From Bacteroidales bacterium (GTDB lineage Bacteria; Bacteroidota; Bacteroidia; Bacteroidales; NBLH01): a stretch of 64,000 bases of DNA. Location: NCBI GenBank assembly GCA_050291445.1, contig JBNKJW010000196.1, forward strand, positions 3,615 through 67,614. The letters run 5' to 3'. This document shows, one piece after another, positions 1 to 64,000 of this stretch. The notes beneath the pieces were generated by a model, which saw nothing but the letters and a program-made list of their open reading frames with translations, was not told the DNA's origin and ran no database searches. How positions within the stretch are numbered: the first letter of the stretch is position 1; every line of letters starts with the position of its first letter. The translations under genes and the position numbers were made by a program.

Positions 1-71
1 TAACTTATTATTGCAACACTTTATCACTCAAAATTAATAGAAAATCACATCCCCAGCCCAGGGTTTAAATT

Positions 72-263
72 CTAATGGAAGTCTGGTTTTAAACTTACCA
101 ATAAACTTAATTTCACCACTACAGAGGTTGAACCAAAATGTGTTAATTCCCAGGAGGTTCCTCCAAACCAGAAGAACGGCCTATTTTCCCGGGTTACAAA
201 GAATCTTTTGTTTTCAGAAATTTTTAACAAAGGAAGAAAAAAAGTAAAATCGGTATTATACAA
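72..263 (-). pseudogene. N-terminal remnant of a DUF4038/GH140-like glycoside hydrolase
   Basis: 63-aa ORF. The segment ISENKRFFVTRENRPFFWFGGTSWELTH resembles the conserved N-terminus of DUF4038/GH140-type hydrolases. It then runs into unrelated residues and a stop, with no continuation in the other frames before position 1. Confidence 0.3.
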
Positions 264-319
264 ATTATTAATGCTTTTTTCATGTGTTTTTCAAATCTAT
301 CCTTAAGGTTCTCAATGTT

Positions 320-1771
320 TTACTTAGGCAAAATAGTAACAATTACTCTCTTATATCTCGATAATTGAGGCTCTCCTTTATCTGTAACTTTTAAAATAAA
401 ATGGGCAGTTTCTTTTTTATCAACTTTTGGAGCAGTGAACCCACTATTATGAGCATTTTCAGCACCATCAATTTTTATTAGTTTTTTGTAGCTGCCAGCT
501 TCGGGATAATGAAACCATAGGAAACTATAACTATCGCCATCAGGATCATAAGTATCAAAAGCATCCATTGCACAGTACTGCCCTGATTTTACGGTTAGTT
601 GTTCAGAATGTGTCAGTACAGGAATAGGAGGGTGGTTGGCGTCCTTGTATGCTGCTGTGCACCAGTCCATTCTGGCTGCAAAATCGTTTTGAAAATCATC
701 ACGCCAGCGCCACAGGGTTGCTTTGTATCCATTAAATGTTGCGGTGTCCTGTTTTACCGAACGCCCAAACTCGTTAGCTACATAAGGTGTATAGTTATCA
801 TTGGCATTCGTCCATATTGCCCGGGTCTCTGGCGCTATGGTGACTATTGAGCTGCCTTTTTTAGTTTTCGAGAAATCGGGTTTGTAAAGCTCATAGCGGC
901 CTCCCCAACCACCCCATTCCGGATGTTCAGGAAAATTCAGACCATTTAATAGTAGTGACAAAAAAGAAGGTGTATCACCCTCAACTCCCCAGGAAACATC
1001 TGGGTAAACTGCACCTAAAGGACCATGGTTTTGTTGAATGTTTTCAGCTATCCAGCTATTACTTATGGTGGTATTATCAATGCCTTTTATATAACTATTG
1101 ATGCCCGACCAGGTTGCACTGCCGTATTCATCACCAGGGCTGACAATATAAAACAAATCGGGGAAGTTGTTTCTGATCCATATGCCACTGTCATCCTGAT
1201 CGGAAATAGTATAAACCCTTAATTTTGAAATTAATCTTTTAACTTCCTTTTTGCTTTTTGTTTTTTCAATTTTGTATAGAGCCTGAGCTAAGGTATTAAC
1301 ACCACCCCAAACAGAAATCCACAAAGGGCGCTCATCTTTCTCTTCCAATACTTTTATAATCCAGTCAGAACCTTCAGAATCCTTTCCTTCGCCAACTCCG
1401 TCCATTCCATATTTTGGCAAACCAGATTTTATGAGTTTCGAAAGTGTTGCTACTTCAGGAAAACCTTTTTCGTGCTTTAACAGGTTGGGTTGAACTTTAC
1501 CATATGCGTCAATTATTCTTTGTATTGATTTAGGATTGACCTTTGAAGTCATCCAACATGATGTAGTTGCAACTAAACCCTTTATGTCAATCTGGTTTGA
1601 ATATAAAAACAATCGGACCAGTGATTGGGTATCATCCGGATCTGCCTCAATATCAGTTAAAATCACCACTCTGTTTTTGGCTGAGTTTTGGGCATAAAGC
1701 GATTTGCTAAATGTAAGTATTGCCAGTAAAACAATTGCATATATGATGTTGAATTGAATCTTTTTTTGCAT
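320..1771 (-). CDS. DUF1593 (nucleoside-hydrolase-like, Sde182-type) secreted protein
   Basis: 483-aa ORF with an N-terminal signal peptide (AILTFSKSLYAQ). VVILTDIEADPDDTQSLVRLFLYSNQIDIKGLVATTS is the typical DUF1593 N-terminal motif. Confidence 0.7.
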   Translation of the reverse strand: MQKKIQFNIIYAIVLLAILTFSKSLYAQNSAKNRVVILTDIEADPDDTQSLVRLFLYSNQIDIKGLVATTSCWMTSKVNPKSIQRIIDAYGKVQPNLLKHEKGFPEVATLSKLIKSGLPKYGMDGVGEGKDSEGSDWIIKVLEEKDERPLWISVWGGVNTLAQALYKIEKTKSKKEVKRLISKLRVYTISDQDDSGIWIRNNFPDLFYIVSPGDEYGSATWSGINSYIKGIDNTTISNSWIAENIQQNHGPLGAVYPDVSWGVEGDTPSFLSLLLNGLNFPEHPEWGGWGGRYELYKPDFSKTKKGSSIVTIAPETRAIWTNANDNYTPYVANEFGRSVKQDTATFNGYKATLWRWRDDFQNDFAARMDWCTAAYKDANHPPIPVLTHSEQLTVKSGQYCAMDAFDTYDPDGDSYSFLWFHYPEAGSYKKLIKIDGAENAHNSGFTAPKVDKKETAHFILKVTDKGEPQLSRYKRVIVTILPK

Positions 1772-2442
1772 GTTGAGTTGATTTTTATATTGTTATTTCG
1801 AAATAGTTGTTTTATATTTTGGAAATACCAGCGAAAAAACGGAGCAAAGAATACAAAGATTGTCTTTGATTTTAACTTCTATAGATACCTATTTAATTCT
1901 TATATAATTTAAAGCTAACAGCATATCCATAAAAGTCGATGTTAGTTGTAACCGTCAAAGCTTTTTTTATTCTCAAATCATCTTCTAATCCAATAATAAT
2001 ACCTTTGACTTGTTGGTTAACCTCTGCAAGTTCTTCTTGAACATATCCCATGTAGCGTTGTATCTGACCAACGACTAATATAATTTGTCCAATTATATAA
2101 AAAAAGGCCTGGATATTATTTTTGCCGCTTTATTTTTTCTTCCAGTTTTTTCAACTCTTCCATATCTTCATTATCCGCCTTTTGCATAAAGTGCAACTTT
2201 TGCTTTGCATCTGGTGTATTATAGAATATTATATTTTGTTCTGTTTTCATGTAATCGTTAATTAAAATGGCAAATCATCATCTTTGCCCTTTCCTTATCG
2301 CGACTAAAGTGCTTCTCCATGATGTTTAACAATTTTTCGCCTTACTGTCTGATGTGATGGTATTTTTGATTACCCCGAAATTTAGTTAAAACTTAGATGT
2401 ATATAAGTCTTTTCTATCTAATGGCTAAAGGTACAAAAACCA

Positions 2443-4425
2443 TTAAACAAAGCTTTGCTTTTCCATGGCTATCAACAAAATCTTAGCATGATCAAAAGCA
2501 ATTCCATCTGATTTTAGAACCATATAATTTGTTTTATCTCCGTTTTGCAGATAAATGGTTTCCTTAACTATCTCGGCAGACAGGTTTAACTGGTCGCTAA
2601 ATAATTCCAGGATGTATTCAGTACATTCAGCATCCTGGCTGCAATATTCTTTTGCAGCTTCTTTTTTGGATAGTTTAATTGAGAATAGTTGTGAATCAAT
2701 GGCATCATCTCCAAATTTAAGGTTAATATCCTCTGGCCTGGTAATACCAGTAAAGGCACAGGAAATAATCCAGCCCCGCGGATCGCGTTTTGGTTCGCTA
2801 AATACCTGTAATTGGTCAAGCTGAATTTCTGCAATTCCTGTTTCTTCCTGTAGTTCCCGGTGGGCGGTTTGCTCCACTGATTCGCCGGGGCGTACAAAGC
2901 CTCCGGGCAAAGCCCAGGCATTCATAAATGGGTGCTCGCCTCTTTTTATCATTACAAGCGAATGCCAAGACTTATTCTCCTCATTATTTTCCACAAAAAT
3001 CACAATGTCAGTGGCCATGGATGGCTGTTCAAATTCCCTGATGTTGTAGGCTTTTAAAAATTCAGCTTCACCATCAGGCTGAGTTTTGCTTTTTTCGTAA
3101 AGTTTAAGTAGTTCTTTTTTAGCCTGGTTGGAATAAAAAAGCGGAATAATGCCGTTGATGTAATCAGCTCCCCGGTTGGTCAATACTATCCTGTTACCCT
3201 GCATCTCCATTAAATCCTCTTTCAAAACAAATGCTACTTCCTCTTTAAAATGTTCGGCAAACGAAATGCCAAAGCGGTTTTGAAAAGCCTGCAAATCGAT
3301 AAAAGCAAAATAAAACGCAACCGAAACCATTTTTCCAATTGATTCTTCTACTGGTAAAGAATAAATATCCTGTATCGGAATTTCGTTGTTTTCGATTTTT
3401 TGTTTGTATTTGGCCAGTTGCTTATTAGCTGCCCCCTCGTTGTAGGCCAGGTAGTCAATTCCAAAAGACTGTGCCCCAAGTCCCATTCCGACATAAGGCA
3501 CTCCATAAATTACTCGTTTGGTCAAGTAATCGCTTGTTCCATAATCATTTTCAACCCTGCTAAAGGTGTTTTTGCCAACGTTTGCATAATACCCGTTTTC
3601 AATAAGCAGCTTGTAAGCTAATCGGTATTGACTAATAATCTTGTACAAAGAAACTCCTCCAGCTTCTTTTTCCAGCTTGGTTCCTTTATAGCGGTTCCTG
3701 TAAAGTGTGATGTATTCGGGCTTTAAGCCAATGGCATATCGAATAGTGTTTTCGAAGTCATCTTCGCTTTGGTGCAAAAAACCATACATCAGGTCAATAT
3801 TAAACATCTTGTAGCCCGCTTTGCGGATGTTGCTGGTGGCTTTTTCATAAATATGGGTAGTTCCTTCCCGTCCCAATTCATTCAACAGCTTTTCAGAAAT
3901 GGTTTGAATGCCCATGCTAATCCGTTTGTAACCCATTTTATAAACGGCTGCTATTTTATCGGGCTCGCGGGCTGCAATAATTGGTGTTGTTTCAATGCTA
4001 AAAACGGTATCTTTCTTAAAATCAAATGATTCCGTTAATGCATCGGTGATTTTTTGAAGATTTTCTATGCTGAGTTTAGTAGGAGTGCCACCACCCAAAT
4101 CATAACCAATTATGGGCTTATCTTTTATTATCGATTGATACATTTCAATTTCTTTTAGCAGCAACGAAACGTATAAATCTTCGGTATGATTTTGCACATC
4201 TTCCAAAACAGCATATTCGCAAAATTTACATCGTACCTGGCAAAATGGGATGTGTACATAAAGGCTCAGCTCTTTCGCTTTTGCCCATTCATCTTTCAAA
4301 AAATCAACATGCCTGGATTGATCTTTTAACCTGTATGCTTTAAAAGAGCCTGGTGTTAATGGATAGGCTGTGTTGGCATAATGATGGTATTGCAGACCCG
4401 TTTCGAATAGTTGTTTTGGGTTCAT
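2443..4425 (-). CDS. Fusion protein: HemN-like radical SAM enzyme (coproporphyrinogen III oxidase family) with a C-terminal NUDIX hydrolase domain
   Basis: ORF 2443..4509. The likely start is the internal ATG at 4425 (MNPKQLFETG), which removes the overlap with the upstream gene. It has the radical-SAM CxxxCxxC motif FCQVRCKFCEY and a HemN_C-like region (NRFGISFAEHF...LTNRGADYINGIIPLF). A canonical Nudix box, GGFVRPGESVEQTAHRELQEETGI, lies in the last ~190 aa. Confidence 0.8.
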   Translation of the reverse strand: MNPKQLFETGLQYHHYANTAYPLTPGSFKAYRLKDQSRHVDFLKDEWAKAKELSLYVHIPFCQVRCKFCEYAVLEDVQNHTEDLYVSLLLKEIEMYQSIIKDKPIIGYDLGGGTPTKLSIENLQKITDALTESFDFKKDTVFSIETTPIIAAREPDKIAAVYKMGYKRISMGIQTISEKLLNELGREGTTHIYEKATSNIRKAGYKMFNIDLMYGFLHQSEDDFENTIRYAIGLKPEYITLYRNRYKGTKLEKEAGGVSLYKIISQYRLAYKLLIENGYYANVGKNTFSRVENDYGTSDYLTKRVIYGVPYVGMGLGAQSFGIDYLAYNEGAANKQLAKYKQKIENNEIPIQDIYSLPVEESIGKMVSVAFYFAFIDLQAFQNRFGISFAEHFKEEVAFVLKEDLMEMQGNRIVLTNRGADYINGIIPLFYSNQAKKELLKLYEKSKTQPDGEAEFLKAYNIREFEQPSMATDIVIFVENNEENKSWHSLVMIKRGEHPFMNAWALPGGFVRPGESVEQTAHRELQEETGIAEIQLDQLQVFSEPKRDPRGWIISCAFTGITRPEDINLKFGDDAIDSQLFSIKLSKKEAAKEYCSQDAECTEYILELFSDQLNLSAEIVKETIYLQNGDKTNYMVLKSDGIAFDHAKILLIAMEKQSFV

Positions 4426-4462
4426 ATAATTTAAGCTTTTTTCAAAGTATTGTAAATGTAAT

Positions 4463-4702
4463 CTATTTATCTTCCGGCAAAGCCTCAAATTCCTTTTTCT
4501 TACTTTCAAACCATTTATTCATGGCTTCGGGCGATTCCATCATTTCCTGCATTTTATTCATTGCTTCAAGATGGGCTTTGTCTTCTTTTTTTAGCATTTT
4601 CATGCCATGTATTTTACTTAGTTTAGCCATTTCTTCAAAAGTAGGTGCATGGAATTTTACGTCGCAGGCACCGCCTAGTTGTTTGCAAGTCATTGTTTTC
4701 AT
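4463..4702 (-). CDS. DUF1059 family small protein
   Basis: 79-aa ORF. MKTMTCKQLGGACDVKFHAPTFEEMAKLSKIHGMKM matches the DUF1059 pattern (C..LG..CD..F.A.T.EE....H...H). It lies 37 bp upstream of the rSAM-Nudix start on the same strand. Confidence 0.7.
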   Translation of the reverse strand: MKTMTCKQLGGACDVKFHAPTFEEMAKLSKIHGMKMLKKEDKAHLEAMNKMQEMMESPEAMNKWFESKKKEFEALPEDK

Positions 4703-4721
4703 CGTTTATCGGTTTAAAAGT

Positions 4722-5357
4722 TTACTGAAAATAATCTGAATAGGGCTCGCATTCATTAAAATATTGTTTTGGAGACATACCGGATAGCTTGTTAAAATCG
4801 TTTATCATGTGCGATTGGTCATAGTATCCGCAACAATAGGTTAAGTTTGTAAGTGATATTTTTTTATTCTTTGATTTTTCATTAATGGCATTCTGAAACC
4901 TTACCACTTTTAAAAACTGCCTTGGAGAGGTTCCGATTAAGTTTAAAAATGTTCTTTCAAATTGCTTGCGACTTAGGCAAGCCTCCGAAGCCAAAAAAGA
5001 GATGTCTACAAACCCTTTTGTTCTATTAATCATCTGTAAGCTTTGATTAATTCGTTCAAAATTAACTTCGTATTTTCTTTTTTGCAAAAGTTTTAAAAGA
5101 TAGTTCTCTGCAATTTTTACTCTGTTTTCAAAACTGTCTGCCTCAAATAATTTTGATTCAATCTCGTCAACAAGGTTTTTTTTAATAAATTTAAGCGGAA
5201 TGTTCTGGTTGTGCAAATCATTTATTGGAATATTTAAAAACATTGATAAACCATGTGGTTGAAAAATAATGGAGAACAAACAAAGCTTTCCGGTCACTTT
5301 TATATCGTAATATTCTTTTAGCTGGCCAGTTAGTACCGCATTTTTTCTTTTCCGCAA
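4722..5357 (-). CDS. AraC-family transcriptional regulator, apparently N-terminally truncated
   Basis: 211-aa ORF starting at TTG. The C-terminus carries AraC-type HTH motifs (ISFLASEACLSRKQFERTFLNLIGTSPRQF; LTYCCGYYDQSHMINDFNKLSGMSPKQY). About 60 aa of the usual N-terminal sensor domain are missing, and an in-frame TGA lies immediately upstream at 5358-5360. Confidence 0.65.
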   Translation of the reverse strand: MRKRKNAVLTGQLKEYYDIKVTGKLCLFSIIFQPHGLSMFLNIPINDLHNQNIPLKFIKKNLVDEIESKLFEADSFENRVKIAENYLLKLLQKRKYEVNFERINQSLQMINRTKGFVDISFLASEACLSRKQFERTFLNLIGTSPRQFLKVVRFQNAINEKSKNKKISLTNLTYCCGYYDQSHMINDFNKLSGMSPKQYFNECEPYSDYFQ

Positions 5358-5458
5358 TCAATTACTTCTAAATTGATTTTCAGCAATGAGCCATAAAATT
5401 TTACTGCTTTTTCAAAATTTTCAGTTGGGATTTCAACCCATGAAATTAACTTTTTCAT
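5330..5458 (-). pseudogene. N-terminal fragment of a VOC/glyoxalase-family gene abutting the truncated AraC gene
   Basis: My own translation of the minus strand from ATG 5458 gives MKKLISWVEIPTENFEKAVKFYGSLLKINLEVIDCGKEKMRY*. This resembles the first beta-alpha-beta unit of VOC proteins. It is out of frame with, and overlaps, the AraC ORF start. Confidence 0.4.
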
Positions 5459-5578
5459 TGTTTTTGGTTTTGTTTAAAAATTACAATGCAAAAGTATTTT
5501 CCATGTGTTGGTTAAAATTGGGAAATTGCGACATTATGAAATATGGCCAAAATTTAGTGTTAGGTCAAATGCAAATTG

Positions 5579-5607
5579 CCAGGTGACAACACCTGACAAG
5601 TGCAGGG
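5579..5607. repeat. REP-like palindromic motif CCAGGTGACAACACCTGACAAGTGCAGGG (copy 1)
   Basis: CAGGTG-ACAA-CACCTG forms a 6-bp stem with a tetraloop. The same motif recurs at 12903-12929 (degenerate) and twice in inverted orientation at 52617-52666. This copy lies just 3' of the GH78-like gene. Confidence 0.6.
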
Positions 5608-5617
5608 GGCTGTTATT

Positions 5618-8032
5618 TTATTCAATTTCTATACTATTTTTCCCTTTCGAAAGTAGGTGGGATTTATTATTCCACTCCAAATGAATTTTTATATCATCTG
5701 GTACAAAAATTTCTCCGGTAAGATGTTGTCCATTCTTTTTAAGATTAATTTTTATATCTCCTTTATAATGGGGAAATACAGCCTCGATTTGATTTAATTT
5801 GTCAAATTCAGGTGCCATCTTTAGTTCCTTAAAACCAGGTGCAGTTGGTTCTATTCCACAAACCAACGACAGCATAAAATACAATGGAGATGCACTCCAT
5901 GCATGGCAATCGGAACGGGTGGTAGCCGGGTGCTTTTCGGGGAATGTTGTAAGCCCCATTTTTAGCATTTCTTCCCATTGCAATAATAAATTGAAATATA
6001 AATCGGCCCTGTTTGCTTTCTTTAAAGCCTTTGTCAGGTAGAATGTGAAATAATAGGAGCACCGGGCAAGTGTGGTATCCTGAATAATTGTGTTAATCAT
6101 TTCAACTTGTTGTGCTGCCGGGACCACATCAGCCAAAATGGCCAAAACATTGGCATGTTGACTAAAGTGCTTTCGTTCAGGAGTATCTGCAAACAAATTT
6201 CGCGATTTATCCCAACAGGTTTGCTGAACTGCACCTTTTATTTTTTTGCCCAATTCATTATAATGATTCCGCTGATCATTCATACCAAAATACTCAAACA
6301 GAAAATCAGCTTTTTTTAGGGTATACAAATATTGCATGGCAATGATTGAGGATGACTTCCCATCCATTAAAGGAGGAATTCCACTATCCCAGCCTTCACT
6401 TTCAACCCAGTCAACAAAATTCCAGAACTCAAGTTTTCCTGGCAACCCATTTTCATCAAAGCGGTGCTCAAACCATTGAAGAATATCAAGAACAGCAGGT
6501 AGTTTTGTTCTGATAAACTCATGATCGCCGCAATGCATCACATAATCATGGAGCATGGTTATCCAAATAAGCGAAAAAGTAGGGATAAATTGAGGCGAGT
6601 TACACGGGTACCGGCTTTGTGTTATTCCTATCGAATTTTTCGAATCGTAAAAATCGTTAATCGCTTTTCGCCAGAGCAGGGTATCGCCTGAAACATAATA
6701 GGTTGTCAGGCTTTGCACACGGGTGTCGCCAGTGTATTGCAATTGCTCGTAATACGGACAATCGTAAAACGATTCGCTTGCACAAAGGCGTTGGGTTCGC
6801 CATCCAACCTTCCATATTTTACTGAACATCGGGTTATTTGCATTAAAAACAGCTTTTTCTTTAAGCGGATAAGCCACAAAAAGACTGTGAAAGTTATTAA
6901 GATAAAGGTCTTCATTACCAGTTTGTATGTCGAGCTGTACGTATCTGAAACACCTCCACCAAAGTGGTTCAAAACTCCTGTTCTCACCACCATCACACGT
7001 AATCAAGTCGAAGTTGCCGTTTATCTTTTTATCTTCAACCTCGTTTCTATTTCCTTTTCTGCTGCTAATAACCTCCTCACCATCAATAATATCCGTATAA
7101 AATAAACTTTCAGCATAAGTGAGTTGTATTGCACTGTTTTTACCCTTGCTGTAGTTTAGATGCGGATAGGCATTTGTCAACACTCCGTTATCAACCAGAA
7201 TACTTACTTTGCTGTTTTTTGGAATAATTAAGCTGGATTGTTCACTAATCAGTTTATTCGCATCTGCCTTTGATACGCCGCTGACTCTTCGAACAGACTG
7301 AAATTCTTGTTTTGTGTATTCAAGGCCAGCTATATCCCTGGGGTAAAGGCACTTTTCCGGAAGCTCCCCATATTTGCCAATACTTTTTAAAGATTGTCCG
7401 TTTTCTCCTTCAACTGCGTTTTTCCATAATGGGGAATCAAACCCGGGTTCCTGCCATTTCCAGTAATGATTAAACCCATTAAATAGTTCAGCAGGGCCAG
7501 TTACGTAGTAATATTTGATGTTTTCTATCTTTTTAAATTGATAGGAGGTATCTTTTATAACCTTCCATTGGCTGTTTGTATTTAACACGTTGCTTTCTTT
7601 GGAATTCCCCTGAATAATCAGTCCGGTTTTTGATGAGTTAAAAGCCACAGGCCTTACAGTACCAAAATTCCATATTTTAACACAAATTGCATTGATGCCC
7701 TTACTCAAATAGGGTGCAATATCAATGGTTTCGTATCTCCATTTTCGAACATCCCCGAGTGCGGGCCCTAAGCAAACAAGTTTTTTATTCACATAAAGCT
7801 TGTATCGGTTATCTGCAGAAATATGGATAACGAATTTCTCCGGGATTTTTTGAACAGAAAGTTCCTTTTTGAACAAATAAACACCTTGCTGAGCACCAGT
7901 ACATTCGGGGTGAGAAATCCATTTGGCATCCCAGTTGTTTTCAAATAGTTGCTGATTATTGATTAAATTTTGTGCACTAAGGCCAAAATTTAAAAGCAGC
8001 AATGTGGCGAAAAATGAAAGGGTTTTAACCAT
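5618..8032 (-). CDS. GH78-like (alpha-L-rhamnosidase-type, six-hairpin) glycoside hydrolase, secreted
   Basis: 804-aa ORF with a signal peptide (LLLLNFGLSAQ). It has DCPYYEQLQYTGDTR and DCHAWSASPLYF motifs, typical of the rhamnosidase-type (alpha/alpha)6 catalytic domain. Confidence 0.65.
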   Translation of the reverse strand: MVKTLSFFATLLLLNFGLSAQNLINNQQLFENNWDAKWISHPECTGAQQGVYLFKKELSVQKIPEKFVIHISADNRYKLYVNKKLVCLGPALGDVRKWRYETIDIAPYLSKGINAICVKIWNFGTVRPVAFNSSKTGLIIQGNSKESNVLNTNSQWKVIKDTSYQFKKIENIKYYYVTGPAELFNGFNHYWKWQEPGFDSPLWKNAVEGENGQSLKSIGKYGELPEKCLYPRDIAGLEYTKQEFQSVRRVSGVSKADANKLISEQSSLIIPKNSKVSILVDNGVLTNAYPHLNYSKGKNSAIQLTYAESLFYTDIIDGEEVISSRKGNRNEVEDKKINGNFDLITCDGGENRSFEPLWWRCFRYVQLDIQTGNEDLYLNNFHSLFVAYPLKEKAVFNANNPMFSKIWKVGWRTQRLCASESFYDCPYYEQLQYTGDTRVQSLTTYYVSGDTLLWRKAINDFYDSKNSIGITQSRYPCNSPQFIPTFSLIWITMLHDYVMHCGDHEFIRTKLPAVLDILQWFEHRFDENGLPGKLEFWNFVDWVESEGWDSGIPPLMDGKSSSIIAMQYLYTLKKADFLFEYFGMNDQRNHYNELGKKIKGAVQQTCWDKSRNLFADTPERKHFSQHANVLAILADVVPAAQQVEMINTIIQDTTLARCSYYFTFYLTKALKKANRADLYFNLLLQWEEMLKMGLTTFPEKHPATTRSDCHAWSASPLYFMLSLVCGIEPTAPGFKELKMAPEFDKLNQIEAVFPHYKGDIKINLKKNGQHLTGEIFVPDDIKIHLEWNNKSHLLSKGKNSIEIE

Positions 8033-8296
8033 GGCTTTAAATGGGTTAGTTTTAAATCGGTGATTTTGTTGTAATCCTCAATGCTTTTTGTTTCAATAAG
8101 CTGATAATCAGTGTTGTGTTTGTGCTCTTGTTGCCAGTATATACTTCCTTTTCGCGTAAATTTTCTTGAAGCCCTCTAATAACTCCCAATGCCTCAAAAA
8201 CATCATCTTGGTCTGACCTATTTCCTCAATACACCTTATCTCTTTTATAAAAAATACACTTTCTTTAATTACATATTTGTTTGTAAAACAAGCAAA

Positions 8297-8680
8297 TTAC
8301 TCCAATAGCCTGTCAGCAGGTTCTTTTGCACCAACCTTTTTTACCAGCAAATGAAAATTGATTGAAGAATCTGGTTGGTGAACTGGCATTTCGCTCAGAA
8401 ACAAAGGTTTGTAGATAGGCATATTGTATTCGCTGAACTCTTTTGTTTCGGTAGTTGGGTTGTCTAAACCCAAAGAAGGTGCCCGCAAATACTTCTCAAC
8501 TCCTTTAGTATCCCTTTCCAGCAGCTTTTCTCTGAAACTTTCATGAAATTTTAATGTAGGAATTTCTTTGTAGCTTGTATCTATTTTAAATTCCTTGGGT
8601 TTAAATGTGCGAGGGATTTCCTGTGCTTTTATTGAAAATACCAGGCTAAAACTAAACAAAAGCGTGATTAACAGCTTCAT
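8297..8680 (-). CDS. Hypothetical secreted protein
   Basis: 127-aa ORF with an N-terminal signal peptide (LLITLLFSFSLVFSIKAQ). I recognise no family. Confidence 0.45.
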   Translation of the reverse strand: MKLLITLLFSFSLVFSIKAQEIPRTFKPKEFKIDTSYKEIPTLKFHESFREKLLERDTKGVEKYLRAPSLGLDNPTTETKEFSEYNMPIYKPLFLSEMPVHQPDSSINFHLLVKKVGAKEPADRLLE

Positions 8681-8896
8681 AACATAATTTTTAGGTTCAC
8701 ATATGCAAATATAGGTAAATTTTATTTTGGTGAAACGATTAGGCGTTTTAGGCTATTGGTTTTTATTGGCAAAGATCCCAAATTTTGTTTTTATTTTTCT
8801 CAAAAGCCAACTTTTTTCATGAGTTTTGAAATGAATTTTTAATTTGGTGGGCTACCAGGCCCTAGCAAAACCAAAAGCCACGATAGTCTTGTTGGG

Positions 8897-9844
8897 TTAT
8901 AGGTTTTGTTGGGTGGTGTTATATTCATTTTCTCTTTCGATTTCTAAAATACATTTTTCAAATTCTCTTAAGTCAGCGTATTGTAATCTTGTCAATTCCA
9001 ATTGATTAAAAAAACTACAATTATTATTAGATGCAATCTTGCGCTCACCAATAATAACAGACTTCCATGGAATTCCTAAATTATTATTAACCTGAATTAT
9101 TGCTATTTCCTGATTTTTAGAAAGGTCTTTTATAAAAACCAAGGTATATTCAACCTTCTCTTTATGATTTAAATATGGAACTCTAATTGTAATAAATGAA
9201 TTGATAAAACCATCCCAATTACTTGTAATTCTACCTCTAGTATAATTGAACCTTTTAACCCTAAAAGGATTATTTTTATTTGATTGTGGATAGAGTGTAT
9301 GAATAACCTTAGTCCCCTTATAAACTAAAAGAATATATTTCGCATTTGTATTGTCCTTATGAATATATTCACCTATATACATTTCAAAGAGATCTAGCCT
9401 TTTATTTTTTTCTATGTTTAAATTTTCTGCCTTATATACTGATTCTGCAATAATACAATAGTCAAAGAAAGGGATTGAATCTTTTCTAAAAAGTCCTTGT
9501 TTTTGTAACCTCCACTTAATATTACCATCATCATTTTTGGATTCTATCCATTTTGGTGTTGAAGTCCATTGTTCATGTCTTTGGTGAATATGTTCAAACC
9601 CAGTATACTCATTCCCTTTGGCAATTATAAGTCCAAGTTTTTGGGAAACCTTTACAATATCAACAGGGGCTTTAGCAATATTCATTAGCATAGGGTCTCT
9701 AAATTGAGGGTTCTTACCAACAAAATCTTCAATTGCATTTAATTCTTCAACTGAAAACAATATTTCATTTTCGTAATGCATAAAGTGCTCTTTTTTCTCC
9801 AAATGCCACACAATATTTGTAAAACCCCAATAAGAAATAAACAA
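8897..9844 (-). CDS. Hypothetical protein (orphan, AT-rich)
   Basis: 315-aa ORF with an alternative ATG at 9781 (MHYENEI). It has no signal peptide. It contains a GFEHIHQRHEQW motif. The codon usage is very AT-rich and the gene is flanked by >200-bp non-coding stretches. Confidence 0.5.
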   Translation of the reverse strand: MFISYWGFTNIVWHLEKKEHFMHYENEILFSVEELNAIEDFVGKNPQFRDPMLMNIAKAPVDIVKVSQKLGLIIAKGNEYTGFEHIHQRHEQWTSTPKWIESKNDDGNIKWRLQKQGLFRKDSIPFFDYCIIAESVYKAENLNIEKNKRLDLFEMYIGEYIHKDNTNAKYILLVYKGTKVIHTLYPQSNKNNPFRVKRFNYTRGRITSNWDGFINSFITIRVPYLNHKEKVEYTLVFIKDLSKNQEIAIIQVNNNLGIPWKSVIIGERKIASNNNCSFFNQLELTRLQYADLREFEKCILEIERENEYNTTQQNL

Positions 9845-10176
9845 AATTGCCTTATTGCTTTTATTTTCTCATTACTGTTTTACTCGATAAAAGTAACCTT
9901 CTGCTTTTTAATTTCCAAGGGTTGAGGTTTAATTCTACTAACAAACATAAAGCAAAACATTTGCTAAGCTCAAAAGTTTGCGAGTAAATTGGTGTTTTCT
10001 TACAGGCGCTATTTAGAATTTTGAGCTATACTATTATAAATTGTCTGCCATTTAAGCAGTTTCTGAGAAGAATCATGATTTTACAATTAATTTAGTAGCG
10101 CTAAATTCCTAATTTTAAGTTATTTTTAAAAAAGAGGCATCAGTACTCAAATTTAATCGCTAACATAACTACTACT

Positions 10177-11673
10177 ATGAGTTACATTCATTATATTACA
10201 TGTGAAACGCTGGGTTTCGACACTTTAAGAAAAATTATAAACGAAAATGCCGAAGTTCGTTTATCTAAGGAGGCCAAAGAAAAAATTATAGCTTGCCGAA
10301 AGTACCTTGATGATAAAATAGCAACAGTAGATGAGCCAATTTATGGAATTACTACTGGTTTTGGAGCTCTTCACGAGCATACTATTTCAAAAGACCAGTT
10401 GACAGAATTACAGGAAAACCTGGTTAAATCGCATGCCTGCGGAACGGGTGATGAAGCATCGCCGGAAACCATCAAGATGATGCTGTTTTTAAAGGCGCAG
10501 GCCTTATCCTACGGTCATTCGGGCGTGCAATTAGAAACTGTTGAGCGAATTTTAGACTTTTACAACAATGATATTTTACCTGTAGTATATGAACAAGGTT
10601 CTTTAGGTGCTTCGGGCGATTTGTGCCCACTTGCCCACCTGTTTTTGCCGTTAATTGGCGAAGGCGAAGTCACACATGAAGGGGTGAGGCAACCTGCAGC
10701 GGTTATTTTAAAACGTTTTGGCTGGGAACCCATCACATTGCAATCAAAAGAAGGGCTTGCCTTATTAAATGGCACCCAGTTTATGAGTGCCCATGGTGTT
10801 TTATCCTTACTAAAAGCACAACGACTGGCAAAACTGGCCGACATTATTGCCGCTGTTTCTTTGGAGGCATTTGATGGCAGGCTCGATCCATTTTTTGAAT
10901 CAATTCAACAAATCCGACCGCACAAAGGGCAAATTAAAACAGCTGAAAACTTTCGGAAAATACTGGAAGGCAGTGAGTTGATAAAACAACACAAAAAACA
11001 TGTGCAGGACCCGTATTCATTTAGGTGCATCCCACAGGTGCATGGAGCTTCAAAAGACACCATTGATTATGTGGCCTCGGTAGTTTCAACCGAAATCAAT
11101 TCCGTAACTGATAATCCGACTATTTTTCCGGAGGAAGATTTGATAGTTTCCGGAGGTAATTTTCATGGTCAGCCCCTGGCACTTGCATTTGATTTTTTAA
11201 GCATTGCCCTGGCTGAGTTAGGCAGCATTTCTGAAAGAAGGGTTTACAGGTTAATTTCAGGCTGGCGAAACCTTCCTGAGTTTTTGGTGGCAAAACCTGG
11301 TTTAAATTCTGGTTTTATGATTCCTCAGTATGCAGCTGCGTCAATTGTTAGCCAAAACAAGCAGTTTTGCACACCCTCATCGGTTGATTCTATACCTTCG
11401 TCTAATGAGCAGGAGGATCACGTAAGTATGGGAGCAAACGGGGCAACTAAATTATTACGCGTGGCCAATAACCTTGATCGCATCCTGGCAATAGAGTTGT
11501 TAAATGCTGCTCAGGCCATTGAATTCAGAAAACCGACAAAAACATCTCCTTTTTTACAGGATTTTTTGGATAAATTCAGAGAAGTGGTGCCATTTATGGA
11601 AAATGATATGGTCATGTATGAATCCATCCATAAAGCTATTGATTTTTTAAAAGAAGTAGAGATTGAATTGTAA
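10177..11673 (+). CDS. hutH: Histidine ammonia-lyase
   Basis: 498-aa ORF. It has the MIO-forming Ala-Ser-Gly motif in GSLGASGDLCPLAHL and full-length similarity in pattern to HutH (NGTQFM, SVDSIPSSNEQEDHVSMG). Confidence 0.95.
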   Translation: MSYIHYITCETLGFDTLRKIINENAEVRLSKEAKEKIIACRKYLDDKIATVDEPIYGITTGFGALHEHTISKDQLTELQENLVKSHACGTGDEASPETIKMMLFLKAQALSYGHSGVQLETVERILDFYNNDILPVVYEQGSLGASGDLCPLAHLFLPLIGEGEVTHEGVRQPAAVILKRFGWEPITLQSKEGLALLNGTQFMSAHGVLSLLKAQRLAKLADIIAAVSLEAFDGRLDPFFESIQQIRPHKGQIKTAENFRKILEGSELIKQHKKHVQDPYSFRCIPQVHGASKDTIDYVASVVSTEINSVTDNPTIFPEEDLIVSGGNFHGQPLALAFDFLSIALAELGSISERRVYRLISGWRNLPEFLVAKPGLNSGFMIPQYAAASIVSQNKQFCTPSSVDSIPSSNEQEDHVSMGANGATKLLRVANNLDRILAIELLNAAQAIEFRKPTKTSPFLQDFLDKFREVVPFMENDMVMYESIHKAIDFLKEVEIEL

Positions 11674-11749
11674 TTGGTAATTAGTATATTTGAAATTGGT
11701 ATATTGAGAAATAAACCAATACACCAATTTCTAATTTCTAATAACCGGG

Positions 11750-12868
11750 TTACCCCCTATTGTACTCTTCCAATTTCCGTTTATATCTTTCCCCAAATTG
11801 ATTCCATGCAACCAGAAACAGGCCAGTAATCATAGGCCCAATAATAAAGCCAATTAAGCCCATTAAAATCAGACCACCCATACTTGCCATAAACATAATG
11901 GCCGGGTGCATCCCACTTTTGTGCCCATCGAGTCTGGGGCGGATGATATTTTGATTAATTATGATGGCTCCGCATCCTACAGCAAGAATAATAACACCTG
12001 TAGACACATTACCTATTAATATTTGAATAATTCCCATGGGGGCAAGTATGGTGTTTGCTCCTACCAGTGGAATTATGGAAAGAAATGTCATCAGCATTCC
12101 CCAAAAAAAAGGAGAAGGAACTCCGAGTATGGCAAAGAGGGTTCCTCCAAAGGCCCCTTCAATAAAACCAAGCATAAAAGTATTAAGCACAATAGCATCG
12201 GTTACTTTTTCGAGTTTCGAGAACATTTCCCGCTCCTCTGTATCTTTTAATGGAACCAGGTATTGAATTCGCTCTACAAGTTTTTTCCCATCTATAAAAA
12301 GGTAGTAGAGTAGAAACAGCACAATGAAAAAATGAATTAAAATAACGCCAACATTAATAAATGTTTGTTGAATAAGCCCAATCAAAAATTCAACTACCAT
12401 GCTTAACTTTTCCTCCGCCTGGTTAGCCACTTTGTCCCAATCAATATCGTCAACAACGTTTTTAAGACCTGGTACCGAAGATGCTTTTTCAGGTAAATCT
12501 TCAATAAATTGCTTTAATGCAGGCCAATTGTCCTGAAAAGATCGGTAGGTGCTTCCAACCTCTTTAGAAATCATTACGGCAATAAAAGTAACCGGAATAA
12601 CAATGGTGAAAATTACCAAAACAAGGGTTACGGCGGTCGCTTTTCCTTTTTTTCCCTTGAAAACTTTCGTAAAATAGGCTAATGGCCGCTTAAAAATAAT
12701 AGCCAGAATTATCGCAAGAAAAATGTCGGTAAGGAAGGGCTGGATGATTGAGAAAAAGCCAATACTCACCCCTGCAAGAATAATGAAAAAGAATATTTCT
12801 TGTAGGTTAATCCCTGGCCTTCTGGTTGGTTTATCGTCTAATGACATGATGCGCGTTTGTTTTAGCAA
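11750..12868 (-). CDS. AI-2E family transporter (PerM/YhhT-like permease)
   Basis: 372-aa polytopic membrane ORF. The probable true start is ATG 12847 (MSLDDKP). The helix layout and the C-terminal GLIGFIIGPMITGLFLVAW segment are typical of the AI-2E family. Confidence 0.8.
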   Translation of the reverse strand: MLKQTRIMSLDDKPTRRPGINLQEIFFFIILAGVSIGFFSIIQPFLTDIFLAIILAIIFKRPLAYFTKVFKGKKGKATAVTLVLVIFTIVIPVTFIAVMISKEVGSTYRSFQDNWPALKQFIEDLPEKASSVPGLKNVVDDIDWDKVANQAEEKLSMVVEFLIGLIQQTFINVGVILIHFFIVLFLLYYLFIDGKKLVERIQYLVPLKDTEEREMFSKLEKVTDAIVLNTFMLGFIEGAFGGTLFAILGVPSPFFWGMLMTFLSIIPLVGANTILAPMGIIQILIGNVSTGVIILAVGCGAIIINQNIIRPRLDGHKSGMHPAIMFMASMGGLILMGLIGFIIGPMITGLFLVAWNQFGERYKRKLEEYNRG

Positions 12869-12902
12869 GCCAGTGTTTTGTCAATTTGATATCTGGCATT
12901 AA

Positions 12903-12929
12903 CCAGGCGACAGCACCTGACAAATTAGG
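12903..12929. repeat. Degenerate copy of the CCAGGTGACAACACCTGACAAGTGC motif
   Basis: CCAGGCGACAGCACCTGACAAATTAGG. A further partial copy, AACCTGACAAGTCTTGG, lies at 13042-13058. Confidence 0.45.
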
Positions 12930-13079
12930 CTTGGCGTTACACAAGTGTTATATCAACTATCAATTGTTGGATAGATTTGTTAGGTTTGTATTTATTAAAG
13001 TGCTAATAATTAATTGAATATCTATTCATTTTGCAAGAAAAAACCTGACAAGTCTTGGTTAACACAACACTTTGGTGCT

Positions 13080-13607
13080 TCATTGTATAAAATTATTGTA
13101 AAACTCATTTTTAACTTTTTGAATAGCCATTTCAATGGGTGGGTTTTCCACTTTTAGGTAAACATCCAGTATGGCCCTGGTTAAGTCAATAGCCGGGGCA
13201 TTATCCTCCATATCGTTGCTGGCAACATTAATCAGTTTAATTAAGTTTTCTTTCGAGTTTTTCATTAATTCCCAACTTTCGTTAGAAATGTAAAGTTGCT
13301 GACTGATATTGTGCTCAAATTCTGCACGTATTTGTTGCAAAAGGCTTAGTTGTAGTTGCTTTGCCGACATACCAGCTTGCTGCACACGGGTAATTAAGCT
13401 ACCCGGGCTTATTCGTTCCAAAAACATAATAATCCGCTCATAAGCCTGAAGCCTGATTGGAGTAATTGTTTTTTGGTTTTTCAGGATGTATTCATGCTTT
13501 TGGGCATTTGTTTCTTTATCAATAAAAGCTTTAACTACCAAAATAGCCGCAGCTCCAACAACCAACGATGGAATTGCATATTGCAATGCTACTAATATAT
13601 TCTCCAT
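13080..13607 (-). CDS. Hypothetical membrane-anchored protein
   Basis: 175-aa ORF with a single N-terminal TM helix (ALQYAIPSLVVGAAAILVVKAF). The rest is predicted helical. I recognise no family. Confidence 0.45.
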   Translation of the reverse strand: MENILVALQYAIPSLVVGAAAILVVKAFIDKETNAQKHEYILKNQKTITPIRLQAYERIIMFLERISPGSLITRVQQAGMSAKQLQLSLLQQIRAEFEHNISQQLYISNESWELMKNSKENLIKLINVASNDMEDNAPAIDLTRAILDVYLKVENPPIEMAIQKVKNEFYNNFIQ

Positions 13608-13711
13608 TTTACAAAATGTAATTAATTCATTGCAAATATAGGAAATTTGTCATTGTATATGCTTGAAATCAAGATTATTTTTGAACCTTTGTAATACAAG
13701 TCAAATTAATT

Positions 13712-15619
13712 TTGGCTAAAAATAACTTTAAAGGTAACAGTATGGATTTCAAAGAGATATTAGATTTTATTTCAAAAATTGAGTTCTTTAATGAGTTAGA
13801 TCAGGCGGAGCTTACTGAATTATCAGAAAAAATGGTTGTCCAGAATTACAATACCGGACAATATTTGTTTAAAGAGAACAAAAAGCGAGAATCTGTTTTT
13901 ATTTTATATGCAGGTGATGTTGAATTGTTGAAAAAAAGCCCAAACAATGAACAAAAAAGATTGGCATATTTTTCAATGGGCGATATCATTGGCGAAGGTG
14001 CTTTTGTAGATAACAGTCCGCATTCAACTTCAACAAGAACTGTAACAGCTTGTACCATTTTCACCTTAAGCAGAAAAAGTATTGAGGAAATATTCACGAA
14101 AAATCCGGCTTTGGGTTTAAAAATAAGTAACCGGCTTGCCAAGGTAATTTCAAAACGGATGAGAAGCTCCAATACCCGATTTGTGTCATTAGGAACCCAG
14201 TACTTGTCGGGTGAAATAAGAAGAGAACATGATTTACTGGGTGAAAAAAACGTTCCTAATGAAGTGAACTATGGTATTCAAACGCTTAGGGCATTAGAAA
14301 ACTTTGATATCACAGGAGTGCCCTTAAATTTTTACCCCGACCTGGTACGAGGTTTTGCCGAAGTAAAGAAAGCTGCTGCTCTCGCAAATAAAGACTTAGG
14401 CCTGCTTGACGAAGAAATTGCAGGAGCTATCGACGAAGCTTGTGCCACAATAATTAATGGAAGATACCATAAATGCTTTGTTGTGGATATGATACAAGGG
14501 GGAGCAGGTACCTCAACCAATATGAATGCCAACGAAGTTATTGCCAATATTGCCCTTCAAAATTTAGGTTATAAAAGGGGTGAATACGAGCATATTCACC
14601 CCAATAATCATGTAAACCTCTCACAATCAACCAACGATGCTTATCCCACAGCAGTAAAAATTGCCTTGGTAAAAAGGAACAAAAAACTGGTGAAATCGTT
14701 AATGGATTTAATTGCAGCTTTTAGGGTGAAAGCAGATGAATTTTCTCACATTTTAAAAATGGGACGAACGCAATTACAGGATGCTGTGCCCATGACACTT
14801 GGACAGGCCTTTGAAGCCTATGCTATTACGCTGGAAGAAGAAATTGAAAGGCTTACCCATAATGCCAACCTCTTTTTGGAAGTAAACATGGGGGCCACTG
14901 CCATAGGTACAGGAATTAACTCCGATCCTGATTACACAAGACTAGTAATTGGCCATTTAAGAGATGTTACCGGTTTAGATATTGTCAGCGCCCGAAACCT
15001 GGTGGAAGCAACCCAGGATACCAGCTCATTTATTATGTACTCATCAGCTTTGAAGCGTTTATCTATCAAGCTTTCTAAATTATCAAATGATTTAAGGTTA
15101 TTATCATCCGGGCCAAGAGCAGGGATTAATGAAATCAACCTGCCTGCGGTTCAGCCTGGCTCATCCATTATGCCGGGTAAGGTTAATCCGGTAATTCCTG
15201 AAGTAGTTAATCAAATTGCTTTTAAAGTAATTGGAAACGACCTTACGGTGTCATTGGCCTCAGAGGCCGGGCAATTGGAATTAAATGTTATGGAACCTGT
15301 TATTGTTCAAAGCCTTTTTGAGTCGGTTGAGATGTTAATGAACGGTATGGAGACCTTACGAAGCAAGTGCATTATAGGAATAACTGCCAATGAAGAACGC
15401 TGCAAGGAGTTGGTAATGAATAGTATAGGTCTGGTTACTGCGTTGAACCCTGTTTTGGGATATGAAACTTCAACCCAGGTTGCCAAAGAAGCTCTTGAGA
15501 GGAATTGTGGGGTATATGAATTAGTGCTCGAAAAGAAATTACTGACAAAAGAAGAGCTTGATAACATCCTGAAACCTGAAAATATGCTAAAACCAAGAAA
15601 AATGAACAATAAGCATTAG
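13712..15619 (+). CDS. aspA: Cyclic-nucleotide-binding-domain protein fused to aspartate ammonia-lyase
   Basis: 635-aa ORF starting at TTG 13712 or ATG 13742. The N-terminal ~150 aa look like a CAP_ED/cNMP-binding fold (FFNELDQAELTEL...IIGEGAF...RTVTA). The remainder is a full aspartase/fumarase-family enzyme (TNMNANEVIAN, GSSIMPGKVNP signature loop). Confidence 0.9.
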   Translation: MAKNNFKGNSMDFKEILDFISKIEFFNELDQAELTELSEKMVVQNYNTGQYLFKENKKRESVFILYAGDVELLKKSPNNEQKRLAYFSMGDIIGEGAFVDNSPHSTSTRTVTACTIFTLSRKSIEEIFTKNPALGLKISNRLAKVISKRMRSSNTRFVSLGTQYLSGEIRREHDLLGEKNVPNEVNYGIQTLRALENFDITGVPLNFYPDLVRGFAEVKKAAALANKDLGLLDEEIAGAIDEACATIINGRYHKCFVVDMIQGGAGTSTNMNANEVIANIALQNLGYKRGEYEHIHPNNHVNLSQSTNDAYPTAVKIALVKRNKKLVKSLMDLIAAFRVKADEFSHILKMGRTQLQDAVPMTLGQAFEAYAITLEEEIERLTHNANLFLEVNMGATAIGTGINSDPDYTRLVIGHLRDVTGLDIVSARNLVEATQDTSSFIMYSSALKRLSIKLSKLSNDLRLLSSGPRAGINEINLPAVQPGSSIMPGKVNPVIPEVVNQIAFKVIGNDLTVSLASEAGQLELNVMEPVIVQSLFESVEMLMNGMETLRSKCIIGITANEERCKELVMNSIGLVTALNPVLGYETSTQVAKEALERNCGVYELVLEKKLLTKEELDNILKPENMLKPRKMNNKH

Positions 15620-15879
15620 TTAGGGTCTGCTGAAAAAGTCAGAAGTACATTAGATACAAATTAGCAAAGCGAAGTCGTATATTAATACTTCGAGCTGAAG
15701 CTAATGAAGTAGATGATGTGCTTCTGGCTAGCCAAAGTTTCTGACGAGATTTTATTAGGTCATAAAATATAAGTACAAAGAAAAATAAGATGTTTTACCA
15801 AAACCTTGCACTTTAAACTCTGAAAAATAGTGTAAAGCGCTAGATATTAGAAGTATAAGGGTTTTTCAGCAAGCCCTAA
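15620..15879 (+). repeat. Mosaic structured repeat, copy A (terminal inverted arms + long internal hairpin)
   Basis: The arms TTAGGGTCTGCTGAAAAA (15620-15637) and TTTTTCAGCAAGCCCTAA (15862-15879) are inverted, matching 16/18. The internal hairpin is GTCAGAAGTACAT (15638-15650) with ATGTGCTTCTGGC (15716-15728). It shares an AAACCTTGCACTTT box (15801-15814) with the other copies. It starts directly after the aspA stop codon (15617-15619). Confidence 0.8.
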
Positions 15880-16128
15880 ATAAAAAATTAATTTCTCAGA
15901 ATTGATTCTTACATTATACTAATTTGTTAACTTTGTAAGCGTGTGCTGCCTTAAGGTGGGCATATAGACCATTATTAATACTAATAAAAACCAATTGTTA
16001 TGAATACTATTATTTTAGAATACCTATCTCCATACTTTAGATTGTCATTGTCTTCACAAAATCCATGTTGTTTTTTTAAGTTAAGCAATTAAAATATATT
16101 GTTGAGTAGTTTATTTGAATAAGCCAAA

Positions 16129-16638
16129 TTGATAAATCAAAACATGGATAGTTTGAATAGATTAACTATTGTAACTTCTATATTCTTCGTCTTTTTCAGC
16201 ATACATGCTAGTTCACAATTAAAGATGAGTCAGGCAAAAAATACAATTTATGCTGATGTAGCATCCATTTATGTTGTTGGAATGTCCTCCATTAATTATG
16301 AGAGACTTATCTATTCCTGGCATGCACTAAAATTATATGGTAATGCCAGTTTTGGTGGTTGTTATAAAATGGAAACGGGGGTATTCACAGATATTATTGA
16401 TGGAAAATCTACAACCTTAAATCTGGTTTTACTTGTAGGTGGAAGAAATCATCATTTTGAAACAAATTTAGGAGCTAGGTATGTATTCTTTGATGATGAA
16501 TGGGAGAAAAGATACAACTCACTTTATCCTGAAATAAATATTGGTTATCGGTTTCAGTGGGGCAATGGCAGAGGCCTATTGTTTAAATTCTTTGTGGGTT
16601 CAACTGGAATAGGCATTGGGCTTGGAAAAGCATTTTAA
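16129..16638 (+). CDS. Hypothetical small outer-membrane beta-barrel-like protein
   Basis: 169-aa ORF with a probable ATG at 16144. It has a signal peptide (IFFVFFSIHASSQ), alternating hydrophobic pattern, Gly/aromatic-rich strands and a C-terminal ...GLGKAF. Confidence 0.4.
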   Translation: MINQNMDSLNRLTIVTSIFFVFFSIHASSQLKMSQAKNTIYADVASIYVVGMSSINYERLIYSWHALKLYGNASFGGCYKMETGVFTDIIDGKSTTLNLVLLVGGRNHHFETNLGARYVFFDDEWEKRYNSLYPEINIGYRFQWGNGRGLLFKFFVGSTGIGIGLGKAF

Positions 16639-16674
16639 AAACGGCGCAAACTTAAACTATTAAAAAAAATATCA

Positions 16675-17568
16675 ATGAAAAATTTCTTTTTTGGATTTCT
16701 GGTTTTTCTTGTATTGACATGTATTTCATGTAAACCAGAAACGGGGCTAGCACCCAATGTAAATTACGAACTTTACGTAAATAATGGGAAAGACCAAACC
16801 CCAGCTATATCACCTGATGGGCAATGGATTGCTTATTATCATGACAGTCAGCAATTAAATGACCCAATTGATTATCCAACAGGTTTATATCTAATGGATA
16901 TTAATGGGAACAACAGACGATTACTTTTACAAGGTAATCACTGGAGCCCAAGCTGGTCACCTGATGGGCAATGGTTAGTGTTTTCCAGCAACGGAGTTTT
17001 GCAAATAATTAATTTTGACGGAGATAGTATAAGTACATTTGAAGGGCTTAATAATGTTCCATTACAGTTTCCTGATTGGTCTGATGATGGAAAATTGATA
17101 CTTTTTAGTTCTTCATATGTTGAGGGTGGAGGAGGATTTATCTGTAGTCCAAAGTTTGAAGATGTCAAACAAATTTATACACATTACCAAATTGGAGCTT
17201 ACCCAGTTAAATGGGCTGGAAATTCTAAGTTAGTATGTAGTGTAAGTTCTCATGATTGGCAAGGAGAGGAGGTGTTTTTTATGGATACAGCCCTTAAGGT
17301 ACAAGAAAGGTTAACTTTTAATGATGTGAACGATAGAGATCCTGAATTCTCACCTATTACCAGTCAAATAGTTTGGTCTAGTAATATGAGAATACATACC
17401 ATGAATATAGATGGAAGTAGTCAAAAACTTCTGGATAATGGGAGGTTTCCTACCTGGTCACCTGATGGAAAATATATTATATATAGTAATGCAAACGAAG
17501 CAATTACCAAAGAAGTACTTTATAAAATAGATCTATATGGAAATAATAGAATACAATTAACTTTTTAA
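16675..17568 (+). CDS. TolB-like (PD40/WD40-like) beta-propeller lipoprotein
   Basis: 297-aa ORF with a lipobox (LVLTCISC). It has repeated PD40 motifs: SPDGQWIAY, SPDGQWLVFSS, WSDDGKLILFSS and WSPDGKYIIYS. Confidence 0.75.
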   Translation: MKNFFFGFLVFLVLTCISCKPETGLAPNVNYELYVNNGKDQTPAISPDGQWIAYYHDSQQLNDPIDYPTGLYLMDINGNNRRLLLQGNHWSPSWSPDGQWLVFSSNGVLQIINFDGDSISTFEGLNNVPLQFPDWSDDGKLILFSSSYVEGGGGFICSPKFEDVKQIYTHYQIGAYPVKWAGNSKLVCSVSSHDWQGEEVFFMDTALKVQERLTFNDVNDRDPEFSPITSQIVWSSNMRIHTMNIDGSSQKLLDNGRFPTWSPDGKYIIYSNANEAITKEVLYKIDLYGNNRIQLTF

Positions 17569-17578
17569 AATTAAATCT

Positions 17579-20194
17579 ATGAAAAAACCTGTTATTCTAG
17601 TATCACTTATAGTTGCTATTGCTGCTATAAGCTATTTAATTTCTTTGTACCCCAAAGACTCAAATCAAAAAGATAAACAGTCAATCGGGGTTATTATTAA
17701 ATTTAAGGAAAATGTTGTTAACCCAGAAAACCAAAAGGTAAATGTTGAAGATATTAATTCAATAGAAGTTCGAGCTACACTAGAAAAATTCAGAGTTTTA
17801 AAACTTGAATCCGTATTTAAAAATCGCTACAGATTTGGGAAATTGGAAAAATCAGTATATAAAGCTTGCAATTTACTAAATTACAGAAAGCTCTCTGTAA
17901 AAGGTAATAAGAATGCTGAAAAACTAGTTCAATCATTAGGAAAGCTAAATGATATTGAAGATGCTTTTATAGAAGAGCCTATTAAATTAAAACCAGCGAT
18001 CATTCCAAATGACTTATATTATGGTTCCCAATGGCATCTAAACTCTTCATTAAGACCTTATTCTGACATTGATGCTGAACAGGCATGGAATATAAATAAA
18101 GGACGAAATGATGTTGTTATTGCTGTATGTGATGGAGGAGTAGATTATACACATCCAGACTTGGATCCAGGAAATAGAAGCCGCGTAATTGCTGGATATG
18201 ATTCAGCTGATGATGACTACGATCCAATAGATGACTTGTCGAACTCTGCACCTCAAAGTTACGCTGGACATGGTACTAATGTAGCTGGTGTAATTGGTGC
18301 AATAACGGACAACTCAAATCAAGTTGCCGGAGCTATGTGGAATTGCAAAATAATGCCAATAAAAATGGTTGGTTCAGGAGAGATTTCAAATCCTTTTGGT
18401 GGTTCAATTGTTGATTTCTCAGAAACTGCTCTTCCATCAGATGTCGCTGATGGAATTGATTATGCTGTAAGCCACGGCGCGGATATAATCAATTTAAGTT
18501 ATGGGTTCGAGGGCAAGGGATTTCCTATTGATCAAATAGCATTAAGAATACCGCTTCTTTATGATGCAATTAGTAATGCATACAAAAATAATATAACAAT
18601 AACTGCATCTATGGGGAATGAATATGATGAGGGAAACCCTACTACATATCCAGCTGCATTTTCCCATGAAGTAATTGCTGTAGGTGCAACCGATCAATTT
18701 GGCCAAAAAGCAAGCTTCTCAAATACTGGGAAACACATAAATGTTACTGCCCCAGGTGTTGGTATTTATACAACAGATAGATTTACCGGAGTAAATAATC
18801 CTTCAGGAACATCATTTTCAGCTCCGTTAGTTGCAGGCGTTGCAGGGCTTATTATATCACAAGGTAAAGATAGAGGATTTAACTTGACTAATGATGATAT
18901 AAGGCATATTTTAGAAATAACAGCTGACGATATTACTCCGGTGGGTTTTGATGAGGCGACAGGATATGGTAAAGTCAATGCCCACAGAGCGCTTGAGTTA
19001 TTAGATGAGCCAAATGAGCTATATCATTGGAGTTCAAAAGGAGGCCATGCAACCAAAACTAATTTGAGTAAATGGATATATATTTCAGATAGGTGGGGAC
19101 TTGCAGCAGCAGAATATTTTGATGTTGATCGTTATGAGATAACTAAACATATCACTTTTCTAGTTCCATTTTGTAGTACACCAGAAGTTTGGATAAGAGA
19201 AAGGGAATGCGTAACCATGAATTTTGGAAATCCCAATGATGGATTTCCATATGCAGAGATAACTAATGTCACAACTACGGGGTTTGATGTAAGGTATGCT
19301 GTTTATTATGTAAGAAGGAATGCATTATCGCAAGAAATAAACAAATGGATTCCATCTAACATATTTTCTTCAAAAATTGAATATACTGCTGTAGGGTCTC
19401 CGAATATCGCAGCAACGGCTGGTCCTATTTCTGGAGATGATGCTGTTTGTTCTGCAAATGAAATTTTTACATTGCAAAACATACCACCTGGTTCAATAAT
19501 AGGTTGGACTAAGAGTAAAAATTTAAGTTACGTAAGTGGTCAAGGTACTGGTAATTATCAAGTAAAAGCATTTGCTAGTAATAGTGGAATGGGATGGGTG
19601 AAAGCAACAATCTCAGGTATTGGTTGCACTGCACACACTATAACAAAGAATGTCTGGGTTGGTAATCCACCAAAACCTACAGTGCATTGTATGCAAAGTG
19701 TTGTGGGGATGAACTCTCTTGTTGAAGCCTTGGCTGAAGCACAACATGCTGATAGTTATATATGGACAATTGGCGGAGGAACCTTAGTAAGTGGACAAGG
19801 AAAAAGTGATGTATTTATTAGAACTAGCTCTAGATGTCTGAATGATTTAACAATTAGAGTGAAGACAAGTAATGCTTGTGGTGCATCTGTTGAAGCTATG
19901 GAATCAGTTTCGTATGATTGCTCTGGTTTACCTAGCCCCTTAAGAGTATATCCAAATCCTGCTAACAGTGAGATCGAGTTTTCATTGGCTGATGAAAAAA
20001 TCAAATTACAAAGGAGCAAGAAGTTGCAAAACTATGAAATCGTAATTTCAAACGTATATGGTGTTCCAGTTTATTCAGGTTTTGTAAATAGGTCAAAACT
20101 TAAATTAAACATCTCTTCCTGGCAGAAAGGCATTTATCATGTTAGAATTTTCAATGAAAGAGAAAATCATAGTGCCTCTTTTATAATTGAGTAA
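17579..20194 (+). CDS. S8 family serine peptidase (subtilisin-like) with T9SS C-terminal sorting domain
   Basis: 871-aa ORF. The catalytic triad motifs are VCDGGVDYTHPDL (Asp), AGHGTNVAGVIGA (His) and GTSFSAPLVAGVAGL (Ser). The C-terminal ~85 aa (LRVYPNPANSEIEFSL...GIYHVRIF) match the type-A Por/T9SS CTD pattern. Confidence 0.9.
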   Translation: MKKPVILVSLIVAIAAISYLISLYPKDSNQKDKQSIGVIIKFKENVVNPENQKVNVEDINSIEVRATLEKFRVLKLESVFKNRYRFGKLEKSVYKACNLLNYRKLSVKGNKNAEKLVQSLGKLNDIEDAFIEEPIKLKPAIIPNDLYYGSQWHLNSSLRPYSDIDAEQAWNINKGRNDVVIAVCDGGVDYTHPDLDPGNRSRVIAGYDSADDDYDPIDDLSNSAPQSYAGHGTNVAGVIGAITDNSNQVAGAMWNCKIMPIKMVGSGEISNPFGGSIVDFSETALPSDVADGIDYAVSHGADIINLSYGFEGKGFPIDQIALRIPLLYDAISNAYKNNITITASMGNEYDEGNPTTYPAAFSHEVIAVGATDQFGQKASFSNTGKHINVTAPGVGIYTTDRFTGVNNPSGTSFSAPLVAGVAGLIISQGKDRGFNLTNDDIRHILEITADDITPVGFDEATGYGKVNAHRALELLDEPNELYHWSSKGGHATKTNLSKWIYISDRWGLAAAEYFDVDRYEITKHITFLVPFCSTPEVWIRERECVTMNFGNPNDGFPYAEITNVTTTGFDVRYAVYYVRRNALSQEINKWIPSNIFSSKIEYTAVGSPNIAATAGPISGDDAVCSANEIFTLQNIPPGSIIGWTKSKNLSYVSGQGTGNYQVKAFASNSGMGWVKATISGIGCTAHTITKNVWVGNPPKPTVHCMQSVVGMNSLVEALAEAQHADSYIWTIGGGTLVSGQGKSDVFIRTSSRCLNDLTIRVKTSNACGASVEAMESVSYDCSGLPSPLRVYPNPANSEIEFSLADEKIKLQRSKKLQNYEIVISNVYGVPVYSGFVNRSKLKLNISSWQKGIYHVRIFNERENHSASFIIE

Positions 20195-20214
20195 GAGATT
20201 AAAGTATAAAACAA

Positions 20215-20258
20215 GTCGCGGGGTGAATATAATTCGACACAGATATTCACCCGGTGAC
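20215..20258. terminator. Hairpin between convergent genes (probable bidirectional terminator)
   Basis: GTCGCGGGGTGAATAT (20215-20230) pairs with ATATTCACCCGGTGAC (20243-20258) at 14/16 bp, with a 12-nt loop. It sits between the S8 peptidase stop (20194) and the VWA gene stop (20274). Confidence 0.55.
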
Positions 20259-20273
20259 TAAGGATCTTATGTT

Positions 20274-21887
20274 CTATTTTTCCAAAAGTTCAGCAACCTC
20301 TGCTAATTTAATAAACTCAGCCCTGTAGCCTTCCGGATCGGCTCCTTTAGCTTCTTTAGCAGTAGCAATTACGTTTTCAAAACTTGCTTTGCCTTTGAAT
20401 TCAGAGTTACGAAGTAACAAACCAAACTCTGTAACAGCAACTGCCCACTGAAAGTTGGTTGAGAATTCTTGCTTCAGATCTTTTTCAGAGATTTTGTGCT
20501 TAATTAGCTTGCTGGTTGACGCATCTGGCTCTTTGTACCTTAGCTTTAAGGTCATTAAATCATCGCTTTTGACCACTTTTGTTTTTTGGTACTCTAGTTC
20601 ATCAACTCCCGGAACCTCTTCTTTTGAACCGGCAGGGATAATTTCGTAAATGGCAGTAACTGTGTGTCCTGCGCCAATGTCTCCAGCATCTTTTTTATCG
20701 TCATTAAAATCTTCTTTGTTTAACATTCTGTTTTCGTAACCGATTAATCTGTAGGCTTTTACTTTGGATGGGTTGAACTCAATCTGCAATTTTACATCTT
20801 TTGCAATGGTATAGATGGTGCCAAAAAACTCTTTCCCAAGTGTCTTTTTTGCCTCAAGAATGTTATCAATGTAGGCATAATTACCATTTCCTGCATTCGA
20901 CAATTTTTCCATTTTAGAGTCTTTGTAGTTGCCCATTCCAAAACCTAATACGGTCAGGGAAATACCATCATCTCTTTTTTCTTCAATTAAACGCTCCATG
21001 GCTGCATCGCTACTCGCCCCGATATTAAAATCACCATCTGTGGCTAAAATTACACGGTTGTTGCCACCTTCAATAAAGTTTTCTTTGGCTATTTTGTAGG
21101 CTAGCTTAATTCCTTCGCCCCCGGCAGTTGAACCGCCAGCTTCCAGTTTATCAAACGCTTTAATAATTTCTTCTTTTTCATCGCAACTTGTTGATGGCAA
21201 TACCACCCCTGCTGCACCTGCATAAACAACCATTGCCACCCTGTCAGACGAACGAAGTTTTTCAATTAGAATTTTGAACGACTGTTTTAATAATGGAAGT
21301 TTATTTGGATCACTCATTGAACCAGAAACATCAATTAAAAAAACCAGGTTGGTTGATGGCAAATCTTTTACTTCAATTTCTTTTCCTTTTAGTCCAATTG
21401 AAATTAATTGGTGCCCGCTATTCCATGGGCAGGTGGCCAGCTCAAGGTTGACAGAAAAAGGATGTTCTCCCGTTGGCAATGGGTAGTTGTAGTTGAAATA
21501 GTTAACCATTTCTTCAATTCGCACAGCATCCGGAGGTGGTAGCTGGTTACCTTCTAAAAATCGGCGAACATTTGCATAAGCAGCACGATCAACATCTACC
21601 GAAAAAGTTGATAAGGGATTTGTTAATGCACTTACAAAGGCATTTTCGGTAATTTTGTCGTACGATTCGGTGTTAAAATCTTCTTTTTTGGCGTCTTTTT
21701 CCATTGGTTCACTTTCCTTGTCCATCATAACAAGTCCGTCATCAACAGATTCAACAACATCCTCTTCGTAGTACCGCTGTTTGGCATTATCACCTGTTTT
21801 TCCACCAAAGCAACTTGCCATTAATACTATCAAAAGGGCTACAATTGAAAATTTGACGGTGTTTTTTAAATAATTTGTTGTTTTCAT
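20274..21887 (-). CDS. von Willebrand factor type A (VWA) domain lipoprotein, YfbK-like
   Basis: ORF 20274..21977. The likely start is ATG 21887 (MKTTNYLKN...LMASCFGG lipobox). It has the MIDAS motif LVFLIDVSGSMS and a C-terminal DUF3520-like region. Confidence 0.85.
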   Translation of the reverse strand: MKTTNYLKNTVKFSIVALLIVLMASCFGGKTGDNAKQRYYEEDVVESVDDGLVMMDKESEPMEKDAKKEDFNTESYDKITENAFVSALTNPLSTFSVDVDRAAYANVRRFLEGNQLPPPDAVRIEEMVNYFNYNYPLPTGEHPFSVNLELATCPWNSGHQLISIGLKGKEIEVKDLPSTNLVFLIDVSGSMSDPNKLPLLKQSFKILIEKLRSSDRVAMVVYAGAAGVVLPSTSCDEKEEIIKAFDKLEAGGSTAGGEGIKLAYKIAKENFIEGGNNRVILATDGDFNIGASSDAAMERLIEEKRDDGISLTVLGFGMGNYKDSKMEKLSNAGNGNYAYIDNILEAKKTLGKEFFGTIYTIAKDVKLQIEFNPSKVKAYRLIGYENRMLNKEDFNDDKKDAGDIGAGHTVTAIYEIIPAGSKEEVPGVDELEYQKTKVVKSDDLMTLKLRYKEPDASTSKLIKHKISEKDLKQEFSTNFQWAVAVTEFGLLLRNSEFKGKASFENVIATAKEAKGADPEGYRAEFIKLAEVAELLEK

Positions 21888-22000
21888 GTTGTTAAAGGTT
21901 TTTCTTTTAAATTTACATAATAGATGCTGAAAATTTGTAATTTCCATAATTTTTTTGCCACAAAGGCACCAAAACACTAAAAAACACTAAATAAATAGAG

Positions 22001-22663
22001 GTGCACTACTTTCTTATCATATTGATGCAGCTGCTTAACATCGGAGCTTTCCAGGGGGCATTATCTATAAAATTCAATAATCAGTCTCCGTGCTTCTGCT
22101 CAAAAGAAATTTATGATTCGTTGAACTGCAAAGAATTGAATTACGCCGCTTTTGAAATGGCTTATAATGGTTATTCCTATCTAAAAAAGGAGAAATTGAT
22201 TGATAATACGCGATTTTTAACCATTGTTGATTTTAGCAAGCCAATTACTGAGCAACGTTTTTTTGTGATAGACCTGGAAAACAGGGAAGTTATTTTTAAA
22301 GAGTTGGTTGCTCATGCAGCTAAATCAGGGGAGATTTATGCCAAATCTTTTTCAAATGAAGTGGAGTCGGAGAAAAATAGCATTGGTTTTTATGCAACAG
22401 GAAGGGCTTATTGGAGTAAAACTGGTTATTCGCTGAAATTATTGGGGCTTGAAAACGGTTTTAACGATAATGCATTTGCAAGAGGAATAGCATTACATGG
22501 TGCAAAAAAAATACATCCTCAAAAAAGCAAAGGTTGCCTTGTTGTTTTGGAAGATGTTGTTAATCAGGTTGTTGGGGTGGTGAAAAACGGAGCTTGCCTT
22601 TTTGTTTATTATCCTGATGAGAACTATTTGAAAGAATCAATTTTCCTTAATAAAACAAATTAA
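22001..22663 (+). CDS. L,D-transpeptidase catalytic-domain-like (YkuD_2-type) protein
   Basis: 220-aa ORF with a GTG start. RFFVIDLENREV...VAHAAKSG...IALHGAKKIHPQKSKGCLVV resembles the murein L,D-transpeptidase catalytic domain family, with an active-site Cys in SKGC. Confidence 0.55.
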   Translation: MHYFLIILMQLLNIGAFQGALSIKFNNQSPCFCSKEIYDSLNCKELNYAAFEMAYNGYSYLKKEKLIDNTRFLTIVDFSKPITEQRFFVIDLENREVIFKELVAHAAKSGEIYAKSFSNEVESEKNSIGFYATGRAYWSKTGYSLKLLGLENGFNDNAFARGIALHGAKKIHPQKSKGCLVVLEDVVNQVVGVVKNGACLFVYYPDENYLKESIFLNKTN

Positions 22664-22665
22664 AA

Positions 22666-22689
22666 TAGGCAGGACTTTCATCCTGCCTA
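22666..22689. terminator. Bidirectional intrinsic terminator hairpin
   Basis: TAGGCAGGA-CTTTCA-TCCTGCCTA is a perfect 9-bp stem. It is flanked by A-runs on both sides, which read as the U-tract on the minus-strand transcript only. It lies between convergent genes ending at 22663 (+) and 22749 (-). Confidence 0.7.
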
Positions 22690-22748
22690 AAACCAAACCA
22701 TTTGTCAAACCAAAGGCCCAAAAGACCTTTTATTTTTACCCGGGGGGC

Positions 22749-24497
22749 TTATATTTCTCTACTGGCAAAGAATTCTTTTCTCAATTCTTTATCTTTTCCA
22801 TAAATATCATGATAAAAGGTGATGTTCGCTTTACTGTTTGCTTCACAGGTAACATAACGAATGTATAGTGGGATATGTTCTTTAAAATTGTATCTTGTTC
22901 TTCTGCCTTCGTTTACCCAAATTGCTACAGAATCACCTTTTGTAGGTTGGTCAAGACTAACCAGTGTTGTGCCAAATTTTACTGGTTCTCCCAAACGAAT
23001 ACAGCCATGACTATACGCCCTTATATCTTTACTGAATTTGCTTTTATCATTTGTATCGTGCAATAGTATGTTGTTTTCTCCACTATCGAAATAATATTTT
23101 ATTTTGCCCATTGCGTTTCCACGTCCGGCGCTCTGTTGAAGCCTGAAGTTGAGGTTGCCACTTTCTACTTTTGTCCAGTCAATTTTATTTACCGGGTTGC
23201 TTTCTAAATCATAAACTTTATAGCCATGCCTTGCCAGGTAGGTGGAGTCTTTTTTTATTTTTGGGATGATTTCATTTCTTGTAATTGAAACAGGAACATA
23301 CCATTTTGGATTGGTGGTAAAATATTCAATCTTACTATTCAGCTGCGGCGTTTTAAACCATGGGGCACCAACTACTACAATGTAAGTTTTTATAATCATA
23401 TGTTTATCAATAACTCTTACTTTGTACGAAGGGAGGTTTACATAAACATAACGCGCTGGTCGCCTTTTTTCCCATCGTAATCTTTCCAGGTTGATGGCAA
23501 TTTGTTCAAAACGCTCTCTGTTATTTAGCAAAAGCGCATTTTTAGTGTTTGTGCCAATTTTTCCATCGGGGTGAAGGCCATGGTCTTTCTGGAACTTCTT
23601 AAGCGACTTAATAAATACTTCGTCATTATCATTAGGTGCACTATAATCGTAAGTATATCCAATGGTTTGTGTTTCGAAATTTGTGATTTCCTGAACCAGG
23701 TAATTTGCATATTCTTTTGCTTTGTAATCAGCATCAAAATAATTATTCACTGCTAGAATTTCTTTTGCTTTTTTGTATGCCAGTAATGAATCAGCTTTAG
23801 GATCCGGTAATTCAAAACTGTCAGTTGTTAGCTCCATGCTTGCTAAAAAGGCTTCAAGGCCTTTTTGTAACTGTTTGTATTGATATGTTTTGGGTTGCAA
23901 ATCAAGAATGCCTTCTGTAATTCTGCCAGTGTTAACAAAATCACCCAGTTTGTTTGCAAAACTTCTCGGGAATTTAGCTAATTGCTTTCCATAAATTGCG
24001 GTATCGGGATATAAAACGCCTGTTTTTAGGTTGCTCATTAATTTAAAGCAATTATGGGTCATTAATAATTCATATTCCAGGGCTTTTTTACTTAAATCGT
24101 GCTCTTTTTCATCCTTTAAAACATAATAAAGCTCTTTTAACGAAGTAAACTGGTAAAACGAAGTATCCAACCCATAAAATGCCGATTTTGCAAATAGCCT
24201 CATGAGTTCCCTTCCATCATGATTAGGTTTCATTGCTGTTGTCCATACCGGAAGATATTGATTTTGTGAGTAAAATTTTTTAATTAAGGGTGTTGTTGTT
24301 AGCTGACGTCCGCGAAATGCCAGATGAACTGTGTCGTTAACATTTTCAAAAGTATTTACAAGTATTTTATTCATCGCATTTTCCTCTTCTACAGGAAAGT
24401 CTGGGGTGCTAGCTGTGTAATTATTCCTGTCAAAACACGAAATATTTAGAACAGAAAAAATTGAAAGTAGAAAGATTGAAATTTTTGTACGATCCAT
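22749..24497 (-). CDS. L,D-transpeptidase family protein (YcbB-like) with peptidoglycan-binding domain
   Basis: 582-aa ORF with a signal peptide. It has a PG_binding_1 motif (LKKFQKDHGLHPDGKIGTNTKNAL) and the YkuD catalytic motif YSHGCIRL. Confidence 0.85.
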   Translation of the reverse strand: MDRTKISIFLLSIFSVLNISCFDRNNYTASTPDFPVEEENAMNKILVNTFENVNDTVHLAFRGRQLTTTPLIKKFYSQNQYLPVWTTAMKPNHDGRELMRLFAKSAFYGLDTSFYQFTSLKELYYVLKDEKEHDLSKKALEYELLMTHNCFKLMSNLKTGVLYPDTAIYGKQLAKFPRSFANKLGDFVNTGRITEGILDLQPKTYQYKQLQKGLEAFLASMELTTDSFELPDPKADSLLAYKKAKEILAVNNYFDADYKAKEYANYLVQEITNFETQTIGYTYDYSAPNDNDEVFIKSLKKFQKDHGLHPDGKIGTNTKNALLLNNRERFEQIAINLERLRWEKRRPARYVYVNLPSYKVRVIDKHMIIKTYIVVVGAPWFKTPQLNSKIEYFTTNPKWYVPVSITRNEIIPKIKKDSTYLARHGYKVYDLESNPVNKIDWTKVESGNLNFRLQQSAGRGNAMGKIKYYFDSGENNILLHDTNDKSKFSKDIRAYSHGCIRLGEPVKFGTTLVSLDQPTKGDSVAIWVNEGRRTRYNFKEHIPLYIRYVTCEANSKANITFYHDIYGKDKELRKEFFASREI

Positions 24498-24811
24498 AGT
24501 AGTATTTTTTCGTTTATAAGGGCGACTATTTTTTTTAGAACAAATCTTTGTTTAACCTGATAAGCTCATTTAAAAATTCCATAAATTGGTTTTGCCCCCT
24601 ACTATAAATATACGAAGATAAGTGATGAATGTTTCGTGAACTCGTCAATGAAAAACGTCTGTTTGTCAAACAGGGTATGCTTTTTAGCGTGTTTGTGTGA
24701 AAAAATGTTAAGGGTGTTTAAGGGGTGTTAAAAAGTCAGAAGCCGGATGACCAAACTTTTTTTCTGGTTAATAATGATTTGTGAAATTGTGCGTTAAGCT
24801 CAGCCTTAATC

Positions 24812-25939
24812 TTAAACTTCAACATCAAAAGTATAAAATGAAACATCATCAGATTCTGGAATAAAGGTGTAGGCAAATTTATTTTTGCTTTCTAATGCAA
24901 TTTCCATTAAACCAAGTCCCATAAGGCTTGAATCATCAATGTCTTTTTTGTGGGTACCTTCTTCGTAATGTTTGCGTATCTTTTTTATGGGCATTTTTTT
25001 AATCTCATCCAACTGGGTTTTTAAACTGGTGACTTTAGTTTGTTTTATGTGGTTACCAGTTGAAATAAAATGTTTTTTACCTTGTTGGCGGATGATGAAA
25101 ATTGCCTCTTTTTCATCATTTTTTTCTAATGAATGTAAGCTAAGGTTTTGAAGGGCCTCTAAAATAATATGGAAAGTGAGTTTTTGCACATTAACCGCTT
25201 TGGATTCAATATTGTTCTCGACCATGCTAATTACCGGATCAATTACAACAGGTGAAAAGTTTCCTTTGTGCATAACAATCAGGTTTTTGGTGTAGGTTTC
25301 TTCATGAAACTCTTTTAGCCAGTCAATGTTAACATCTAGTTTAACTTTTTTTTCTTTAGCCTCTGCAGTTTTACACTTTACTTTAATTAATAAGTAAAAG
25401 TAAGAGTAGGTATCGTCAATTTCTTCAAAATCAAAGTGCAGTTTTTGGCTTGTTTTTCTTGCCATTTCAATAAAACCAAGGCCTGCACCACCTGCTTGGG
25501 TAAACTGATTGTTAGTGAGTATTTTTCGGTAAAGTTCGTTCAACTCTTTGCCATCCAGTCGGTTTACTTCTTGGAGCTTTTGGTTAACGTACTTAATTTT
25601 TTTGTTTTCAATAAGGTTCACTGAGCCAATGTAGAAAGTTCCACCAATGTTCCTTACCATAAACATTTCTTTTCGGTATCTAAATTGCTTGTTAACAGGT
25701 TCGTCGCCATACCGTATGATGTTTTGGAAGCTTTCAATCATTAAAAAGGACAACTTATGGCGTAATTTTCTAAAGTCGTTATCTTTTGATATGTTTTTTT
25801 CGATAAGGTTTATCGATGAAATCACCATGTGGTTTGACAATGCACCCATATAAACAAAAAGCAACTTGTCGTTTTTAAAGGTGTCAAAGTATTTATAGGT
25901 CAACGAAGAATCTTCCATAAGTTGGCTTGCTTTAGGCAC
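24812..25939 (-). CDS. Tandem-duplicated DUF6272 / SiaB-like histidine-kinase-type ATPase protein
   Basis: 375-aa ORF starting at GTG 25939 or ATG 25918. It has two homologous halves. Each starts with a '(L/I)V(Y/M)xGxxS...' segment and ends with a GxGLG-type ATP-lid motif (GGAGLGFIEMARKT; LMGLGLMEIALES). Confidence 0.6.
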   Translation of the reverse strand: MPKASQLMEDSSLTYKYFDTFKNDKLLFVYMGALSNHMVISSINLIEKNISKDNDFRKLRHKLSFLMIESFQNIIRYGDEPVNKQFRYRKEMFMVRNIGGTFYIGSVNLIENKKIKYVNQKLQEVNRLDGKELNELYRKILTNNQFTQAGGAGLGFIEMARKTSQKLHFDFEEIDDTYSYFYLLIKVKCKTAEAKEKKVKLDVNIDWLKEFHEETYTKNLIVMHKGNFSPVVIDPVISMVENNIESKAVNVQKLTFHIILEALQNLSLHSLEKNDEKEAIFIIRQQGKKHFISTGNHIKQTKVTSLKTQLDEIKKMPIKKIRKHYEEGTHKKDIDDSSLMGLGLMEIALESKNKFAYTFIPESDDVSFYTFDVEV

Positions 25940-26229
25940 TAAAGTAATAATTTTTTTAAAAAGATGGAAAGCCTGCCTCTATTTAAATAACTTAAAAGGT
26001 GTTTTTCTATTGCTTATCTAGGCGAAAGAAATGATAAAGCTTCAAGCAGACATGATGAAAGAGGCTAACCTGATTAATTCATAAAAATGAATGAAAACAC
26101 AGTTTAGTGCTGAATGTTATATAGATATTTGATGTGTATCGTAAGTTTTTTTAATGTTTAGGACTTGTTTACCACTAAATCTAAATATTGCGGTACTCCG
26201 TACCTTTTCAAATCACACAAACATTTAAG

Positions 26230-26381
26230 CTACAAATATTTTCGGTGCTCTGCACCTATTAAAAAAAACAGGTTCAACATTAAAAGCAGTAGAGCTCCTT
26301 TTCCGTAATACTATGAAGGAGGAGCTACGCAATATTTGTAGATTATTAATTGACAAGTGATTTAAGGTGCAGAGCACCGAA
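26230..26381. repeat. Two interleaved perfect inverted repeats (11 bp and 17 bp)
   Basis: CTACAAATATT (26230-26240) pairs with AATATTTGTAG (26331-26341). TTCGGTGCTCTGCACCT (26241-26257) pairs with AGGTGCAGAGCACCGAA (26365-26381). The two left arms are contiguous. The 11-bp right arm lies inside the 107-bp spacer of the 17-bp pair. Confidence 0.85.
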
Positions 26382-26383
26382 TA

Positions 26384-26450
26384 CCGATTTTACTTTCAAA
26401 ATAGTCCAATTTCGGCAAAGCCTCATTCGACTATTTTCAAGTAGCATCGG
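26384..26450. other. Long imperfect hairpin
   Basis: CCGATTTTACTTTCAAAATAGTC (26384-26406) pairs with GACTATTTTCAAGTAGCATCGG (26429-26450). About 19 bp pair, in blocks of 5+5+9, with a 2-nt mismatch and a 1-nt bulge. Confidence 0.6.
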
Positions 26451-26452
26451 TA

Positions 26453-26509
26453 TTTACCATTGCAATTTATATCTTGCTTTTGGACTAAAATATAAATGCA
26501 ATTGGTATA
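26453..26509. other. AT-rich imperfect hairpin
   Basis: ACCATTGCAATTTATAT (26456-26472) pairs with ATATAAATGCAATTGGT (26490-26506), with one register slip. Confidence 0.5.
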
Positions 26510-26513
26510 ACAT

Positions 26514-26805
26514 TGGGCCTGCTGAAAAAGTCAGAGGTACATTAGCTACAACTTAGCGAAGCGATATCTTCGACCAAAGGGAGAAAACTTAGCAAAGCGA
26601 AGATGTATATGAATACTTCGAGCTGAAGCTAATGAAGTAGATGATGTGCCTCTGGCTAGGATTATAATCATTAGTTTTTTGTTACTTGAAGATAAAGTTA
26701 ATGCAAGGAAAAATTACTATTTTTTTTTAAACCTTTGCACTTTCTTGCCACTTTTTTCATGTAAATATTTAATTTTAACAGGCTTAGGCGTTTTTCAGTG
26801 AGCCC
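26514..26805 (+). repeat. Mosaic structured repeat, copy B (left module as in copy A, right module as in copy C)
   Basis: The arms are GGGCCTGCTGAAAAA (26515-26529) and TTTTTCAGTGAGCCC (26791-26805). The hairpin is GTCAGAGGTACAT (26530-26542) with ATGTGCCTCTGGC (26644-26656). The right ~150 nt (26657-26805) are ~85-90 % identical by eye to 50588-50736. TAACAT occurs on both flanks (26508-26513, 26806-26811). Confidence 0.8.
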
Positions 26806-26944
26806 TAACATACTGTTTTAAGTTTTGATAGTGGTAAACAACGGCCTAAGCAATTTTTTTTAAGATTATGCGGTAGTTTACACCTTTGACTATTTTTTTT
26901 ATATAACAGATTGCCTCATCCTCGTACCTCGTTTTCGCAATGTA

Positions 26945-26986
26945 TCATTACTCGCTTCGCTCCCCGATGCTCGGGGCGGGCAATGA
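26945..26986. other. GC-rich stem-loop in an otherwise AT-rich spacer
   Basis: TCATTACTCG (26945-26954) pairs with CGGGCAATGA (26977-26986) at 9/10. This encloses the hairpin CCCCGA-TGC-TCGGGG (26962-26976). No U-tract follows on either strand. Confidence 0.55.
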
Positions 26987-27083
26987 GAGAAGTTCCGAGA
27001 AGGTACAACGAACGAACTCCAAAGGGCTCTGCGTAGCTAACCTTTTTTTATCTGGTTGCACATTCAATAAAAAAACGGTGAGG

Positions 27084-29009
27084 TTATTCACTTTCTTTAC
27101 ATTTGCATTTATTGTTTGAATTTCTGCATAAATTGGCAAAACCTGTCTGTAACCTCCTGATATAGGCTTCGAGTTGGGCGTTTTGTGCAGATAATTGAAT
27201 AATATTAAGTTGTTTACTGTCTTGTTTTATTGTTTCACGCGTTTTGTCAATCACTTCAAGTAAGTTTTTCAACTCAATGGATACCAGCTCGTTATAGGTA
27301 GATGTACTATCTGTCAACATACTTAGTTCCAGGCATTTTTTCTTTTCTAAAACATCAAACAAAACATTGATGGTTTTTTGTTTTATTTCTTCGTTTTTTA
27401 ATGTGAGCTTGTTTTTTTCATTGGCCTGGTACCTTAGGTTATAATTGTTAATTGCTTTTGAAAGCTCATCTTTACACTTTTTACAATAGGTGTTGCCCGA
27501 TTGGTTTTCTATTTTTTCTTTTTCAACCAAACCTGTTTCGTTTGTTGCAAGCTGGTTTACATTGGCAATAATGGGAGCATAAACTTTTTGATGCAATTTA
27601 TTTTCTTTGCTGTAAATTAATTGTTTTAGTTCTTTAACCAATTCACTTTTTTGTTCGTCATCTGGTATTTTAACCGAATATAACAGGCGCAGGTTGTTTT
27701 CTTCTGCTTTTGCATCCCATTTTTTGGCCAATTTCGCACTTTCAATCAGTTCTGCAACTTCTTTGATGTTGGTCAATGAGTTTTTTTCATTTAAATACAA
27801 TCCGGCGTTAGTAATTACCGATTCGTATTTGGGCAAAAATTCGTTTTCAAATTCAGGATTTCCATAGTATTGCAACATTCTTAACTGCTTTGTTTTTAGC
27901 AGGTCGCGGTATATTTTTAAAATCACAAAGTGGTTCTTTGAATAATCGTTTGTAATGTGGTTTTTTAAATTTAATTTGTAATTACTGATGTTTAGTTTTA
28001 AATCGGCAAAAATCTCCAGAAACTCAATTAATTTCAGCTCCTGATCATAAGTTGTTTTATTGATTAATTCATTCTGAAAAGCGTTTTGGATTTTTAATTT
28101 TCGCTGGTTTAAATAGTCAAAGTTAATTTGGTCACCAATCACCAATTGCGAGTTGTACCGTGATTTATAATTGGCAATTACAATCATTGGGTATTTTTTG
28201 TATCTCACCAATTTGCCTAATACTTCCTGGTTAATTTCTGGGTTCTCAGTTGTATCAACATAATATTTTAACGAGTTGGCTATAATATTCACTTTGGTCA
28301 TGGTAGAGGGGGCAAACACAAAAATGTTTACCGAGTGCAGGCGCTTGTCAAATTCCTGACCTTCGTAAAGACGGATGGTTGAGCTAAATTTATATTGCTT
28401 GCCGGTTGTTTTGCTTTCAATGTATTTTCCCAATTCGCCAATTAAATCAAGGATAGCAATATTGGGTTTTGAAAAAGTGGACAGGTTTTGTAATTGCTTG
28501 CCAATGAGTTTCAAAAATTCATTGGTGTTTTTTTTTGTAATTGCCTCACCGCTAATTTCTGCATCAATTACTTCGTTTGATTCATTCAAAGGCAGGTTAT
28601 CAATTAACCTCACCACTTCAATGTTACCGGTTTCAACGGTGGTGAAATCTTTGCCTTCAGAAACTTTGAAATTATAGATTGGGTAAACTACATCGCCGCC
28701 AAAAAACCTGAGATTCTTAATTTTTGCCTTAATAAATAAAGATTGAAGCTCTTCGCGGCCAATTTTCTTATTTTTTCGTTTCCCGCTGGAGTTTAATGAG
28801 GCTATATCGTTTAATAAATTACTGAACTTTTGTGCATTGAGTAGGTAAAGGTCGCTTGAAAGGTATTGCCACTCCTGGCTAAAGGGATAATTGCTTTTTT
28901 GCTTTAAAGCGGTGATGGTTTTAATGGTGGTTTGTGCGCTAATTTGCTGGTAAATAGTTGATAATACCGCAATACTTATTACTACAATTAAACTTTTTGC
29001 CCTTATCAT
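27084..29009 (-). CDS. Hypothetical secreted protein, Lys/Asn-rich with long predicted coiled-coil regions
   Basis: 641-aa ORF with a signal peptide (VVISIAVLSTIYQQISAQ). It has a Cys-containing C-terminus (CKKCKDEL...CRNSNNKCKCKESE). I recognise no family. Confidence 0.55.
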   Translation of the reverse strand: MIRAKSLIVVISIAVLSTIYQQISAQTTIKTITALKQKSNYPFSQEWQYLSSDLYLLNAQKFSNLLNDIASLNSSGKRKNKKIGREELQSLFIKAKIKNLRFFGGDVVYPIYNFKVSEGKDFTTVETGNIEVVRLIDNLPLNESNEVIDAEISGEAITKKNTNEFLKLIGKQLQNLSTFSKPNIAILDLIGELGKYIESKTTGKQYKFSSTIRLYEGQEFDKRLHSVNIFVFAPSTMTKVNIIANSLKYYVDTTENPEINQEVLGKLVRYKKYPMIVIANYKSRYNSQLVIGDQINFDYLNQRKLKIQNAFQNELINKTTYDQELKLIEFLEIFADLKLNISNYKLNLKNHITNDYSKNHFVILKIYRDLLKTKQLRMLQYYGNPEFENEFLPKYESVITNAGLYLNEKNSLTNIKEVAELIESAKLAKKWDAKAEENNLRLLYSVKIPDDEQKSELVKELKQLIYSKENKLHQKVYAPIIANVNQLATNETGLVEKEKIENQSGNTYCKKCKDELSKAINNYNLRYQANEKNKLTLKNEEIKQKTINVLFDVLEKKKCLELSMLTDSTSTYNELVSIELKNLLEVIDKTRETIKQDSKQLNIIQLSAQNAQLEAYIRRLQTGFANLCRNSNNKCKCKESE

Positions 29010-29191
29010 TTGTGCTGATTTTGATTTTTACTGAAAGATGAATACAAAGTTAATTAATCTTCAAAAATTGAAAAGCAAAGCTTTAATCTTTAATATTTTA
29101 TAACATTTGCAGTAAAAATGTGCTAAATTCTGGTGCAGATTAAGTCTCCCACTTCACTAAGGATGACAGGTTGATTAGATTGAACAGCGGG

Positions 29192-29704
29192 TTATGCTAG
29201 TGCTTCTTCTTTGGTTTCTTCAAAGTCCTCTTCTAGATCATAGGCTGCAAGTTTGTTTACTTCTATTAGTGTGCTTGAAATGTAACTGTTAAAACGGTAA
29301 ATAGCAATAAGGTAGTTGACTCCATACAGCAACCAGATAATTATAAAAACCAAAAGACTTAATTGAGGTTCAAACTTTAAAGTAAATATTGGAATAATGG
29401 TAAACAGTAGGGCAATTACAAGGGCTTCGTTAAAATTTACTTTGTGTTCAATATAGGGTTCACCATCAATGGTTAAAAATCGTATCTTTCCATGGGTAAT
29501 GTTGTTAAAAACGTCCCAGCCATTCCAAACAAACCTAAAGATGCTTCCTTTAAAGGTAAGTGTTCTTCTATCTTGCTCTGTGTGAAATACATATGATTCC
29601 TTTAGCCGTTCTTTTACTTTTGTAAAAAACGTTTCGGCATAATGATCAATGTCTTCATTAATGATAATTTGATCAGTACGTCCGTGGCTGCTAATGGTTT
29701 TCAT
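29192..29704 (-). CDS. Hypothetical membrane protein
   Basis: 170-aa ORF with a soluble N-terminal ~90 aa. This is followed by two TM helices (ALVIALLFTIIPIFTL; LSLLVFIIIWLLYGVNYLIAIY) and an acidic tail. Confidence 0.5.
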   Translation of the reverse strand: MKTISSHGRTDQIIINEDIDHYAETFFTKVKERLKESYVFHTEQDRRTLTFKGSIFRFVWNGWDVFNNITHGKIRFLTIDGEPYIEHKVNFNEALVIALLFTIIPIFTLKFEPQLSLLVFIIIWLLYGVNYLIAIYRFNSYISSTLIEVNKLAAYDLEEDFEETKEEALA

Positions 29705-29890
29705 ACTTGAGTATTGAATATAGATGCAAATTTAATTAAATAAGGTTGATTTCAAAAGTAGATGTTTTTTAATACACTGATTTATTATGATTATGATGGA
29801 TTAGGGGACGCGGATTTGACTGATTGGGGCGGATATGATGGACTAATTCAATAAGTGAACATTTCAAAGTGTTTATTTAATTGACATAAA

Positions 29891-30883
29891 TTATTCAATA
29901 CTTTTTAAAAACTCTTTAATATCAATACTTTTTGTAACATCTCCCGGCTCCATCATTGCATCATATGAAATGGTGCCTATAATGTCGAAGAGAGGAACAC
30001 TTTCTGCCGGAATAAATAGCGCCGAGCTTGAACCATATTTATTCTTTGACTCCCAAAGGGCTATTCCCCTTTTTTTATCAATAATGCATATGTTTAGTTC
30101 CGAAATTGTTGAGTTGTAAGGTTCATACAGTTTTAAATGGTATTGGCCATTAACCAAAGTTGCTTCTTTAATTACCTTTGTGTAGGGGCCACCCATTTCA
30201 AATTCAGTAAATGTGCTATCAGTTAGGTAAAATCTGGTGTTATACTCAATGCTACGGTGTAAAACCAATTTTCCATTATATTGGCGCAATGATAGCCATT
30301 TTTTAGGTAATTTTATTGGGATAAGCGATTGTTCCCGTCCTTTTTTAATATCATAATAGGAAGGATACATGCTCTTGTATTCAGATATATGATAAGTGAA
30401 ATCAGATAAAATATTTTTACTCTCGTTCCAATGTTTCTTATCAAGAAATGTAAGATATTCCTGTTGGTAATCTTCTTCAAGAATATGTCGTATAATAAAG
30501 CAAGAATCATCATGTTTGGGTTTTAGAAATTTACATTTTACTTTAGGTTGTACTTTTAGTAAGGAATAATAATTGTTTTTCCCCTCAGAAGTATCTTGTT
30601 TTGAGACATATTCTATTTGACACTTTGTTTTTGCAATAGGCAATACGATACTATTAGCTATTTCTGTAAACGAAATGCTGTTGCCATCTTCTAAAATAAA
30701 AGTAGCATTTACAGAATCGTTGTTCTTTGAATAACTTTTAAATTCAGCTTCGCTTGCTTTGATTTCTGGAATTATCTTTTCCTTAGTTGGTTCAATTTTG
30801 TTAGCATTCTTTTCATAAGGTTCATTAGAACAAGATACAATGAAAAGGGTTGTCGCAGTCAACAAGAAATAAAGTCTTTTCAT
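29891..30883 (-). CDS. Hypothetical lipoprotein
   Basis: 330-aa ORF with a lipobox (TLFIVSCS). I recognise no family. Confidence 0.5.
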   Translation of the reverse strand: MKRLYFLLTATTLFIVSCSNEPYEKNANKIEPTKEKIIPEIKASEAEFKSYSKNNDSVNATFILEDGNSISFTEIANSIVLPIAKTKCQIEYVSKQDTSEGKNNYYSLLKVQPKVKCKFLKPKHDDSCFIIRHILEEDYQQEYLTFLDKKHWNESKNILSDFTYHISEYKSMYPSYYDIKKGREQSLIPIKLPKKWLSLRQYNGKLVLHRSIEYNTRFYLTDSTFTEFEMGGPYTKVIKEATLVNGQYHLKLYEPYNSTISELNICIIDKKRGIALWESKNKYGSSSALFIPAESVPLFDIIGTISYDAMMEPGDVTKSIDIKEFLKSIE

Positions 30884-30951
30884 TTTTTTACTTTGTCAGA
30901 TTGTGTAAGTGTCATATAATAAGGTGATTACCGCTTATTTTCTTATTGAAA

Positions 30952-31407
30952 TTAAAAAAGCTCCCAGTTTTGCACTTCAACAATGTTTCCTTCCGGATCA
31001 GTTGTATATACAAAAGTTAATTTGCCATTAGGGAAATCCTTTGTTACTATTTCGCCTAATTTTGTTCCGCCATTTTTGATGATTTTTTCCAGTATTTCTT
31101 CCATATTATCTACATGAAAGGCAATGTGTCCAAAACCTTCTCTGTTTGCTTTTGCCGTAAGTACCTTGTTTTTATTTTCTGAGTATTGGAAAATTTCTAA
31201 AGTTGGGCCGTTTTTATCAAAACCAGGCAAGCGGAGGTGTACACCGTTTAATTTTGCATTTTTTACTCCTGTTCCTTTTTCTATCCAATCACCCGATAAA
31301 TTTCTTTCAGGAGGTAGAACAGTACATTCAAAAACATTTACGTAAAAATTAACCAGGTTTTTCCAGTTTTTGCTTACAATATTGGTATGGACATATTTTA
31401 CCGGCAT
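30952..31407 (-). CDS. VOC (glyoxalase/bleomycin-resistance/dioxygenase) family protein
   Basis: 151-aa ORF. HTNIVSKNWKNLVNFYVNVF...GFGHIAFHVDNMEE...DPEGNIVEV shows the typical paired beta-alpha-beta-beta-beta VOC pattern. Confidence 0.8.
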   Translation of the reverse strand: MPVKYVHTNIVSKNWKNLVNFYVNVFECTVLPPERNLSGDWIEKGTGVKNAKLNGVHLRLPGFDKNGPTLEIFQYSENKNKVLTAKANREGFGHIAFHVDNMEEILEKIIKNGGTKLGEIVTKDFPNGKLTFVYTTDPEGNIVEVQNWELF

Positions 31408-31418
31408 AACACTTTTAG

Positions 31419-32123
31419 TTAAAATGGCAGGCTGGTAACTCCATCAAGGGCATAGGTTTTTTCTTTCATCCATTTGGCCCACTCAGCAGGTCTTTTTTTA
31501 GGAGTGAAAGTCTCCCAGCTTACTGGTTTTCCAAACTTTACATTAATTGTACTTCCCTGGTGTTTCATGGCCTCATCAATAAGGTAAAGCATTTCAATAT
31601 TGGCTTTTATGCCCAGTTTTTTTCTCAGGTTGGCCAGGTTGTAGAAAAAATTGGAGTTTTTCCCACCCATGTGAATCGGTATAATATCTCTTTTGTATTG
31701 CCTGGCTTTGTTAATAAAGCTTTTATGCCACTCTAAATCAACTATTTGTCCTTTTATTTTGCGGCTTACCAAACCTGCAGGAAAGGTCAATATTTGGGCA
31801 TCTGACTTAAATGCTTCGTCCAATTGCTTTGCCAGTTCAACACCTTGTCGGCCATGTTTGTTTACAGGTATGAACACTCCATGCAGGTTTTTGAGTTTCA
31901 TTAGCAAGTCGTTAACAAGAAATTTGTAGGAGCCGTACTTATGCCCAATTAAATACATGATAATGTGCCCATCAAAACCTCCCAGCGGATGGTTAGATGC
32001 AAACAGGTAGCGACCTTGTTCCGGAAGGTTTTCTTCTCCTTCAACATTTATGTTTACTCCAAACCTTTTAATAATAGCTGTAGAAAAATCCAGCCCTTCC
32101 AGGTGACCAATGTCGCGAATCAT
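31419..32123 (-). CDS. Lysophospholipid/glycerol acyltransferase family protein (5' end displaced by a homopolymer frameshift)
   Basis: 234-aa ORF with the SNHPLGGFDG acyltransferase motif and FPAGLVSR. The reading frame stays open upstream to 32268 without a start codon. An ATG at 32266 (MEKTQKK) is one nucleotide out of frame across a T8 run (32246-32253). Confidence 0.75.
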   Translation of the reverse strand: MIRDIGHLEGLDFSTAIIKRFGVNINVEGEENLPEQGRYLFASNHPLGGFDGHIIMYLIGHKYGSYKFLVNDLLMKLKNLHGVFIPVNKHGRQGVELAKQLDEAFKSDAQILTFPAGLVSRKIKGQIVDLEWHKSFINKARQYKRDIIPIHMGGKNSNFFYNLANLRKKLGIKANIEMLYLIDEAMKHQGSTINVKFGKPVSWETFTPKKRPAEWAKWMKEKTYALDGVTSLPF

Positions 32124-32413
32124 TTCATTAAGGGCTTTCTCATGGGTAATTCGTTTCAGGTATTTAAAAACGAACCAAGGGATCCATCTTGCAACTTTAG
32201 GGCTTTTTGAATAAAAAACTTTTTTTATGTCTATCTCTTCAAGTATTTTTTTTGAGTTTTCTCCATTTCAGCAAGTGGGTTAAAAATTGCCTGTAAATAT
32301 AATGATTATTTAATTGGGAGCTGTGGTTTCAGAAATCGTTTATTGGTTGGCGTGCAAGCCTAAAGCTCTAACTAATTAAAAGAGGGTGGTATATTCTACA
32401 TTGAACCTAGTTT

Positions 32414-35400
32414 TTAATCTCGACCAAAACTTCCTCGTGCTTTTTCTATTTGTGGAATAATACCCTCATTCTCCGGCTTCAAAAACGCAACATCAGTTGC
32501 CGGTTTTTTATTTTTCCGCTTTCCTTTTTTTTCCTGGCGTTCTTCTTTTTTTCTGTATTTTTCCTGGTCTTTTAGTTCCTGTTCAATTTGCTTATCATAT
32601 ACTTTTTGCGATTTCTTGGTTAGGCGGTAGTTCTTTTTATTGTCTTTTTTGCTCAACTTGCTCGAATCTTTTTCAATTTTAAGCCGTTCTTTTAGTTGTT
32701 TCGACTTAAAACCGAGGGTTGATTGCATCCCACTTAGCAACGAAAAGGTCCAATAGTTGAATATGGAACGGTAAGGATTCCGCTCAAAGTAAACCCGCCC
32801 TTTTTTTGGGCCGATGGCTTTTCGCCTGGGGTTTTTGTCGCGGACAATTGAATTGGCTACCATAGAAAACAAACCGCGTTTTTCAACCACTAGCGAATCT
32901 GATTTCTTTTTGCTCAACAAACCAAGTTTTAAATCATCATAAAGCATTATTAATTTCCCGGTTGAATAATCTTCGTTAGCTACCACGTTAAAATCAAGGC
33001 TGTTAATTGTTCCATCCTGAATGGTGACAAACAAAAGGTTCTCCAGCAAGGGGTTTACAGAACTCATGTTGAAGGTATCCAGATGGCCCCCGTAAACATA
33101 TTCGCCATATTTTGAAGCAATAGGAAAGTGGAACGAAGAGGTTAAAAGTGCCTCATCCATTAAATAAGCACTTGCCTTAATTTTTGTATCTTCTTCGTTC
33201 GCAATTGCTAGTGAGTCGTTTGTGAGGTTTAACATTTCAATATTCACGCGGGTAAAGTCCAGAAAACCATCTTCCATGGCGTTTTTTCCTAAAATATCAT
33301 GTCCAATGTAGGAGTTGGTTATTTTTAACGTATCTATCTTTATTCTGTTTTTGGCTTTCCAAATATAATTTAGGGGCAAAGCTATTTTTTGCACCGAATC
33401 CATTGAGTATTGCTTGTATTTATATGCATGAAATTGTACCCTGTCAAGGTTTATCCTGTCTGCTATGAACTCTCTGTTGTCTAAAAAGCGGTGAAAATCG
33501 ACATTTTCTGCTTTTAGCTCAGAGGTTTTTAAATAACTAAGGTTGATTTCTTTTTGTCGTAAATCAGCATATTCTTGTCGTCCATAATTTGGGTTTAAAA
33601 AAATCCCTTTGGCAAAAACAGATTTTTTTCCAGTTGAAAATCCTAAGTCTTTTATAGTCAGGTGGTAAAGGCTGTCAGAGAAGTTTAAACTTTGGTTTTT
33701 TATGTTGAGCGAAATATCATCAGCACTAAGCAATCGTCCGTCATTTTGATGCAGAGAGTCAATTATTAGCCCGCTAATGTTAGCAAACAGCTGGCCTAAC
33801 AACCTGTTGGTTGACTTGAAACCATCTATTGTATGGTAGTTTAGGCTTGCATTATTAGCATTGATATGATTCAAATTGACAGCTCTGAAACTTTTTCTTA
33901 TTTTTTCGTATAAATTCAGTTGTGAAATTTTAGCCATTGTACCTGACAGTCTTTTGTTAACCGAAATTGTAATCTGAGGCTCTTCAAGGTATATTTTGTC
34001 TGACAGAATTGTTCGGTCAGTAATTAAATTTCCTAACTCAAAACCATCGAATGATAGTTCAGGAATAATCAACTCTTCAAGTGATGTGCGTTTTTTTTGT
34101 CTGCCAGGTGAATGGTCTGAGGTGAATGCGAAATTTTGGGCTGTAATTTGCTTTTTGTTAGTGTTTAGCACCAGCGTGTCCAAATCAATAAAATGAAGGC
34201 TGTCTGGCAATTGAAAATGTGTTTCGGTCAATAATAATTGTGCATCAAGCGTTGAGAATATTTCTTTAGGGTTGGCTAAAACAAAGGTGTCCAATTCAAG
34301 GTTTTTGATGCTTAAATTTAGTTTGGTGTGCGATGTGAGTTTCTCCAGGTTAAAACTCTCTTTAAGGATGCCAAATACCCCGTCTTTTATATTGATTTCG
34401 TTAAATTTAATGCTGGCAATGTTCATAGCCTTCCGCACACTGTCGGTTTTGGTAAGCAATGGAGTTGTGTTTTCTTTTTTAGTATTTTTTTTGGTCAAAG
34501 CTAGTGATGGGTTTTCAATGGTGAGTTTTCCCAGGTTTATGATGTCTTTGTCAATCAGGTCATTTATTTTTATCCCCCTGCTTTCAACAGTAGGGGCATA
34601 AAAGCTAAATAACTGCCTGCCCTTGTCCGAATTTTCATAGCTTTTTGTAGGGAATAGCCTTACCACACTTGCTGTTAATATTGAATCGCGAGATGAGAAC
34701 CTTGCGCGTTTAAATTTGAGTTGATAGTTTTTTTGAAATAGTTTGCCAAAATAATCAGTAATGCGGAATGAAAAATTGTCGGAATAGGAAATTTGTTCTT
34801 TAGCAGCTTGTGCAATAGGATTGAAATAAAATTTATTTATGCGGGCACTTAATTTGCCCTTCATTACTAAATCTGTTCGACCTGTACTGTCAAAATCAGT
34901 AACTTTTATATTGGCATTGTCAATGTTAAATGTATTTAAATTAACACGCTTAAAGTAGCTGCTTATCAGTCTTTTAAAAGTACTTGCATTGGAGGAGTCG
35001 CTGACTGAATGGTTTTTTCTTTTAGCTGAAGTTCGTGAAGTTTTTTCAAAATTTCTTTTTGGGCTCTGGTTATTAAAAATTTTAATATTTGGGCGCAGCA
35101 ACGAAATCGATTTTGCCGAAAAGTTACTATCGTTATATGCTTTGTTGATATCTATACCTCTAATGTAGGCTTGTATTAAATCAATATCATAAATTTTATT
35201 TTCGGTGATCAGCTTTAGCTCTGTATTTTTGTCTTTAGGGAAGATTTTAAACCCTGCCACTTCAACAAGCGAATCGATGGTGGAAATTTCTACCGATTTT
35301 GCTTTAAGTACATGAACTTTGTCTTTTAAATCCTGCTGGAAGTTATTCAGTACTAATTTAAATTGGTCGGAATAAAACAGAGGGCTTTTATCATTTGCAA

Positions 35401-37126
35401 AAGTTGCGTTACTTGCAAAAAAACGTTTTAATTCAAACAACGCAGAACCCTTGTAGGAATAGGAAGTGCTGTCGTTCTCAAATAAATCAATATCAAAACT
35501 ACTTTTTTTAAGGTTCAACCGACGAATGGATAGCTGCCTTACAAAATTGGTGGTTAAAATTGCCAATGGGCTCTTTTTCTCAACCGAATCGTTTTTTAGT
35601 TGTTGTTTTTGCCACAGTTTTAACTTAAAATCCGAAGGGCTGATGTATAAACCGGCGATATTTAATATCCTGTTATGATACAATCGGTGAAAATTGACTC
35701 CTGTTATTTTCAGTCTGGGTGTTCTGATATTCAGACTATTACCTGTTCTTTTCTTTCTTATGGCTCTAAGTGATAAGCCAGTTGCTTCAATAATTTTTGT
35801 ACCTGATGAAATGGCAATTGATTTTGCATTCAGTAAATGCACCTTATCCGGCAGGCGAGCGCTAAAAGTGTCAAGTGCAAGTCGGATACTGTCAGAATAA
35901 AATACTTTTGCCAGGTCATTGCCTGCATTTTCGTATAAATAAAATTTAAAAAGGTTAAGCGAAAAATGCCTTGCTTTATAAGTAGGCGATCTTAGCCACG
36001 ATTGGTGAAAAAAGCCCAGCTCGCCGTCATTTATGTTAAGTGTGTCAATTTTAACCGAATTGAGTTTGCCTGCAATTAAATTTGAAAGGTCAATTTCCAT
36101 TGTTTGGTTATAGGCACTTTTTGCTTTTCTACTTCTTTTAAGTTTATTTACAACTTTTACAGCGGGCGAGGAAATATCAATTTGCCCAATTTTTATATCG
36201 CTTTTAAAATACAATTCGTGTATGTTAAAGTTCCTGAGTTCAATGGTTGGTGAAGATATCTGAAAATAATTTTTATTAATATCATTTAAAAAGCCTGGGG
36301 ATTGATTAATGGGCTGCATACCCACATTTTTTGCAATTAACTTTGAGGATTTTGTAGATATGTCCACTGAATCAGCATAGATAAAATGTACTTTGTCGCT
36401 AAGACTAACTTTATAGTCGGTAAGGTTGAGCTGTAAGTCGTTGGCATAGAATAGCTTTTCCTTTTTCAAGAATGTTTCTTCATTCAATAGAAAATCAAAG
36501 AGATGCACCGAAACATAGCCAAGGTGGGTGGTTTTTATAAGACTGTCTTGGTTTAGTTTGAGTAAAAATTTACCATTATCAAGAATAATTTTCTTAATCC
36601 AGACTTCATTAAGGTATTTTGATATGGCCGGGTATAAATCTTCGTGCACAAAATCTCTGGATTCTTGCTCTACTGTATCCCTCCCTGGTAGTTTTTTGAG
36701 TTCAATTACTGGATCTTCCAGTTTTAATTCGTTGGCCTTTAATTTTCCTTTTGATAGCAGTCGATAAACGTTGGTGCCCCATAATTCTATCGAGTTGCAG
36801 CTGATATTGTAAAGGGCAGCCTTCACCTCTTTTTTTTCGAGCATACGGTTATAAACAGCAGTGTCTGATGTTAGCTCAAAACCTTTAAGGGCTAGCCTTC
36901 GTGTACTTAACTCAAGGCTTATTTTTTCAAAATCAATGGAGAATAAGCCTTCCGTGCGTTCATAAACTTTGTTTTGTAGGTAGGTTTTTAGTAATGGAGT
37001 AGCCAGAAAGAATAAAAAGGCATCAATAATGATGAAAACAGCAACTAAAAAGTAAATAGTTTTTAGCCACCATCTTTTTTTTCGTACCTTTTTGTCGGGT
37101 TTTGTATGCTCAGTGCTTTCCTCCAC
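32414..37126 (-). CDS. Very large AsmA-like / TamB-like membrane-anchored protein
   Basis: 1570-aa ORF with an N-terminal TM anchor (WWLKTIYFLVAVFIIIDAFLFFLA). It has long repetitive beta-rich content typical of AsmA-like lipid-transfer/assembly proteins and a Lys-rich C-terminal ~100 aa. The family call is tentative. Confidence 0.5.
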   Translation of the reverse strand: MEESTEHTKPDKKVRKKRWWLKTIYFLVAVFIIIDAFLFFLATPLLKTYLQNKVYERTEGLFSIDFEKISLELSTRRLALKGFELTSDTAVYNRMLEKKEVKAALYNISCNSIELWGTNVYRLLSKGKLKANELKLEDPVIELKKLPGRDTVEQESRDFVHEDLYPAISKYLNEVWIKKIILDNGKFLLKLNQDSLIKTTHLGYVSVHLFDFLLNEETFLKKEKLFYANDLQLNLTDYKVSLSDKVHFIYADSVDISTKSSKLIAKNVGMQPINQSPGFLNDINKNYFQISSPTIELRNFNIHELYFKSDIKIGQIDISSPAVKVVNKLKRSRKAKSAYNQTMEIDLSNLIAGKLNSVKIDTLNINDGELGFFHQSWLRSPTYKARHFSLNLFKFYLYENAGNDLAKVFYSDSIRLALDTFSARLPDKVHLLNAKSIAISSGTKIIEATGLSLRAIRKKRTGNSLNIRTPRLKITGVNFHRLYHNRILNIAGLYISPSDFKLKLWQKQQLKNDSVEKKSPLAILTTNFVRQLSIRRLNLKKSSFDIDLFENDSTSYSYKGSALFELKRFFASNATFANDKSPLFYSDQFKLVLNNFQQDLKDKVHVLKAKSVEISTIDSLVEVAGFKIFPKDKNTELKLITENKIYDIDLIQAYIRGIDINKAYNDSNFSAKSISLLRPNIKIFNNQSPKRNFEKTSRTSAKRKNHSVSDSSNASTFKRLISSYFKRVNLNTFNIDNANIKVTDFDSTGRTDLVMKGKLSARINKFYFNPIAQAAKEQISYSDNFSFRITDYFGKLFQKNYQLKFKRARFSSRDSILTASVVRLFPTKSYENSDKGRQLFSFYAPTVESRGIKINDLIDKDIINLGKLTIENPSLALTKKNTKKENTTPLLTKTDSVRKAMNIASIKFNEINIKDGVFGILKESFNLEKLTSHTKLNLSIKNLELDTFVLANPKEIFSTLDAQLLLTETHFQLPDSLHFIDLDTLVLNTNKKQITAQNFAFTSDHSPGRQKKRTSLEELIIPELSFDGFELGNLITDRTILSDKIYLEEPQITISVNKRLSGTMAKISQLNLYEKIRKSFRAVNLNHINANNASLNYHTIDGFKSTNRLLGQLFANISGLIIDSLHQNDGRLLSADDISLNIKNQSLNFSDSLYHLTIKDLGFSTGKKSVFAKGIFLNPNYGRQEYADLRQKEINLSYLKTSELKAENVDFHRFLDNREFIADRINLDRVQFHAYKYKQYSMDSVQKIALPLNYIWKAKNRIKIDTLKITNSYIGHDILGKNAMEDGFLDFTRVNIEMLNLTNDSLAIANEEDTKIKASAYLMDEALLTSSFHFPIASKYGEYVYGGHLDTFNMSSVNPLLENLLFVTIQDGTINSLDFNVVANEDYSTGKLIMLYDDLKLGLLSKKKSDSLVVEKRGLFSMVANSIVRDKNPRRKAIGPKKGRVYFERNPYRSIFNYWTFSLLSGMQSTLGFKSKQLKERLKIEKDSSKLSKKDNKKNYRLTKKSQKVYDKQIEQELKDQEKYRKKEERQEKKGKRKNKKPATDVAFLKPENEGIIPQIEKARGSFGRD

Positions 37127-37268
37127 AAAAAAAACAATTATTTTTTATCAAAGTTGCTGATTTTGATAAAGATAAGAATTAGAATAATAAGGTTGCGCTA
37201 ATGTATGAAATTCTTTACAAAAAATATACGTTTATGTAAATTAAGCGTTAAATGTTTTTAGATAAATA

Positions 37269-37296
37269 AAAAACAGGAACCTAAGCCCCTGTTTTT
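37269..37296 (-). terminator. Intrinsic terminator of the GH57 gene
   Basis: The minus-strand transcript reads AAAAACAGG-GGCUUAGGUU-CCUGUUUUU, followed by UAUUUAUC. It starts 5 nt after the stop codon at 37301. Confidence 0.65.
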
Positions 37297-37300
37297 ATTT

Positions 37301-38929
37301 TTATTCAGTTTTTTTACTGGGTCTGCCAGGCCGTTTCTTTTCAGTTTTTGGCTTTTTAGAAGTAGCTTTTTTTGCTGTGGAAGTTTTTTTTGTGCTTGCT
37401 GCCTTTTTTATTGTTGAAGTGGCCTTTTTTTTGGCAGTACCATTAGTCTTTTTTGTTTTTGGTTCTTCAATAGCTATATTTTCTTTTTTTGTTTTGCTTA
37501 TTGGCTTGGCCGTTTTTTTTGTAGCAGAAATAGCCGTTTTTTCTTCTTTCGTTTTTTCAATTGCCACAGCTTTTGCTTTCGTTTTTGAGATAGCTTTTGT
37601 GGCAGGTTTAGTTTTATCTATCACTTTTGGCTTTAATTTATCTTTCAGCTCGTCAATGGTTTTTTCATATTTTTTAATCAATGCTTTTACCTGGCTCTCA
37701 CTTAATCCTGAAATATCGTTCATTTGTACAGGTTTTTCGGCTTTGGTTTTTGTGCATAACCTGCCTTTAAAGTCGCTAAGTACATTCATGTAATTAATAA
37801 AGGCCTGGTAAGGAGTGTCGTAAGGGTTAAAATAACCATGAACTGCACCATCCGAGAAGAATTTTGTACACATATAGTAAAAATGATCGCTGTTTTGCAA
37901 ATTCAACCAATCCCTCTGTATTGTTTTGTCATCTATTTGACTTACTAGTTCTTCTATTTCGTATAGTTTGTCAAAAGCTTCATTCTGTAGCTCATTTCCC
38001 AACCAGGCTGTTAAATCGCGCTCCTCATCAGCCCACGAAATAGGGTAGGGGACATTATAAGCAGCAATAGGTTGGTGGCTGTCGGCAACTTCGGATGGTG
38101 TTGCAAACTTAAAGCCAGCATTTTTAAACACCTCCGCCGGGAGCGCCTTTAAAAAGTCAAAAATTCCTGTTTCTTTCCATTGGTGTTCTCCAAAGGTTTC
38201 ATAGTCCATAAACAGGTTTACTACTTCTTCTTTTTTATCAATAGCTTTTAACCAGCCTGCAAATTTATCTGCAGTCAGGGGCCAACCCTCCCATGCTTCA
38301 TTTGAAAACCTAAAAGCAATGTCATCACTCAATTTAAAGTTCTTGAGCAATATTTTCAACTTGGGGTTGTGTGCATTAAAATACAGATAATTAGGGCTTT
38401 TCCATCCCAAAACATGCTTTGCTCCTTCTGTAAGCATTGCCTTGTATCCCATATTGGCTATTGTTTCGCCAATGGCATCACTGTAAATTAGTTCTGTGTT
38501 TCTGAAAACTTTAGGTTCTTGTCCAAAATGCTCTTTTATTTTTGCTTTATGGAGCTCTATTTGCCTTATAAATTCTGATTCATTTTTTAATGCGGCCAAA
38601 GAATGTGAATAGCTTTCGGAAAGAAATTCTACCGACCCGGTTTGAGCCAGTTTTTTGAAACTTTCAAGTACTTCGGGTGCATATAATTCAAATTGGTCGA
38701 GGGCACTACCCGAAATCGAATAACTAATTTTAAATTTGTCGCCATATTTTTTAATCAGGCCAAGCATTACCTCATTAGCAGGGAGGTAGCAATTTTTAGC
38801 TATTTTCCTGATGATTGATTCATTGGCATAGTCATCATAATAATAATGATCGTGGCCAATGTTGAAAAAACGATAATTTTTTAACCTAAATGGTTGGTGA
38901 ACCTGAAAATAAAAGCATAAGGTCTTCAT
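37301..38929 (-). CDS. Glycoside hydrolase family 57 (alpha-amylase-type) with Lys-rich C-terminal tail
   Basis: 542-aa ORF with a GH57 N-terminus (MKTLCFYFQVHQPFRLKNYRFF) and DYETFGEHQW. The last ~125 aa are low-complexity K/T/A-rich and end in KKRPGRPSKKTE. Confidence 0.85.
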   Translation of the reverse strand: MKTLCFYFQVHQPFRLKNYRFFNIGHDHYYYDDYANESIIRKIAKNCYLPANEVMLGLIKKYGDKFKISYSISGSALDQFELYAPEVLESFKKLAQTGSVEFLSESYSHSLAALKNESEFIRQIELHKAKIKEHFGQEPKVFRNTELIYSDAIGETIANMGYKAMLTEGAKHVLGWKSPNYLYFNAHNPKLKILLKNFKLSDDIAFRFSNEAWEGWPLTADKFAGWLKAIDKKEEVVNLFMDYETFGEHQWKETGIFDFLKALPAEVFKNAGFKFATPSEVADSHQPIAAYNVPYPISWADEERDLTAWLGNELQNEAFDKLYEIEELVSQIDDKTIQRDWLNLQNSDHFYYMCTKFFSDGAVHGYFNPYDTPYQAFINYMNVLSDFKGRLCTKTKAEKPVQMNDISGLSESQVKALIKKYEKTIDELKDKLKPKVIDKTKPATKAISKTKAKAVAIEKTKEEKTAISATKKTAKPISKTKKENIAIEEPKTKKTNGTAKKKATSTIKKAASTKKTSTAKKATSKKPKTEKKRPGRPSKKTE

Positions 38930-38956
38930 TCAGTATGATTTTTTAGTTTTATTCAA

Positions 38957-40396
38957 TTAGTTACTTAATAGATTAGTATATAAATCTCTGATTTTCCCAG
39001 CAGCGTTGTCCCATTTAATGTTTTCAACTTCTTCTTTTCCTAGTCTTCTAAACATTTCAGAAAGGCCATCATAGCTAATTAATCCATAAATAGAGTCTGC
39101 AATGGCATCAATATCCCAGAAATCTACTTTAATAGCATGCTTTAATACCTCTGCCACTCCTGATTGTTTTGAAATAATAACCGGAACATTGGAACGCATT
39201 GCCTCTAATGGCGATATGCCGAAAGGTTCTGAAACAGAGGGCATTACGTAAACATCGCTGATGGCAAACATATGATCTACATCTTTGCCTTTTAAAAAAT
39301 TGGTAAAATGGAATTTATCTGCAATCTTTAATTCAGCTGCCCGTTTTATCATTCGGTAAAGCAAATCGCCACTTCCTGCCATAACAAATTTTACATTTTG
39401 TGTTTTTTGAAGTACTTTATGAGCAGCTTCAATAAAATATTCAGGCCCTTTTTGAAAGGTTATTCTTCCTAAGAATGTGACTATTTTTTCTTTTACATTT
39501 TTTGTGTAAAGGTGTTGGATTTCTTCTTTTGGTAGTACGCCATTATGCACAACTGTAACTTTTTCCGGGTCGGCCCCATATTTGTTAATTACGGTTTCTC
39601 GGGTCAAGTTACTCACTGTAATTATTAGGTCGGCGTTTTGTATCCCATATCTTTCTATATCGTAAACAACCTGGTTAACATGTTCTCCAGAACGGTCAAA
39701 TTCAGTGGCATGAACATGTACTACTAACTTTTTGCCCGACATTTGTTTGGCTGCAACGCCTGATGGATAGGTTAACCAGTCATGTGCATGTATTACATCA
39801 AAGTCTTCATTTTTAGCAAGTTCCGCAGCTACTAAGGCATAGTTGGAAACCTCGGTAATTAAACTATAGCCATACGAACCAGAGAAATTAAATTTCACTT
39901 TGTTTTCTGAACTTTGGCGTAATAAAGATGGAACATGGACTTCAACTTCCTGTCCATTGATAATAAAAACTATACTACCATCTTCTTTTACTTTTATCGT
40001 TTCTTCAACCTCAGGGTTGCCGGCAAATTGCTTTTCAAAGTCTTCGGGGCTAATATAGGGCCGAAGCAGCGATGCAATTTCAATAAACTTAATCTTTTCA
40101 ATAGCATCGGTACTTAACGATTGGTCTAAAAACTGCTGGACTTTTTTGTTTGTATCAAATTTTTTTCCTTTAGTAAAATGATGCTTTTCATGAATGGTTT
40201 GTTGATCAACTTCAATATCCTCGGCGTTTACAAAACTGGCTACCGAATTATCTTCGTCTCCATAGGCTTTAGGTACAACAAAAATTACTTGTAAATCATC
40301 ATAAACAGCGAGTGCCTTTGTAAGCCCATAACAAGCTGTTCCCAACCCTCCAGTTATATGAGGCGGAAACTCCCATCCAAACATCAATACTTTCAT
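38957..40396 (-). CDS. GT4-family glycosyltransferase (glycogen synthase-like)
   Basis: 479-aa ORF. It has MKVLMFGWEFPPHITGGLGTACYGL at the N-terminus and the EPFGISPLEAM (E-x7-E) motif. Confidence 0.8.
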   Translation of the reverse strand: MKVLMFGWEFPPHITGGLGTACYGLTKALAVYDDLQVIFVVPKAYGDEDNSVASFVNAEDIEVDQQTIHEKHHFTKGKKFDTNKKVQQFLDQSLSTDAIEKIKFIEIASLLRPYISPEDFEKQFAGNPEVEETIKVKEDGSIVFIINGQEVEVHVPSLLRQSSENKVKFNFSGSYGYSLITEVSNYALVAAELAKNEDFDVIHAHDWLTYPSGVAAKQMSGKKLVVHVHATEFDRSGEHVNQVVYDIERYGIQNADLIITVSNLTRETVINKYGADPEKVTVVHNGVLPKEEIQHLYTKNVKEKIVTFLGRITFQKGPEYFIEAAHKVLQKTQNVKFVMAGSGDLLYRMIKRAAELKIADKFHFTNFLKGKDVDHMFAISDVYVMPSVSEPFGISPLEAMRSNVPVIISKQSGVAEVLKHAIKVDFWDIDAIADSIYGLISYDGLSEMFRRLGKEEVENIKWDNAAGKIRDLYTNLLSN

Positions 40397-40455
40397 TAGC
40401 TACGGTTTTTAGTTATTTATTATCAGGTTTAAATTATTTGTTTATTTATTGTATT

Positions 40456-42405
40456 TTAAGTATTTACTTCTTCAAACTGTTCGATAATGGTTTTCAGCCT
40501 TAAAAGTTCAGCAACACTCCATGCTTGCGAAACTGCACCTTTGGCTGCATGTGGTGGATTTCCATCATAAATTTCGGAGATAGTTCCAATGCCTGCATTG
40601 GTCATTTCCTCTTCAAACCCATAATAAAGATCTTTAATAAGTTGAAGGCCAGAGTTTTTATGAACTTTTAAATAGGCTTCGCTAAAATGACCCACTAACC
40701 AGGGCCAGGCAGTTCCCTGGTGGTAGGCTCTGTCTCTTTCTTCCTGGTTACCTTCATAAGTACCAATATACATTGGGCTTTTTGGAGATAAAGTTCTTAG
40801 TCCTTTTGGTGTAAGTAGATCATTTTGAACAACATCAAGCACCATTTTACATTGATCAATTGTTAGCATAGAATAAGGCAATGATGCAGCAAAAACCTGG
40901 TTGGGCCTTACATCCCAATTTTTCGACTTTTCATCCACGTAATCAGCAAGGTACATTTTTTCATCAGACCAAAACATTTCAATAAATGACTCTTTGATTT
41001 GTTCTGGTAGTTTTTCCCATTTATTTACAAATTTGGTATCCCCGGATTCTTTGGCTAATTCAATAGCAAAATTAACTGCATTGTACCAAAGCGCATTAAT
41101 TTCAACGTTGTATCCCATTCTAGGTGTTACTGGTAATTGTCCAATAATAGCATCCATCCAGGTTAATGCATATCCTGTTTTGCAGGCATAAATTAGGCTA
41201 TTTTCATGCATTGCAATGTTGAAATCAGTGCCTTTTTTATAATTATCTAAAATTGAGCGGATTTTGCTACCGTAGTCTTTCCAAACTGTTTTAGGGTCGT
41301 TGGTTGAACTTGTGTATTGCTGTAGGGACCAGATGTACCATAGAGGTGCATCCGCTGAATTGTAATTTGCGTTATGGTCAGTCGCCATGTTTTTAAACAA
41401 CCCATTCTTCAACTCTTTCGAAGAGCTGTCTAGAATTTCTTTGGCAGTTTTTATATCCCCGTGGGCCAAAGTCAGCCCTGGCATTGCAATAAAGGTGTCT
41501 CTACCCCAGGTTCCAAACCAGGGAAAGCCTGCAATTACCTGTGTTTTTTTATTTCTACGTACAATAAATTGTTGCGCCGAATTAATCAGGCAATTTTCAA
41601 AACTGTCACGCGGAATTCTTTTTTTTATTTCTGAAGTAAACTTTCTTTTCAACCCATTTGGTTCTATTTCTGATAAACTGCCTGAAAGGATGATACTTTC
41701 GCCTTTTTTTAATGGAAATTCAAAATATCCAGGTACAAACAAGTCTTCTGTAAATTCATAACCTCTTTTCTCTTCCTCACTGTATTCTACGTTATAAAAC
41801 CAATCAGGGGCATGCACATAATCGGTTTTTTTTGAGGTTTGCATAAATAAATAGGGATATTCTCCATACATTTTGGTTTTAATACCATTTTTAGTATTAA
41901 AATACTTCGTGTTTACTGAAAGGTTTGCTTTGTTCAACTGATGACTGTTTCTGAATACCAAAAAAGGATGAAGCCTGATAATTGTTGGTGAGTTTGCACT
42001 CAGCAGGGTGTACCTTAAAAGCACCTGTTCTTCTTCACTGGCAAGAAGCATCTCTTTTTGCAATACAACTCCACCTACCCGGTAGGTAATAGCTGGAATT
42101 GGGTGGGTGTTAAAATCCCTGATATATTTGTGTCCAGGGTGCATAACACCAGGGTATTTCCTAACAGCAAGGTGAAACTCTTTGTCGTGTTGTATTATTG
42201 TTTCGTCGATGGCTGAAATTAAAACATGGTTCTGGCCATCAATTTGATCCATTGGGCAAACAAGTAAACCATGGTATTTCCTTGTGTTACAGTTTATTAT
42301 GGTGCTGCCACCAAAGGAGCCAGCCCTGTTTGATCTGATAAACTCTTTTGATAAGGAATACTTTAGGTTGATTAGTTGCGTTTTATCAAATTCAATGTAC
42401 GACAT
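40456..42405 (-). CDS. Glycogen debranching enzyme (amylo-alpha-1,6-glucosidase, GDE_N + GDE_C)
   Basis: 649-aa ORF. It has GFPWFGTWGRDTFIA, YNSADAPLWY and QAWSVAELLR motifs, typical of bacterial GDE/GH133-like enzymes. Confidence 0.85.
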   Translation of the reverse strand: MSYIEFDKTQLINLKYSLSKEFIRSNRAGSFGGSTIINCNTRKYHGLLVCPMDQIDGQNHVLISAIDETIIQHDKEFHLAVRKYPGVMHPGHKYIRDFNTHPIPAITYRVGGVVLQKEMLLASEEEQVLLRYTLLSANSPTIIRLHPFLVFRNSHQLNKANLSVNTKYFNTKNGIKTKMYGEYPYLFMQTSKKTDYVHAPDWFYNVEYSEEEKRGYEFTEDLFVPGYFEFPLKKGESIILSGSLSEIEPNGLKRKFTSEIKKRIPRDSFENCLINSAQQFIVRRNKKTQVIAGFPWFGTWGRDTFIAMPGLTLAHGDIKTAKEILDSSSKELKNGLFKNMATDHNANYNSADAPLWYIWSLQQYTSSTNDPKTVWKDYGSKIRSILDNYKKGTDFNIAMHENSLIYACKTGYALTWMDAIIGQLPVTPRMGYNVEINALWYNAVNFAIELAKESGDTKFVNKWEKLPEQIKESFIEMFWSDEKMYLADYVDEKSKNWDVRPNQVFAASLPYSMLTIDQCKMVLDVVQNDLLTPKGLRTLSPKSPMYIGTYEGNQEERDRAYHQGTAWPWLVGHFSEAYLKVHKNSGLQLIKDLYYGFEEEMTNAGIGTISEIYDGNPPHAAKGAVSQAWSVAELLRLKTIIEQFEEVNT

Positions 42406-42565
42406 AGGTTTTTAGTTTTGGTTGATTAGTGAAAATTTGATAGTTATTGCAAAAATGACACAAAAAAATCAATTATATGGTAAATATAATAGTTTACTTT
42501 TAGATTTAGCTTTAAATTATTTTTTTTGTTTAAAATTATTCTAAATAATTCAATTTAGTGTTGAT

Positions 42566-42970
42566 TTATATTGAAATTAATGTTAAAATTATATTTCTCT
42601 CTGATCTGGGGCCATCAAATTCGCAAAAAAAAATGTTTTGCCATGTTGATAAACCCAGTTTTCCGTTTATTATTGGAACGGTTTCACTGGGTCCCACTAT
42701 CCCGGCCTTTAAATGAGCATCGCCATTACCATCTTGCGCATCATGCAGCCAAACACCATTAGGCATCAGCTTTTTTAAAAGGTTGATAACATCTAGCTGC
42801 ACGGAGTTATCCCAGTTTTCTTGTATCATAATAGCTGCTGTGGCACCTTGTGAGTAAATAGATGCAATTCCGTTTTCTACTCCACTACTAACTACTATTG
42901 AAGAAATTTCTGATGTAATATCATAAAGTCCATTGTGTTTATCTGTTTTTAGTTTAATAGTTTGTTGCAT
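42566..42970 (-). CDS. yjbQ: YjbQ/UPF0047 family protein (secondary thiamine-phosphate synthase enzyme)
   Basis: 134-aa ORF. GLYDITSEI...TAAIMIQENWDNSVQLD...NGDAHLKAGIVGPSETVPI matches the YjbQ pattern. Confidence 0.8.
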   Translation of the reverse strand: MQQTIKLKTDKHNGLYDITSEISSIVVSSGVENGIASIYSQGATAAIMIQENWDNSVQLDVINLLKKLMPNGVWLHDAQDGNGDAHLKAGIVGPSETVPIINGKLGLSTWQNIFFCEFDGPRSERNIILTLISI

Positions 42971-43010
42971 TTTAACTAGCTTAGCTAAAAATTTTACTTA
43001 AAGTTATAAA

Positions 43011-44018
43011 ATGATTTGCTTACGATCAGAAGTTTATCCAAATTTTTTTCAAAAAAAAATTGATTATTCGCAAAAAACTGCATTTATTGGTTCTTGCTTT
43101 GCCGAAAATATTGGTGAAAAATTCAAAAGATCCAAGTTGCCCTGTATTATTAACCCGTTTGGCATTCTTTATAACCCCCAGTCGGTAAATTCTGCATTGC
43201 TAGCTATTCTTGAAAATAAAATTTATAAAGAGGATGATTTAGATTTCTTTAATGAAAAATGGATAAGTTTTGCCCATCATGGACAATTTTCAGGAGCTAA
43301 CAAAGCTGAAGTTTTAAAAAATATTAATGAACAGTTAAAGGCAGCGCATGTTTTTCTGCAACAGACCAATGTTCTTTTAGTCACTTTTGGTACAGCCTGG
43401 GTATACAAACTGAAAAAATCAAACGAAGTTGTGGCCAATTGCCATAAAGTTCCTGCAAATGAGTTTGATCACTTTTTGTTAACATCTCAGGAAATTATTG
43501 ATAATTATGTGCAATTTCTTCAAAAAATAAGAGCTTTTAACCCAAATATTGAAGTTGTTTTTACAGTTAGCCCTGTAAGGCACTGGAAAGATGGTGCTGT
43601 AAATAACCAATTGAGTAAATCAATACTATTTGTGGCTGTACATGAGCTCATTAGTAAATTTGATTTTGTTCACTATTTCCCATCTTACGAAATATTAATG
43701 GACGACTTAAGAGATTATCGATTTTATGCAGATGATTTATTTCATCCGAATCAATTGGCCATTGATTATATCTGGGAAAAATTTAGCAAGACTTTTTTTA
43801 ATGAAAAAACGATTGAAACGACAGAACGAATAGAAAAACTGCAAAAAAACCTCTCCCACAGGGTCTTTTACCCACAAACCGAGGCTTACAGAAAGTTCAT
43901 CATTAGTAATTTTAAACTTATTGGGAATCTTCAGGTTCAGTTTCCAGCGATTGATTTTGAACGAGAATTGAACCATTTTAAACATGAAGCAGAGAAATAT
44001 TGGCCGGGGGAGTTTTAA
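43011..44018 (+). CDS. GSCFA domain-containing protein
   Basis: 335-aa ORF containing the eponymous motif IGSCFAENIG plus VTFGTAWVY and DDLFHPN. Confidence 0.85.
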   Translation: MICLRSEVYPNFFQKKIDYSQKTAFIGSCFAENIGEKFKRSKLPCIINPFGILYNPQSVNSALLAILENKIYKEDDLDFFNEKWISFAHHGQFSGANKAEVLKNINEQLKAAHVFLQQTNVLLVTFGTAWVYKLKKSNEVVANCHKVPANEFDHFLLTSQEIIDNYVQFLQKIRAFNPNIEVVFTVSPVRHWKDGAVNNQLSKSILFVAVHELISKFDFVHYFPSYEILMDDLRDYRFYADDLFHPNQLAIDYIWEKFSKTFFNEKTIETTERIEKLQKNLSHRVFYPQTEAYRKFIISNFKLIGNLQVQFPAIDFERELNHFKHEAEKYWPGEF

Positions 44019-44132
44019 TGAAATTGTATATTGGTATATTTGAAATTAGTACCTAAAAATATGTAATTGCTTATTCAAATTTTTAATACACATGTAGCCA
44101 ATTAATACATAATACAATTGTTATCAGCACAG

Positions 44133-45407
44133 TTAGTCATTTCTATCCAAGCAAAGTACCTTAATCAACTCAATTTTAGGACCATCCATTTTTAATATTT
44201 CAAGCACAAAATTATTGATGGTTATTTTTTCACTTTCAACTGGTATTTCTTCATGATAGTGCAAGATATAGCCAGCAATTGTTTCAAATTCTTCCTCTTC
44301 GGGTATGTTTAGGTTGTATTTTTCATTGATATAATCAATTTCTAACCTTCCTGAAAAAATAAATTCGTTATCCGAAAGCTGTTCTTCTTTTAGATCAGAA
44401 GAATCATGTTCGTCTTCAATTTCTCCAAATATTTCTTCAATAATATCCTCAATAGTCACAATTCCTGATGTTCCACCAAATTCATCAACCACCAGTGCAA
44501 TGCTTTTATGTTCTTTCATAAACGAGTTAAAGAGCTTGCTTGCAGCCATGGTTTCAGGCACTATTATCAAACTTTTAAGCATTGATGAAATATTTGTTGG
44601 GTTGTGGAACAGGTCTGTTGATTGCACATAGCCAATAATATTATCAATGCCTTCTTTATAAACAAGGATTTTAGAAAAACCGGTTTCAATGAATTTTTCT
44701 TTTAGCTTTTCAACAGGACTGTTCAATTCGAGTGCAATAACCTCATTTCGTGGTATGATACATTCCCTGAGTTTTACTTTTGAAAAATCAAGTGCATTCT
44801 GGAAAAGCTTTACATCATGCTCTATTTCATCTTCGTAATTATTTTCATCTTTGCTTTGGTCAATAATGTGATCAAGATCAATTGCGCTGAAGACTACTTT
44901 TTCCTGTTTATCATTAATCTTAACCTTAAAAAAGATGTGTAGCAAAAAAGATGAGATGAGCATAATTATTTTTGCCACGGGAAATAGTAACACATAGATA
45001 GTGATTGTCGGGAGCGAAAAAACATTCAGGCTTTTATTTGGATTTATCCTGAAAAGAGTTTTTGGTAAAAATTCAGCTGTGACTAAAATTATTAAGGTAG
45101 AAATAATTGTTTGAATAATAAGAATTGCAAATTCAGAAGTTATGTTAATAGCATTAATTAAAGGGGTGAGCTCCAGTGCCATTAAATAACCATAAATAAC
45201 CAGTGCTGCATTGTTTCCAACTAACATTGTTGTGATGTACTGGCTGGGGCTTTTTGTTAAAAACGAGACTATTTTAGAACCATAGCCACCTTGTTTTTTA
45301 TCCAGTTCAAGTCTTAGTTTATTAGCTGATACAAATGCAATTTCAAGCCCCGAAAAAAAGGCTGAAAACAATAGCGAAATAAAAATAAACAGGATATTTA
45401 CACTCAA
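44133..45407 (-). CDS. CNNM/hemolysin-family membrane protein with CBS pair and CorC_HlyC domain (GldE-like)
   Basis: 424-aa ORF with a TTG start. It has an N-terminal DUF21-type TM region (FFSGLEIAFVSANKLRLELD), a CBS region (MIPRNEVIAL) and VVDEFGGTSGIVTIEDIIEEI. Confidence 0.85.
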   Translation of the reverse strand: MSVNILFIFISLLFSAFFSGLEIAFVSANKLRLELDKKQGGYGSKIVSFLTKSPSQYITTMLVGNNAALVIYGYLMALELTPLINAINITSEFAILIIQTIISTLIILVTAEFLPKTLFRINPNKSLNVFSLPTITIYVLLFPVAKIIMLISSFLLHIFFKVKINDKQEKVVFSAIDLDHIIDQSKDENNYEDEIEHDVKLFQNALDFSKVKLRECIIPRNEVIALELNSPVEKLKEKFIETGFSKILVYKEGIDNIIGYVQSTDLFHNPTNISSMLKSLIIVPETMAASKLFNSFMKEHKSIALVVDEFGGTSGIVTIEDIIEEIFGEIEDEHDSSDLKEEQLSDNEFIFSGRLEIDYINEKYNLNIPEEEEFETIAGYILHYHEEIPVESEKITINNFVLEILKMDGPKIELIKVLCLDRND

Positions 45408-45577
45408 GGTTGCTTGTTTTTGTTTTGTTTGCCCATATAATTTCTAAGCAGGAACATTAAAAAGGCTACAATAGCAAAGATAAAAAATAAATACGATTCT
45501 TTAATGCCTAATAACCATGTTCTGTGTATTGCTGCAATCAGGCTTAAAATTGCAATAATCATCCATAAATGTTTCAT
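45404..45577 (-). CDS. Small two-TM membrane protein (not in the supplied ORF track, 57 aa)
   Basis: My own translation gives MKHLWMIIAILSLIAAIHRTWLLGIKESYLFFIFAIVAFLMFLLRNYMGKQNKNKQP*. It has an ATG start, two hydrophobic helices and a basic tail. Its stop TGA overlaps the TTG start of the downstream CNNM gene (TTGA, 4-nt overlap), which suggests translational coupling. Confidence 0.45.
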   Translation of the reverse strand: MKHLWMIIAILSLIAAIHRTWLLGIKESYLFFIFAIVAFLMFLLRNYMGKQNKNKQP

Positions 45578-45596
45578 ACAATGTGGATTATTGAAG

Positions 45597-46265
45597 CTAT
45601 TGTTCTATGGGCTTTTCTTTTATCTTTGGCAGATTTCTTTCGGGCTTTGGTCTTGCTGTTTTCTTTTTATTTGAGATACTGTCATTTTTTGTTCCAGAAA
45701 ATTCCTCCTTAAAGAAAATTCGACCATTTACATCAATAAATTTATAGATAGTAAATGCAACATTTGATTCAAATCCAGATTCACCGTTGATGTTGGTGCC
45801 ATCAGCTTTGGTAATTTTCACTAATTCGTTCGTGAAAATTTTCCTTTCATTATCGTCGCCGTATAACTTTTCGGTTTTTAGTATGTCACCATTTACATTT
45901 GAAATAACAACATTGCCTATTGCCTCCCAGCTTTTTTTTTCCTGATAGTAGATAGCTCTGTTGGCAGTCATACTGGTTTCAATCACACTTTGTTCGTTGT
46001 ACATTACAATGCTAATTCCATTTGGAAAATCAATGTAGGGTTCAATAGCACCATCAAATGTTTGCATAATTGGGGCTTGCAATTTTCCTTTTATAAAGCC
46101 TTTTTCAGTGTAAGTAATATGTGCGTTTTCAAGGGTAACAGTGGGTATTTCTTCCACCGACTCAAATTGGTTGATAACAGGTAGTTCTTCGGAACAAGAA
46201 AAAAACATTGCTGCTGGTAAAATTGCCAGCCATGCAATGCTTTTTAATTTTATTGTAAACTTCAT
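45597..46265 (-). CDS. lptC: LPS export periplasmic protein LptC-like lipoprotein
   Basis: 222-aa ORF with a lipobox (AMFFSCS). PYIDFPNGISIVMY...ANRAIYYQEKKSWEAIGNVVISNVNGDILKTEKLY...GESGFESNVAFTIYKF follows the Bacteroidota LptC pattern. Confidence 0.65.
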   Translation of the reverse strand: MKFTIKLKSIAWLAILPAAMFFSCSEELPVINQFESVEEIPTVTLENAHITYTEKGFIKGKLQAPIMQTFDGAIEPYIDFPNGISIVMYNEQSVIETSMTANRAIYYQEKKSWEAIGNVVISNVNGDILKTEKLYGDDNERKIFTNELVKITKADGTNINGESGFESNVAFTIYKFIDVNGRIFFKEEFSGTKNDSISNKKKTARPKPERNLPKIKEKPIEQ

Positions 46266-46283
46266 AGTAGAAGTATCCTTTTT

Positions 46284-47915
46284 TTAGAATCTTGCTGTAG
46301 TAGTTTCGTTAATCCAGCAACCAACCCTAACAGTTTTGCCTTTGGTAACCCCAATCATAAATGCTTTTTCTGCATTTGGGTAACCTCCGGAGTATCGACC
46401 TATTAATTTGCTTGCTGCTTCGGCAACTGATGGGTCAACCGATTTTGCTTTTACTAATTTGTCAACAGCTGCCCAATAACCAACATTGTGCAATTCACCT
46501 TCGGGTGATGCTAATTGCGAACATCCGCTTGAAGCATACATTGTTGCAATTAAAATGTAAGGCGCACCAAAATCACTTTTTAATGACGTTGCTTTTAAGG
46601 CATGCGTTCTGGCTTCAGATTTTTTACCTTGCTCATTAGCAAATTGTGCCAGTTTATAATAATTTCTTGCTTTAAGTGTGTCAACAGTCTCTAATTTAAT
46701 AGCTTCGTTCATGTATTCAGTTGCTTTGTCCCATTCTTTGCTTCTGGCAAAACGCATTGCTAAAGCATATTTCGATAAAGCAGAAGGCCTTAATTTGTCA
46801 ATTTGAACCGCTACATCACCAAATAAATCACTGTCTGTACAATCCTTTGTGCTAAGCATTCTGGCAATTTTTTCAAGTTGATCAATATCGTCTTTGTTGC
46901 TGTCAAACCTTTTTTGAAAAGCAGGAATTAACTGCTCGCAGGTAGAAGCTTCACTTTTCATAAAGATTTGGGTGACGCCTGCATGAGCTTGTTTAACAAC
47001 TCCATTTTCTCCATTTTGAATTTTTTTCTCAAGCAGGCTGTTAAGTTTTGTGTAATTATCAACTACCTCGGCAGCATCTATTTTCTTTTTTACAAACATT
47101 CCTTCGGTAGCTTGCATAAACGAAAGAATTACAGCAGGTTCCGACTTAATGCCCTGTAAATCAACAGATTTTTTAAACAAAGTGTAAGCTCTTCCAACTT
47201 GATCTTTGTCGAGTTTTAGCAGGTCAACAGCTTGTCTTCCTCGTATATATCCTTCTGGGTATTCACCTTTAGTACCAAAAAATTTAAATTTGATACGTTG
47301 ATCATACAACATCATTAAAGTATCAATCCATTTTTTATCTTTTGTTTCGTTGAATTTAAACTCAACTACATCAGCACCTTTAGAGTAGATCATTTTTGTT
47401 GATCGTGGGTAAAAATGGAACAACACATTCCAGTATTTGTAGGCTTCGTTCAACTTATTTTGTTTGGTAGCTTGCTGGAATAAAGCAATGTTTTTTACAC
47501 ATTCTTCTTTTGAAATACCATACTTTGCTTTGTCTCCCATGTAAGCCTTAATTTTAGACTTCCATGCTTTTAACAGGCCTTCCAATTTTTCTATATCTAA
47601 TTCTTTTTTTGCTTTTTTTAATCTTTTGTATTCAAATACCAACGCATTGTCGGCAGATAATGCGCCATATTTAAATGCATTTAAATCATTCTCAATTGCA
47701 TTGTTGATTTTTTCAACTACTGCTCTTAATTTTTCTAAAGCTTCCGGTTTTAAATCAGTAACGTTTGGATCTAATGTAATATCTCCTTGTAGCTCAGGAA
47801 AAGCTTCTTTAAAAAGTTCTTCTTCAATTCCTCCCTGCGCCGATGCAATACCATTCAACGAAAAAGCCAAGGATGCAATAAAAATTAAAGAAACTAATTT
47901 TGTCTTCATAACCAC
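46284..47915 (-). CDS. Secreted all-helical (TPR-like) protein
   Basis: 543-aa ORF with a signal peptide (AFSLNGIASAQ). It has helical-repeat character (AYKYWNVLFHFYP..., ARNYYKLAQFANEQGKKSEAR). It lies in the conserved coaX-barrel-TPR-lptC neighbourhood that I recall from Bacteroidota. Confidence 0.5.
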   Translation of the reverse strand: MVMKTKLVSLIFIASLAFSLNGIASAQGGIEEELFKEAFPELQGDITLDPNVTDLKPEALEKLRAVVEKINNAIENDLNAFKYGALSADNALVFEYKRLKKAKKELDIEKLEGLLKAWKSKIKAYMGDKAKYGISKEECVKNIALFQQATKQNKLNEAYKYWNVLFHFYPRSTKMIYSKGADVVEFKFNETKDKKWIDTLMMLYDQRIKFKFFGTKGEYPEGYIRGRQAVDLLKLDKDQVGRAYTLFKKSVDLQGIKSEPAVILSFMQATEGMFVKKKIDAAEVVDNYTKLNSLLEKKIQNGENGVVKQAHAGVTQIFMKSEASTCEQLIPAFQKRFDSNKDDIDQLEKIARMLSTKDCTDSDLFGDVAVQIDKLRPSALSKYALAMRFARSKEWDKATEYMNEAIKLETVDTLKARNYYKLAQFANEQGKKSEARTHALKATSLKSDFGAPYILIATMYASSGCSQLASPEGELHNVGYWAAVDKLVKAKSVDPSVAEAASKLIGRYSGGYPNAEKAFMIGVTKGKTVRVGCWINETTTARF

Positions 47916-47984
47916 TATTATTTGTTCAACATTTATATTTTATAACTCTTCTATTATATTATGATAGGATAAATTAAAAATACC

Positions 47985-49271
47985 CTAATAAAATTTCTTT
48001 TTTATAAACCATTTTGCTCTCATTGATAAATTAAAATGGAACTGAAACTGGTCTTCAGTCAGGATATCTTCACCTGGTATGCTTCTTTTATTATACGAAC
48101 CCGAAATGTTAATAATTGCCCCAGTTCTCAATGGAAAGGCAAAGCCTAAGCTTCCACCAATTTGTTTCAATTGTTTATTATTATATGAAATGTATGAGTT
48201 GGTGTAATTAAAACCTGCCCGGTATCTGATTAGTTTTAAATATTTAGTTGAGCTGTAATCAGGAATGTATTCAAGTCCGGCGTTAAATCTTTGATTGTCA
48301 GACAACTGCAAGTCCTGGTTGAACGATTTACTTTCTGACCATTTATCAACTTTATAATCAACTGCCAACTCAAGTTTTTGTTTTAAAATTACCGATGCCC
48401 CAAGGCTATAGCTTCTCGGAATTTCCAGAACACCCTGGTTCTCAATCTTGTTAATCAGCGTGTCAACCAATCTCCTTCCCGAAATGTAATTGGTAAGTGA
48501 TAACGTATTAAATCTTTCCTGTTTTCCTTCAAGTTCTGTTTTTAGATTGTAGGTAGCTCCAAGGTTAAGAAACAAGTTGTCATTAATTGACTTATGAAAA
48601 TGAGCACCAAAGCCAAGCGATACAGCATCAAAAACAGAATTATTTATGTCGACTGAGGTGGATTCTGATAATGAGTTTTCAGTTCTGGCATTTTCTATTG
48701 TTCTAGTCCTGTCAAGTGTACCAAACATATAAGCTACTTTAAATCCTACCGATATTGGTTTGGCAATATTGAAACTATTGTCGAAGTAAAAACTATTAAT
48801 TCCGCCTTCGCCTGTGTAATTGTGTATAACTTCATTGTCTTCAAAACCTAAATCTTCGGTCATTGTGATGTCGTACCCAATACTACTTAAAGGGCGCAGG
48901 CCAATACCTGATTTCCACCATTTTAAAATCGGAAAACCAGCGGCAATGTAACTAACGTTTCCATCAAGTTTAGTAAATTGCTCATTAGGGGTTTTTAAAA
49001 TGTAGTAATTGGAGTTAAGTCCAAATTCAAACACAAAGGTCGCTGGCAATAAAGCCGTATACGATGAGGGGTTTGATGGGTTTAACTGAAATGCTGAGAC
49101 TAAAGGGCTTGCTACGCCACCCATTGCCAGGTTTCTTCCAAAGCCTTCTTTGGCCAAATCTCCCACACCAAACATTGAGAAAGGTGAACTTGAATTATTT
49201 TGTGCATTTGACAATATTGGCAAAATACCAATAAAGACAGCAATAATTACTTTTTTATATTTTTTTAACAT
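47985..49271 (-). CDS. Outer-membrane beta-barrel (porin-like) protein
   Basis: 428-aa ORF with a signal peptide (ILPILSNAQ). It has alternating amphipathic strands with Gly/aromatic girdle residues throughout. Confidence 0.55.
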   Translation of the reverse strand: MLKKYKKVIIAVFIGILPILSNAQNNSSSPFSMFGVGDLAKEGFGRNLAMGGVASPLVSAFQLNPSNPSSYTALLPATFVFEFGLNSNYYILKTPNEQFTKLDGNVSYIAAGFPILKWWKSGIGLRPLSSIGYDITMTEDLGFEDNEVIHNYTGEGGINSFYFDNSFNIAKPISVGFKVAYMFGTLDRTRTIENARTENSLSESTSVDINNSVFDAVSLGFGAHFHKSINDNLFLNLGATYNLKTELEGKQERFNTLSLTNYISGRRLVDTLINKIENQGVLEIPRSYSLGASVILKQKLELAVDYKVDKWSESKSFNQDLQLSDNQRFNAGLEYIPDYSSTKYLKLIRYRAGFNYTNSYISYNNKQLKQIGGSLGFAFPLRTGAIINISGSYNKRSIPGEDILTEDQFQFHFNLSMRAKWFIKKKFY

Positions 49272-49986
49272 TATATTCTAAAATTCTGTTTAACCCAAAA
49301 GCCACCAAAAAAGATTCTGCAAATATGGGATTTTTTAGTTTACCAGCAAAGAAAAAGCTATCCCCCCCCGTCAAAATAACCTTTAGTTGCTTATGGATGT
49401 CTGTTAATTTATCAATGTAAGCATCCATTTCAAAGGTTATTCCATTTTGCACACCGGCAATAATTGCTTCATCTGTGTTAGCACCTAAAAAAGGATGATT
49501 TTCAGATAAAGACATCAATGGCAACCTACTTGTAAATTCATGCAATGCTTTGTACCTCATTGTCATGCCCGGAGAAATGTTGCCTCCAAAGTATTCACCT
49601 TGCTTATTTATAAAATCATAAGTGATAGCTGTTCCTGCATCAATAGCTAGAACGTTTTCACCCGGGAAAATATTGTGGGCGCCCACCACCGCAGCTATTC
49701 TATCTTTACCTAAAGTTTTAGGGGTTTTATAAAGGCTTTTTATTGGTAAAGGTGTAGATGTTTCAAGAAAAACCACATGGTTAAACTTTTTTAAATCTAC
49801 TTTGTTTATGATACTTTTTTCAACAACAGATGATATTATTAAATCCATGGCGTGCGGGAAAGTTGCTAAAATTTCATCAAGATACAGCTCGTTTTTAGTA
49901 GTAACCTGTTCATTGTGAATGATTTTGTTTTTATCCACAATAAAAACCTTAGTAAAAGTATTCCCTATATCAATAATCAGGTTCAT
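49255..49986 (-). CDS. coaX: Type III pantothenate kinase
   Basis: 243-aa ORF. It has MNLIIDIGNTFTKV (phosphate-1), LAIDAGTAITYD and the TGGDSFFF motif. Confidence 0.9.
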   Translation of the reverse strand: MNLIIDIGNTFTKVFIVDKNKIIHNEQVTTKNELYLDEILATFPHAMDLIISSVVEKSIINKVDLKKFNHVVFLETSTPLPIKSLYKTPKTLGKDRIAAVVGAHNIFPGENVLAIDAGTAITYDFINKQGEYFGGNISPGMTMRYKALHEFTSRLPLMSLSENHPFLGANTDEAIIAGVQNGITFEMDAYIDKLTDIHKQLKVILTGGDSFFFAGKLKNPIFAESFLVAFGLNRILEYNVKKI

Positions 49987-50122
49987 GATATATATGTAAT
50001 TTTAGCTTACAAATTTCATAAAATTTTATTATTTTTAAACACAAATGTAATTGAAATAACCGAATACAATTATTGGTTTAAAAATTGCGTTGAATGCGTA
50101 GAAATAATAAATTGATGCTAAA

Positions 50123-50512
50123 GTGGCCAGAAAAATACTGATAGTAGAAGATGATAAAATGTTGTGCACCATATTTGAAATGTTCCTGACAGATCTAGGA
50201 TATGAACTTACAGGCTTTTCACAGACAGGTGCTGATGCAATTAGCAAATGTGAGGAAAATCCCCCAGATGTGGTTTTGATGGATATTCACCTTAAAGGTG
50301 ATGTTGATGGAATTGATACCGCAAAAAAAATTCACGAAGCATTTAATATCCCTGTTGTTTACGTTACCAGTGATATTGAACAAGAAACTATCCTCAAAGC
50401 AATTTATAAAAACACCTACGGCTTTTTAATGAAACCTATTTATCAGTCTTCTTTAAGGGTAGCAATAGAATTTGCTTTTGCTAAACATATTTACGATAAT
50501 TCTGAAAACTGA
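50123..50512 (+). CDS. Stand-alone response regulator receiver (CheY-like) protein
   Basis: 129-aa ORF with a GTG start. It has KILIVEDD, DVVLMDIHL (phospho-acceptor Asp), PVVYVTS and a conserved Lys in LMKP. There is no output domain and no kinase gene nearby. Confidence 0.85.
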   Translation: MARKILIVEDDKMLCTIFEMFLTDLGYELTGFSQTGADAISKCEENPPDVVLMDIHLKGDVDGIDTAKKIHEAFNIPVVYVTSDIEQETILKAIYKNTYGFLMKPIYQSSLRVAIEFAFAKHIYDNSEN

Positions 50513-50739
50513 GCCCTATATCTTTGTATTAATTAAGGTCTGGGCTGCACATTTTACTGTTATTTAATATGATGCCGCTCAACTGGCTAGCATAATAATC
50601 ATTAGTTTTTTGCTACTTGAAGGTGAAGTTAATGCAAGGAAAAATTACTATTTTTTAAAACACCTTTGCACTTTTTACAACTTCTTTTATGTAAGTGTTT
50701 AATTTTAATAGGCTTAGGCGTTTTTTAGTGAGCCCTATT
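50510..50739 (+). repeat. Mosaic structured repeat, copy C, bounded by a 10-bp direct repeat
   Basis: TGAGCCCTAT occurs at 50510-50519, overlapping the regulator's TGA stop, and again at 50730-50739. The shortened closing arms are GGGCTGCAC (50542-50550) and GTGAGCCC (50729-50736). It has a CTGGCTAG box (50583-50590) and a CCTTTGCACTTT box (50664-50675). The right ~150 nt match copy B. Confidence 0.75.
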
Positions 50740-50877
50740 TATTCTGCTCATTTATTGTTATTTACACTGTTTATTTTGTTTTTTTACTACCCCGTTTTGT
50801 GGAAATCTTGCTAAATTGCATCTATAATTTACTATTAGCACTCTTATTCATTCACTATAAACATAAAATATAACATA

Positions 50878-52521
50878 ATGAGAACTTATTTGATTATCCT
50901 TATTTTATTATTATTTCCATTTTTCGGTATTTGTCAGTTAGAAACTAAACATTTCCTTGAAACCAAGGTAAATGCGGCTACAATTTATTTAACTGGTGCA
51001 GAGCTTAGCAGAACAACACAGGTAAACCTTAAAAAAGGTAATAACCTGCTTGTTTTTAAAGGTCTTTCGCCTTATGTAAATGCAAAAAGTGTTCGGATAT
51101 CCGGGGATGTTGACTTGTCGGTTTTAAGTATTTCAACTAAAACCAACTACCTTACAAAAAAGAAAGAGTTACCAGTTATTAAAAAATTGAAAGATTCTTT
51201 GCAGATTATTAAGGATGAACTGCGAATTAATAAAGATGAGGTGGCTGCCTATAAGGCAGAAAAAGAGATGATTATGGCAAATAAGTCAATTGGTGGAACT
51301 ACCAATGGGGTACCTATTTCGGAACTTAGGCAAAGTGCCGACTTTTTTAGAGAGCGTATGATTGACATTAATAGAAAAGTTGCCAAACTTGATAAACGCA
51401 CTGCAGAACTAAATCAATTATCTAACAACTATAATAAAGAACTGAGAGAGGTTAATTCACGTTCGAGCTATACCGAGACTGATGTTTTGGTACTTTTATC
51501 CTCCGAAAGTGCCAGAAGCTCCAAAATCAACCTTCAATACCTGGTTGCTAGAGCTGGTTGGGTTCCGGGTTATGATATTAAGGCAATGGATCTTAGTAAG
51601 CCTATCAACCTGGTCTATAAAGCCAAAGTTTTTAATAATACCGCTGTTGCATGGGAGAATATTGATATTAAATTGTCCATTGCTGACCCTTCTTTAAGTA
51701 TAACAAAACCAGAACTAAATCCGTGGTATCTTGATTATTATTCTGCTAGTAATTCTAAAGGCAAAAGAGGCGTGGGCTATATGCAAAATGTGATTGTATC
51801 GGATACGGATATAAAAAGTGAAGACAAATTTTTAGAAACAACCGTTACTATTGGTGAGAACTATGATGAGGTCGATATTCCTGATTTAAATACGGAGTTT
51901 GAGATAAAATCTAAGTATAGCATACCTGCTGACGATAAGCCCTATGTTGTTGAGGTTGAGAAATATACTCTTCCTGCCACGTTCGAACATATTGCTGTTA
52001 CAAAAATGGATAAAGGAGTGTTTGTGCTAGCAAAAATTACAGGCTGGGAAGATTTAAGTCTGGTTGATGGTGATGCAAATGTGTACTTTAAAGGAACCTA
52101 CCTTGGCGAATCGCAAATACGAACCAGGAATGTGAAAGATACACTGGATTTATCGCTTGGTAGAGATGATAAAGTTTTGGTAACCCGTTCTAAACTGACT
52201 GAATATAGTAGTAAACAGTTGATAGGTAGTAAGCTGAAAGAGACTTTAACCTTTGAATTGGTTGCCAAGAATAATCGAAAAAACCCAATAAATATTGAAA
52301 TATTTGATCAGGTGCCAATTAGTAAAAACAGCGAAATTGAGGTGAAAGTGCTTGATGTATCGCAGGCAGAATTTAACCCTGTAACTGGTGAAGTAAAATG
52401 GCGCTATCGATTGCAGCCAGGGGAGTCGAAAAAAATGAAACTTAGTTTTTCGATTAAATATCCAAAAAACCAAAAGGTTGAAGTTCAACAAATGAAACGT
52501 AGAGCGCTAAGGGCATTCTAA
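50878..52521 (+). CDS. DUF4139 (MuiA-like, DUF4140 N-terminal) domain protein
   Basis: 547-aa ORF with a signal peptide. VNAATIYLTGAELSR...VFKGLSPYVNAKSVRISG is the DUF4140-type N-terminus. The C-terminus is typical of DUF4139 (EIFDQVPISKNSEIEV). Confidence 0.75.
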   Translation: MRTYLIILILLLFPFFGICQLETKHFLETKVNAATIYLTGAELSRTTQVNLKKGNNLLVFKGLSPYVNAKSVRISGDVDLSVLSISTKTNYLTKKKELPVIKKLKDSLQIIKDELRINKDEVAAYKAEKEMIMANKSIGGTTNGVPISELRQSADFFRERMIDINRKVAKLDKRTAELNQLSNNYNKELREVNSRSSYTETDVLVLLSSESARSSKINLQYLVARAGWVPGYDIKAMDLSKPINLVYKAKVFNNTAVAWENIDIKLSIADPSLSITKPELNPWYLDYYSASNSKGKRGVGYMQNVIVSDTDIKSEDKFLETTVTIGENYDEVDIPDLNTEFEIKSKYSIPADDKPYVVEVEKYTLPATFEHIAVTKMDKGVFVLAKITGWEDLSLVDGDANVYFKGTYLGESQIRTRNVKDTLDLSLGRDDKVLVTRSKLTEYSSKQLIGSKLKETLTFELVAKNNRKNPINIEIFDQVPISKNSEIEVKVLDVSQAEFNPVTGEVKWRYRLQPGESKKMKLSFSIKYPKNQKVEVQQMKRRALRAF

Positions 52522-52537
52522 ATGAGCAAATGAATTG

Positions 52538-52582
52538 CTTCTGGTTCCAATTTCAATAGAAAGATTAAAACCAGAAGTTTTT
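52538..52582 (+). terminator. Intrinsic terminator of the DUF4139 gene
   Basis: CTTCTGGTT (52538-52546) pairs with AACCAGAAG (52569-52577) as a perfect 9-bp stem, followed by TTTTT (52578-52582). Confidence 0.65.
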
Positions 52583-52616
52583 CAAATTTCTTCTAGTGTT
52601 ATGTCAAGGCTTGTTT

Positions 52617-52666
52617 GTCAGGTGACAACACCTAACAAGTGCATCAGCCAGGTGTTGTCACCTGGC
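52617..52666. repeat. Two inverted copies of the CAGGTGACAACACCTG motif forming a 17-bp hairpin
   Basis: GTCAGGTGACAACACCT (52617-52633) pairs with AGGTGTTGTCACCTGGC (52650-52666). The 15-bp core is perfect, with one wobble and one GC pair added. It lies between convergent genes. Confidence 0.8.
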
Positions 52667-52698
52667 TAATTACCAGAAATATCAAATTTGACTTAACA

Positions 52699-53145
52699 CT
52701 AGCCTAATAATTCTTTTACCTTCTGTGCAATAACTTTACCTTCTGCACGTCCGGCAACTTGTTTGTTTACGGTTCCAATAACTTTTCCCATATCCTTTAT
52801 CGAACTTGCCCCAGTATCAGCAATTACTTTGTTGATTATTTCAATCAATTCATTTTCAGATAATTGGGTCGGTAAGTATTCTTCAATAACAGCCACTTCA
52901 CCAATTTCCTTTTCGTAAAGTTCTGTTCTTCCTGCTTTTTGATAGGTTTCAGCCGAGTCTTTTCGCTGCTTTACTAATTTCTGGAGAATTTTTATTTCAG
53001 TTTCTTCGTTTAGCTCAGTTGCTCCTCCAGAAGTTTGTGCCAATAATATTTCACTTTTTATTGCTCTTAAAGCCAACAAACGATCGGCTTGTTTTGCTTT
53101 CATGGCTTCTTTTATATCACTATTTATTTTATCTGTTAGGCTCAT
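52699..53145 (-). CDS. GatB/YqeY domain-containing protein
   Basis: 148-aa ORF. MSLTDKINSDIKEAMKAK...LRAIKSEILLA...EEYLP matches the YqeY pattern. Confidence 0.9.
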   Translation of the reverse strand: MSLTDKINSDIKEAMKAKQADRLLALRAIKSEILLAQTSGGATELNEETEIKILQKLVKQRKDSAETYQKAGRTELYEKEIGEVAVIEEYLPTQLSENELIEIINKVIADTGASSIKDMGKVIGTVNKQVAGRAEGKVIAQKVKELLG

Positions 53146-53244
53146 AATTTTACTGGTTTCTGGTTACTAGTCTCTGGTTTCTTGTTCCTTGGTTGATTTT
53201 TTAGCTGAATAATGAATAACCGATTACTGATTACCGAAAACTAC

Positions 53245-54768
53245 TCAATCCACATTGTCATGCAAAAAAGAGTTCTCAGATAAATCCAAATCATCATCAT
53301 CATCGTCCGAAAGTGTATACCTCGAAATTTCCTTTTTTTTGTTATAGGTGCTTTCGTGGTTCATTTCAACGTCTCTTCGTTTGTATGCTGGCTCGTTTTC
53401 AAGTTCGTCAATGGTTTTAGCGCTACGTTCCACTTTTACATTTTTGTTGGCAGTTTTTTGCTGTTTCATTGTTTCCATTAACTTCATTCTTTCTAACGCT
53501 TTCCTTACTCTTTCTTCTTCATCAACCGTGTTTTCGTCCTTATTTTGTTTTTTTTCTACAAAAGTGGCTGTTATTTCCTCTTCTTCTTCAATAATTTGCT
53601 CCGAAATTTCTTTTTTATTCACTGGTTTCGAAACCAAATTCATCTCTTCGTTGGTGTATTCAATTTCAAAGTCAATTTCTTCGGAGTAGGTATTGTTTTT
53701 TTCTGATGAACTGTTTTCATCCACTACTTGTTTATTCTCTTTTTCAATTTCAATTACTTTTTTCGTAACTGGCTTTTGAATGTACAACTCTGGAATTATA
53801 TCTGTTTCGAAACCTGTTGCAATAATTGTAACGTTTATTTTTTTTCCTAATGAAATATCCTGGTTGTAGCCCCAGATTAAGTCGGCTGTATGCCCGGCAG
53901 CATCTTGCGCATAATTTGAAATGTCTAACAATTCATCTGTTGTTAAATCTTCATCTCCCGAAGAAATATTTAACAGAATGTTTTTTGCTCCAGATATATT
54001 ATTGTTGTTTAATAATGGCGAATTAAGAGCTTCCTCAATGGCTTTCATGGCTCGACCTTCTCCTTCTGCTTCAGAAGATCCCATAATGGCCACTCCACTA
54101 TCCTGCATTACTGTTTTTACATCTGCAAAGTCAACGTTTACGTGTCCTTCTTTGGTAATAATTTCTGCTATCCCTTTTGCCGCAACTGTTAAAACATCAT
54201 CGGCTCTTGAAAAGGCGTCAGTTATGCCTAAATTTCCGTAAATTTCGCGCAATCTTTCGTTGTTTATAACAAGCAGAGAATCAACGTGTTTGCTTATTTC
54301 TTTGATGCCATTAATAGCCTGATCGATTCTTCTTTTTCCTTCAAACCTGAAAGGAATCGTTACTATGCCTACGGTGAGTATTTTTAACTCTTTTGCTGCT
54401 TTTGCAATTACCGGGGCAGCTCCTGTGCCTGTTCCACCACCCATTCCGGCAGTTATAAATACCATTTTGGTATTATTGCTTAGAACAGCAGTTACTTCAT
54501 CGATGTTTTCAATGGCTGCTTCTTTTCCTTTCTCTGGCTTGTTACCTGCACCAAGGCCCTCAGTTAAGGTTTGGCCCAGGTGTATTTTTACTGGCACAGG
54601 ACTGTTAGCCAGTGCCTGTTGGTCAGTATTACAAACTATAAAATCAACATTAGTAATGCCTTGATGAAACATGTGGTTCACCGCATTACTTCCTCCACCA
54701 CCTACACCAATAACTTTAATTATTGAGGCTTTTTCTGTTGGTAAATCAAAGGGCATTAAATCGTCCAT
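53245..54768 (-). CDS. ftsZ: Cell division protein FtsZ
   Basis: 507-aa ORF. It has the tubulin signature GGGTGTGAAPVIA and VIGVGGGGSNAVNHM. A long acidic linker precedes the C-terminal peptide ...NSFLHDNVD. Confidence 0.95.
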   Translation of the reverse strand: MDDLMPFDLPTEKASIIKVIGVGGGGSNAVNHMFHQGITNVDFIVCNTDQQALANSPVPVKIHLGQTLTEGLGAGNKPEKGKEAAIENIDEVTAVLSNNTKMVFITAGMGGGTGTGAAPVIAKAAKELKILTVGIVTIPFRFEGKRRIDQAINGIKEISKHVDSLLVINNERLREIYGNLGITDAFSRADDVLTVAAKGIAEIITKEGHVNVDFADVKTVMQDSGVAIMGSSEAEGEGRAMKAIEEALNSPLLNNNNISGAKNILLNISSGDEDLTTDELLDISNYAQDAAGHTADLIWGYNQDISLGKKINVTIIATGFETDIIPELYIQKPVTKKVIEIEKENKQVVDENSSSEKNNTYSEEIDFEIEYTNEEMNLVSKPVNKKEISEQIIEEEEEITATFVEKKQNKDENTVDEEERVRKALERMKLMETMKQQKTANKNVKVERSAKTIDELENEPAYKRRDVEMNHESTYNKKKEISRYTLSDDDDDDLDLSENSFLHDNVD

Positions 54769-54802
54769 ATTATTTTATTTATATGGTTTTCAAAATACAA
54801 AA

Positions 54803-56194
54803 CTACATTTTTGATCCTTTATCATCAAAAAGGTTCTGGAATTTATCTTTGATAATATTTAACAAATTATCGTCTTTATCTTTTTTCGTCTTTTCAGAGC
54901 TAGTTTCTTCTGCTTCTGCTTCCGCTTCGTCAATTACTTTTTCCTTGGTTTTTTCCTGCTTTGGTTTTGCATCTTCTTTTTCAAGAAGGTAACCATTTAG
55001 CAATAAACCAATACTTGTTGAGTACATTGGAAGATTTATTTCCGGGTTTTCGATTAACAAGCAACGGTTTGGATAGCCTACATTTACATCAAGGCTGGTT
55101 TTGTAACTAACCAGCTGTCTGATATGTTTTAAAAGTGCCCCACCTCCTGTAATTGTAATTCCAGCGCCCAGCTTTTTTGCAAAACCACTATTATCAATTT
55201 CGTACGAGATGTGATCAACAATTTCCTCCATTCTTGCCTGGATAATTTTCGATAAAAATCGAATTGAAATCATTTTGGGTTCGCGACCAGATATACCTGG
55301 TACTGAAACTACCTGGTCTTCCGGTGCAGCATCGCCCAAAGCAGTCCCAAATTGCACTTTTATTTTCTCAGCTTGTCGGTGTAAAATTGAGCAGCCCTCT
55401 TTGATATCTCTGGTAATTACATCTCCACCAAAAGGAATTACGGCAGTATGACGTAAAATCCCATCGTAATAAATTGCAATATCAGTAGTTCCACCTCCAA
55501 TATCAACCATGGTGACACCAATTTCTTTTTCATCATTAGTAAGTACTGAAGAAGCTGATGCCAATGGCTCCAAAATCATCTTCTTTACTTTTAAACCAGC
55601 TCTTTCAATGCATTTAAAAATGTGCTTGGCCGAAGAAATTTCGCCAACTACTATATGAAAGTTTGCTTCAAGCCTTTTTCCGAACATACCAACGGGCTGT
55701 TTTACACCTCCCTCATTATCAACAGTATAGCTTTGTGGGATGACGTGGATAATTTCTTCTCCGGCATCCAATGCAATGTTGTGCATATCGTTAACCAACT
55801 CATCAATATCGGCTTGTGTAATTTCACTATCAGCAGATTGGATGTATTTGGAATGCCTGTTTTTCATGCTTTTGATATGCTGGCCTGCAATGCCTACATA
55901 CACTTCGTCAAAAGTGAGCTTTGATTCCAGTTGTGCCTGGTAAACCGCTTCTTGTATGGCTGCAGCTGTTTCTTCAATGTTTAGAACAACACCACGTTTC
56001 ACACCTTTTGAGACACTTTTACCCATTCCCATCACCCTTACTTTTCCATCATCAGAAGCTGCTCCGATAATGGCAACAATTTTTGTTGTGCCTATGTCAA
56101 CAGCAGCTATATACTTTTCATTTGTAACCATTTCTTTCGATTCACTGGTGTTTGTCTCTTCTTCTTCTAATTCAAAAACTTCGTCTTTGTTCAT
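54803..56194 (-). CDS. ftsA: Cell division protein FtsA
   Basis: 463-aa ORF. It has actin-like ATPase motifs (AVDIGTTKIVAIIG; VDIGGGTTDIAIY) and a C-terminal amphipathic helix (LLNIIKDKFQNLF). Confidence 0.95.
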   Translation of the reverse strand: MNKDEVFELEEEETNTSESKEMVTNEKYIAAVDIGTTKIVAIIGAASDDGKVRVMGMGKSVSKGVKRGVVLNIEETAAAIQEAVYQAQLESKLTFDEVYVGIAGQHIKSMKNRHSKYIQSADSEITQADIDELVNDMHNIALDAGEEIIHVIPQSYTVDNEGGVKQPVGMFGKRLEANFHIVVGEISSAKHIFKCIERAGLKVKKMILEPLASASSVLTNDEKEIGVTMVDIGGGTTDIAIYYDGILRHTAVIPFGGDVITRDIKEGCSILHRQAEKIKVQFGTALGDAAPEDQVVSVPGISGREPKMISIRFLSKIIQARMEEIVDHISYEIDNSGFAKKLGAGITITGGGALLKHIRQLVSYKTSLDVNVGYPNRCLLIENPEINLPMYSTSIGLLLNGYLLEKEDAKPKQEKTKEKVIDEAEAEAEETSSEKTKKDKDDNLLNIIKDKFQNLFDDKGSKM

Positions 56195-56214
56195 CGCTCA
56201 ACCTTTTAATAGTT

Positions 56215-57009
56215 TTATTCAACCTTGCGGCAAACAACCTGGTTTTTATATTTTAAATCTATTTCGTTGTATCTATTCCAGCCCTTTGCCGGAAATCCTT
56301 TTTTATAAGTTGCTTCAAGATTCCTGAATTTCTCTTCGTATCTGTCAATCCCTCCAAATTGGATGATATGGTTCCCAACCAAAGGAACCAATTCAAATTC
56401 ATTATTTTTGGTTAGATAGATTTGTTGAGTTTGTGCTTCCCAAAATCTATCATTATTTATGAAAGTAACCAAAGTATACAAATCTCTTAATACTAAAATA
56501 TTTTTATTGGTATCCAAATCTTTGTTGTGGATGTTTGTAATTGTATCAAAATCAGGACTGTATTCAATATTTCCACTGGCTATAATCATTCTTGCCTGAA
56601 CTTTTCTTGATACTGGCATTAACACCCCTTCTTTACCTATATAAAAACTTATATTCTCTTTGTTTATTACACGAACAACCGGGTTTCTTTGAATAGCTTT
56701 AATAACAAGCTCTCCATTAATTTTTTTAAAAACTTCGGCATGTTTGATGTATGGGTCATCATTGAGCTTTTTCTCAATTTTTGCAATGTTATACTTTTTT
56801 ATTGGCTGACCTACAATTGTTCCATTTTCTTCCTCAATTAAATCAATTACATGGTTTTTGTCGATGTATTGTTTATCTAAGGTGTCTGAAAACGAAACTT
56901 CAATACCTGTACAAATTACGTCGCTCTGTTTTTTTGATACAAATCTTAATACTCCAATTACCAGTGCAATTGCAAGTAACCACAACCCTATTTGTACAAA
57001 TTTTTTCAT
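56215..57009 (-). CDS. ftsQ: Cell division protein FtsQ (POTRA domain)
   Basis: 264-aa ORF with an N-terminal TM anchor (IGLWLLAIALVIGVL). Its position between murC and ftsA and its POTRA-like region support the call. Confidence 0.8.
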   Translation of the reverse strand: MKKFVQIGLWLLAIALVIGVLRFVSKKQSDVICTGIEVSFSDTLDKQYIDKNHVIDLIEEENGTIVGQPIKKYNIAKIEKKLNDDPYIKHAEVFKKINGELVIKAIQRNPVVRVINKENISFYIGKEGVLMPVSRKVQARMIIASGNIEYSPDFDTITNIHNKDLDTNKNILVLRDLYTLVTFINNDRFWEAQTQQIYLTKNNEFELVPLVGNHIIQFGGIDRYEEKFRNLEATYKKGFPAKGWNRYNEIDLKYKNQVVCRKVE

Positions 57010-58394
57010 TAAGAATAAAATAATTCTTTAATTTCTTTCACTTTTTTATCAATATTTCCTGCACCCATGGTTAAAAGCACTTCAAATTTTTTGTTTGATA
57101 TACTTTCAACCAGGTTTTCTAAGGTGCATTTAGCTTTATTTTTAATCCCAACTTTATTAAAAATTAAATCAGCGTTTACACCTTCAATGGGCTCTTCCCT
57201 TGCAGGATAGATATCCAATAAAATTAACTCATCCAATTTTTCAAGTGATTGAGCAAACTCAGTTGCAAAATCTCTGGTTCTTGAAAACAGATGAGGTTGA
57301 AAAATTCCTGTTATTTTTTTTGTTGGAAACAATTCTTTTATTGAACCAATAAAAGCCTTCAATTCTTCAGGATGATGTGCATAATCATCAACATAAACCA
57401 TTGTTTGGTTATTGATTTGAAAATCGAACCTTCGGTTTACCCCCTTAAAAGATTTTAAATTGAACCTGATTGTTTCATCATCAAGGCCTGCAACATGTGC
57501 CAGTGAAACCGCTGCAACTGCATTTTCAGCATTTATTTTGCCCGGGACACCACATTCCAGGTTATTAATTACTCCTGTAGGAGTAGTTAAGTTAAAGGAA
57601 TATTGTCCCTGGCTATTCATTTTTAGCTGTTTTGCGCAAAAATCAGCTTCCTCATCCAAGGCATATGTATAGCTATTTTCAGGAAAATTTTCTGGCTGCA
57701 AAGTTAGGCCTTTTTTATAAATTATTGTGCCTTTTGGTGCTATCTTCTTGACAAATTGATTAAAAGATTTGACAATATTTTCTTTGTTCTCATAAATATC
57801 CAGGTGATCGGCATCTATGGCGGTAATTAATGCAATAGATGGGCTCAGGTGAAGAAACGAACGATCAAACTCATCGGCTTCTACTGTTGCAATTGTTTCA
57901 TTATTAGAATGTTCTGGCAGAACCAGGTTGGAATTGTAGTTTTTTGAAATTCCACCTAAAAAAGCCAGACAATCAAAATTTGAGTTGTTAAATAGCCACG
58001 AAACGGAGGTTGAAATAGATGTTTTGCCATGTGTGCCCGCAACTGCAATTGTTTTGTATTTATTTGTAATCAGCCCCAGGATTTCTGCTCGTTTATAAAG
58101 TTTAAATTTATTTTTTACCAAAAAATCGAGTCCTTGGTGGTTTTTAGGAATGGCCGGTGTATAAATAATTAAGGAGTTTTCCTTTTCAAATTTAAAATCA
58201 TCCGGTAATTCGCTTAAACTTTCATTAAAATGAACAAAAATACCCTCCGCCTCTAAATCGGAAGTAATTTGAGTGGGGGTTTTGTCGTATCCTGCAACTG
58301 TTTTACCAATGTGCTTAAAATAACGAGCAAGGGCACTCATACCGATGCCCCCGATTCCAATAAAATAGACCTTATGTATATTAGAAAAATTCAC
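57009..58394 (-). CDS. murC: UDP-N-acetylmuramate--L-alanine ligase
   Basis: 461-aa ORF. It has FIGIGGIGMSALARYF and the GTHGKTS P-loop, with the Mur ligase C-terminal domain. Confidence 0.95.
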   Translation of the reverse strand: MNFSNIHKVYFIGIGGIGMSALARYFKHIGKTVAGYDKTPTQITSDLEAEGIFVHFNESLSELPDDFKFEKENSLIIYTPAIPKNHQGLDFLVKNKFKLYKRAEILGLITNKYKTIAVAGTHGKTSISTSVSWLFNNSNFDCLAFLGGISKNYNSNLVLPEHSNNETIATVEADEFDRSFLHLSPSIALITAIDADHLDIYENKENIVKSFNQFVKKIAPKGTIIYKKGLTLQPENFPENSYTYALDEEADFCAKQLKMNSQGQYSFNLTTPTGVINNLECGVPGKINAENAVAAVSLAHVAGLDDETIRFNLKSFKGVNRRFDFQINNQTMVYVDDYAHHPEELKAFIGSIKELFPTKKITGIFQPHLFSRTRDFATEFAQSLEKLDELILLDIYPAREEPIEGVNADLIFNKVGIKNKAKCTLENLVESISNKKFEVLLTMGAGNIDKKVKEIKELFYS

Positions 58395-58404
58395 TCCTTA
58401 TTTT

Positions 58405-59283
58405 TTAGTTTTGCAGCAGCAGGCTCAACCTGTTGTTGAGCTCTTCTACCCTAAGTTTATCTTTTCGTTTTTTTAGTTGCTCACCCTGTACAGTCAGCAG
58501 TAATTCAAAAGCTTCAGATAGTTTGAACATTTGTTCTTGTAATGCTGATACATGCGTTTGATTTTCCTTTATCAGTTTTAGTTTGTAAAGGTTAGCAAGC
58601 ACTGCTGCATTGCTATAGGGTTCTTCAACCATCAATTTTAACTTTTCGGCATTAAAAGCACTCGTTGGAATTCTTTTAATTCCTTTATCTGTTTCTTCCT
58701 GATATTTTGCCAGTTTTAAAAACCATTTTTGACTTTCTTCTTTCCAGATTTCTTCAAAAATGCTGGTTAATTCAAAAATAATTTCTTCTGTTTTGAATTT
58801 TGAGCTATTGATGTGCTTTTTGATTTGCTCATTTTTAGCTATTAGGTTTTCATTAAGAGCTAATGAGTCGATGGAACTACAAGCAGTTTTGATTTTTTCC
58901 TGTAGACCAGAAGCATTAAGTGAAATGTTTGAATCAAATTGTAAATTGTAAGCAGCAAAAACTCTTTCAAGGTTTCGATAGGCATTTATTGTCGATATAT
59001 TTTTTAATTCACCCTCATAATGCGATTCAATTTTCATTACATAGGTTTCAGGTGAAATATCGTTTACAATTTGAATGAATTCTTTTTGATACTCTTGTTC
59101 TTTGATTGTCGTGTTTAGCTCTTGGTAAGTTTGGCTCACTAAGTGGCTAATTGAAATACCATGTTTTGCTATTTCTGCATCCGGGCTTGATTTTCTACCT
59201 GAACATGAAGTTATCACCAATGTTATTGCTAAAGTGGCAATAATCAGTAGTTTAGTTTTTGAGGTGTTGGTAGTAGTTTGCAT
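58405..59283 (-). CDS. Hypothetical helical lipoprotein inserted between murG and murC
   Basis: 292-aa ORF with a lipobox (LVITSCSG). It is predicted to be largely alpha-helical or coiled-coil. I recognise no family. Confidence 0.6.
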   Translation of the reverse strand: MQTTTNTSKTKLLIIATLAITLVITSCSGRKSSPDAEIAKHGISISHLVSQTYQELNTTIKEQEYQKEFIQIVNDISPETYVMKIESHYEGELKNISTINAYRNLERVFAAYNLQFDSNISLNASGLQEKIKTACSSIDSLALNENLIAKNEQIKKHINSSKFKTEEIIFELTSIFEEIWKEESQKWFLKLAKYQEETDKGIKRIPTSAFNAEKLKLMVEEPYSNAAVLANLYKLKLIKENQTHVSALQEQMFKLSEAFELLLTVQGEQLKKRKDKLRVEELNNRLSLLLQN

Positions 59284-59364
59284 ATGCTCGAAAATTAATT
59301 TATTGTAAAATTATGTATTATAAATCAAAATGACAAGTATTGTTTTAATTTTTATATTTATTAT

Positions 59365-60474
59365 TTACTTTATCAGTTTAAGTATTTCATTAGCAATTAG
59401 TTGGTCTGAGTTTTCAATAGCTAATTCTGCAATGTTGCTGCTCAGTTTCTCCATTTTTTCCTGGTTTTTAGCCAAATTTAAGACTTCATCAATCAGTTTT
59501 TCAACTGCTTCACTATCCCTAACTAAAATAGCTGCTTCTTTTTCAACCAAAGCCAGGGCATTTTTAGTTTGATGATCTTCAGCAACATTTGGCGAAGGTA
59601 CCAAAATTGATGGTTTTTTAACCAGGCACAATTCAGAAATTGTTCCTGCGCCAGCTCTTGAAATAACAACATCAGCTGCAGCAAAAGCCATGTCCATTTT
59701 ATTGATAAAAGCATGGACTTTTATGTTGTTCTCTTCATAATTTTTTATGGCATCAAGTGATTGTTGGTGATAATATTTTCCAGTTTGCCAGATTAGTTGA
59801 ATATCCGAGGATTTAATTTCTTTAAGTTTGTTAATCACAGCATGGTTAATTGTTCTGGCTCCTCCGCTTCCGCCAAGAATTAGTACTGTTTTTTTATTTT
59901 TATCAAGTTTAAAGAAATCAAGTGCTTCGCCTTTTGATATATTGTTGTTGTACAGGTTTTTACGGATTGGATTACCGGTTTTTACAATTTTTTCCTTAGC
60001 AAAAAACTTTTCCATTCCATCATAAGCAACGCAGATTTTTTTTGCTCTTTTTGCCAGTAATTTATTGGTTACACCAGCGTATGAATTTTGTTCCTGCAAC
60101 AAGGTTGGAACACCTTTTTTACTTGCCATATGAACTACTGCTCCGCTTGCATAGCCACCAACACCAACTGCTGCATGGGGTTTAAAGTCTTTGATTATTT
60201 TTTTTGAAATCCGAAGGCTCTTTAGCAATCCAAAAACTACTTTTACATTTTCAAAACTTATCTTTCGCAAAAAGCCTCTTATTGGTAAACCTTTTATTTC
60301 ATAGCCCGCATCGGGTACTTTTTGCATTTCAATTTTCCCCTCAGCACCAACAAATAAGATTTCGATTGAAGGCTCCTGGGCTTTCAATGCATTGGCAATG
60401 GCAATTGCAGGGAAAATATGTCCCCCGGTGCCTCCACCACTTATAATTATTCGTTTGCCAGGTTTATTCGTCAT
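59365..60474 (-). CDS. murG: Undecaprenyldiphospho-muramoylpentapeptide beta-N-acetylglucosaminyltransferase
   Basis: 369-aa ORF. It has GGGTGGHIFPAIAIA and the GGSGGAR motif. It overlaps ftsW by 11 nt. Confidence 0.95.
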   Translation of the reverse strand: MTNKPGKRIIISGGGTGGHIFPAIAIANALKAQEPSIEILFVGAEGKIEMQKVPDAGYEIKGLPIRGFLRKISFENVKVVFGLLKSLRISKKIIKDFKPHAAVGVGGYASGAVVHMASKKGVPTLLQEQNSYAGVTNKLLAKRAKKICVAYDGMEKFFAKEKIVKTGNPIRKNLYNNNISKGEALDFFKLDKNKKTVLILGGSGGARTINHAVINKLKEIKSSDIQLIWQTGKYYHQQSLDAIKNYEENNIKVHAFINKMDMAFAAADVVISRAGAGTISELCLVKKPSILVPSPNVAEDHQTKNALALVEKEAAILVRDSEAVEKLIDEVLNLAKNQEKMEKLSSNIAELAIENSDQLIANEILKLIK

Positions 60475-61624
60475 ACGCTTCGTCTGTTTCTAAATTATCT
60501 TGAACTTCTTCTTTTTCAAGGCTTCTACTAATACTTAAAATGATGCCCAACGCAGCAAAAGTTGATATCATTGATGTTCCGCCCATACTAACCAATGGCA
60601 AAGGCTGCCCTGTTACAGGAACAATATTTACAGCTACTGCCATGTTTGCCAATGCCTGGAATACCAGGCTTACACTGAGTCCTATAGCCAGAAATGCCGG
60701 AAAAGTGCGCGAACTTGACTTTACAATCATTCCTGTTCGGTACAAAATTAACAGATAGGATGCCAATACCAAAAATCCAATAATCGAACCCCATTCTTCT
60801 AAAATAATGGAATAGATAAAATCCGATGAAGCATTTGGTAATGAGTATCTTACGGAGCTATTTCCAGGTCCTTTTCCTACCAGTCCGGATGTTGCAATGG
60901 CCGTTTTTGCTAGGTTTGCCTGAAAATCATCTTCGGTTGAATCATTGACAAAACTCTCCACCCGGCTTTTCCATGTACCAAATCGGGCTACATTTGGTGC
61001 TGCAAATGAAAGTAATATTATAAAAATCAGGATGCCGGAAAGAATACCGATCGCCTTTAGTAGCAGTTTCCCTGGTATTCGGCCTATAAACATCAAAATT
61101 AATGAGGTGCTGAAAAGCAAAAATGCTGTTGAAAAGTTGGATGGCAAGATTAAGCCACAAATAATCCCAACAGGTATCATAATTTTTTTAAAGGCCTGTG
61201 TTAAACTTTCTTCATTTTCCTGGCTCAATGATAATATCCTGGCTATGTATACAATCAATGCAAATTTTGCAATGTCCGAAGGCTGAAATTTTATCCCAAC
61301 ATCTATCCAGCGTGTGGCATCGTTTTCGGATACTCCCAAAAACAAGGTGAAAAAAAGCAATAGACCAGCAACAATAATTATTAATTGCGAAAGACTGAAA
61401 AAGAGGGTGTAAGGTACTCTATGCAGCAGGTATAAAATAGCAAAGCCAACCAAAAGGAAACGTAAGTGCCTGAAAAGGTAGTGGCTAGTATCTCCACTCA
61501 TATAACGATAGGCTAAATCGCCAATAGAGCTGTATACCGAAACTACTGAAATAACTGAAAGAAAGGCAATTACTATCCAGATTATCCGGTCTCCTTTAAA
61601 ATATGTCGATAGTTTGTCTTTCAT
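60464..61624 (-). CDS. ftsW: FtsW/RodA/SpoVE family cell-division protein (peptidoglycan glycosyltransferase)
   Basis: 386-aa polytopic ORF. It has SDFIYSIILEEWG and PVTGQPLPLVSMGGTS motifs, and sits between murD and murG. Confidence 0.9.
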   Translation of the reverse strand: MKDKLSTYFKGDRIIWIVIAFLSVISVVSVYSSIGDLAYRYMSGDTSHYLFRHLRFLLVGFAILYLLHRVPYTLFFSLSQLIIIVAGLLLFFTLFLGVSENDATRWIDVGIKFQPSDIAKFALIVYIARILSLSQENEESLTQAFKKIMIPVGIICGLILPSNFSTAFLLFSTSLILMFIGRIPGKLLLKAIGILSGILIFIILLSFAAPNVARFGTWKSRVESFVNDSTEDDFQANLAKTAIATSGLVGKGPGNSSVRYSLPNASSDFIYSIILEEWGSIIGFLVLASYLLILYRTGMIVKSSSRTFPAFLAIGLSVSLVFQALANMAVAVNIVPVTGQPLPLVSMGGTSMISTFAALGIILSISRSLEKEEVQDNLETDEAYDE

Positions 61625-61666
61625 AGTGTTGAATTTGTCAAATTAAAAGATGTTGTTTTACAACTT

Positions 61667-62998
61667 TTACAATTTTCTCACTTCTTTTTTAAATTGACGC
61701 CCTCTGTCTTCATAGTTTTCAAATAAATCGAAACTGGCACAAGCTGGTGATAAAAGTACAATTTCATCATCCTTTGCAAGGTAATATGCTGCTTTTACTG
61801 CGTCTTCCATTGATGATGCATCAACCACTTCTACAATATCATCAAAGGCTGCGTGAATTTTACTGTTATCTTTTCCAAGGGCAACAACAGCTTTTACTTT
61901 CTCGTAAACCAGGTCGTTTAGCATCGAATAATCATTTCCTTTGTCTATTCCTCCAACAATCCAAACTATTTTTTTATTCATACTTTCCAAAGCGTACCAG
62001 CTGGAATTTATGTTTGTTGACTTGGAATCGTTAATAAACAGGATGCCATGTACTTTGATAAATTTTTCCAAACGGTGTTCAACACCCTTAAAATCAGAAA
62101 GACTTTCGCGGATGACCGGGTTCTTGATGTCCAGAATCTTAGCAGAAATACCTGCTGCTAACGAATTGTAAATGTTATGTTTACCTTGCAATGCCAGTTC
62201 GTAAATATTCATTTCAAATGGGTTATTATGGTTTATGATTAAATTGGTTCCTTTGATGTGTCCTCCGGAATCAAGTTTTGTATTAATCGAAAAGGGTAAT
62301 TTCTCAGATTCAATTTTTAGTTTTTTCAATTTGTCAACAATTACCTTATCATCAGCATTGTATAAAAAATAGCAGGTTTTATCCTGGTTTTTTGTTATCC
62401 TGAATTTTGAATCTGCATACAGCGAAAAATTATAGTTGTACCAATCGAGGTGATCGGGTGTAATATTTAAAAGGATGGCTATATCTGCCTTAAAATCAGA
62501 TATATAGTCTAGTTGAAAACTGCTTAATTCAATGACAAAAAAGTCATATTCCTGTTCCGCCACCTGCATGGCAAAACTGTAGCCTACATTGCCAGCCAGG
62601 CCAACATGCAGGCCTGCTTTTTTTAGGATATGATAAATCAACATGGTAGTGGTTGTTTTACCGTTACTACCAGTAATACAAATCTTTTTTGCCTGGGTGT
62701 ATCTTGATGCAAATTCAATTTCTGAAATGATGGGTTTACCAATGTTTTTCAGGTACTGAATTATTTCAGAGTTATCAGGTATTCCAGGGCTTTTTATTAC
62801 TTCTTCAGCTTCAATTATTGTTGCATGCGAATGTTTTTTTTCTTCCCATTCAATCTGGTTTTCTTCTAAAATAGCCTTGTATTTTTCGGGAATAATACCA
62901 AAATCAGATACAAACACGGTATAGCCTCTCTTTTTAGCTAAAACTGCTGCACCAGTCCCGCTTTCGCCTCCACCTAATATGCTGATTCTTTTATTCAC
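61667..62998 (-). CDS. murD: UDP-N-acetylmuramoylalanine--D-glutamate ligase
   Basis: 443-aa ORF. It has ILGGGESGTGAA and the ITGSNGKTTTT P-loop. Confidence 0.95.
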   Translation of the reverse strand: MNKRISILGGGESGTGAAVLAKKRGYTVFVSDFGIIPEKYKAILEENQIEWEEKKHSHATIIEAEEVIKSPGIPDNSEIIQYLKNIGKPIISEIEFASRYTQAKKICITGSNGKTTTTMLIYHILKKAGLHVGLAGNVGYSFAMQVAEQEYDFFVIELSSFQLDYISDFKADIAILLNITPDHLDWYNYNFSLYADSKFRITKNQDKTCYFLYNADDKVIVDKLKKLKIESEKLPFSINTKLDSGGHIKGTNLIINHNNPFEMNIYELALQGKHNIYNSLAAGISAKILDIKNPVIRESLSDFKGVEHRLEKFIKVHGILFINDSKSTNINSSWYALESMNKKIVWIVGGIDKGNDYSMLNDLVYEKVKAVVALGKDNSKIHAAFDDIVEVVDASSMEDAVKAAYYLAKDDEIVLLSPACASFDLFENYEDRGRQFKKEVRKL

Positions 62999-63021
62999 CG
63001 GGTTTTATTAATTCTTGTTAA

Positions 63022-64000
63022 TTATCTGATTTTTAATGTTATAATTGTTAAAATCGCCAAAAGTATACCCACAATCCAAAACCTGGTAACAATTTTAGGT
63101 TCGGGATAACCTAATTTCTGATAATGGTGATGCAATGGTGCCATTTTAAATATCCGTCTTCCTTCACCATATTTCTTTTTGGTATATTTAAACCATCCCA
63201 CCTGAAGCATTACAGATATGTTTTCGATTAAGAAAATACCACACAGCAATGGAATTAATAGCTCCTTTCTTACCAAAATTGCAAATACAGCAATAATTCC
63301 TCCCAGGGTTAAACTACCTGTATCACCCATGAAAATCTGGGCAGGAAATGAGTTGTACCATAAAAAGCCGATGGTGGCACCAATAATTGCACTGGCAAAT
63401 ATTACCAATTCACTTATTTCTGGTATGTACATGATATTCAGGTAGCTGGAGTAAATTATATTGCCCGATAAATAGGCAAATACCCCCAGCGTTACCACAC
63501 TTATTGATGAAACACCAGTTGCTAAACCATCTAAACCATCAGTAAGATTGGCCCCATTTGAAACAGCTGTAATAATGATAATGGCAATTAATATGAAAAT
63601 TATCCAGGCTGCATGCCGTCTGTATTTACCAAAGAAACGCACCAGCATTTCGTAATCAAACTCATGACTTTTTACAAATGGAATGGTTGTTTTGGTTGAT
63701 TTTACATTAAGATGATTTTCCTCTGGAGCAGGAGTTTCTCTCAGCGCATTTATCATTGATGAGCTTCTGCTTTGTAAACTGTCTGGAATACGCGGGTTTT
63801 CGCGAATGACAATATCATCACTCATGTACATGGTAATACCTACAATTAAACCCAACCCTACTTGACCAATGATTTTAAATTTACCAGAAAGCCCTGCTTT
63901 ATTTTTTTTAAAAACTTTGATGTAATCATCTATAAAACCTATGAGTCCTAGCCATAAGGTGGTGATTATCATTAAGATAATGTAAATGTTGTCGAGCCGG
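63022..64000 (-). CDS. mraY: Phospho-N-acetylmuramoyl-pentapeptide transferase (5' end beyond the window)
   Basis: The reading frame is open to the window edge. It has [13 protein letters not shown] and [11 protein letters not shown] motifs. It includes a non-conserved insert ([36 protein letters not shown]). Confidence 0.9.

Follow-up and report, generated by a model that had tools for sequence, protein, structure and literature searches.

A probable MITE with ISMae6-like ends beside aspA in a Bacteroidales genome, carrying an internal hairpin selected on one strand

A structured repeat adjoins the 3′ end of aspA in the 64-kb stretch of Bacteroidales DNA analyzed here (the window), and the question that it raises is whether it is an RNA, such as a 3′-UTR element or sRNA, or a mobile DNA hairpin; a first-pass annotation, made from the letters of the window, had allowed either an RNA or a single-stranded DNA (ssDNA) hairpin of a REP/IS200-type element. 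We conclude that the repeat is very probably a MITE with ends like those of the insertion sequence (IS) ISMae6, moved by a DDE transposase and carrying an internal stem-loop, hairpin 1, that is selected on one strand and most likely as RNA. The first-pass proposal of a non-autonomous mobile element thus stands, and its REP/IS200 assignment does not: the family has terminal inverted repeats (TIRs), target duplications, and DDE partners.

The repeat occurs three times in the window, always on the + strand. Copy A (15621-15878, +, 258 nt) lies directly 3′ of the aspA stop codon TAG (15617-15619). Its left TIR (IRL), TAGGGTCTGCTGAAAAAG, occupies 15621-15638 (+) and matches the ends of autonomous IS5-family elements; its right TIR (IRR), GTTTTTCAGCAAGCCCTA, occupies 15861-15878 (+) and was delimited by enrichment of the arm motif and by pairing with inverted copies at related loci. 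The arms, TTAGGGTCTGCTGAAAAA and TTTTTCAGCAAGCCCTAA, pair at 16 of 18 positions, as first reported. Since the arm motif occurs five times in the window against 0.61 expected, and since the full-length fold of copy A reaches −81.6 kcal/mol on the + strand (z = −7.75 versus shuffled sequence) and −65.0 kcal/mol on the − strand (z = −5.8), the structure of the repeat is far beyond chance. Copy B (26513-26807, +; IRL 26513-26530, IRR 26790-26807) is a full element in the 1.1-kb interval that separates two − strand genes; its hairpin 1 (26529-26659, +) includes a 36-nt extra mini-hairpin, and the arms of its hairpin 2 lie near 26702 and 26733 (+). Copy C (50583-50737, +; IRR 50720-50737) is a 3′ half alone, 89% identical to the 3′ half of copy B, and has neither IRL nor hairpin 1. 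The left side of copy C starts at the stop codon of a response-regulator ORF (50123-50512), where the string TGAGCCCTAT at 50510-50519 is a second occurrence of the final 10 nt of the right-end region (50729-50738), as if a second right-end remnant lay there.

Only short, unconserved ORFs overlap copy A, and the covariation of its stem, described below, is incompatible with coding, so we regard the element as non-coding. A covariance-model search of Rfam, suggested in the first-pass annotation, turned up no family: Rfam 15 gave no match in the window at gathering scores, and at E up to 10 only chance-level matches to eukaryotic families. Neither tRNA nor tmRNA was found in the window, and a blastn search with copy A of plasmid and phage collections returned no match. 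The aspA gene itself (13742-15619) encodes a cNMP-binding/aspartate ammonia-lyase fusion (Pfam cNMP_binding, Lyase_1, and FumaraseC_C), an unusual architecture whose N-terminal cNMP_binding domain suggests direct control of the enzyme by cNMP.

Judged by sequence, the outer arms of copy A are the TIRs of an ISMae6-type insertion sequence of the IS5 family. A search with the right arm, GTTTTTYAGYRAGCCCTA, in one genome per species returned at least 116 loci, at ∼45 of which the right arm is preceded, at a distance of 77-480 nt, by an inverted copy, TAGGGCTTGCTGAAAAAC; loci with paired ends come from Bacteroidota, cyanobacteria, Thermotogota, Spirochaetota, Zixibacteria, and Chlorobi. Autonomous elements that share these ends and encode a DDE transposase are present in Spirochaetota, cyanobacteria, and Bacteroidota. 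That at 3663-5229 of locus L010 is a 1567-bp IS with ends TTAGGGTTTGCTGAAAAAC and GTTTTTCAGCAAACCCTAA, whose 471-aa transposase scores 425.9 bits on the NCBIfam model NF033578 “IS5 family transposase” (cut-off 275) and carries the Pfam domains DUF772 and DDE_Tnp_1_2; L028 is a frameshifted full-length copy of 1660 bp with the same ends, and L026 is an intermediate form, a 907-nt derivative with an internal deletion. A tblastn search of annotated plasmids added as relatives ISMae6, ISAcma17, and a multi-copy IS of the Bacteroidota genus Persicobacter. The Persicobacter IS (L124) scores 308.2 bits on NF033578 (cut-off 275) and has TATTTA on both flanks, while ISMae6 (L125), with the same ends, has TAATTA on both flanks. 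ISMae6 of Microcystis aeruginosa has been described as an IS5-family element of 1686 bp (PMC2779907). Near-identical TIRs (TAGGGTYTGCTGAA...) and a flanking TA-NN-TA duplication thus unite the window element with ISMae6, ISAcma17, and the IS of Persicobacter sp. JZB09, whereas it differs from these ISs of 1.6-1.7 kb in being only ∼260 nt, in lacking a transposase, and in carrying hairpin 1. Cyanobacterial relatives (L004, L015, L043, and L097) are ∼210 nt. No transposase homolog was found in the 64-kb window or in the 8 kb of sequence surrounding each of the copies from the same MAGs, and we infer that a DDE transposase of the ISMae6-like group would mobilize the element in trans.

The first-pass annotation had argued that selection acts on a single-stranded fold and had included the outer arms in that argument. 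A sequence check bears out the three arm differences between copies A and B that it reported as staying pairable. Across 91 copies, TIR positions 1-16 pair in 80-100%, and the mismatches comprise 80 G.T versus 51 A.C, a weak wobble bias, as would be predicted if the two ends were evolving together as binding sites for a protein on double-stranded DNA. Because the arms are shared TIRs and the wobble bias is weak, they give no evidence for a single-stranded fold; for that part of the argument only the inner hairpin, treated below, has held. Nor does the common + orientation of the copies serve as evidence, since three copies agree by chance in 1 of 4 cases and the 97 copies assembled here show no significant orientation bias relative to genes (22 co-oriented with both neighbors, 13 opposed). 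The right end of ISMae6 (L125 1950-2010) has a short hairpin downstream of the transposase stop codon, directly against the TTTTT of the right TIR; part of this terminator-like structure is supplied by the IS end itself, and the MITEs have not retained it.

Across the family we find what characterizes a MITE: short non-coding elements with TIRs, a target duplication, ends shared with ISs, and polymorphism at the site of insertion, dispersed over many Bacteroidota genomes and metagenomes. When the hexamer immediately outside GGG...CCC on both sides is scored, 51 of 97 short copies have a perfect 6-nt TANNTA direct repeat and 19 have one with a single mismatch; ∼12 of those that fail the 6-nt test carry a perfect 7-nt TANNNTA repeat. 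Both TA dinucleotides of the target are invariant, so the duplication is formally of 2-3, 4-5, or 6-7 bp, between which sequence cannot decide. For copy A, the TA-NN(N)-TA repeats of its relatives and the boundary of the match to contig L117 place the left flank, TAGTTA, at 15617-15622 (+); this hexamer contains the stop codon TAG, and its last two nucleotides (15621-15622) are the first two of the TIR TAGGG. The flanking duplications of relatives therefore make the stop codon part of the duplicated target, and the first-pass statement that the element begins at the nucleotide after the aspA stop codon is to be amended: copy A does adjoin the TAG, and the element proper begins at 15621 or 15623. 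The right flank of copy A, TAAATA (15877-15882, +), does not match TAGTTA. Copy B belongs to the 7-nt TA-NNN-TA class: 6 of the 7 positions of its left flank, TAACATT (26508-26514, +), are identical in its right flank, TAACATA (26806-26812).

Contigs encoding an identical aspA protein show the site both with and without the element. The match of contig L117 to the window (99.5% identical DNA across 3881 nt) stops at 15622, and past a single TAGTTA the contig continues into unrelated sequence with other genes, the element being absent at the predicted boundary; in L118 and L119 it is present. For the aspA-adjacent insertion we predict a right junction that reads ...CCC TAGTTA AACCATTTTT. The right flank that copy A does have recurs in assembly GCA_050292335.1 (L120), where the adjoining element has TAAATA on each flank and another left neighbor, and in L121 with a third left neighbor; a 34-nt segment is present in L120 and L121 and absent from copy A and L118. 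In copy A, the 5′ portion of the aspA-adjacent copy thus continues into the 3′ portion of a copy that sits, in other assemblies, at a TAAATA site. The unlike flanks of copy A, the duplication in L120, and the distribution of the 34-nt segment together are best explained either by recombination between two copies or by an assembly that joined them across the repeat. In L120, positions 1685-1875, immediately to the left of the MITE, duplicate window positions 20275-20465 (191 nt; 4.4 kb downstream), a sign of further rearrangement around the counterpart of copy A.

A second feature links the MITEs to their parent ISs. The 3′ arm of hairpin 2, AAAACCTTGCACTTT (15800-15814, +), bears a motif common to those ISs, and its 5′ partner TGCAAGG has decayed in copy A. 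In every phylum, autonomous ISs included, TGCAAGG-N24-CCTTGCA lies at a fixed ∼68/99 nt from the left end (e.g. L010 5109-5229, L124 446-596, and window 26700-26745), and this subterminal motif, together with its spacing, is a further likeness of the family to ISMae6-type ISs; in a Bacteroidota subfamily of the MITEs it has moved by ∼72 nt, with hairpin 1 between the left end and the motif. In L010 and L124 the motif ends just before the transposase ATG, a placement that makes the + orientation of the window copies the transposase-sense one. It is kept as sequence and does not covary, and may be a protein-binding or translation-control site.

Hairpin 1 is an imperfect stem-loop of ∼93 nt (15637-15729, +), delimited by minimum-energy folds, covariation, and a covariance model. 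Its 13-bp helix pairs GTCAGAAGTACAT (15638-15650) with ATGTGCTTCTGGC (15716-15728) through 11 Watson–Crick and 2 G.U pairs, and its apex is GAAGTCGTATATTAATACTTC (15672-15692, +). The first-pass reading of this region was accurate: the 13-bp helix and the inner TTAGC..GCGAAG / CTTCG..GCTAA helices are found both by pairing and in the minimum-energy fold of copy A, and position 7 of the helix is A-T in copy A and G-C in copy B. Our covariance model R1 (IRL plus hairpin 1) scores 123.3 bits at copy A and has no match in the window beyond copies A and B. When 100 loci were scanned with this model, hairpin 1 was found only in Bacteroidota loci and always joined to the left end, with no stand-alone hairpin among them; on autonomous elements the model matches the terminal repeat only. 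The hairpin is missing from the autonomous ISs L010, L028, L124, and L125, checked directly, and from L064 and L082/L083, as judged by the scan of loci.

Searching metagenomes with the left end and the apex of the hairpin as anchors added at least 120 loci, including at least 82 complete elements, which range from 186 to 458 nt and most often measure 237-248 nt. Among the matches listed, no hairpin-1 site (0 of 123) has within it a transposase belonging to the element. The one transposase that adjoins a hairpin-1 site, in locus L128, comes from a different IS inside the right end of the MITE; this IS5-like element (2237-4129) is nested in the right TIR of a hairpin-1 MITE, has ends GGCACTTTCAKAAGTA, and encodes a 450-aa transposase that scores 160 bits on NF033578, under the cut-off.

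Hairpin 1 varies in length as well as in sequence. A 34-36-nt mini-hairpin lies inside it in copy B (26554-26589), L120 (1950-1983), and L121, and not in copy A or L118; flanked by direct repeats CTTAGCRAAGCGA, it resembles a partial tandem duplication of the apex. L197 has an insertion inside hairpin 1, and L022 a deletion between 8-nt direct repeats. The closed stem is retained by the deletion and duplication variants (L013, L022, copy B, L120, and L197), and a 2×2 GA/GA internal loop is present in 14 of the 36 representatives described next.

To the 36 hairpin-1 representatives of <90% identity we applied MAFFT, so that the alignment was not fitted to structure. Standard pairs fill 95.5% of cells, compared to 76.5% after shuffling and 32-44% with slid partners; double changes occur in 19 of 28 pairs, in 192 cells versus 56 expected; and the covariation score is 0.583, compared to 0.22 for shuffled and 0.06-0.12 for slid alignments, a value that none of 500 shuffles reaches. 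Twelve copies found solely via the right end give a like result (94.5% paired, with double changes in 18 of 29 pairs), and the covariation that the first-pass annotation had proposed to seek in a larger copy set is therefore strong for hairpin 1. Its wobble is one-sided: ∼114 cells are G.U and ∼11 are A.C (about 10:1), and three positions are G.U in most lineages and otherwise Watson–Crick only. Over 91 copies the mean energy of hairpin 1 is −37.2 kcal/mol on the + strand versus −24.6 kcal/mol on the − strand, the + strand hairpin being the more stable in 88 of them; folded as DNA, hairpin 1 reaches −15.8 kcal/mol (z = −4.4) on the + strand versus −10.9 kcal/mol on the − strand. Compensatory changes, together with tolerance of G.U and not of A.C, point to selection on the fold of the + (transposase-sense) strand. 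The comparison of copies thus shows, by its pattern of substitution, selection acting on the sense-strand fold of hairpin 1, which most likely works as an RNA stem-loop.

The element would be transcribed, for example by read-through from an adjacent gene, and hairpin 1 would then fold as RNA; selection on it would act at the level of the element lineage, and candidate roles are transcript stabilization or processing, or control of the transposase. It could also be a new class of functional ncRNA module, acquired by a MITE, spread with it through Bacteroidota genomes, and recognized by a partner, a suggestion that we regard as tentative and less likely than not. On that suggestion, a protein or RNA partner would recognize the apex GTATA-NNN-ATAC, the tandem G.U pairs, and the frequent GA/GA loop, and hairpin 1 would act on the partner transposase or on transcripts of adjoining genes. 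As for an intrinsic terminator, none was found at 15450-16200, where an A-rich stretch follows hairpin 1, and a hairpin abuts the right-end T-run in just 7% of copies. On the + strand, the Bacteroidota −7 promoter motif TAnnTTTG shows no conservation.

Several other explanations of the conserved pairing deserve weighing. IS10 and IS200 have a leader structure that blocks read-through translation of the transposase, and hairpin 1 might likewise be the leftover 5′ UTR of an unsampled Bacteroidota parent IS, regulating the transposase there and merely inherited by the MITEs. The position of hairpin 1 between IRL and hairpin 2 is that of the transposase 5′ leader in L010 and L124, the favored strand is the transposase-sense strand, and the Persicobacter IS leader shares AATACTTCGA with the hairpin-1 apex; yet hairpin 1 is in none of the autonomous elements examined, and the count of 0 in 123 for sites enclosing a transposase, which holds among the matches listed and leaves rare full-length copies possible, also makes us think this origin rather unlikely. 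The pairing might instead be kept by the mechanics of mutation, with selfish expansion of a palindrome. Template-switch repair of quasipalindromes mimics compensation and could create some double changes without selection, and slippage-type variants do occur inside hairpin 1 (copy B, L120, L121, L197, and L022). Template switching yields perfect complements, however, and predicts neither three positions held at G.U and alternating with Watson–Crick only, nor a ∼10:1 excess of G.U over A.C among copies inserted in both orientations; as the source of the whole pattern we find it improbable.

Strand specificity by itself is compatible with DNA as well as RNA, and hairpin 1 could act as ssDNA, on a single strand, while the element is replicated or transposed, as REP or IS200-IS605 elements do. 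G.T pairs in ssDNA would also fit the strand-specific tolerance of wobble, the + strand is the more stable as folded DNA (given above), and the absence of bias in orientation relative to genes suits a function exercised by the element and not by a transcript. The window family resembles the REP/RAYT system in being repeated extragenic palindromic DNA with a hairpin read on one strand. REPs are 20-40-nt palindromes without TIRs or target duplications, served by HUH transposases (RAYT, IS200/IS605-like Y1), whereas the window family has TIRs, duplications, and DDE partners, the hallmarks of double-strand cut-and-paste or copy-in transposition; the partners found are all DDE and none HUH/Y1, and the REP hallmarks are absent, so that action as ssDNA appears unlikely. 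We give very little credence to the remaining explanation, that the whole element, with its arms paired, is a cis-acting 3′-UTR RNA element or terminator of aspA. It starts right at the stop codon, its full-length fold is very stable, and the family prefers gene 3′ ends (61 of 87 left neighbors and 52 of 86 right neighbors point toward the element); but a contig with an identical aspA protein lacks the element, copy B sits between two opposite-strand genes, and there is no hairpin-plus-U-tract. Because the preference holds on both sides, it reflects tolerated insertion sites or TA-rich targets, and in many copies a TA is provided by an abutting stop codon.

Read as a MITE with a one-strand-selected hairpin, most likely RNA, the element has counterparts among bacterial MITEs with RNA-level hairpins, namely ERIC of Enterobacteriaceae, Correia/NEMIS of Neisseria, RUP of pneumococcus, and Nezha and the MaeMITEs of cyanobacteria (PMC3184786, PMC10969869). 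Like ERIC, Correia, RUP, and Nezha, it is small, non-coding, AT-rich, and intergenic, with TIRs, TA-containing duplications, derivation from an IS, and stable predicted transcript folds; unlike them, it has an ISMae6-like IS5 parent and Bacteroidota hosts, and whereas their folds arise mainly by end-to-end pairing, its covarying fold is internal, strand-specific, and beside one end. MITECca01 of Cardinium (Bacteroidota), ∼240 bp and derived from the IS982-family ISCca4 (PMC9769881), is likewise an IS-derived MITE in a Bacteroidota genome; its IS982 parent and different ends mark it as an unrelated family. We found no description of the hairpin-1 MITE subfamily in Rfam or in the literature, the latter covered by a limited search with ISfinder outside it; full-text search with the end sequence gave unrelated primer matches only.

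The element itself is ordinary in kind, and the structured hairpin 1 is its notable module. One set of IS ends is common to several phyla, and one lineage has gained an internal, strand-selected hairpin; if hairpin 1 is a functional RNA, the MITE would be distributing a structured RNA module across Bacteroidota, whose RNA biology is poorly known. For annotation, we recommend that copies be masked as MITEs of the ISMae6-like IS5 group and not recorded as RNA genes or as regulatory sites of aspA. The element also marks assembly breaks or rearrangements, as where three assemblies join one right flank to three left flanks, and many metagenome contigs end inside it: about one-third of the hairpin-1 matches (L126-L245) lie within ∼200 nt of a contig end, and these repeats evidently break short-read assemblies.

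Follow-up and report, generated by a model that had tools for sequence, protein, structure and literature searches.

What occupies the 1144 bp between the 641-aa gene and the DUF6272 (SiaB-like kinase) gene of an uncultured Bacteroidales bacterium, and why is this spacer so densely packed with inverted repeats? The original prediction, made from a 64-kb stretch of the genome (the window), had offered three answers without choosing among them: a large structured ncRNA, a stack of nested non-autonomous mobile elements, or an invertible control region. Our analysis supports the mobile elements and found no support for the RNA or the invertible region. The spacer (25940-27083) is in all likelihood a strain-specific nest of non-autonomous transposable elements that separates two normally adjacent genes.

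At 1144 bp, this is indeed the longest non-coding stretch of the window, the runners-up being gaps of 671 and 509 bp. It contains 20 inverted 10-mer pairs, compared with 2.2 ± 1.9 (maximum 8) in 200 dinucleotide shuffles, an approximately 9-fold excess, and its perfect inverted repeats reach 17 nt, whereas those of the shuffles are at most 14 nt. The spacer also ranks top among the 1144-nt tiles of the window for inverted repeats, and the region as a whole has a folding z of -5.2 on the plus strand and -4.4 on the minus strand. All of the features that had been listed for it were found, either exactly where expected or a few bases away. The long-range inverted-repeat pair has a perfect 13-nt core (26165-26177 / 26829-26841). 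One of the two interleaved inverted repeats is perfect as described (17 nt, 26241-26257 / 26365-26381), but the other is not fully so (15 nt at 93%, 26226-26240 / 26331-26345). The imperfect hairpin spans 26380-26454; its arms match at 81% over 21 nt and at 88% over 16 nt (z = -9.7 on the plus and -9.0 on the minus strand), and the AT hairpin spans 26453-26510 (z = -3.5 and -5.6). Repeat copy B (26514-26805) is 92-93% identical to 15623-15731 and 88% identical to 50583-50737. The words GCTTAGGC (26782-26789) and GCCTAAGC (26844-26851) were both correctly placed, and the recurring words are GCGGTA at 26190 and 26870 and TCGGTA at 26447. The GC-rich patch at 26940-27040 stands out in composition (GC 0.535 against 0.353 for the window, and 0.619 at 26945-26986), but the stem-loop that had been read into it is no more stable than its shuffles (z = -0.3 / -0.5 for 26865-27045 and -0.8 / -1.5 for 26865-27035). 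The small ORFs of the spacer have no detectable protein relatives, and a search for tRNA and tmRNA found none. A search of 5.8 billion proteins with six-frame concatenated translations of B and of the rest of the insert, meant to capture ORFs annotated in other copies, had no match at E<=1, and a distant-mode BLAST of the insert against plasmid and phage collections returned no match.

The same two genes lie next to each other in the loci of six relatives, 84-153 bp apart, with DUF6272 orthologues that are 92, 88, 86, 85, and 68% identical. The only part of the spacer that matches these loci is 25940-26030, at ~76%, and alignment by eye extends the match to ~26047-26060. Since only ~25940-26060 is homologous in the relatives, the remaining ~1 kb is a lineage-specific insertion; it is missing from every relative and conserved solely among strains that are ~99% identical. 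Absence of the spacer from close relatives is among the observations that, according to the original prediction, would favour inert repeat debris. Homology to the relatives' spacers places the native spacer upstream of the kinase gene at 25919-26063 on the minus strand, with an approximate right edge. It includes a promoter-like box (plus-strand positions 25930-25957, reading AAAAAAATTATTACTTTAGTGCCTAAAG on the minus strand) that is conserved in the closer relatives (85-92%). None of the insertions falls within this box, which immediately precedes the kinase gene and is intact. At the opposite end, reading of the sequence revealed an A/T-rich hairpin on the minus strand (ACCTTTTTTTAT...ATAAAAAAACGGT, 27040-27083) directly 3' of the stop codon of the 641-aa gene. 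This hairpin could tentatively be assigned as the terminator or native 3' end of that gene; its folding z is just -1.3 / -1.7, and a simple terminator scan found no intrinsic-terminator-like site.

Two components of the inserted block, B and C, occur in more than one copy, end in inverted repeats, and are flanked by target duplications. Element B is a MITE. BLAST with the window and a genome scan found seven copies: the window has three, and two other MAGs, JBNKRJ and JBNKRV, contribute three and one. The copy in the spacer, delimited by the seven-copy alignment, its flanks, and folding, is a long form of 291 bp (26515-26805, plus strand). The second window copy (15624-15876, plus strand) is a short form without the 36-nt apical insert and with a divergent 3' module, and in the third (50536-50735, plus strand), which measures 200 bp, the 5' module is shortened. 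The terminal inverted repeats of B are 18 nt long (GGGCCTGCTGAAAAAG... and ...TTTTTCAGTGAGCCC); in all seven copies, homology ends sharply at the conserved GGGCCTGCTGAAAAAG and its inverted partner CTTTTTCAGTGAGCCC. The target duplications are 6 bp with the pattern TAnnTA. Flank matches among the copies were 6/6, 6/6, 5/6, 5/6, 5/6, and 4/6; five of the seven copies match at 5/6 or better, where the null probability of at least 5 of 6 is 0.011. The long copy of the window lies between TAACAT at 26508-26513, after which comes one extra T, and TAACAT at 26806-26811, a displacement of 1 nt. B measures 200-291 bp and has no frame with protein homologues and no transposase ORF. A transposase gene was likewise not found in the window between 320 and 47915, and the parent insertion sequence for B and C was not identified. 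A metagenome scan with an invariant B 22-mer gave 0 matches in a collection that seems to lack this organism, a viral scan with a B-terminus pattern also gave 0, and an added 10 kb of this genome (L028) held no further copies. Copy numbers for B and C are samples from a few loci. The 5' module of B (26515 to ~26660) forms a rod-like hairpin that folds better on the plus strand (z = -5.2 vs -3.1) and contains G-U pairs and one compensatory pair, so B may have a role at the RNA level; the covariation is not significant, with 93 of 500 shuffles doing equally well. With respect to flanking genes, five of the seven copies are in sense orientation, a bias that is not significant either.

Element C (26382-26507, plus strand) is a small palindromic MITE of 126 bp, recognized from homology to a Marinilabiliaceae MAG (L012) and from folding, with terminal repeats and a target duplication of ~3 bp (TAA). 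It combines the imperfect hairpin at 26380-26454 with the AT hairpin (z = -6.9 on the plus and -9.8 on the minus strand), has the termini TACCGATT...AATTGGTA, and has GAA to its left and TAA to its right. The L012 copy (5490-5607 plus 5170-5209, reverse orientation) is 93% identical and has sharp homology edges on both sides, other flanks, and an exact TAA/TAA; the family is known from these two copies. In L012, C is also split by B, with an exact TATTTA duplication, in the opposite orientation and ~10 nt from the insertion point in the window. Because position and orientation of B in C differ between the window and L012, these are two independent B-into-C insertions. Both fall within ~15 nt of the end of C, each in a different genome, which suggests that B prefers palindromic, AT-rich DNA. 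This apparent preference may simply reflect a TAnnTA target in AT-rich hairpin DNA; the other five copies of B sit outside C.

C and B are nested inside a probable MITE-like element, F (26155-26853), outlined by inverted repeat I8, direct-repeat family D1, and reading of the sequence. Its termini are the arms of the long-range pair, 24-nt inverted repeats at 26155-26177 (TGTTTAGGACTTGTTTACCACTA) and 26829-26853 (TAGTGGTAAACAACGGCCTAAGCAA) that by eye match at ~21/24 positions. T-run direct repeats (TTTTTTTAA) flank F at 26146-26154 and 26855-26863; they are of low complexity, and the right one is offset by 1-2 nt from the terminal repeat. A second copy of F was not found in the window, 28 further loci, or viral contigs, and a viral scan with an F-terminus pattern gave 0 matches. 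The search for F and for the outer block G described below covered ~75 kb of this genome, ~27 kb of two B-bearing MAGs, and the relatives' loci. Since both are single-copy in this DNA, the argument for their mobility is drawn from the structure of their ends, which suggests that F is probably mobile. Within F lies an array of four ~30-nt copies of a motif, M (26176-26381), defined by inverted repeats I1, I5, and I6, alignment A3, and folding. M1 (26176-26204) and M2 (26226-26256) are on the plus strand and M3 (26315-26345) and M4 (26365-26381) on the minus strand, giving the order →→←← (z = -6.0 on the plus and -5.8 on the minus strand). The consensus is TAAkCTAcAAATATTkkCGGTRCTCYGYACC, whose core is a 5-bp stem with a 3-nt loop. 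Mosaic similarity among the four M copies is the reason that the inverted repeats (I1, I5, I6) appear interleaved. Viral scans with a 17-mer gave four matches, three of them chance matches in GC-rich contigs and the fourth a real cluster of three M-like copies in an unrelated contig (L022), which was also the only match of a degenerate M pattern. A literature search for the GTCATTGCGAG motif returned irrelevant primer matches only.

Around F, the outermost inserted block, G (26064-27043), is absent from all relatives and would itself be an insertion. G consists of G-left (26072-26145) and G-right (26865-27035), and holds the GC-rich patch and an M-like motif at 26866-26885. GCTAACCT occurs at both of its edges (26064-26071 and 27036-27043), a candidate direct repeat of 8 bp that could be due to chance, and terminal inverted repeats were not seen by eye. 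No further copy of G was found in the ~75 kb of this genome, the loci of the B-bearing MAGs, or the relatives' loci. Scanning the same metagenome collection with a 24-mer of the GC-rich patch and viral sequences with a pattern of the patch gave 0 matches each. Kinship of the patch with CGTC-tagged palindromes in L012 and L019 was considered and rejected, the local alignment being no better than shuffles. The empty site seen in the relatives is that of the whole block; none was seen for any single element.

Other assemblies bear on both the reality and the history of this arrangement. The full 1144 bp are present at 99.99% identity in a contig of an independent MAG (L001), and L015 and L002 reproduce its right 440 bp along with the flanks on both sides. 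The ~99% identical strain L015 (JGI 3300077122) lacks 512 bp (26137-26648, by BLAST against the window), and the junction falls within a 7-nt microhomology, TGATGTG (26130-26136 and 26642-26648). This junction cuts the left sides of both F and B, and the short arrangement is therefore a secondary deletion. We rejected the reverse polarity, in which L015 would carry an ancestral short B: F and B are truncated on the same side, and a TAACAT duplication of its own accompanies the long B of the window. The short arrangement resembles the 5' module of the copy at 50536 at merely ~60% over ~37 nt. Contig L002 runs through the right repeat arm and ends at window position 26651, beside the deletion junction and not at the repeat arm. 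Of five contigs with the 641-aa gene, three have a length of 5-10 kb, and L002, the one that was read, stops within the spacer; partner contigs of the broken assemblies begin inside the kinase gene and are uninformative. Such breaks, together with the presence of B and C repeats elsewhere in these genomes, might point to a chimeric join of repeat-bearing metagenome reads. We consider an artefact of this kind extremely improbable, because L001 reproduces the entire spacer, L015 and L002 reproduce its flanks and right part, and the B copies are 7-12% divergent, too much for a k=141 assembler to collapse.

The order of events would then be as follows. Block G, ~260 bp including the GC-rich patch, would have entered ~40 bp past the stop codon of the 641-aa gene. 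F would have landed in a T-run within G, bringing its 24-nt termini and the four subterminal M copies. The 126-bp palindromic C would next have inserted into F near its right end, and the 291-bp B into TAACAT at the right terminus of C. Finally, in one strain, the 512-bp microhomology deletion would have removed the left part of F, the left part of B, and all intervening sequence. Each element would have been mobilized in trans by a transposase encoded elsewhere, and the hairpins and inverted repeats would represent element termini and internal palindromes rather than one folded RNA.

The strongly negative z values of 26155-26381, 26380-26510, and the B 5' module could instead mean that one or more large structured ncRNAs are transcribed from the spacer, with the hairpins as RNA helices, and the plus-strand advantage, G-U pairs, and compensatory change in the B hairpin would fit. 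This excess stability is limited to M, C, and the B 5' module, and for M and C it is approximately equal on both strands, as DNA palindromes would give. Searches with Rfam 15 models found no match, either at gathering thresholds over the whole window or at E<=1 over 25700-27400. The block is not conserved beyond ~99% identical strains and is absent from the relatives; the covariation in B is within the range of shuffles, the GC-rich patch folds like shuffled sequence, and a sister strain tolerates loss of 512 bp. An ncRNA is accordingly a highly improbable answer. A nest of mobile origin could also have been co-opted, with its hairpins now uncoupling the kinase gene from the 641-aa gene by insulating or terminating transcription or by affecting mRNA stability. 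The block does separate two co-directional minus-strand genes that are 84-153 bp apart elsewhere, and several of its hairpins are very stable. However, the conserved box upstream of the kinase gene implies that the two genes probably had separate promoters already, the block has no intrinsic-terminator-like site, and half of the stack is lost in the sister strain. We regard co-option as unlikely, and the nest has probably acquired no function.

In an invertible, phase-variable control region, a recombinase acting at the 24-nt or the 17-nt pair would reverse a promoter or terminator that lies ahead of the kinase gene. Inverted-repeat pairs of fitting length and spacing are present upstream of a gene, the →→←← M motifs could be protein-binding sites, and several assemblies break inside the spacer. 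Against this, the ORFs of 100 aa or more between 320 and 47915 (~20 kb on each side) showed no domain of a recombinase or transposase, although a recombinase could act in trans. The window, L001, L002, and L015 show one orientation for the parts present, a weak test, being made on assemblies and not reads. The L002 contig stops near the deletion junction rather than at a repeat arm, the left arm is gone altogether in L015, the block is missing from all relatives, and its interior consists of dispersed MITE copies. Inversion is therefore quite unlikely, though weakly tested. We give a similarly low probability to F as a protein-recognized module of 24-nt termini and four M motifs that inverts or binds a regulator upstream of the kinase gene; in this reading the interleaved arms would be a two-site (FLEx-like) switch, and B would be drawn to such palindromic DNA and would carry a rod-like RNA hairpin specific to one strand. 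Bacteroidales invertible promoters (fin regions, capsule and fimbrial loci) resemble the spacer in having 17-24 nt inverted repeats around 100-650 bp upstream of a gene, but the spacer differs in that no recombinase gene was found nearby, and also in its single orientation in four assemblies, its lack of conservation in relatives, and its interior of dispersed repeats.

Among known systems, the elements of the nest also resemble bacterial MITEs, such as those of Porphyromonas gingivalis and the Correia elements of Neisseria. B and C are like these in being 126-291 bp long, ORF-less, and intergenic, with terminal inverted repeats, short target duplications, and several copies across related genomes, and B also has length variants from internal insertions and deletions; B and C differ in having no match in plasmid and phage collections or Rfam. 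Insertion sequences that target repetitive palindromes include IS1397/ISKpn1 and the IS110/IS621 group, which insert into REP/BIME; Tobes and Pareja reportedly described such palindrome-directed insertion sequences in 2006. B is similar in having entered the palindromic C twice independently, which yields nested repeats, but five of its copies lie outside C and there are just two such events. Motif M recalls REP/BIME/REPIN sequences in its palindromic core (GGTGC-nnn-GCACC), its direct and inverted neighbors that can fold into larger hairpins, and its extragenic location. Those sequences are GTAG- and CGTC-tagged, high-copy extragenic palindromes of 20-40 bp (PMC3733652). M, in contrast, has 4-5 copies, all in this spacer among ~75 kb of this genome, and its CTAC tag is 10-11 nt away from the 13-nt palindrome rather than adjacent. 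On these points M does not fit this class.

The hairpin-dense 1.1-kb gap in this uncultured Bacteroidales genome thus in all likelihood represents debris left by transposons, and neither a switch nor a new RNA. The main value of the finding is for annotation; it is ordinary biology with no bearing on any long-standing open question. B and C represent two previously undescribed MITE families whose ends and target sites are now defined, and they can be masked in related MAGs, whose assemblies they evidently break. The repeated insertion of B at the terminus of C explains how such nests grow.

The 1144-bp spacer at 25940–27083 separates a 641-aa gene of unknown family (27084–29009) from a DUF6272/SiaB-like kinase gene (24812–25939, with a possible alternative start ATG at 25918), both on the minus strand. 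As originally noted, it is the longest non-coding stretch when gaps between ORFs of at least 100 aa are compared across the window (the next two are 671 and 509 bp). Every repeat that the original prediction had placed in it was found at its predicted coordinates, and two interleaved repeats described as perfect are both present, but the second pairs at only 14 of 15 positions. Inverted-repeat density is well above chance: the spacer contains 20 inverted 10-mer pairs compared to 2.2 ± 1.9 (maximum 8) in 200 dinucleotide shuffles, its longest perfect inverted repeat reaches 17 nt where no shuffle exceeds 14 nt, and it ranks top among the 1144-nt tiles of the 64-kb window. Excess fold stability is limited to 26175–26381 (z −6.0 on the plus and −5.8 on the minus strand), 26380–26510 (−6.9 and −9.8) and the 5′ half of the repeat B (−5.2 and −3.1). 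The GC-rich patch at 26940–27040 (GC 0.535) folds no better than shuffles (z −0.3 and −0.5 for 26865–27045; −0.8 and −1.5 for 26865–27035).

Repeat B is a MITE. Three copies are present in the window (26515–26805, 15624–15876 and 50536–50735), and scanning one genome per species with a B 24-mer yielded four more, three in the Bacteroidales MAG JBNKRJ and one in the Marinilabiliaceae MAG JBNKRV. The alignment of all seven (A1) has sharp borders of homology, 18-nt terminal inverted repeats (GGGCCTGCTGAAAAAG... and ...TTTTTCAGTGAGCCC) and copies that differ in length through a 36-nt apical insert or a shortened 5′ module. Direct repeats with the pattern TAnnTA occupy the six bases next to each end. 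They match at 6/6 positions in the loci L013 (TACATA/TACATA) and L012 (TATTTA/TATTTA), at 5/6 in L011 (TAGATA/TGGATA), L014 (TAATTA/TGATTA) and window 50536 (TAATTA/TATTTA), and at 4/6 in window 15624 (TAGTTA/TAAATA); those of window 26515 agree exactly once a 1-nt shift on the left is allowed for (TAACAT/TAACAT). A match of at least 5/6 has a probability of 0.011 per copy in offset controls. From the alignment, flanks and copies, B thus has the size, terminal repeats, target duplication and copy number of a MITE. Its 5′ module is a rod-like hairpin that folds better on the plus strand; covariation in this hairpin was not significant, with one compensatory pair among six copies, a level reached by 93 of 500 shuffles. 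Solo copies of the B right-end motif TGAGCCCTA were seen at window 50510–50518 and L012 5167–5177, 18–43 nt upstream of the B left end, and may be what is left of B insertions that hit these two sites earlier.

In L012, the sequence adjoining B is 93% identical, in reverse orientation, to window 26380–26497. With B and one duplication copy removed from both loci, the two copies are about 93% identical over 126 bp; the homology ends abruptly on either side, and the flanks are unrelated. The two hairpins at 26382–26507 are a second MITE, C, with termini TACCGATT and AATTGGTA and flanks TAA/TAA in L012 and GAA/TAA in the window. B entered the same terminus of C twice, independently: in L012 it splits C about 10 nt inside the right end, with an exact TATTTA duplication and in the relative orientation opposite to that in the window, where it sits at the very end of C. 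The repeated entry of B into the palindromic C resembles the behaviour of insertion sequences that target REP elements. An exact 17-nt match to the C left terminus, AATACCGATTTTACTTT, occurs on the reverse strand at window 241–257, downstream of the gene at 320–1771; it may be a solo C end or chance (E = 0.017 within the window). A further small repeat family, the third, lies in intergenic DNA (window 52593–52698 and 5555–5604; L012 7181–7285); it is partly self-palindromic (52619–52664) and shared at 88% identity between the window and the Marinilabiliaceae MAG.

The long-range inverted pair 26155–26177/26829–26853 has about 21 matching positions out of 24 and a perfect 13-nt core, and is flanked on both sides by TTTTTTTAA (26146–26154 and 26855–26863). 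This pair and its flanks would be the ends and the duplicated target of a putative outer element of MITE type, F, with C and B inside it. The case for F is weaker than for B and C: the putative duplication consists of a single repeated base, and F turned up only once in all the DNA searched. F contains four copies of a motif M of about 30 nt (consensus TAAkCTAcAAATATTkkCGGTRCTCYGYACC) whose core is a 5-bp stem closed by a 3-nt loop, two direct (M1, 26176–26204; M2, 26226–26256) and two inverted (M3, 26315–26345; M4, 26365–26381). M3 is the closest match to the first half of M2 and M4 an exact match to the second, and M1 also matches M3; this mosaic similarity accounts for the spacer inverted repeats I1, I5 and I6 and their apparent interleaving, as a weaker M-like copy at 26866–26885 does for the third "GCGGTA" word. 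Outside the window, a single extended match to M was found, on an unrelated contig (IMG/VR 3300030943_000175, 668–790), where three M-like motifs (CGGTGCnnnrCACC after CTAyAAwTAT) lie downstream of an rpiB-like gene. Transposon ends carry subterminal binding-site repeats, which the →→←← array of M beside the terminal repeats of F may resemble. Compared with REP elements (PMC3733652), M falls outside the class, since it has few copies and its tag stands apart from the palindrome. The outermost inserted block, G (26072–26145 plus 26865–27035), includes the GC-rich patch and is lineage-specific. It is bounded by a candidate 8-bp direct repeat, GCTAACCT (26064–26071 and 27036–27043), that may have arisen by chance. 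G lacks terminal repeats, gave no Rfam, protein or other DNA match, and shows no structure in excess of shuffles.

In all the loci traced through kinase-gene orthologues (92, 88, 86, 85 and 68% amino-acid identity), the 640/641-aa gene is the immediate neighbour of the kinase gene and runs in the same direction, across a gap of only 84–153 bp. Within the spacer, DNA similarity to these loci is confined to 25940–26030, perhaps reaching about 26047–26060 by eye, which makes about 1 kb of the spacer a lineage-specific insertion. Within the shared part, just 5′ of the kinase start codon, is a box, AAAAAAATTATTACTTTAGTGCYTAAAG, that is kept in the closer relatives (85–92%) and looks like the gene's own promoter. 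The next spacer, 24498–24732, between the kinase gene and a 582-aa L,D-transpeptidase gene, contrasts with the 1.1-kb spacer in being conserved (79–85% DNA identity over 157–240 nt in relatives with proteins about 85–92% identical), and may be a leader or regulatory region.

The window belongs to an uncultured Bacteroidales bacterium. Among close strains, the MAG contig JBNKLL010000029 (L001; GCA_050292335.1) is 99.99% identical to the window over 13.9 kb. That assembly has the window's left end (1–11771, compared with L028) on JBNKLL010000005 and the spacer on JBNKLL010000029, so the window assembly is the more contiguous. In L015, a JGI contig about 99% identical, the spacer is 632 bp and lacks window 26137–26648; the junction falls within a 7-nt microhomology, TGATGTG. 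Because this junction takes away the left ends of F and B, and the window B has its own target duplication, the short spacer of L015 is a secondary loss, not the ancestral arrangement. L002, from another MAG, runs from the 641-aa gene through the F right arm and B 3′ half to window 26651, within 10 nt of the L015 junction, which is compatible with two alleles coexisting in its sample. Strains about 99% identical also show a synteny break near window 20275 (compare L015 15668–15882 and L026 5265–5479): the vWA gene is followed by an S8 peptidase with a Por secretion tail in the window and L001, versus Cu-oxidase_4, RecX and RDD genes in L015 and L026.

An assembly artefact is excluded, since independent assemblies reproduce the arrangement. 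The original prediction had offered a large ncRNA, nested mobile elements or an invertible region, and had named absence of the spacer from close relatives among the signs that would favour inert repeat debris; the roughly 1 kb is indeed lineage-specific, which counts against the ncRNA and switch readings. A large ncRNA transcribed from the spacer is highly improbable: there is neither a family match nor conservation, the stability of M and C is about equal on both strands, and a sister strain tolerates the deletion. Inverted repeats suitable for an invertible switch are present, but this reading is disfavoured by a single orientation common to four assemblies, a contig break away from any repeat arm, the loss of one arm in one strain, and the lack of a recombinase or transposase domain in ORFs of at least 100 aa at 320–47915. 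There is a slight residual chance that the F/M module serves in recombination or regulation, and it is somewhat less unlikely, though still improbable, that the stack was co-opted as an insulator or terminator.

Nested mobile elements are the candidate that stands, with B and C as MITEs in a lineage-specific block. The observation was correct and its explanation is ordinary, a nest of small transposable elements in which B and C are new members of a well-known class. Such hairpin nests recur, as L012 4796–6136 is also a 1.3-kb stack without ORFs, containing B nested in C together with the CGTC-tagged REP-type palindromes CCGTCATTACGAGG and CCTCGTCATTGCGAGCG.

Follow-up and report, generated by a model that had tools for sequence, protein, structure and literature searches.

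A miniature mobile element in a Bacteroidales genome, very probably derived from an IS5-family insertion sequence and bearing an unusually well conserved hairpin

Copy B, a repeat within the window (the whole stretch of 64,000 nucleotides analysed here), is bordered on each side by the hexamer TAACAT, and two related repeats, copies A and C, lie elsewhere in the window. This arrangement raises the question of whether the repeat arrived by transposition, as the paired hexamers suggested to a sequence-only reading of the same DNA, and whether it is, as that reading also held, a mosaic of an A-type left half and a C-type right half. Both hexamers were confirmed at the positions given below. We found that copy B is very probably a non-autonomous transposable element (MITE) derived from an IS5-family insertion sequence (IS); it is an ordinary kind of element, with a hairpin that is unusually well conserved. 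Its parts, together with the target-site duplication (TSD) around it, are as follows.

26508..26513, no strand: left TSD copy TAACAT; read as a 7-mer, TAACAT+T against TAACATA on the right
26514..26805, + strand: copy B MITE, 292 bp including an extra T at 26514, 291 bp from GGG to CCC; classed as subfamily 2 (B-type hairpin, 36-nt block and R2 right half)
26515..26530, + strand: left terminal arm GGGCCTGCTGAAAAAG, the putative parent-IS end adjoining the transposase stop codon
26529..26659, + strand: hairpin module, about 95 nt plus the 36-nt block
26552..26587 (about), + strand: 36-nt block, a partial tandem duplicate of the 5' side of the hairpin
26660..26805, + strand: right module R2, 146 nt, putatively from the IS end upstream of the transposase gene
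26732..26743, - strand: motif CCTTTGCACTTT, reverse complement of AAAGTGCAAAGG, putative vestigial transposase start region
26790..26805, + strand: right terminal arm GTTTTTCAGTGAGCCC, the putative promoter/start end of the parent IS
26806..26811, no strand: right TSD copy TAACAT

At 292 bp, copy B is below the size of about 600 bp used for MITEs and is without a transposase or other conserved open reading frame (ORF); only short ORFs of 41-68 aa overlap it, and it has no coding capacity. Its two terminal inverted repeats read GGGCCTGCTGAAAAA and TTTTTCAGTGAGCCC, and related copies have perfect arms of 15-16 nt. The single extra T (26514) stands between the left TAACAT and the GGGCC that begins at 26515. 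A scan of 26000-27100 for sigma-70 promoters and intrinsic terminators gave none within B, Bacteroidota promoters being outside the model of the scan.

We identified an empty counterpart of the insertion site in the same genome. At C86:23923-23928, B is absent and a single TAACAT is followed by A. When 26514-26811 is removed from the window, the remainder matches C86:23860-23990 without a gap through the junction, indicating a precise insertion of B at the junction between two other repeats, X and Y (described below). The empty site is a paralogous nest of X and Y at another locus than that of B, rather than an allele of B's own site. Flanks across the genome tell the same story. An alignment of copies with their flanks has the pattern TA-nn-TA | GGG...CCC | TA-nn-TA, and perfect direct 6- or 7-mers, of the form TA-N2-3-TA, border 15 of the 31 complete non-redundant copies, as against 4.2 expected (maximum 11) when left and right flanks were re-paired at random in 20,000 trials. 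In about half of the copies the flanking repeats are imperfect, and the count rises to 25 of 31 when up to one mismatch is allowed. Six of the perfect pairs are non-palindromic (TATTTA, TATCTA, TAACTA, TAGTTA); all are direct and none is inverted. Two 7-mer cases resemble B, namely C94 (TATTTTA) and C66 (TAATTTA). Cumulatively, the empty site with its single TAACAT, the genome-wide excess of direct repeats and the same pattern at autonomous IS5-family elements bear out the earlier suggestion that the hexamers are a TSD, and strongly support that B transposed into this site and duplicated TAACAT(A).

The length of the duplication would be 6-7 bp or, equally, 2-3 bp if the TA dinucleotides are the ends of the element; the sequence fits either length because both predict the same empty site. 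Other target types were rejected. A duplication of TA only, as for an MITE of IS630/Tc1-mariner type, predicts the empty site TAACATAACAT, whereas TAACATACT was observed. The structure of the empty site also ruled out duplications of 3-bp TWA (Harbinger-like), 4-bp YTAR (IS5 proper) and TTAA (piggyBac/IS1380-like).

The site itself lies within older repeats, whose extents in the window are as follows.

26157..26851, + strand: host element X, another MITE of about 290 bp with ends TTAGGCACTTGTTTACCACTA.../...TAGTGGTAAACAACGGCCTAA, now holding Y and B
26381..26507, + strand: element Y, an MITE of about 127-131 bp with ends ATACCGATT.../...AATTGGTA, inserted at TA within X

Uninterrupted copies of X occur at C276:14143-14421 and C188:10312-10589, where they read GCACCGTAACATACTG, and a further copy is found in a sister species (G008:C97); copies with X only read CACCGTAACATACTG at the insertion site of Y. 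Y is flanked by TA within X both in the window and at C86, where the nest consists of X and Y without B, and the target of B spans the Y/X junction. Y fits the IS630/Tc1-mariner type (TA duplication), with more than 15 copies in G008. The genes that border the nest (24812-25939, a DUF6272 protein, and 27084-29009) are both on the - strand. The distance between them is 1,064 bp in the window versus a few tens of bases in G008, and three nested MITEs explain this hairpin-rich, ORF-free intergenic region of 1.06 kb.

Comparison with relatives gave a presence/absence difference at the site of B, as the sequence-only reading had proposed to look for: in the orthologous intergenic region of G008, whose flanking genes are 80% and 75% identical, the whole 1.06-kb nest is missing. 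Within the genus, near-full-length copies were found in 2 of 12 genomes (our own and G008), and four others gave short fragment matches only. A search with the 23-nt left arm at no more than 3 mismatches found it in 11 of 401 sampled genomes of the order, as against 0-1 for a reversed-pattern control. The MITE copies of G008 are 93-94% identical to B, versus 75-80% for the flanking orthologous genes, and for one G008 copy with a single matchable flank the corresponding region of our genome (C138) has no element nearby. Because copies are far more alike than orthologous genes, and because this G008 copy lacks a counterpart, the MITE appears to have moved between the two lineages after their split, and the similarity of copies between the species points to recent horizontal movement.

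The family is large in its own genome. The assembly (G000; 6.94 Mb, 35% G+C, 307 contigs, 94% complete) has many contigs that end in repeats, and blastn with copies A, B and C located the family at about 102 loci, many of them at contig ends; these roughly 100 loci fragment the assembly. Only 2 of 104 anchor matches fall within ORFs, by crude calls, placing the copies in intergenic sequence. By the same kind of crude ORFs, the right arm points towards the 3' end of a converging gene in 27 cases versus 11, a weak tendency, and the left side is unbiased (20 versus 24). The two relatives of B in the window are as follows.

15623..15876, + strand: copy A, subfamily 1 (A-type hairpin and R1 right half), flanks TAGTTA / TAAATA
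50567..50735, + strand: copy C, subfamily 2, left arm and most of the hairpin lost

Clear homology in copy C begins at CTGGCTAG (50583), and TATTTA occurs at 50561-50566 and 50736-50741.

The resemblances behind the mosaic claim hold. The left half of B matches A in ungapped blocks of 82% and 91% (103 of 111 positions with the indel set aside), and its right half matches C at 87.7% identity (88.5% over 156 nt by blastn). An accompanying statement, that the three copies share only four short elements, had to be given up: the right halves of A and B (R1 and R2) are each 146 nt long, collinear and 60% identical, and are homologous, so that the copies have more in common than those elements. We scored 54 hairpin-bearing copies by diagnostic bases, about 40 of them being scorable. 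Subfamily 1 (8 copies) joins an A-type hairpin (AGAAG/CTTCT stem, TCGTATATTA loop) to R1, and subfamily 2 (about 31 copies) joins a B-type hairpin (AGAGG/CCTCT, ATGTATAWGA) to R2. Hairpin type and right-half type agree in about 38 of the 40 scorable copies, and B, which is indeed like A on the left and like C on the right, is an ordinary member of the commoner subfamily with B-type diagnostics.

Alternatively, B could be a recent chimera of an A-type and a C-type copy, made by recombination or by template switching in gap repair, in a family that mainly swaps halves. One clear recombinant exists (C52:56628-56923, a B-type hairpin with R1), and in a copy on C66 a C-type terminus is combined with an A-type hairpin. 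Between the subfamilies, identity is 93% in the left halves as against 60% in the right halves, which could reflect recombination or gene conversion of the left half, and many copies have non-matching flanks, as recombination between copies would give. We nevertheless consider a chimeric origin unlikely. Apart from the near-complete concordance of types, the left half of B has all the diagnostic bases of subfamily 2, including AGAGG/CCTCT, and hence is not A-type. At least 8 full copies elsewhere (C107, C56, C89, C73, C259, C67, C204, C37) have exactly the architecture of B at 92-95% identity, and the equal length and collinearity of R1 and R2 mark them as homologues that have diverged, not as modules of foreign origin. 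In distant genomes, too, the hairpin is conserved next to different right halves, and purifying selection on the left half would explain the uneven divergence. The A-left, C-right look thus mostly reflects that the left half was conserved while the right half drifted. The idea of a modular family exchanging halves survives only in part: exchange between copies is real but rare, hairpin and right-half types being almost fully linked.

Modular changes of other kinds are real in this family. Besides the architecture of B there are copies without the 36-nt block, with the right half of A, with an extra 145-bp insert, or without the whole left hairpin. The block noticed in B is present and repeats in part the CTTAGCAAAGCGAAG...CTTCGA that follows it; it is not peculiar to B, being found in 7 of 8 subfamily-1 copies (copy A is the only one without it) and in about 17 of 31 copies of subfamily 2. 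Direct repeats, ACTTAGC(G/A)AAGCGA, bound it, both subfamilies have it and related MITEs of other genomes lack it, so it is best read as a duplication in the ancestor of the family of this genome, lost repeatedly by slippage thereafter, including in copy A. Hairpin-less derivatives of about 160 bp with one shared junction, GGGCC|TCTG, occupy separate loci with perfect TSDs (C66 TAATTTA, C77 TAACTA, C193 TAATTA), and another, C206, has a different junction, GGGCCTGGCTAGC, and flanks TAGCTA. The 145-bp insert is a foreign MITE nested in R2, which has propagated with the element to at least 8 loci. Loss or gain of the 36-nt block, hairpin-less deletion derivatives that went on to transpose and co-propagated nested MITEs are hence the modular changes of the family.

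We next turn to the parent of the element. The left terminus of B is carried in many genomes by MITEs and by IS5-family elements of 1.6-1.8 kb, and the family termini GGGYCTGCTGAAAAA...TTTTTCAGCAGRCCC, with TA-N2-3-TA duplications, likewise border IS elements of that size in other genomes. At least 119 stretches of public genomes contain the 18-mer terminus TAGGGTCTGCTGAAAAAS; among their sources are Bacteroidales, Flavobacteriales, Chitinophagales, Cytophagales, cyanobacteria (Microcystis and others), Elusimicrobia and Chlorobi. Pairing of the arms in these loci delimited about 50 short elements of 130-390 bp and about ten long elements of 976-1830 bp, the majority with matching TA-N2-3-TA. 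Examples of long elements with matching flanks are as follows.

L066: 1587 bp, TAAGTA
L166: 1648 bp, TACTTTA
L079: 1707 bp, TAAATA
L143: 1330 bp, TAATTA

The same ends are carried by L066, L079, L128, L143, L148 and L166. L066, L079, L128 and L148 are 1587-1749 bp long, the flanks of L128 and L148 being non-matching, and their transposases reach 347-369 bits with the NCBIfam model NF033578 (IS5-family transposase), for which the cut-off is 275 bits. The transposases of the long elements have 440-555 aa; in L143, from Tannerellaceae, a truncated ORF reaches 217 bits against the same model and matches Pfam DDE_Tnp_1_2. Exactly these ends and an NF033578-type gene occur together in at least five independent long elements from different phyla, and L066, L079 and L166 among them also have matching duplications.

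With B oriented as in the window, the transposase gene of the parent IS lies on the minus strand, so the right arm of B would be the promoter/start end of the IS. The CCTT(T)GCACTTT motif shared by the repeats is the reverse complement of the transposase start region, ATG-CAA-GG ('MQG') in L079 and L128. In L079, L128, L143 and a remnant in G008, this start-region motif carries or directly precedes the start codon of the transposase; the counterpart of AAAGTGCAAAGG there is ATGCAAGG in L079 and L128 and GTGCAAAG in the remnant. The latter, at G008:C6, is a transposase-bearing IS remnant of 938 bp, one end of which, GGGCTCACTGAAAAAC, is the reverse complement of the right arm of B, with TTTGCACTTT just ahead of the transposase start (GTG-CAA-AG). 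The shared CCTT(T)GCACTT motif appears to be a vestige of the start codon region of a transposase. The right module of B is collinear with the 5' end regions of IS elements, and the left hairpin has no IS counterpart. Given the same termini, the same TSD pattern and a 5' region retained down to the transposase start, B appears to be an internal-deletion or replacement derivative of an NF033578-type IS.

A cognate autonomous element, a feature that is not strictly MITE-defining, is absent from our assembly (94% complete), and G008 has only the 938-bp remnant. In this assembly we obtained neither a match to NF033578 nor a tblastn match with the L143 transposase, and no inverted arm-like pairs 550-4000 bp apart, hence no long element with these ends; a search of multi-copy ORFs for an autonomous partner returned only 3 trivial clusters. 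Several candidates were discarded: PF01609 and PF13751 matches fall in IS elements of other kinds, whose ends differ (C102, L031, L032); 'solo' left arms (C14, C75, C76, C186, C268) are copies truncated or interrupted by other repeats rather than ends of longer elements; and L028 (G371) is a left arm that lacks both a right arm and a neighbouring transposase. A string search of the literature for the termini returned nothing relevant, only XBP1 primers. Since our assembly has no cognate transposase and the full-length NF033578 genes of G002 and G011, of the same genus, lie within other ends, we infer the mobilising enzyme, as well as any current mobility of the family, from sequence comparison.

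It could accordingly be argued that a transposase of another family (IS1595/IS1016-like, Tn3-like or IS630-like) mobilises B and that its likeness to IS5 ends is a coincidence. The missing NF033578 transposase and the different ends of the same-genus elements would fit, and GGG(G)CTG-type ends also occur in other IS families. We regard this as very improbable: long elements from several phyla combine exactly these ends with an NF033578-type gene, the MITE retains the IS 5' region as far as the vestigial transposase start, and the empty site excludes the TA-only duplication of the IS630 type. With derivation from an NF033578-type IS, these elements and MITEs define a cross-phylum group with the terminal signature TAGGGYCTGCTGAAAAA and a consistent TA-N2-3-TA target, both usable for repeat masking and IS annotation.

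On derivation from such an IS, B holds both termini of the IS, the left arm by the transposase stop and the right arm at the promoter/start, and keeps about 80 nt of the IS 5' region, down to the vestigial transposase start, the interior being replaced by the structured hairpin of about 95 nt. An NF033578-type DDE transposase supplied in trans would bind the arms, excise the element and integrate it at TA-N2-3-TA, staggered cuts giving rise to the duplication of 6-7 bp (or 2-3 bp if TA belongs to the element ends). B inserted at TAACAT(A), at the junction of older MITEs (Y inside X), and duplicated the target. The fold of the hairpin would be kept by selection on the + strand. Family variation comes from the slippage-prone 36-nt duplication, internal deletions, co-propagated nested insertions and rare recombination.

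The hairpin has an outer stem AGTCAGAGGTACAT / ATGTGCCTCTGGCT, inner stems and a GTAT...ATAC apex, and the + strand of the whole of B has a predicted fold of -80.3 kcal/mol (z = -3.7). When nine left halves, drawn from seven genomes, were aligned with MAFFT, 28 consensus pairs were found, 16 of them with compensatory changes, and 96.4% of cells are paired; none of 500 shuffles equalled this pairing. One compensatory pair separates the subfamilies (AGAGG/CCTCT in B versus AGAAG/CTTCT in A). A covariance model built from the nine sequences was extended to 25, of which 96.8% of cells pair, with compensatory changes in 22 of 28 pairs; as the larger alignment is fitted to the model, the alignment of nine is the fairer test. 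The model gave 69.8 bits for copy B and 104.6 bits for copy A, and matched further MITEs in Bacteroidales, Saprospiraceae and Crocinitomicaceae metagenome-assembled genomes (MAGs). Cells of the G.U type number 32 on the + strand versus 1 on the complement, which suggests that selection acts on one strand of the hairpin, the + strand, antisense to the parental transposase. Rfam gave no match for the whole window at the gathering threshold, and a permissive search of 26480-26840 gave two matches at chance level only (E-values above 3).

Strong, strand-specific covariation, the predicted fold of the whole + strand and the intergenic location of the copies are also what would be expected of a host gene for a structured RNA, or of a regulatory repeat (REP/BOX/ERIC-like, or an sRNA), that spread by duplication or recombination, with TAACAT present by chance. 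As the sole explanation we consider it refuted by the empty site and the duplications, and we give it hardly any credence: direct flanking repeats are in excess across the genome, the termini and the pattern of duplication are the same as in IS5-family elements that encode a transposase, hairpin-less derivatives have duplications of their own, Rfam supplies no match, and G008 copies are far more similar to B than the flanking genes are to their orthologues.

The hairpin is absent from autonomous IS elements, and it appears dispensable for transposition, since hairpin-less derivatives sit at different loci with their own perfect duplications; as these derivatives still moved, a function of the hairpin at the RNA level would probably be unrelated to transposition. 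Such a role is the most likely candidate, one that we propose with modest confidence. More tentatively, and with some doubt, we suggest that the 95-nt hairpin is a previously undescribed structured RNA, the cargo of IS5-type MITEs, spread horizontally across Bacteroidota (Bacteroidales, Saprospiraceae, Crocinitomicaceae). If so, the hairpin would serve an RNA-level function and be no passive palindrome, candidate roles being that of a small RNA released by processing, of a structure that stabilises or insulates transcripts, or of a regulator of the parental IS. The covarying, strand-specific hairpin is the non-routine aspect of this locus: a candidate new RNA motif spread by a mobile element.

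Among known systems, Correia (Neisseria), RUP/BOX (Streptococcus pneumoniae) and ERIC/REP elements are structured intergenic repeats that resemble B in high copy number, intergenic location, length variants by internal blocks and the capacity for long hairpins in transcripts. Correia elements duplicate TA only, unlike B. To our knowledge, BOX and REP have no target duplications or IS-type ends, and we know of no sequence shared by any of these repeats with the family of B.

Also comparable to B are MITEs derived from IS5-family elements, including BrickBuilt and MITEPgRS/MITE464 of Porphyromonas gingivalis and ATR of N. meningitidis (PMC4596501). Like B, they are small, non-coding, multi-copy, intergenic and composite or modular inside, are often nested in repeats, and have inverted ends that match resident or related IS5-family elements (PMC4596501). 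Three differences set them apart: the termini of the P. gingivalis MITEs, GAGACCTTTGCA, are unrelated to those of B; the P. gingivalis and Neisseria elements contain tandem minisatellites whereas the family of B has a covarying hairpin; and their duplications are short and irregular, in contrast to the consistent TA-N2-3-TA of this family (PMC4596501). Microcystis offers a second parallel, with its MaeMITE families (PMC2779907, Table 1) and ISMae6 of 1686 bp (PMC2779907). We found Microcystis MITEs of 150-233 bp that share the termini of B and TAnnTA flanks, in L069 (TATCTA), L142 (TAAATA) and L078 (TAACTA); their interiors differ from that of B, the covariance search having found no hairpin module in the Microcystis loci, and at the Microcystis locus L106 only a fragment of an NF033578-type transposase lies near the terminus. 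B is likewise close to the NF033578-type IS5-family elements of Tannerellaceae, Saprospiraceae, Neomarinimicrobiota and other MAGs. Their arms, GGGTCTGCTGAAAAA / TTTTTCAGCAGACCC, are identical to those of B, both have TA-N2-3-TA flanks, and B retains the promoter-side end down to the transposase start motif; unlike them, B is without a transposase, and its interior is a hairpin missing from the IS.

Other small repeats are inserted in B-family copies (relatives of the IS5-derived MITE at 26514-26805, copy B) in G000, the window's own genome, and copy B itself lies in a nest at the junction of two further elements, X and Y. The features concerned are listed below; bare positions refer to the window and C-numbers denote contigs.

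145-bp foreign MITE: ends TACCAAACCG... and ...CATTCGGTA; nested in the right-hand R2 module of B-family copies, G000
Copies bearing the 145-bp MITE: G000 C37:4800-5245, C51:9592-10007, C33:30543-30950, C137, C157, C179, C85 and C11
CTAG-bounded repeat: ~110 nt, CTAGTGTCATGTCAAAGCTAATTTGTCAGGTGACAACACCTGACAAGTGCAC...; splits several B-family copies, G000 C48, C85, C120 and C222
Repeat AGCACATATCTGGTATAATTCCGAATTTCTGTGTTGAATATTTTATGTCGAACTCAGGTTA: within or abutting several B-family copies, G000 C75:6300-6400, C48:58930-59000, C101:26650-26710, C206, C197 and C285
Element X: 26157-26851; ~290 bp, ends TTAGGCACTTGTTTACCACTA and TAGTGGTAAACAACGGCCTAA; a distinct MITE family
Element Y: 26381-26507; ~127-131 bp, ATACCRATT-type ends, TA on either side; a MITE

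The 145-bp MITE occupies an identical position in the R2 module of at least 8 B-family copies, each of which resides at another locus, and the composite must therefore have propagated as a unit. The CTAG-bounded repeat is also found at 5573-5604 and 52640-52671. Nested small repeats are unusually abundant in G000. One B-family copy in G000 (C186:20301-20353) enters the 36-nt block (...CTTAGCGAAGCGA) but is then interrupted, downstream, by a long, G+C-richer insert (GACCTGTGTGCCAAGAATTC...). The sequences at C268:15066-15190 and C18:3400-3700, also in G000, have the left flank and left arm in common and then diverge: the B-family copy is complete in C18 but truncated in C268/C14. This divergence hints either at heterogeneity among strains or at a MITE where the assembly forks.

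Copy C (50567-50735) is preceded by TATTTA at 50561-50566, which is repeated directly after its right arm (50736-50741) although the left arm has been lost. Further upstream, GAGCCCTA at 50512-50519 resembles a right terminus and overlaps the stop codon of a response-regulator-like ORF. This left-edge arrangement (50500-50590) may reflect truncation in situ or chance.

When G000 was compared with its sister species, G008, copies of the B, X and Y MITEs were 92-96% identical (e.g. G008:C143:47865-48155), whereas orthologous genes (25500-26016 and 27081-27572) were only 75-80% identical. On this comparison of sequences, the disparity suggests that the small-repeat mobilome has recently been exchanged horizontally between the two lineages.

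The intergenic nest around copy B also contains a G+C-richer stretch at 26900-27040 (ttgcctcatcctcgtacc...gggcaatgagagaag...), probably another repeat family; a different species of this genus has an 88% match to it over 49 nt (G005:C855). Part of the interior of the multi-copy element X is made up of interleaved inverted repeats (26230-26381), and further copies of X occur in G000 (C276:14143-14421, C188:10312-10589, C136 and C222) and in G008:C97. Element Y, with more than 15 copies in G008, has a TA within X as its insertion site, and its TA flanks are an IS630/Tc1-like duplication.
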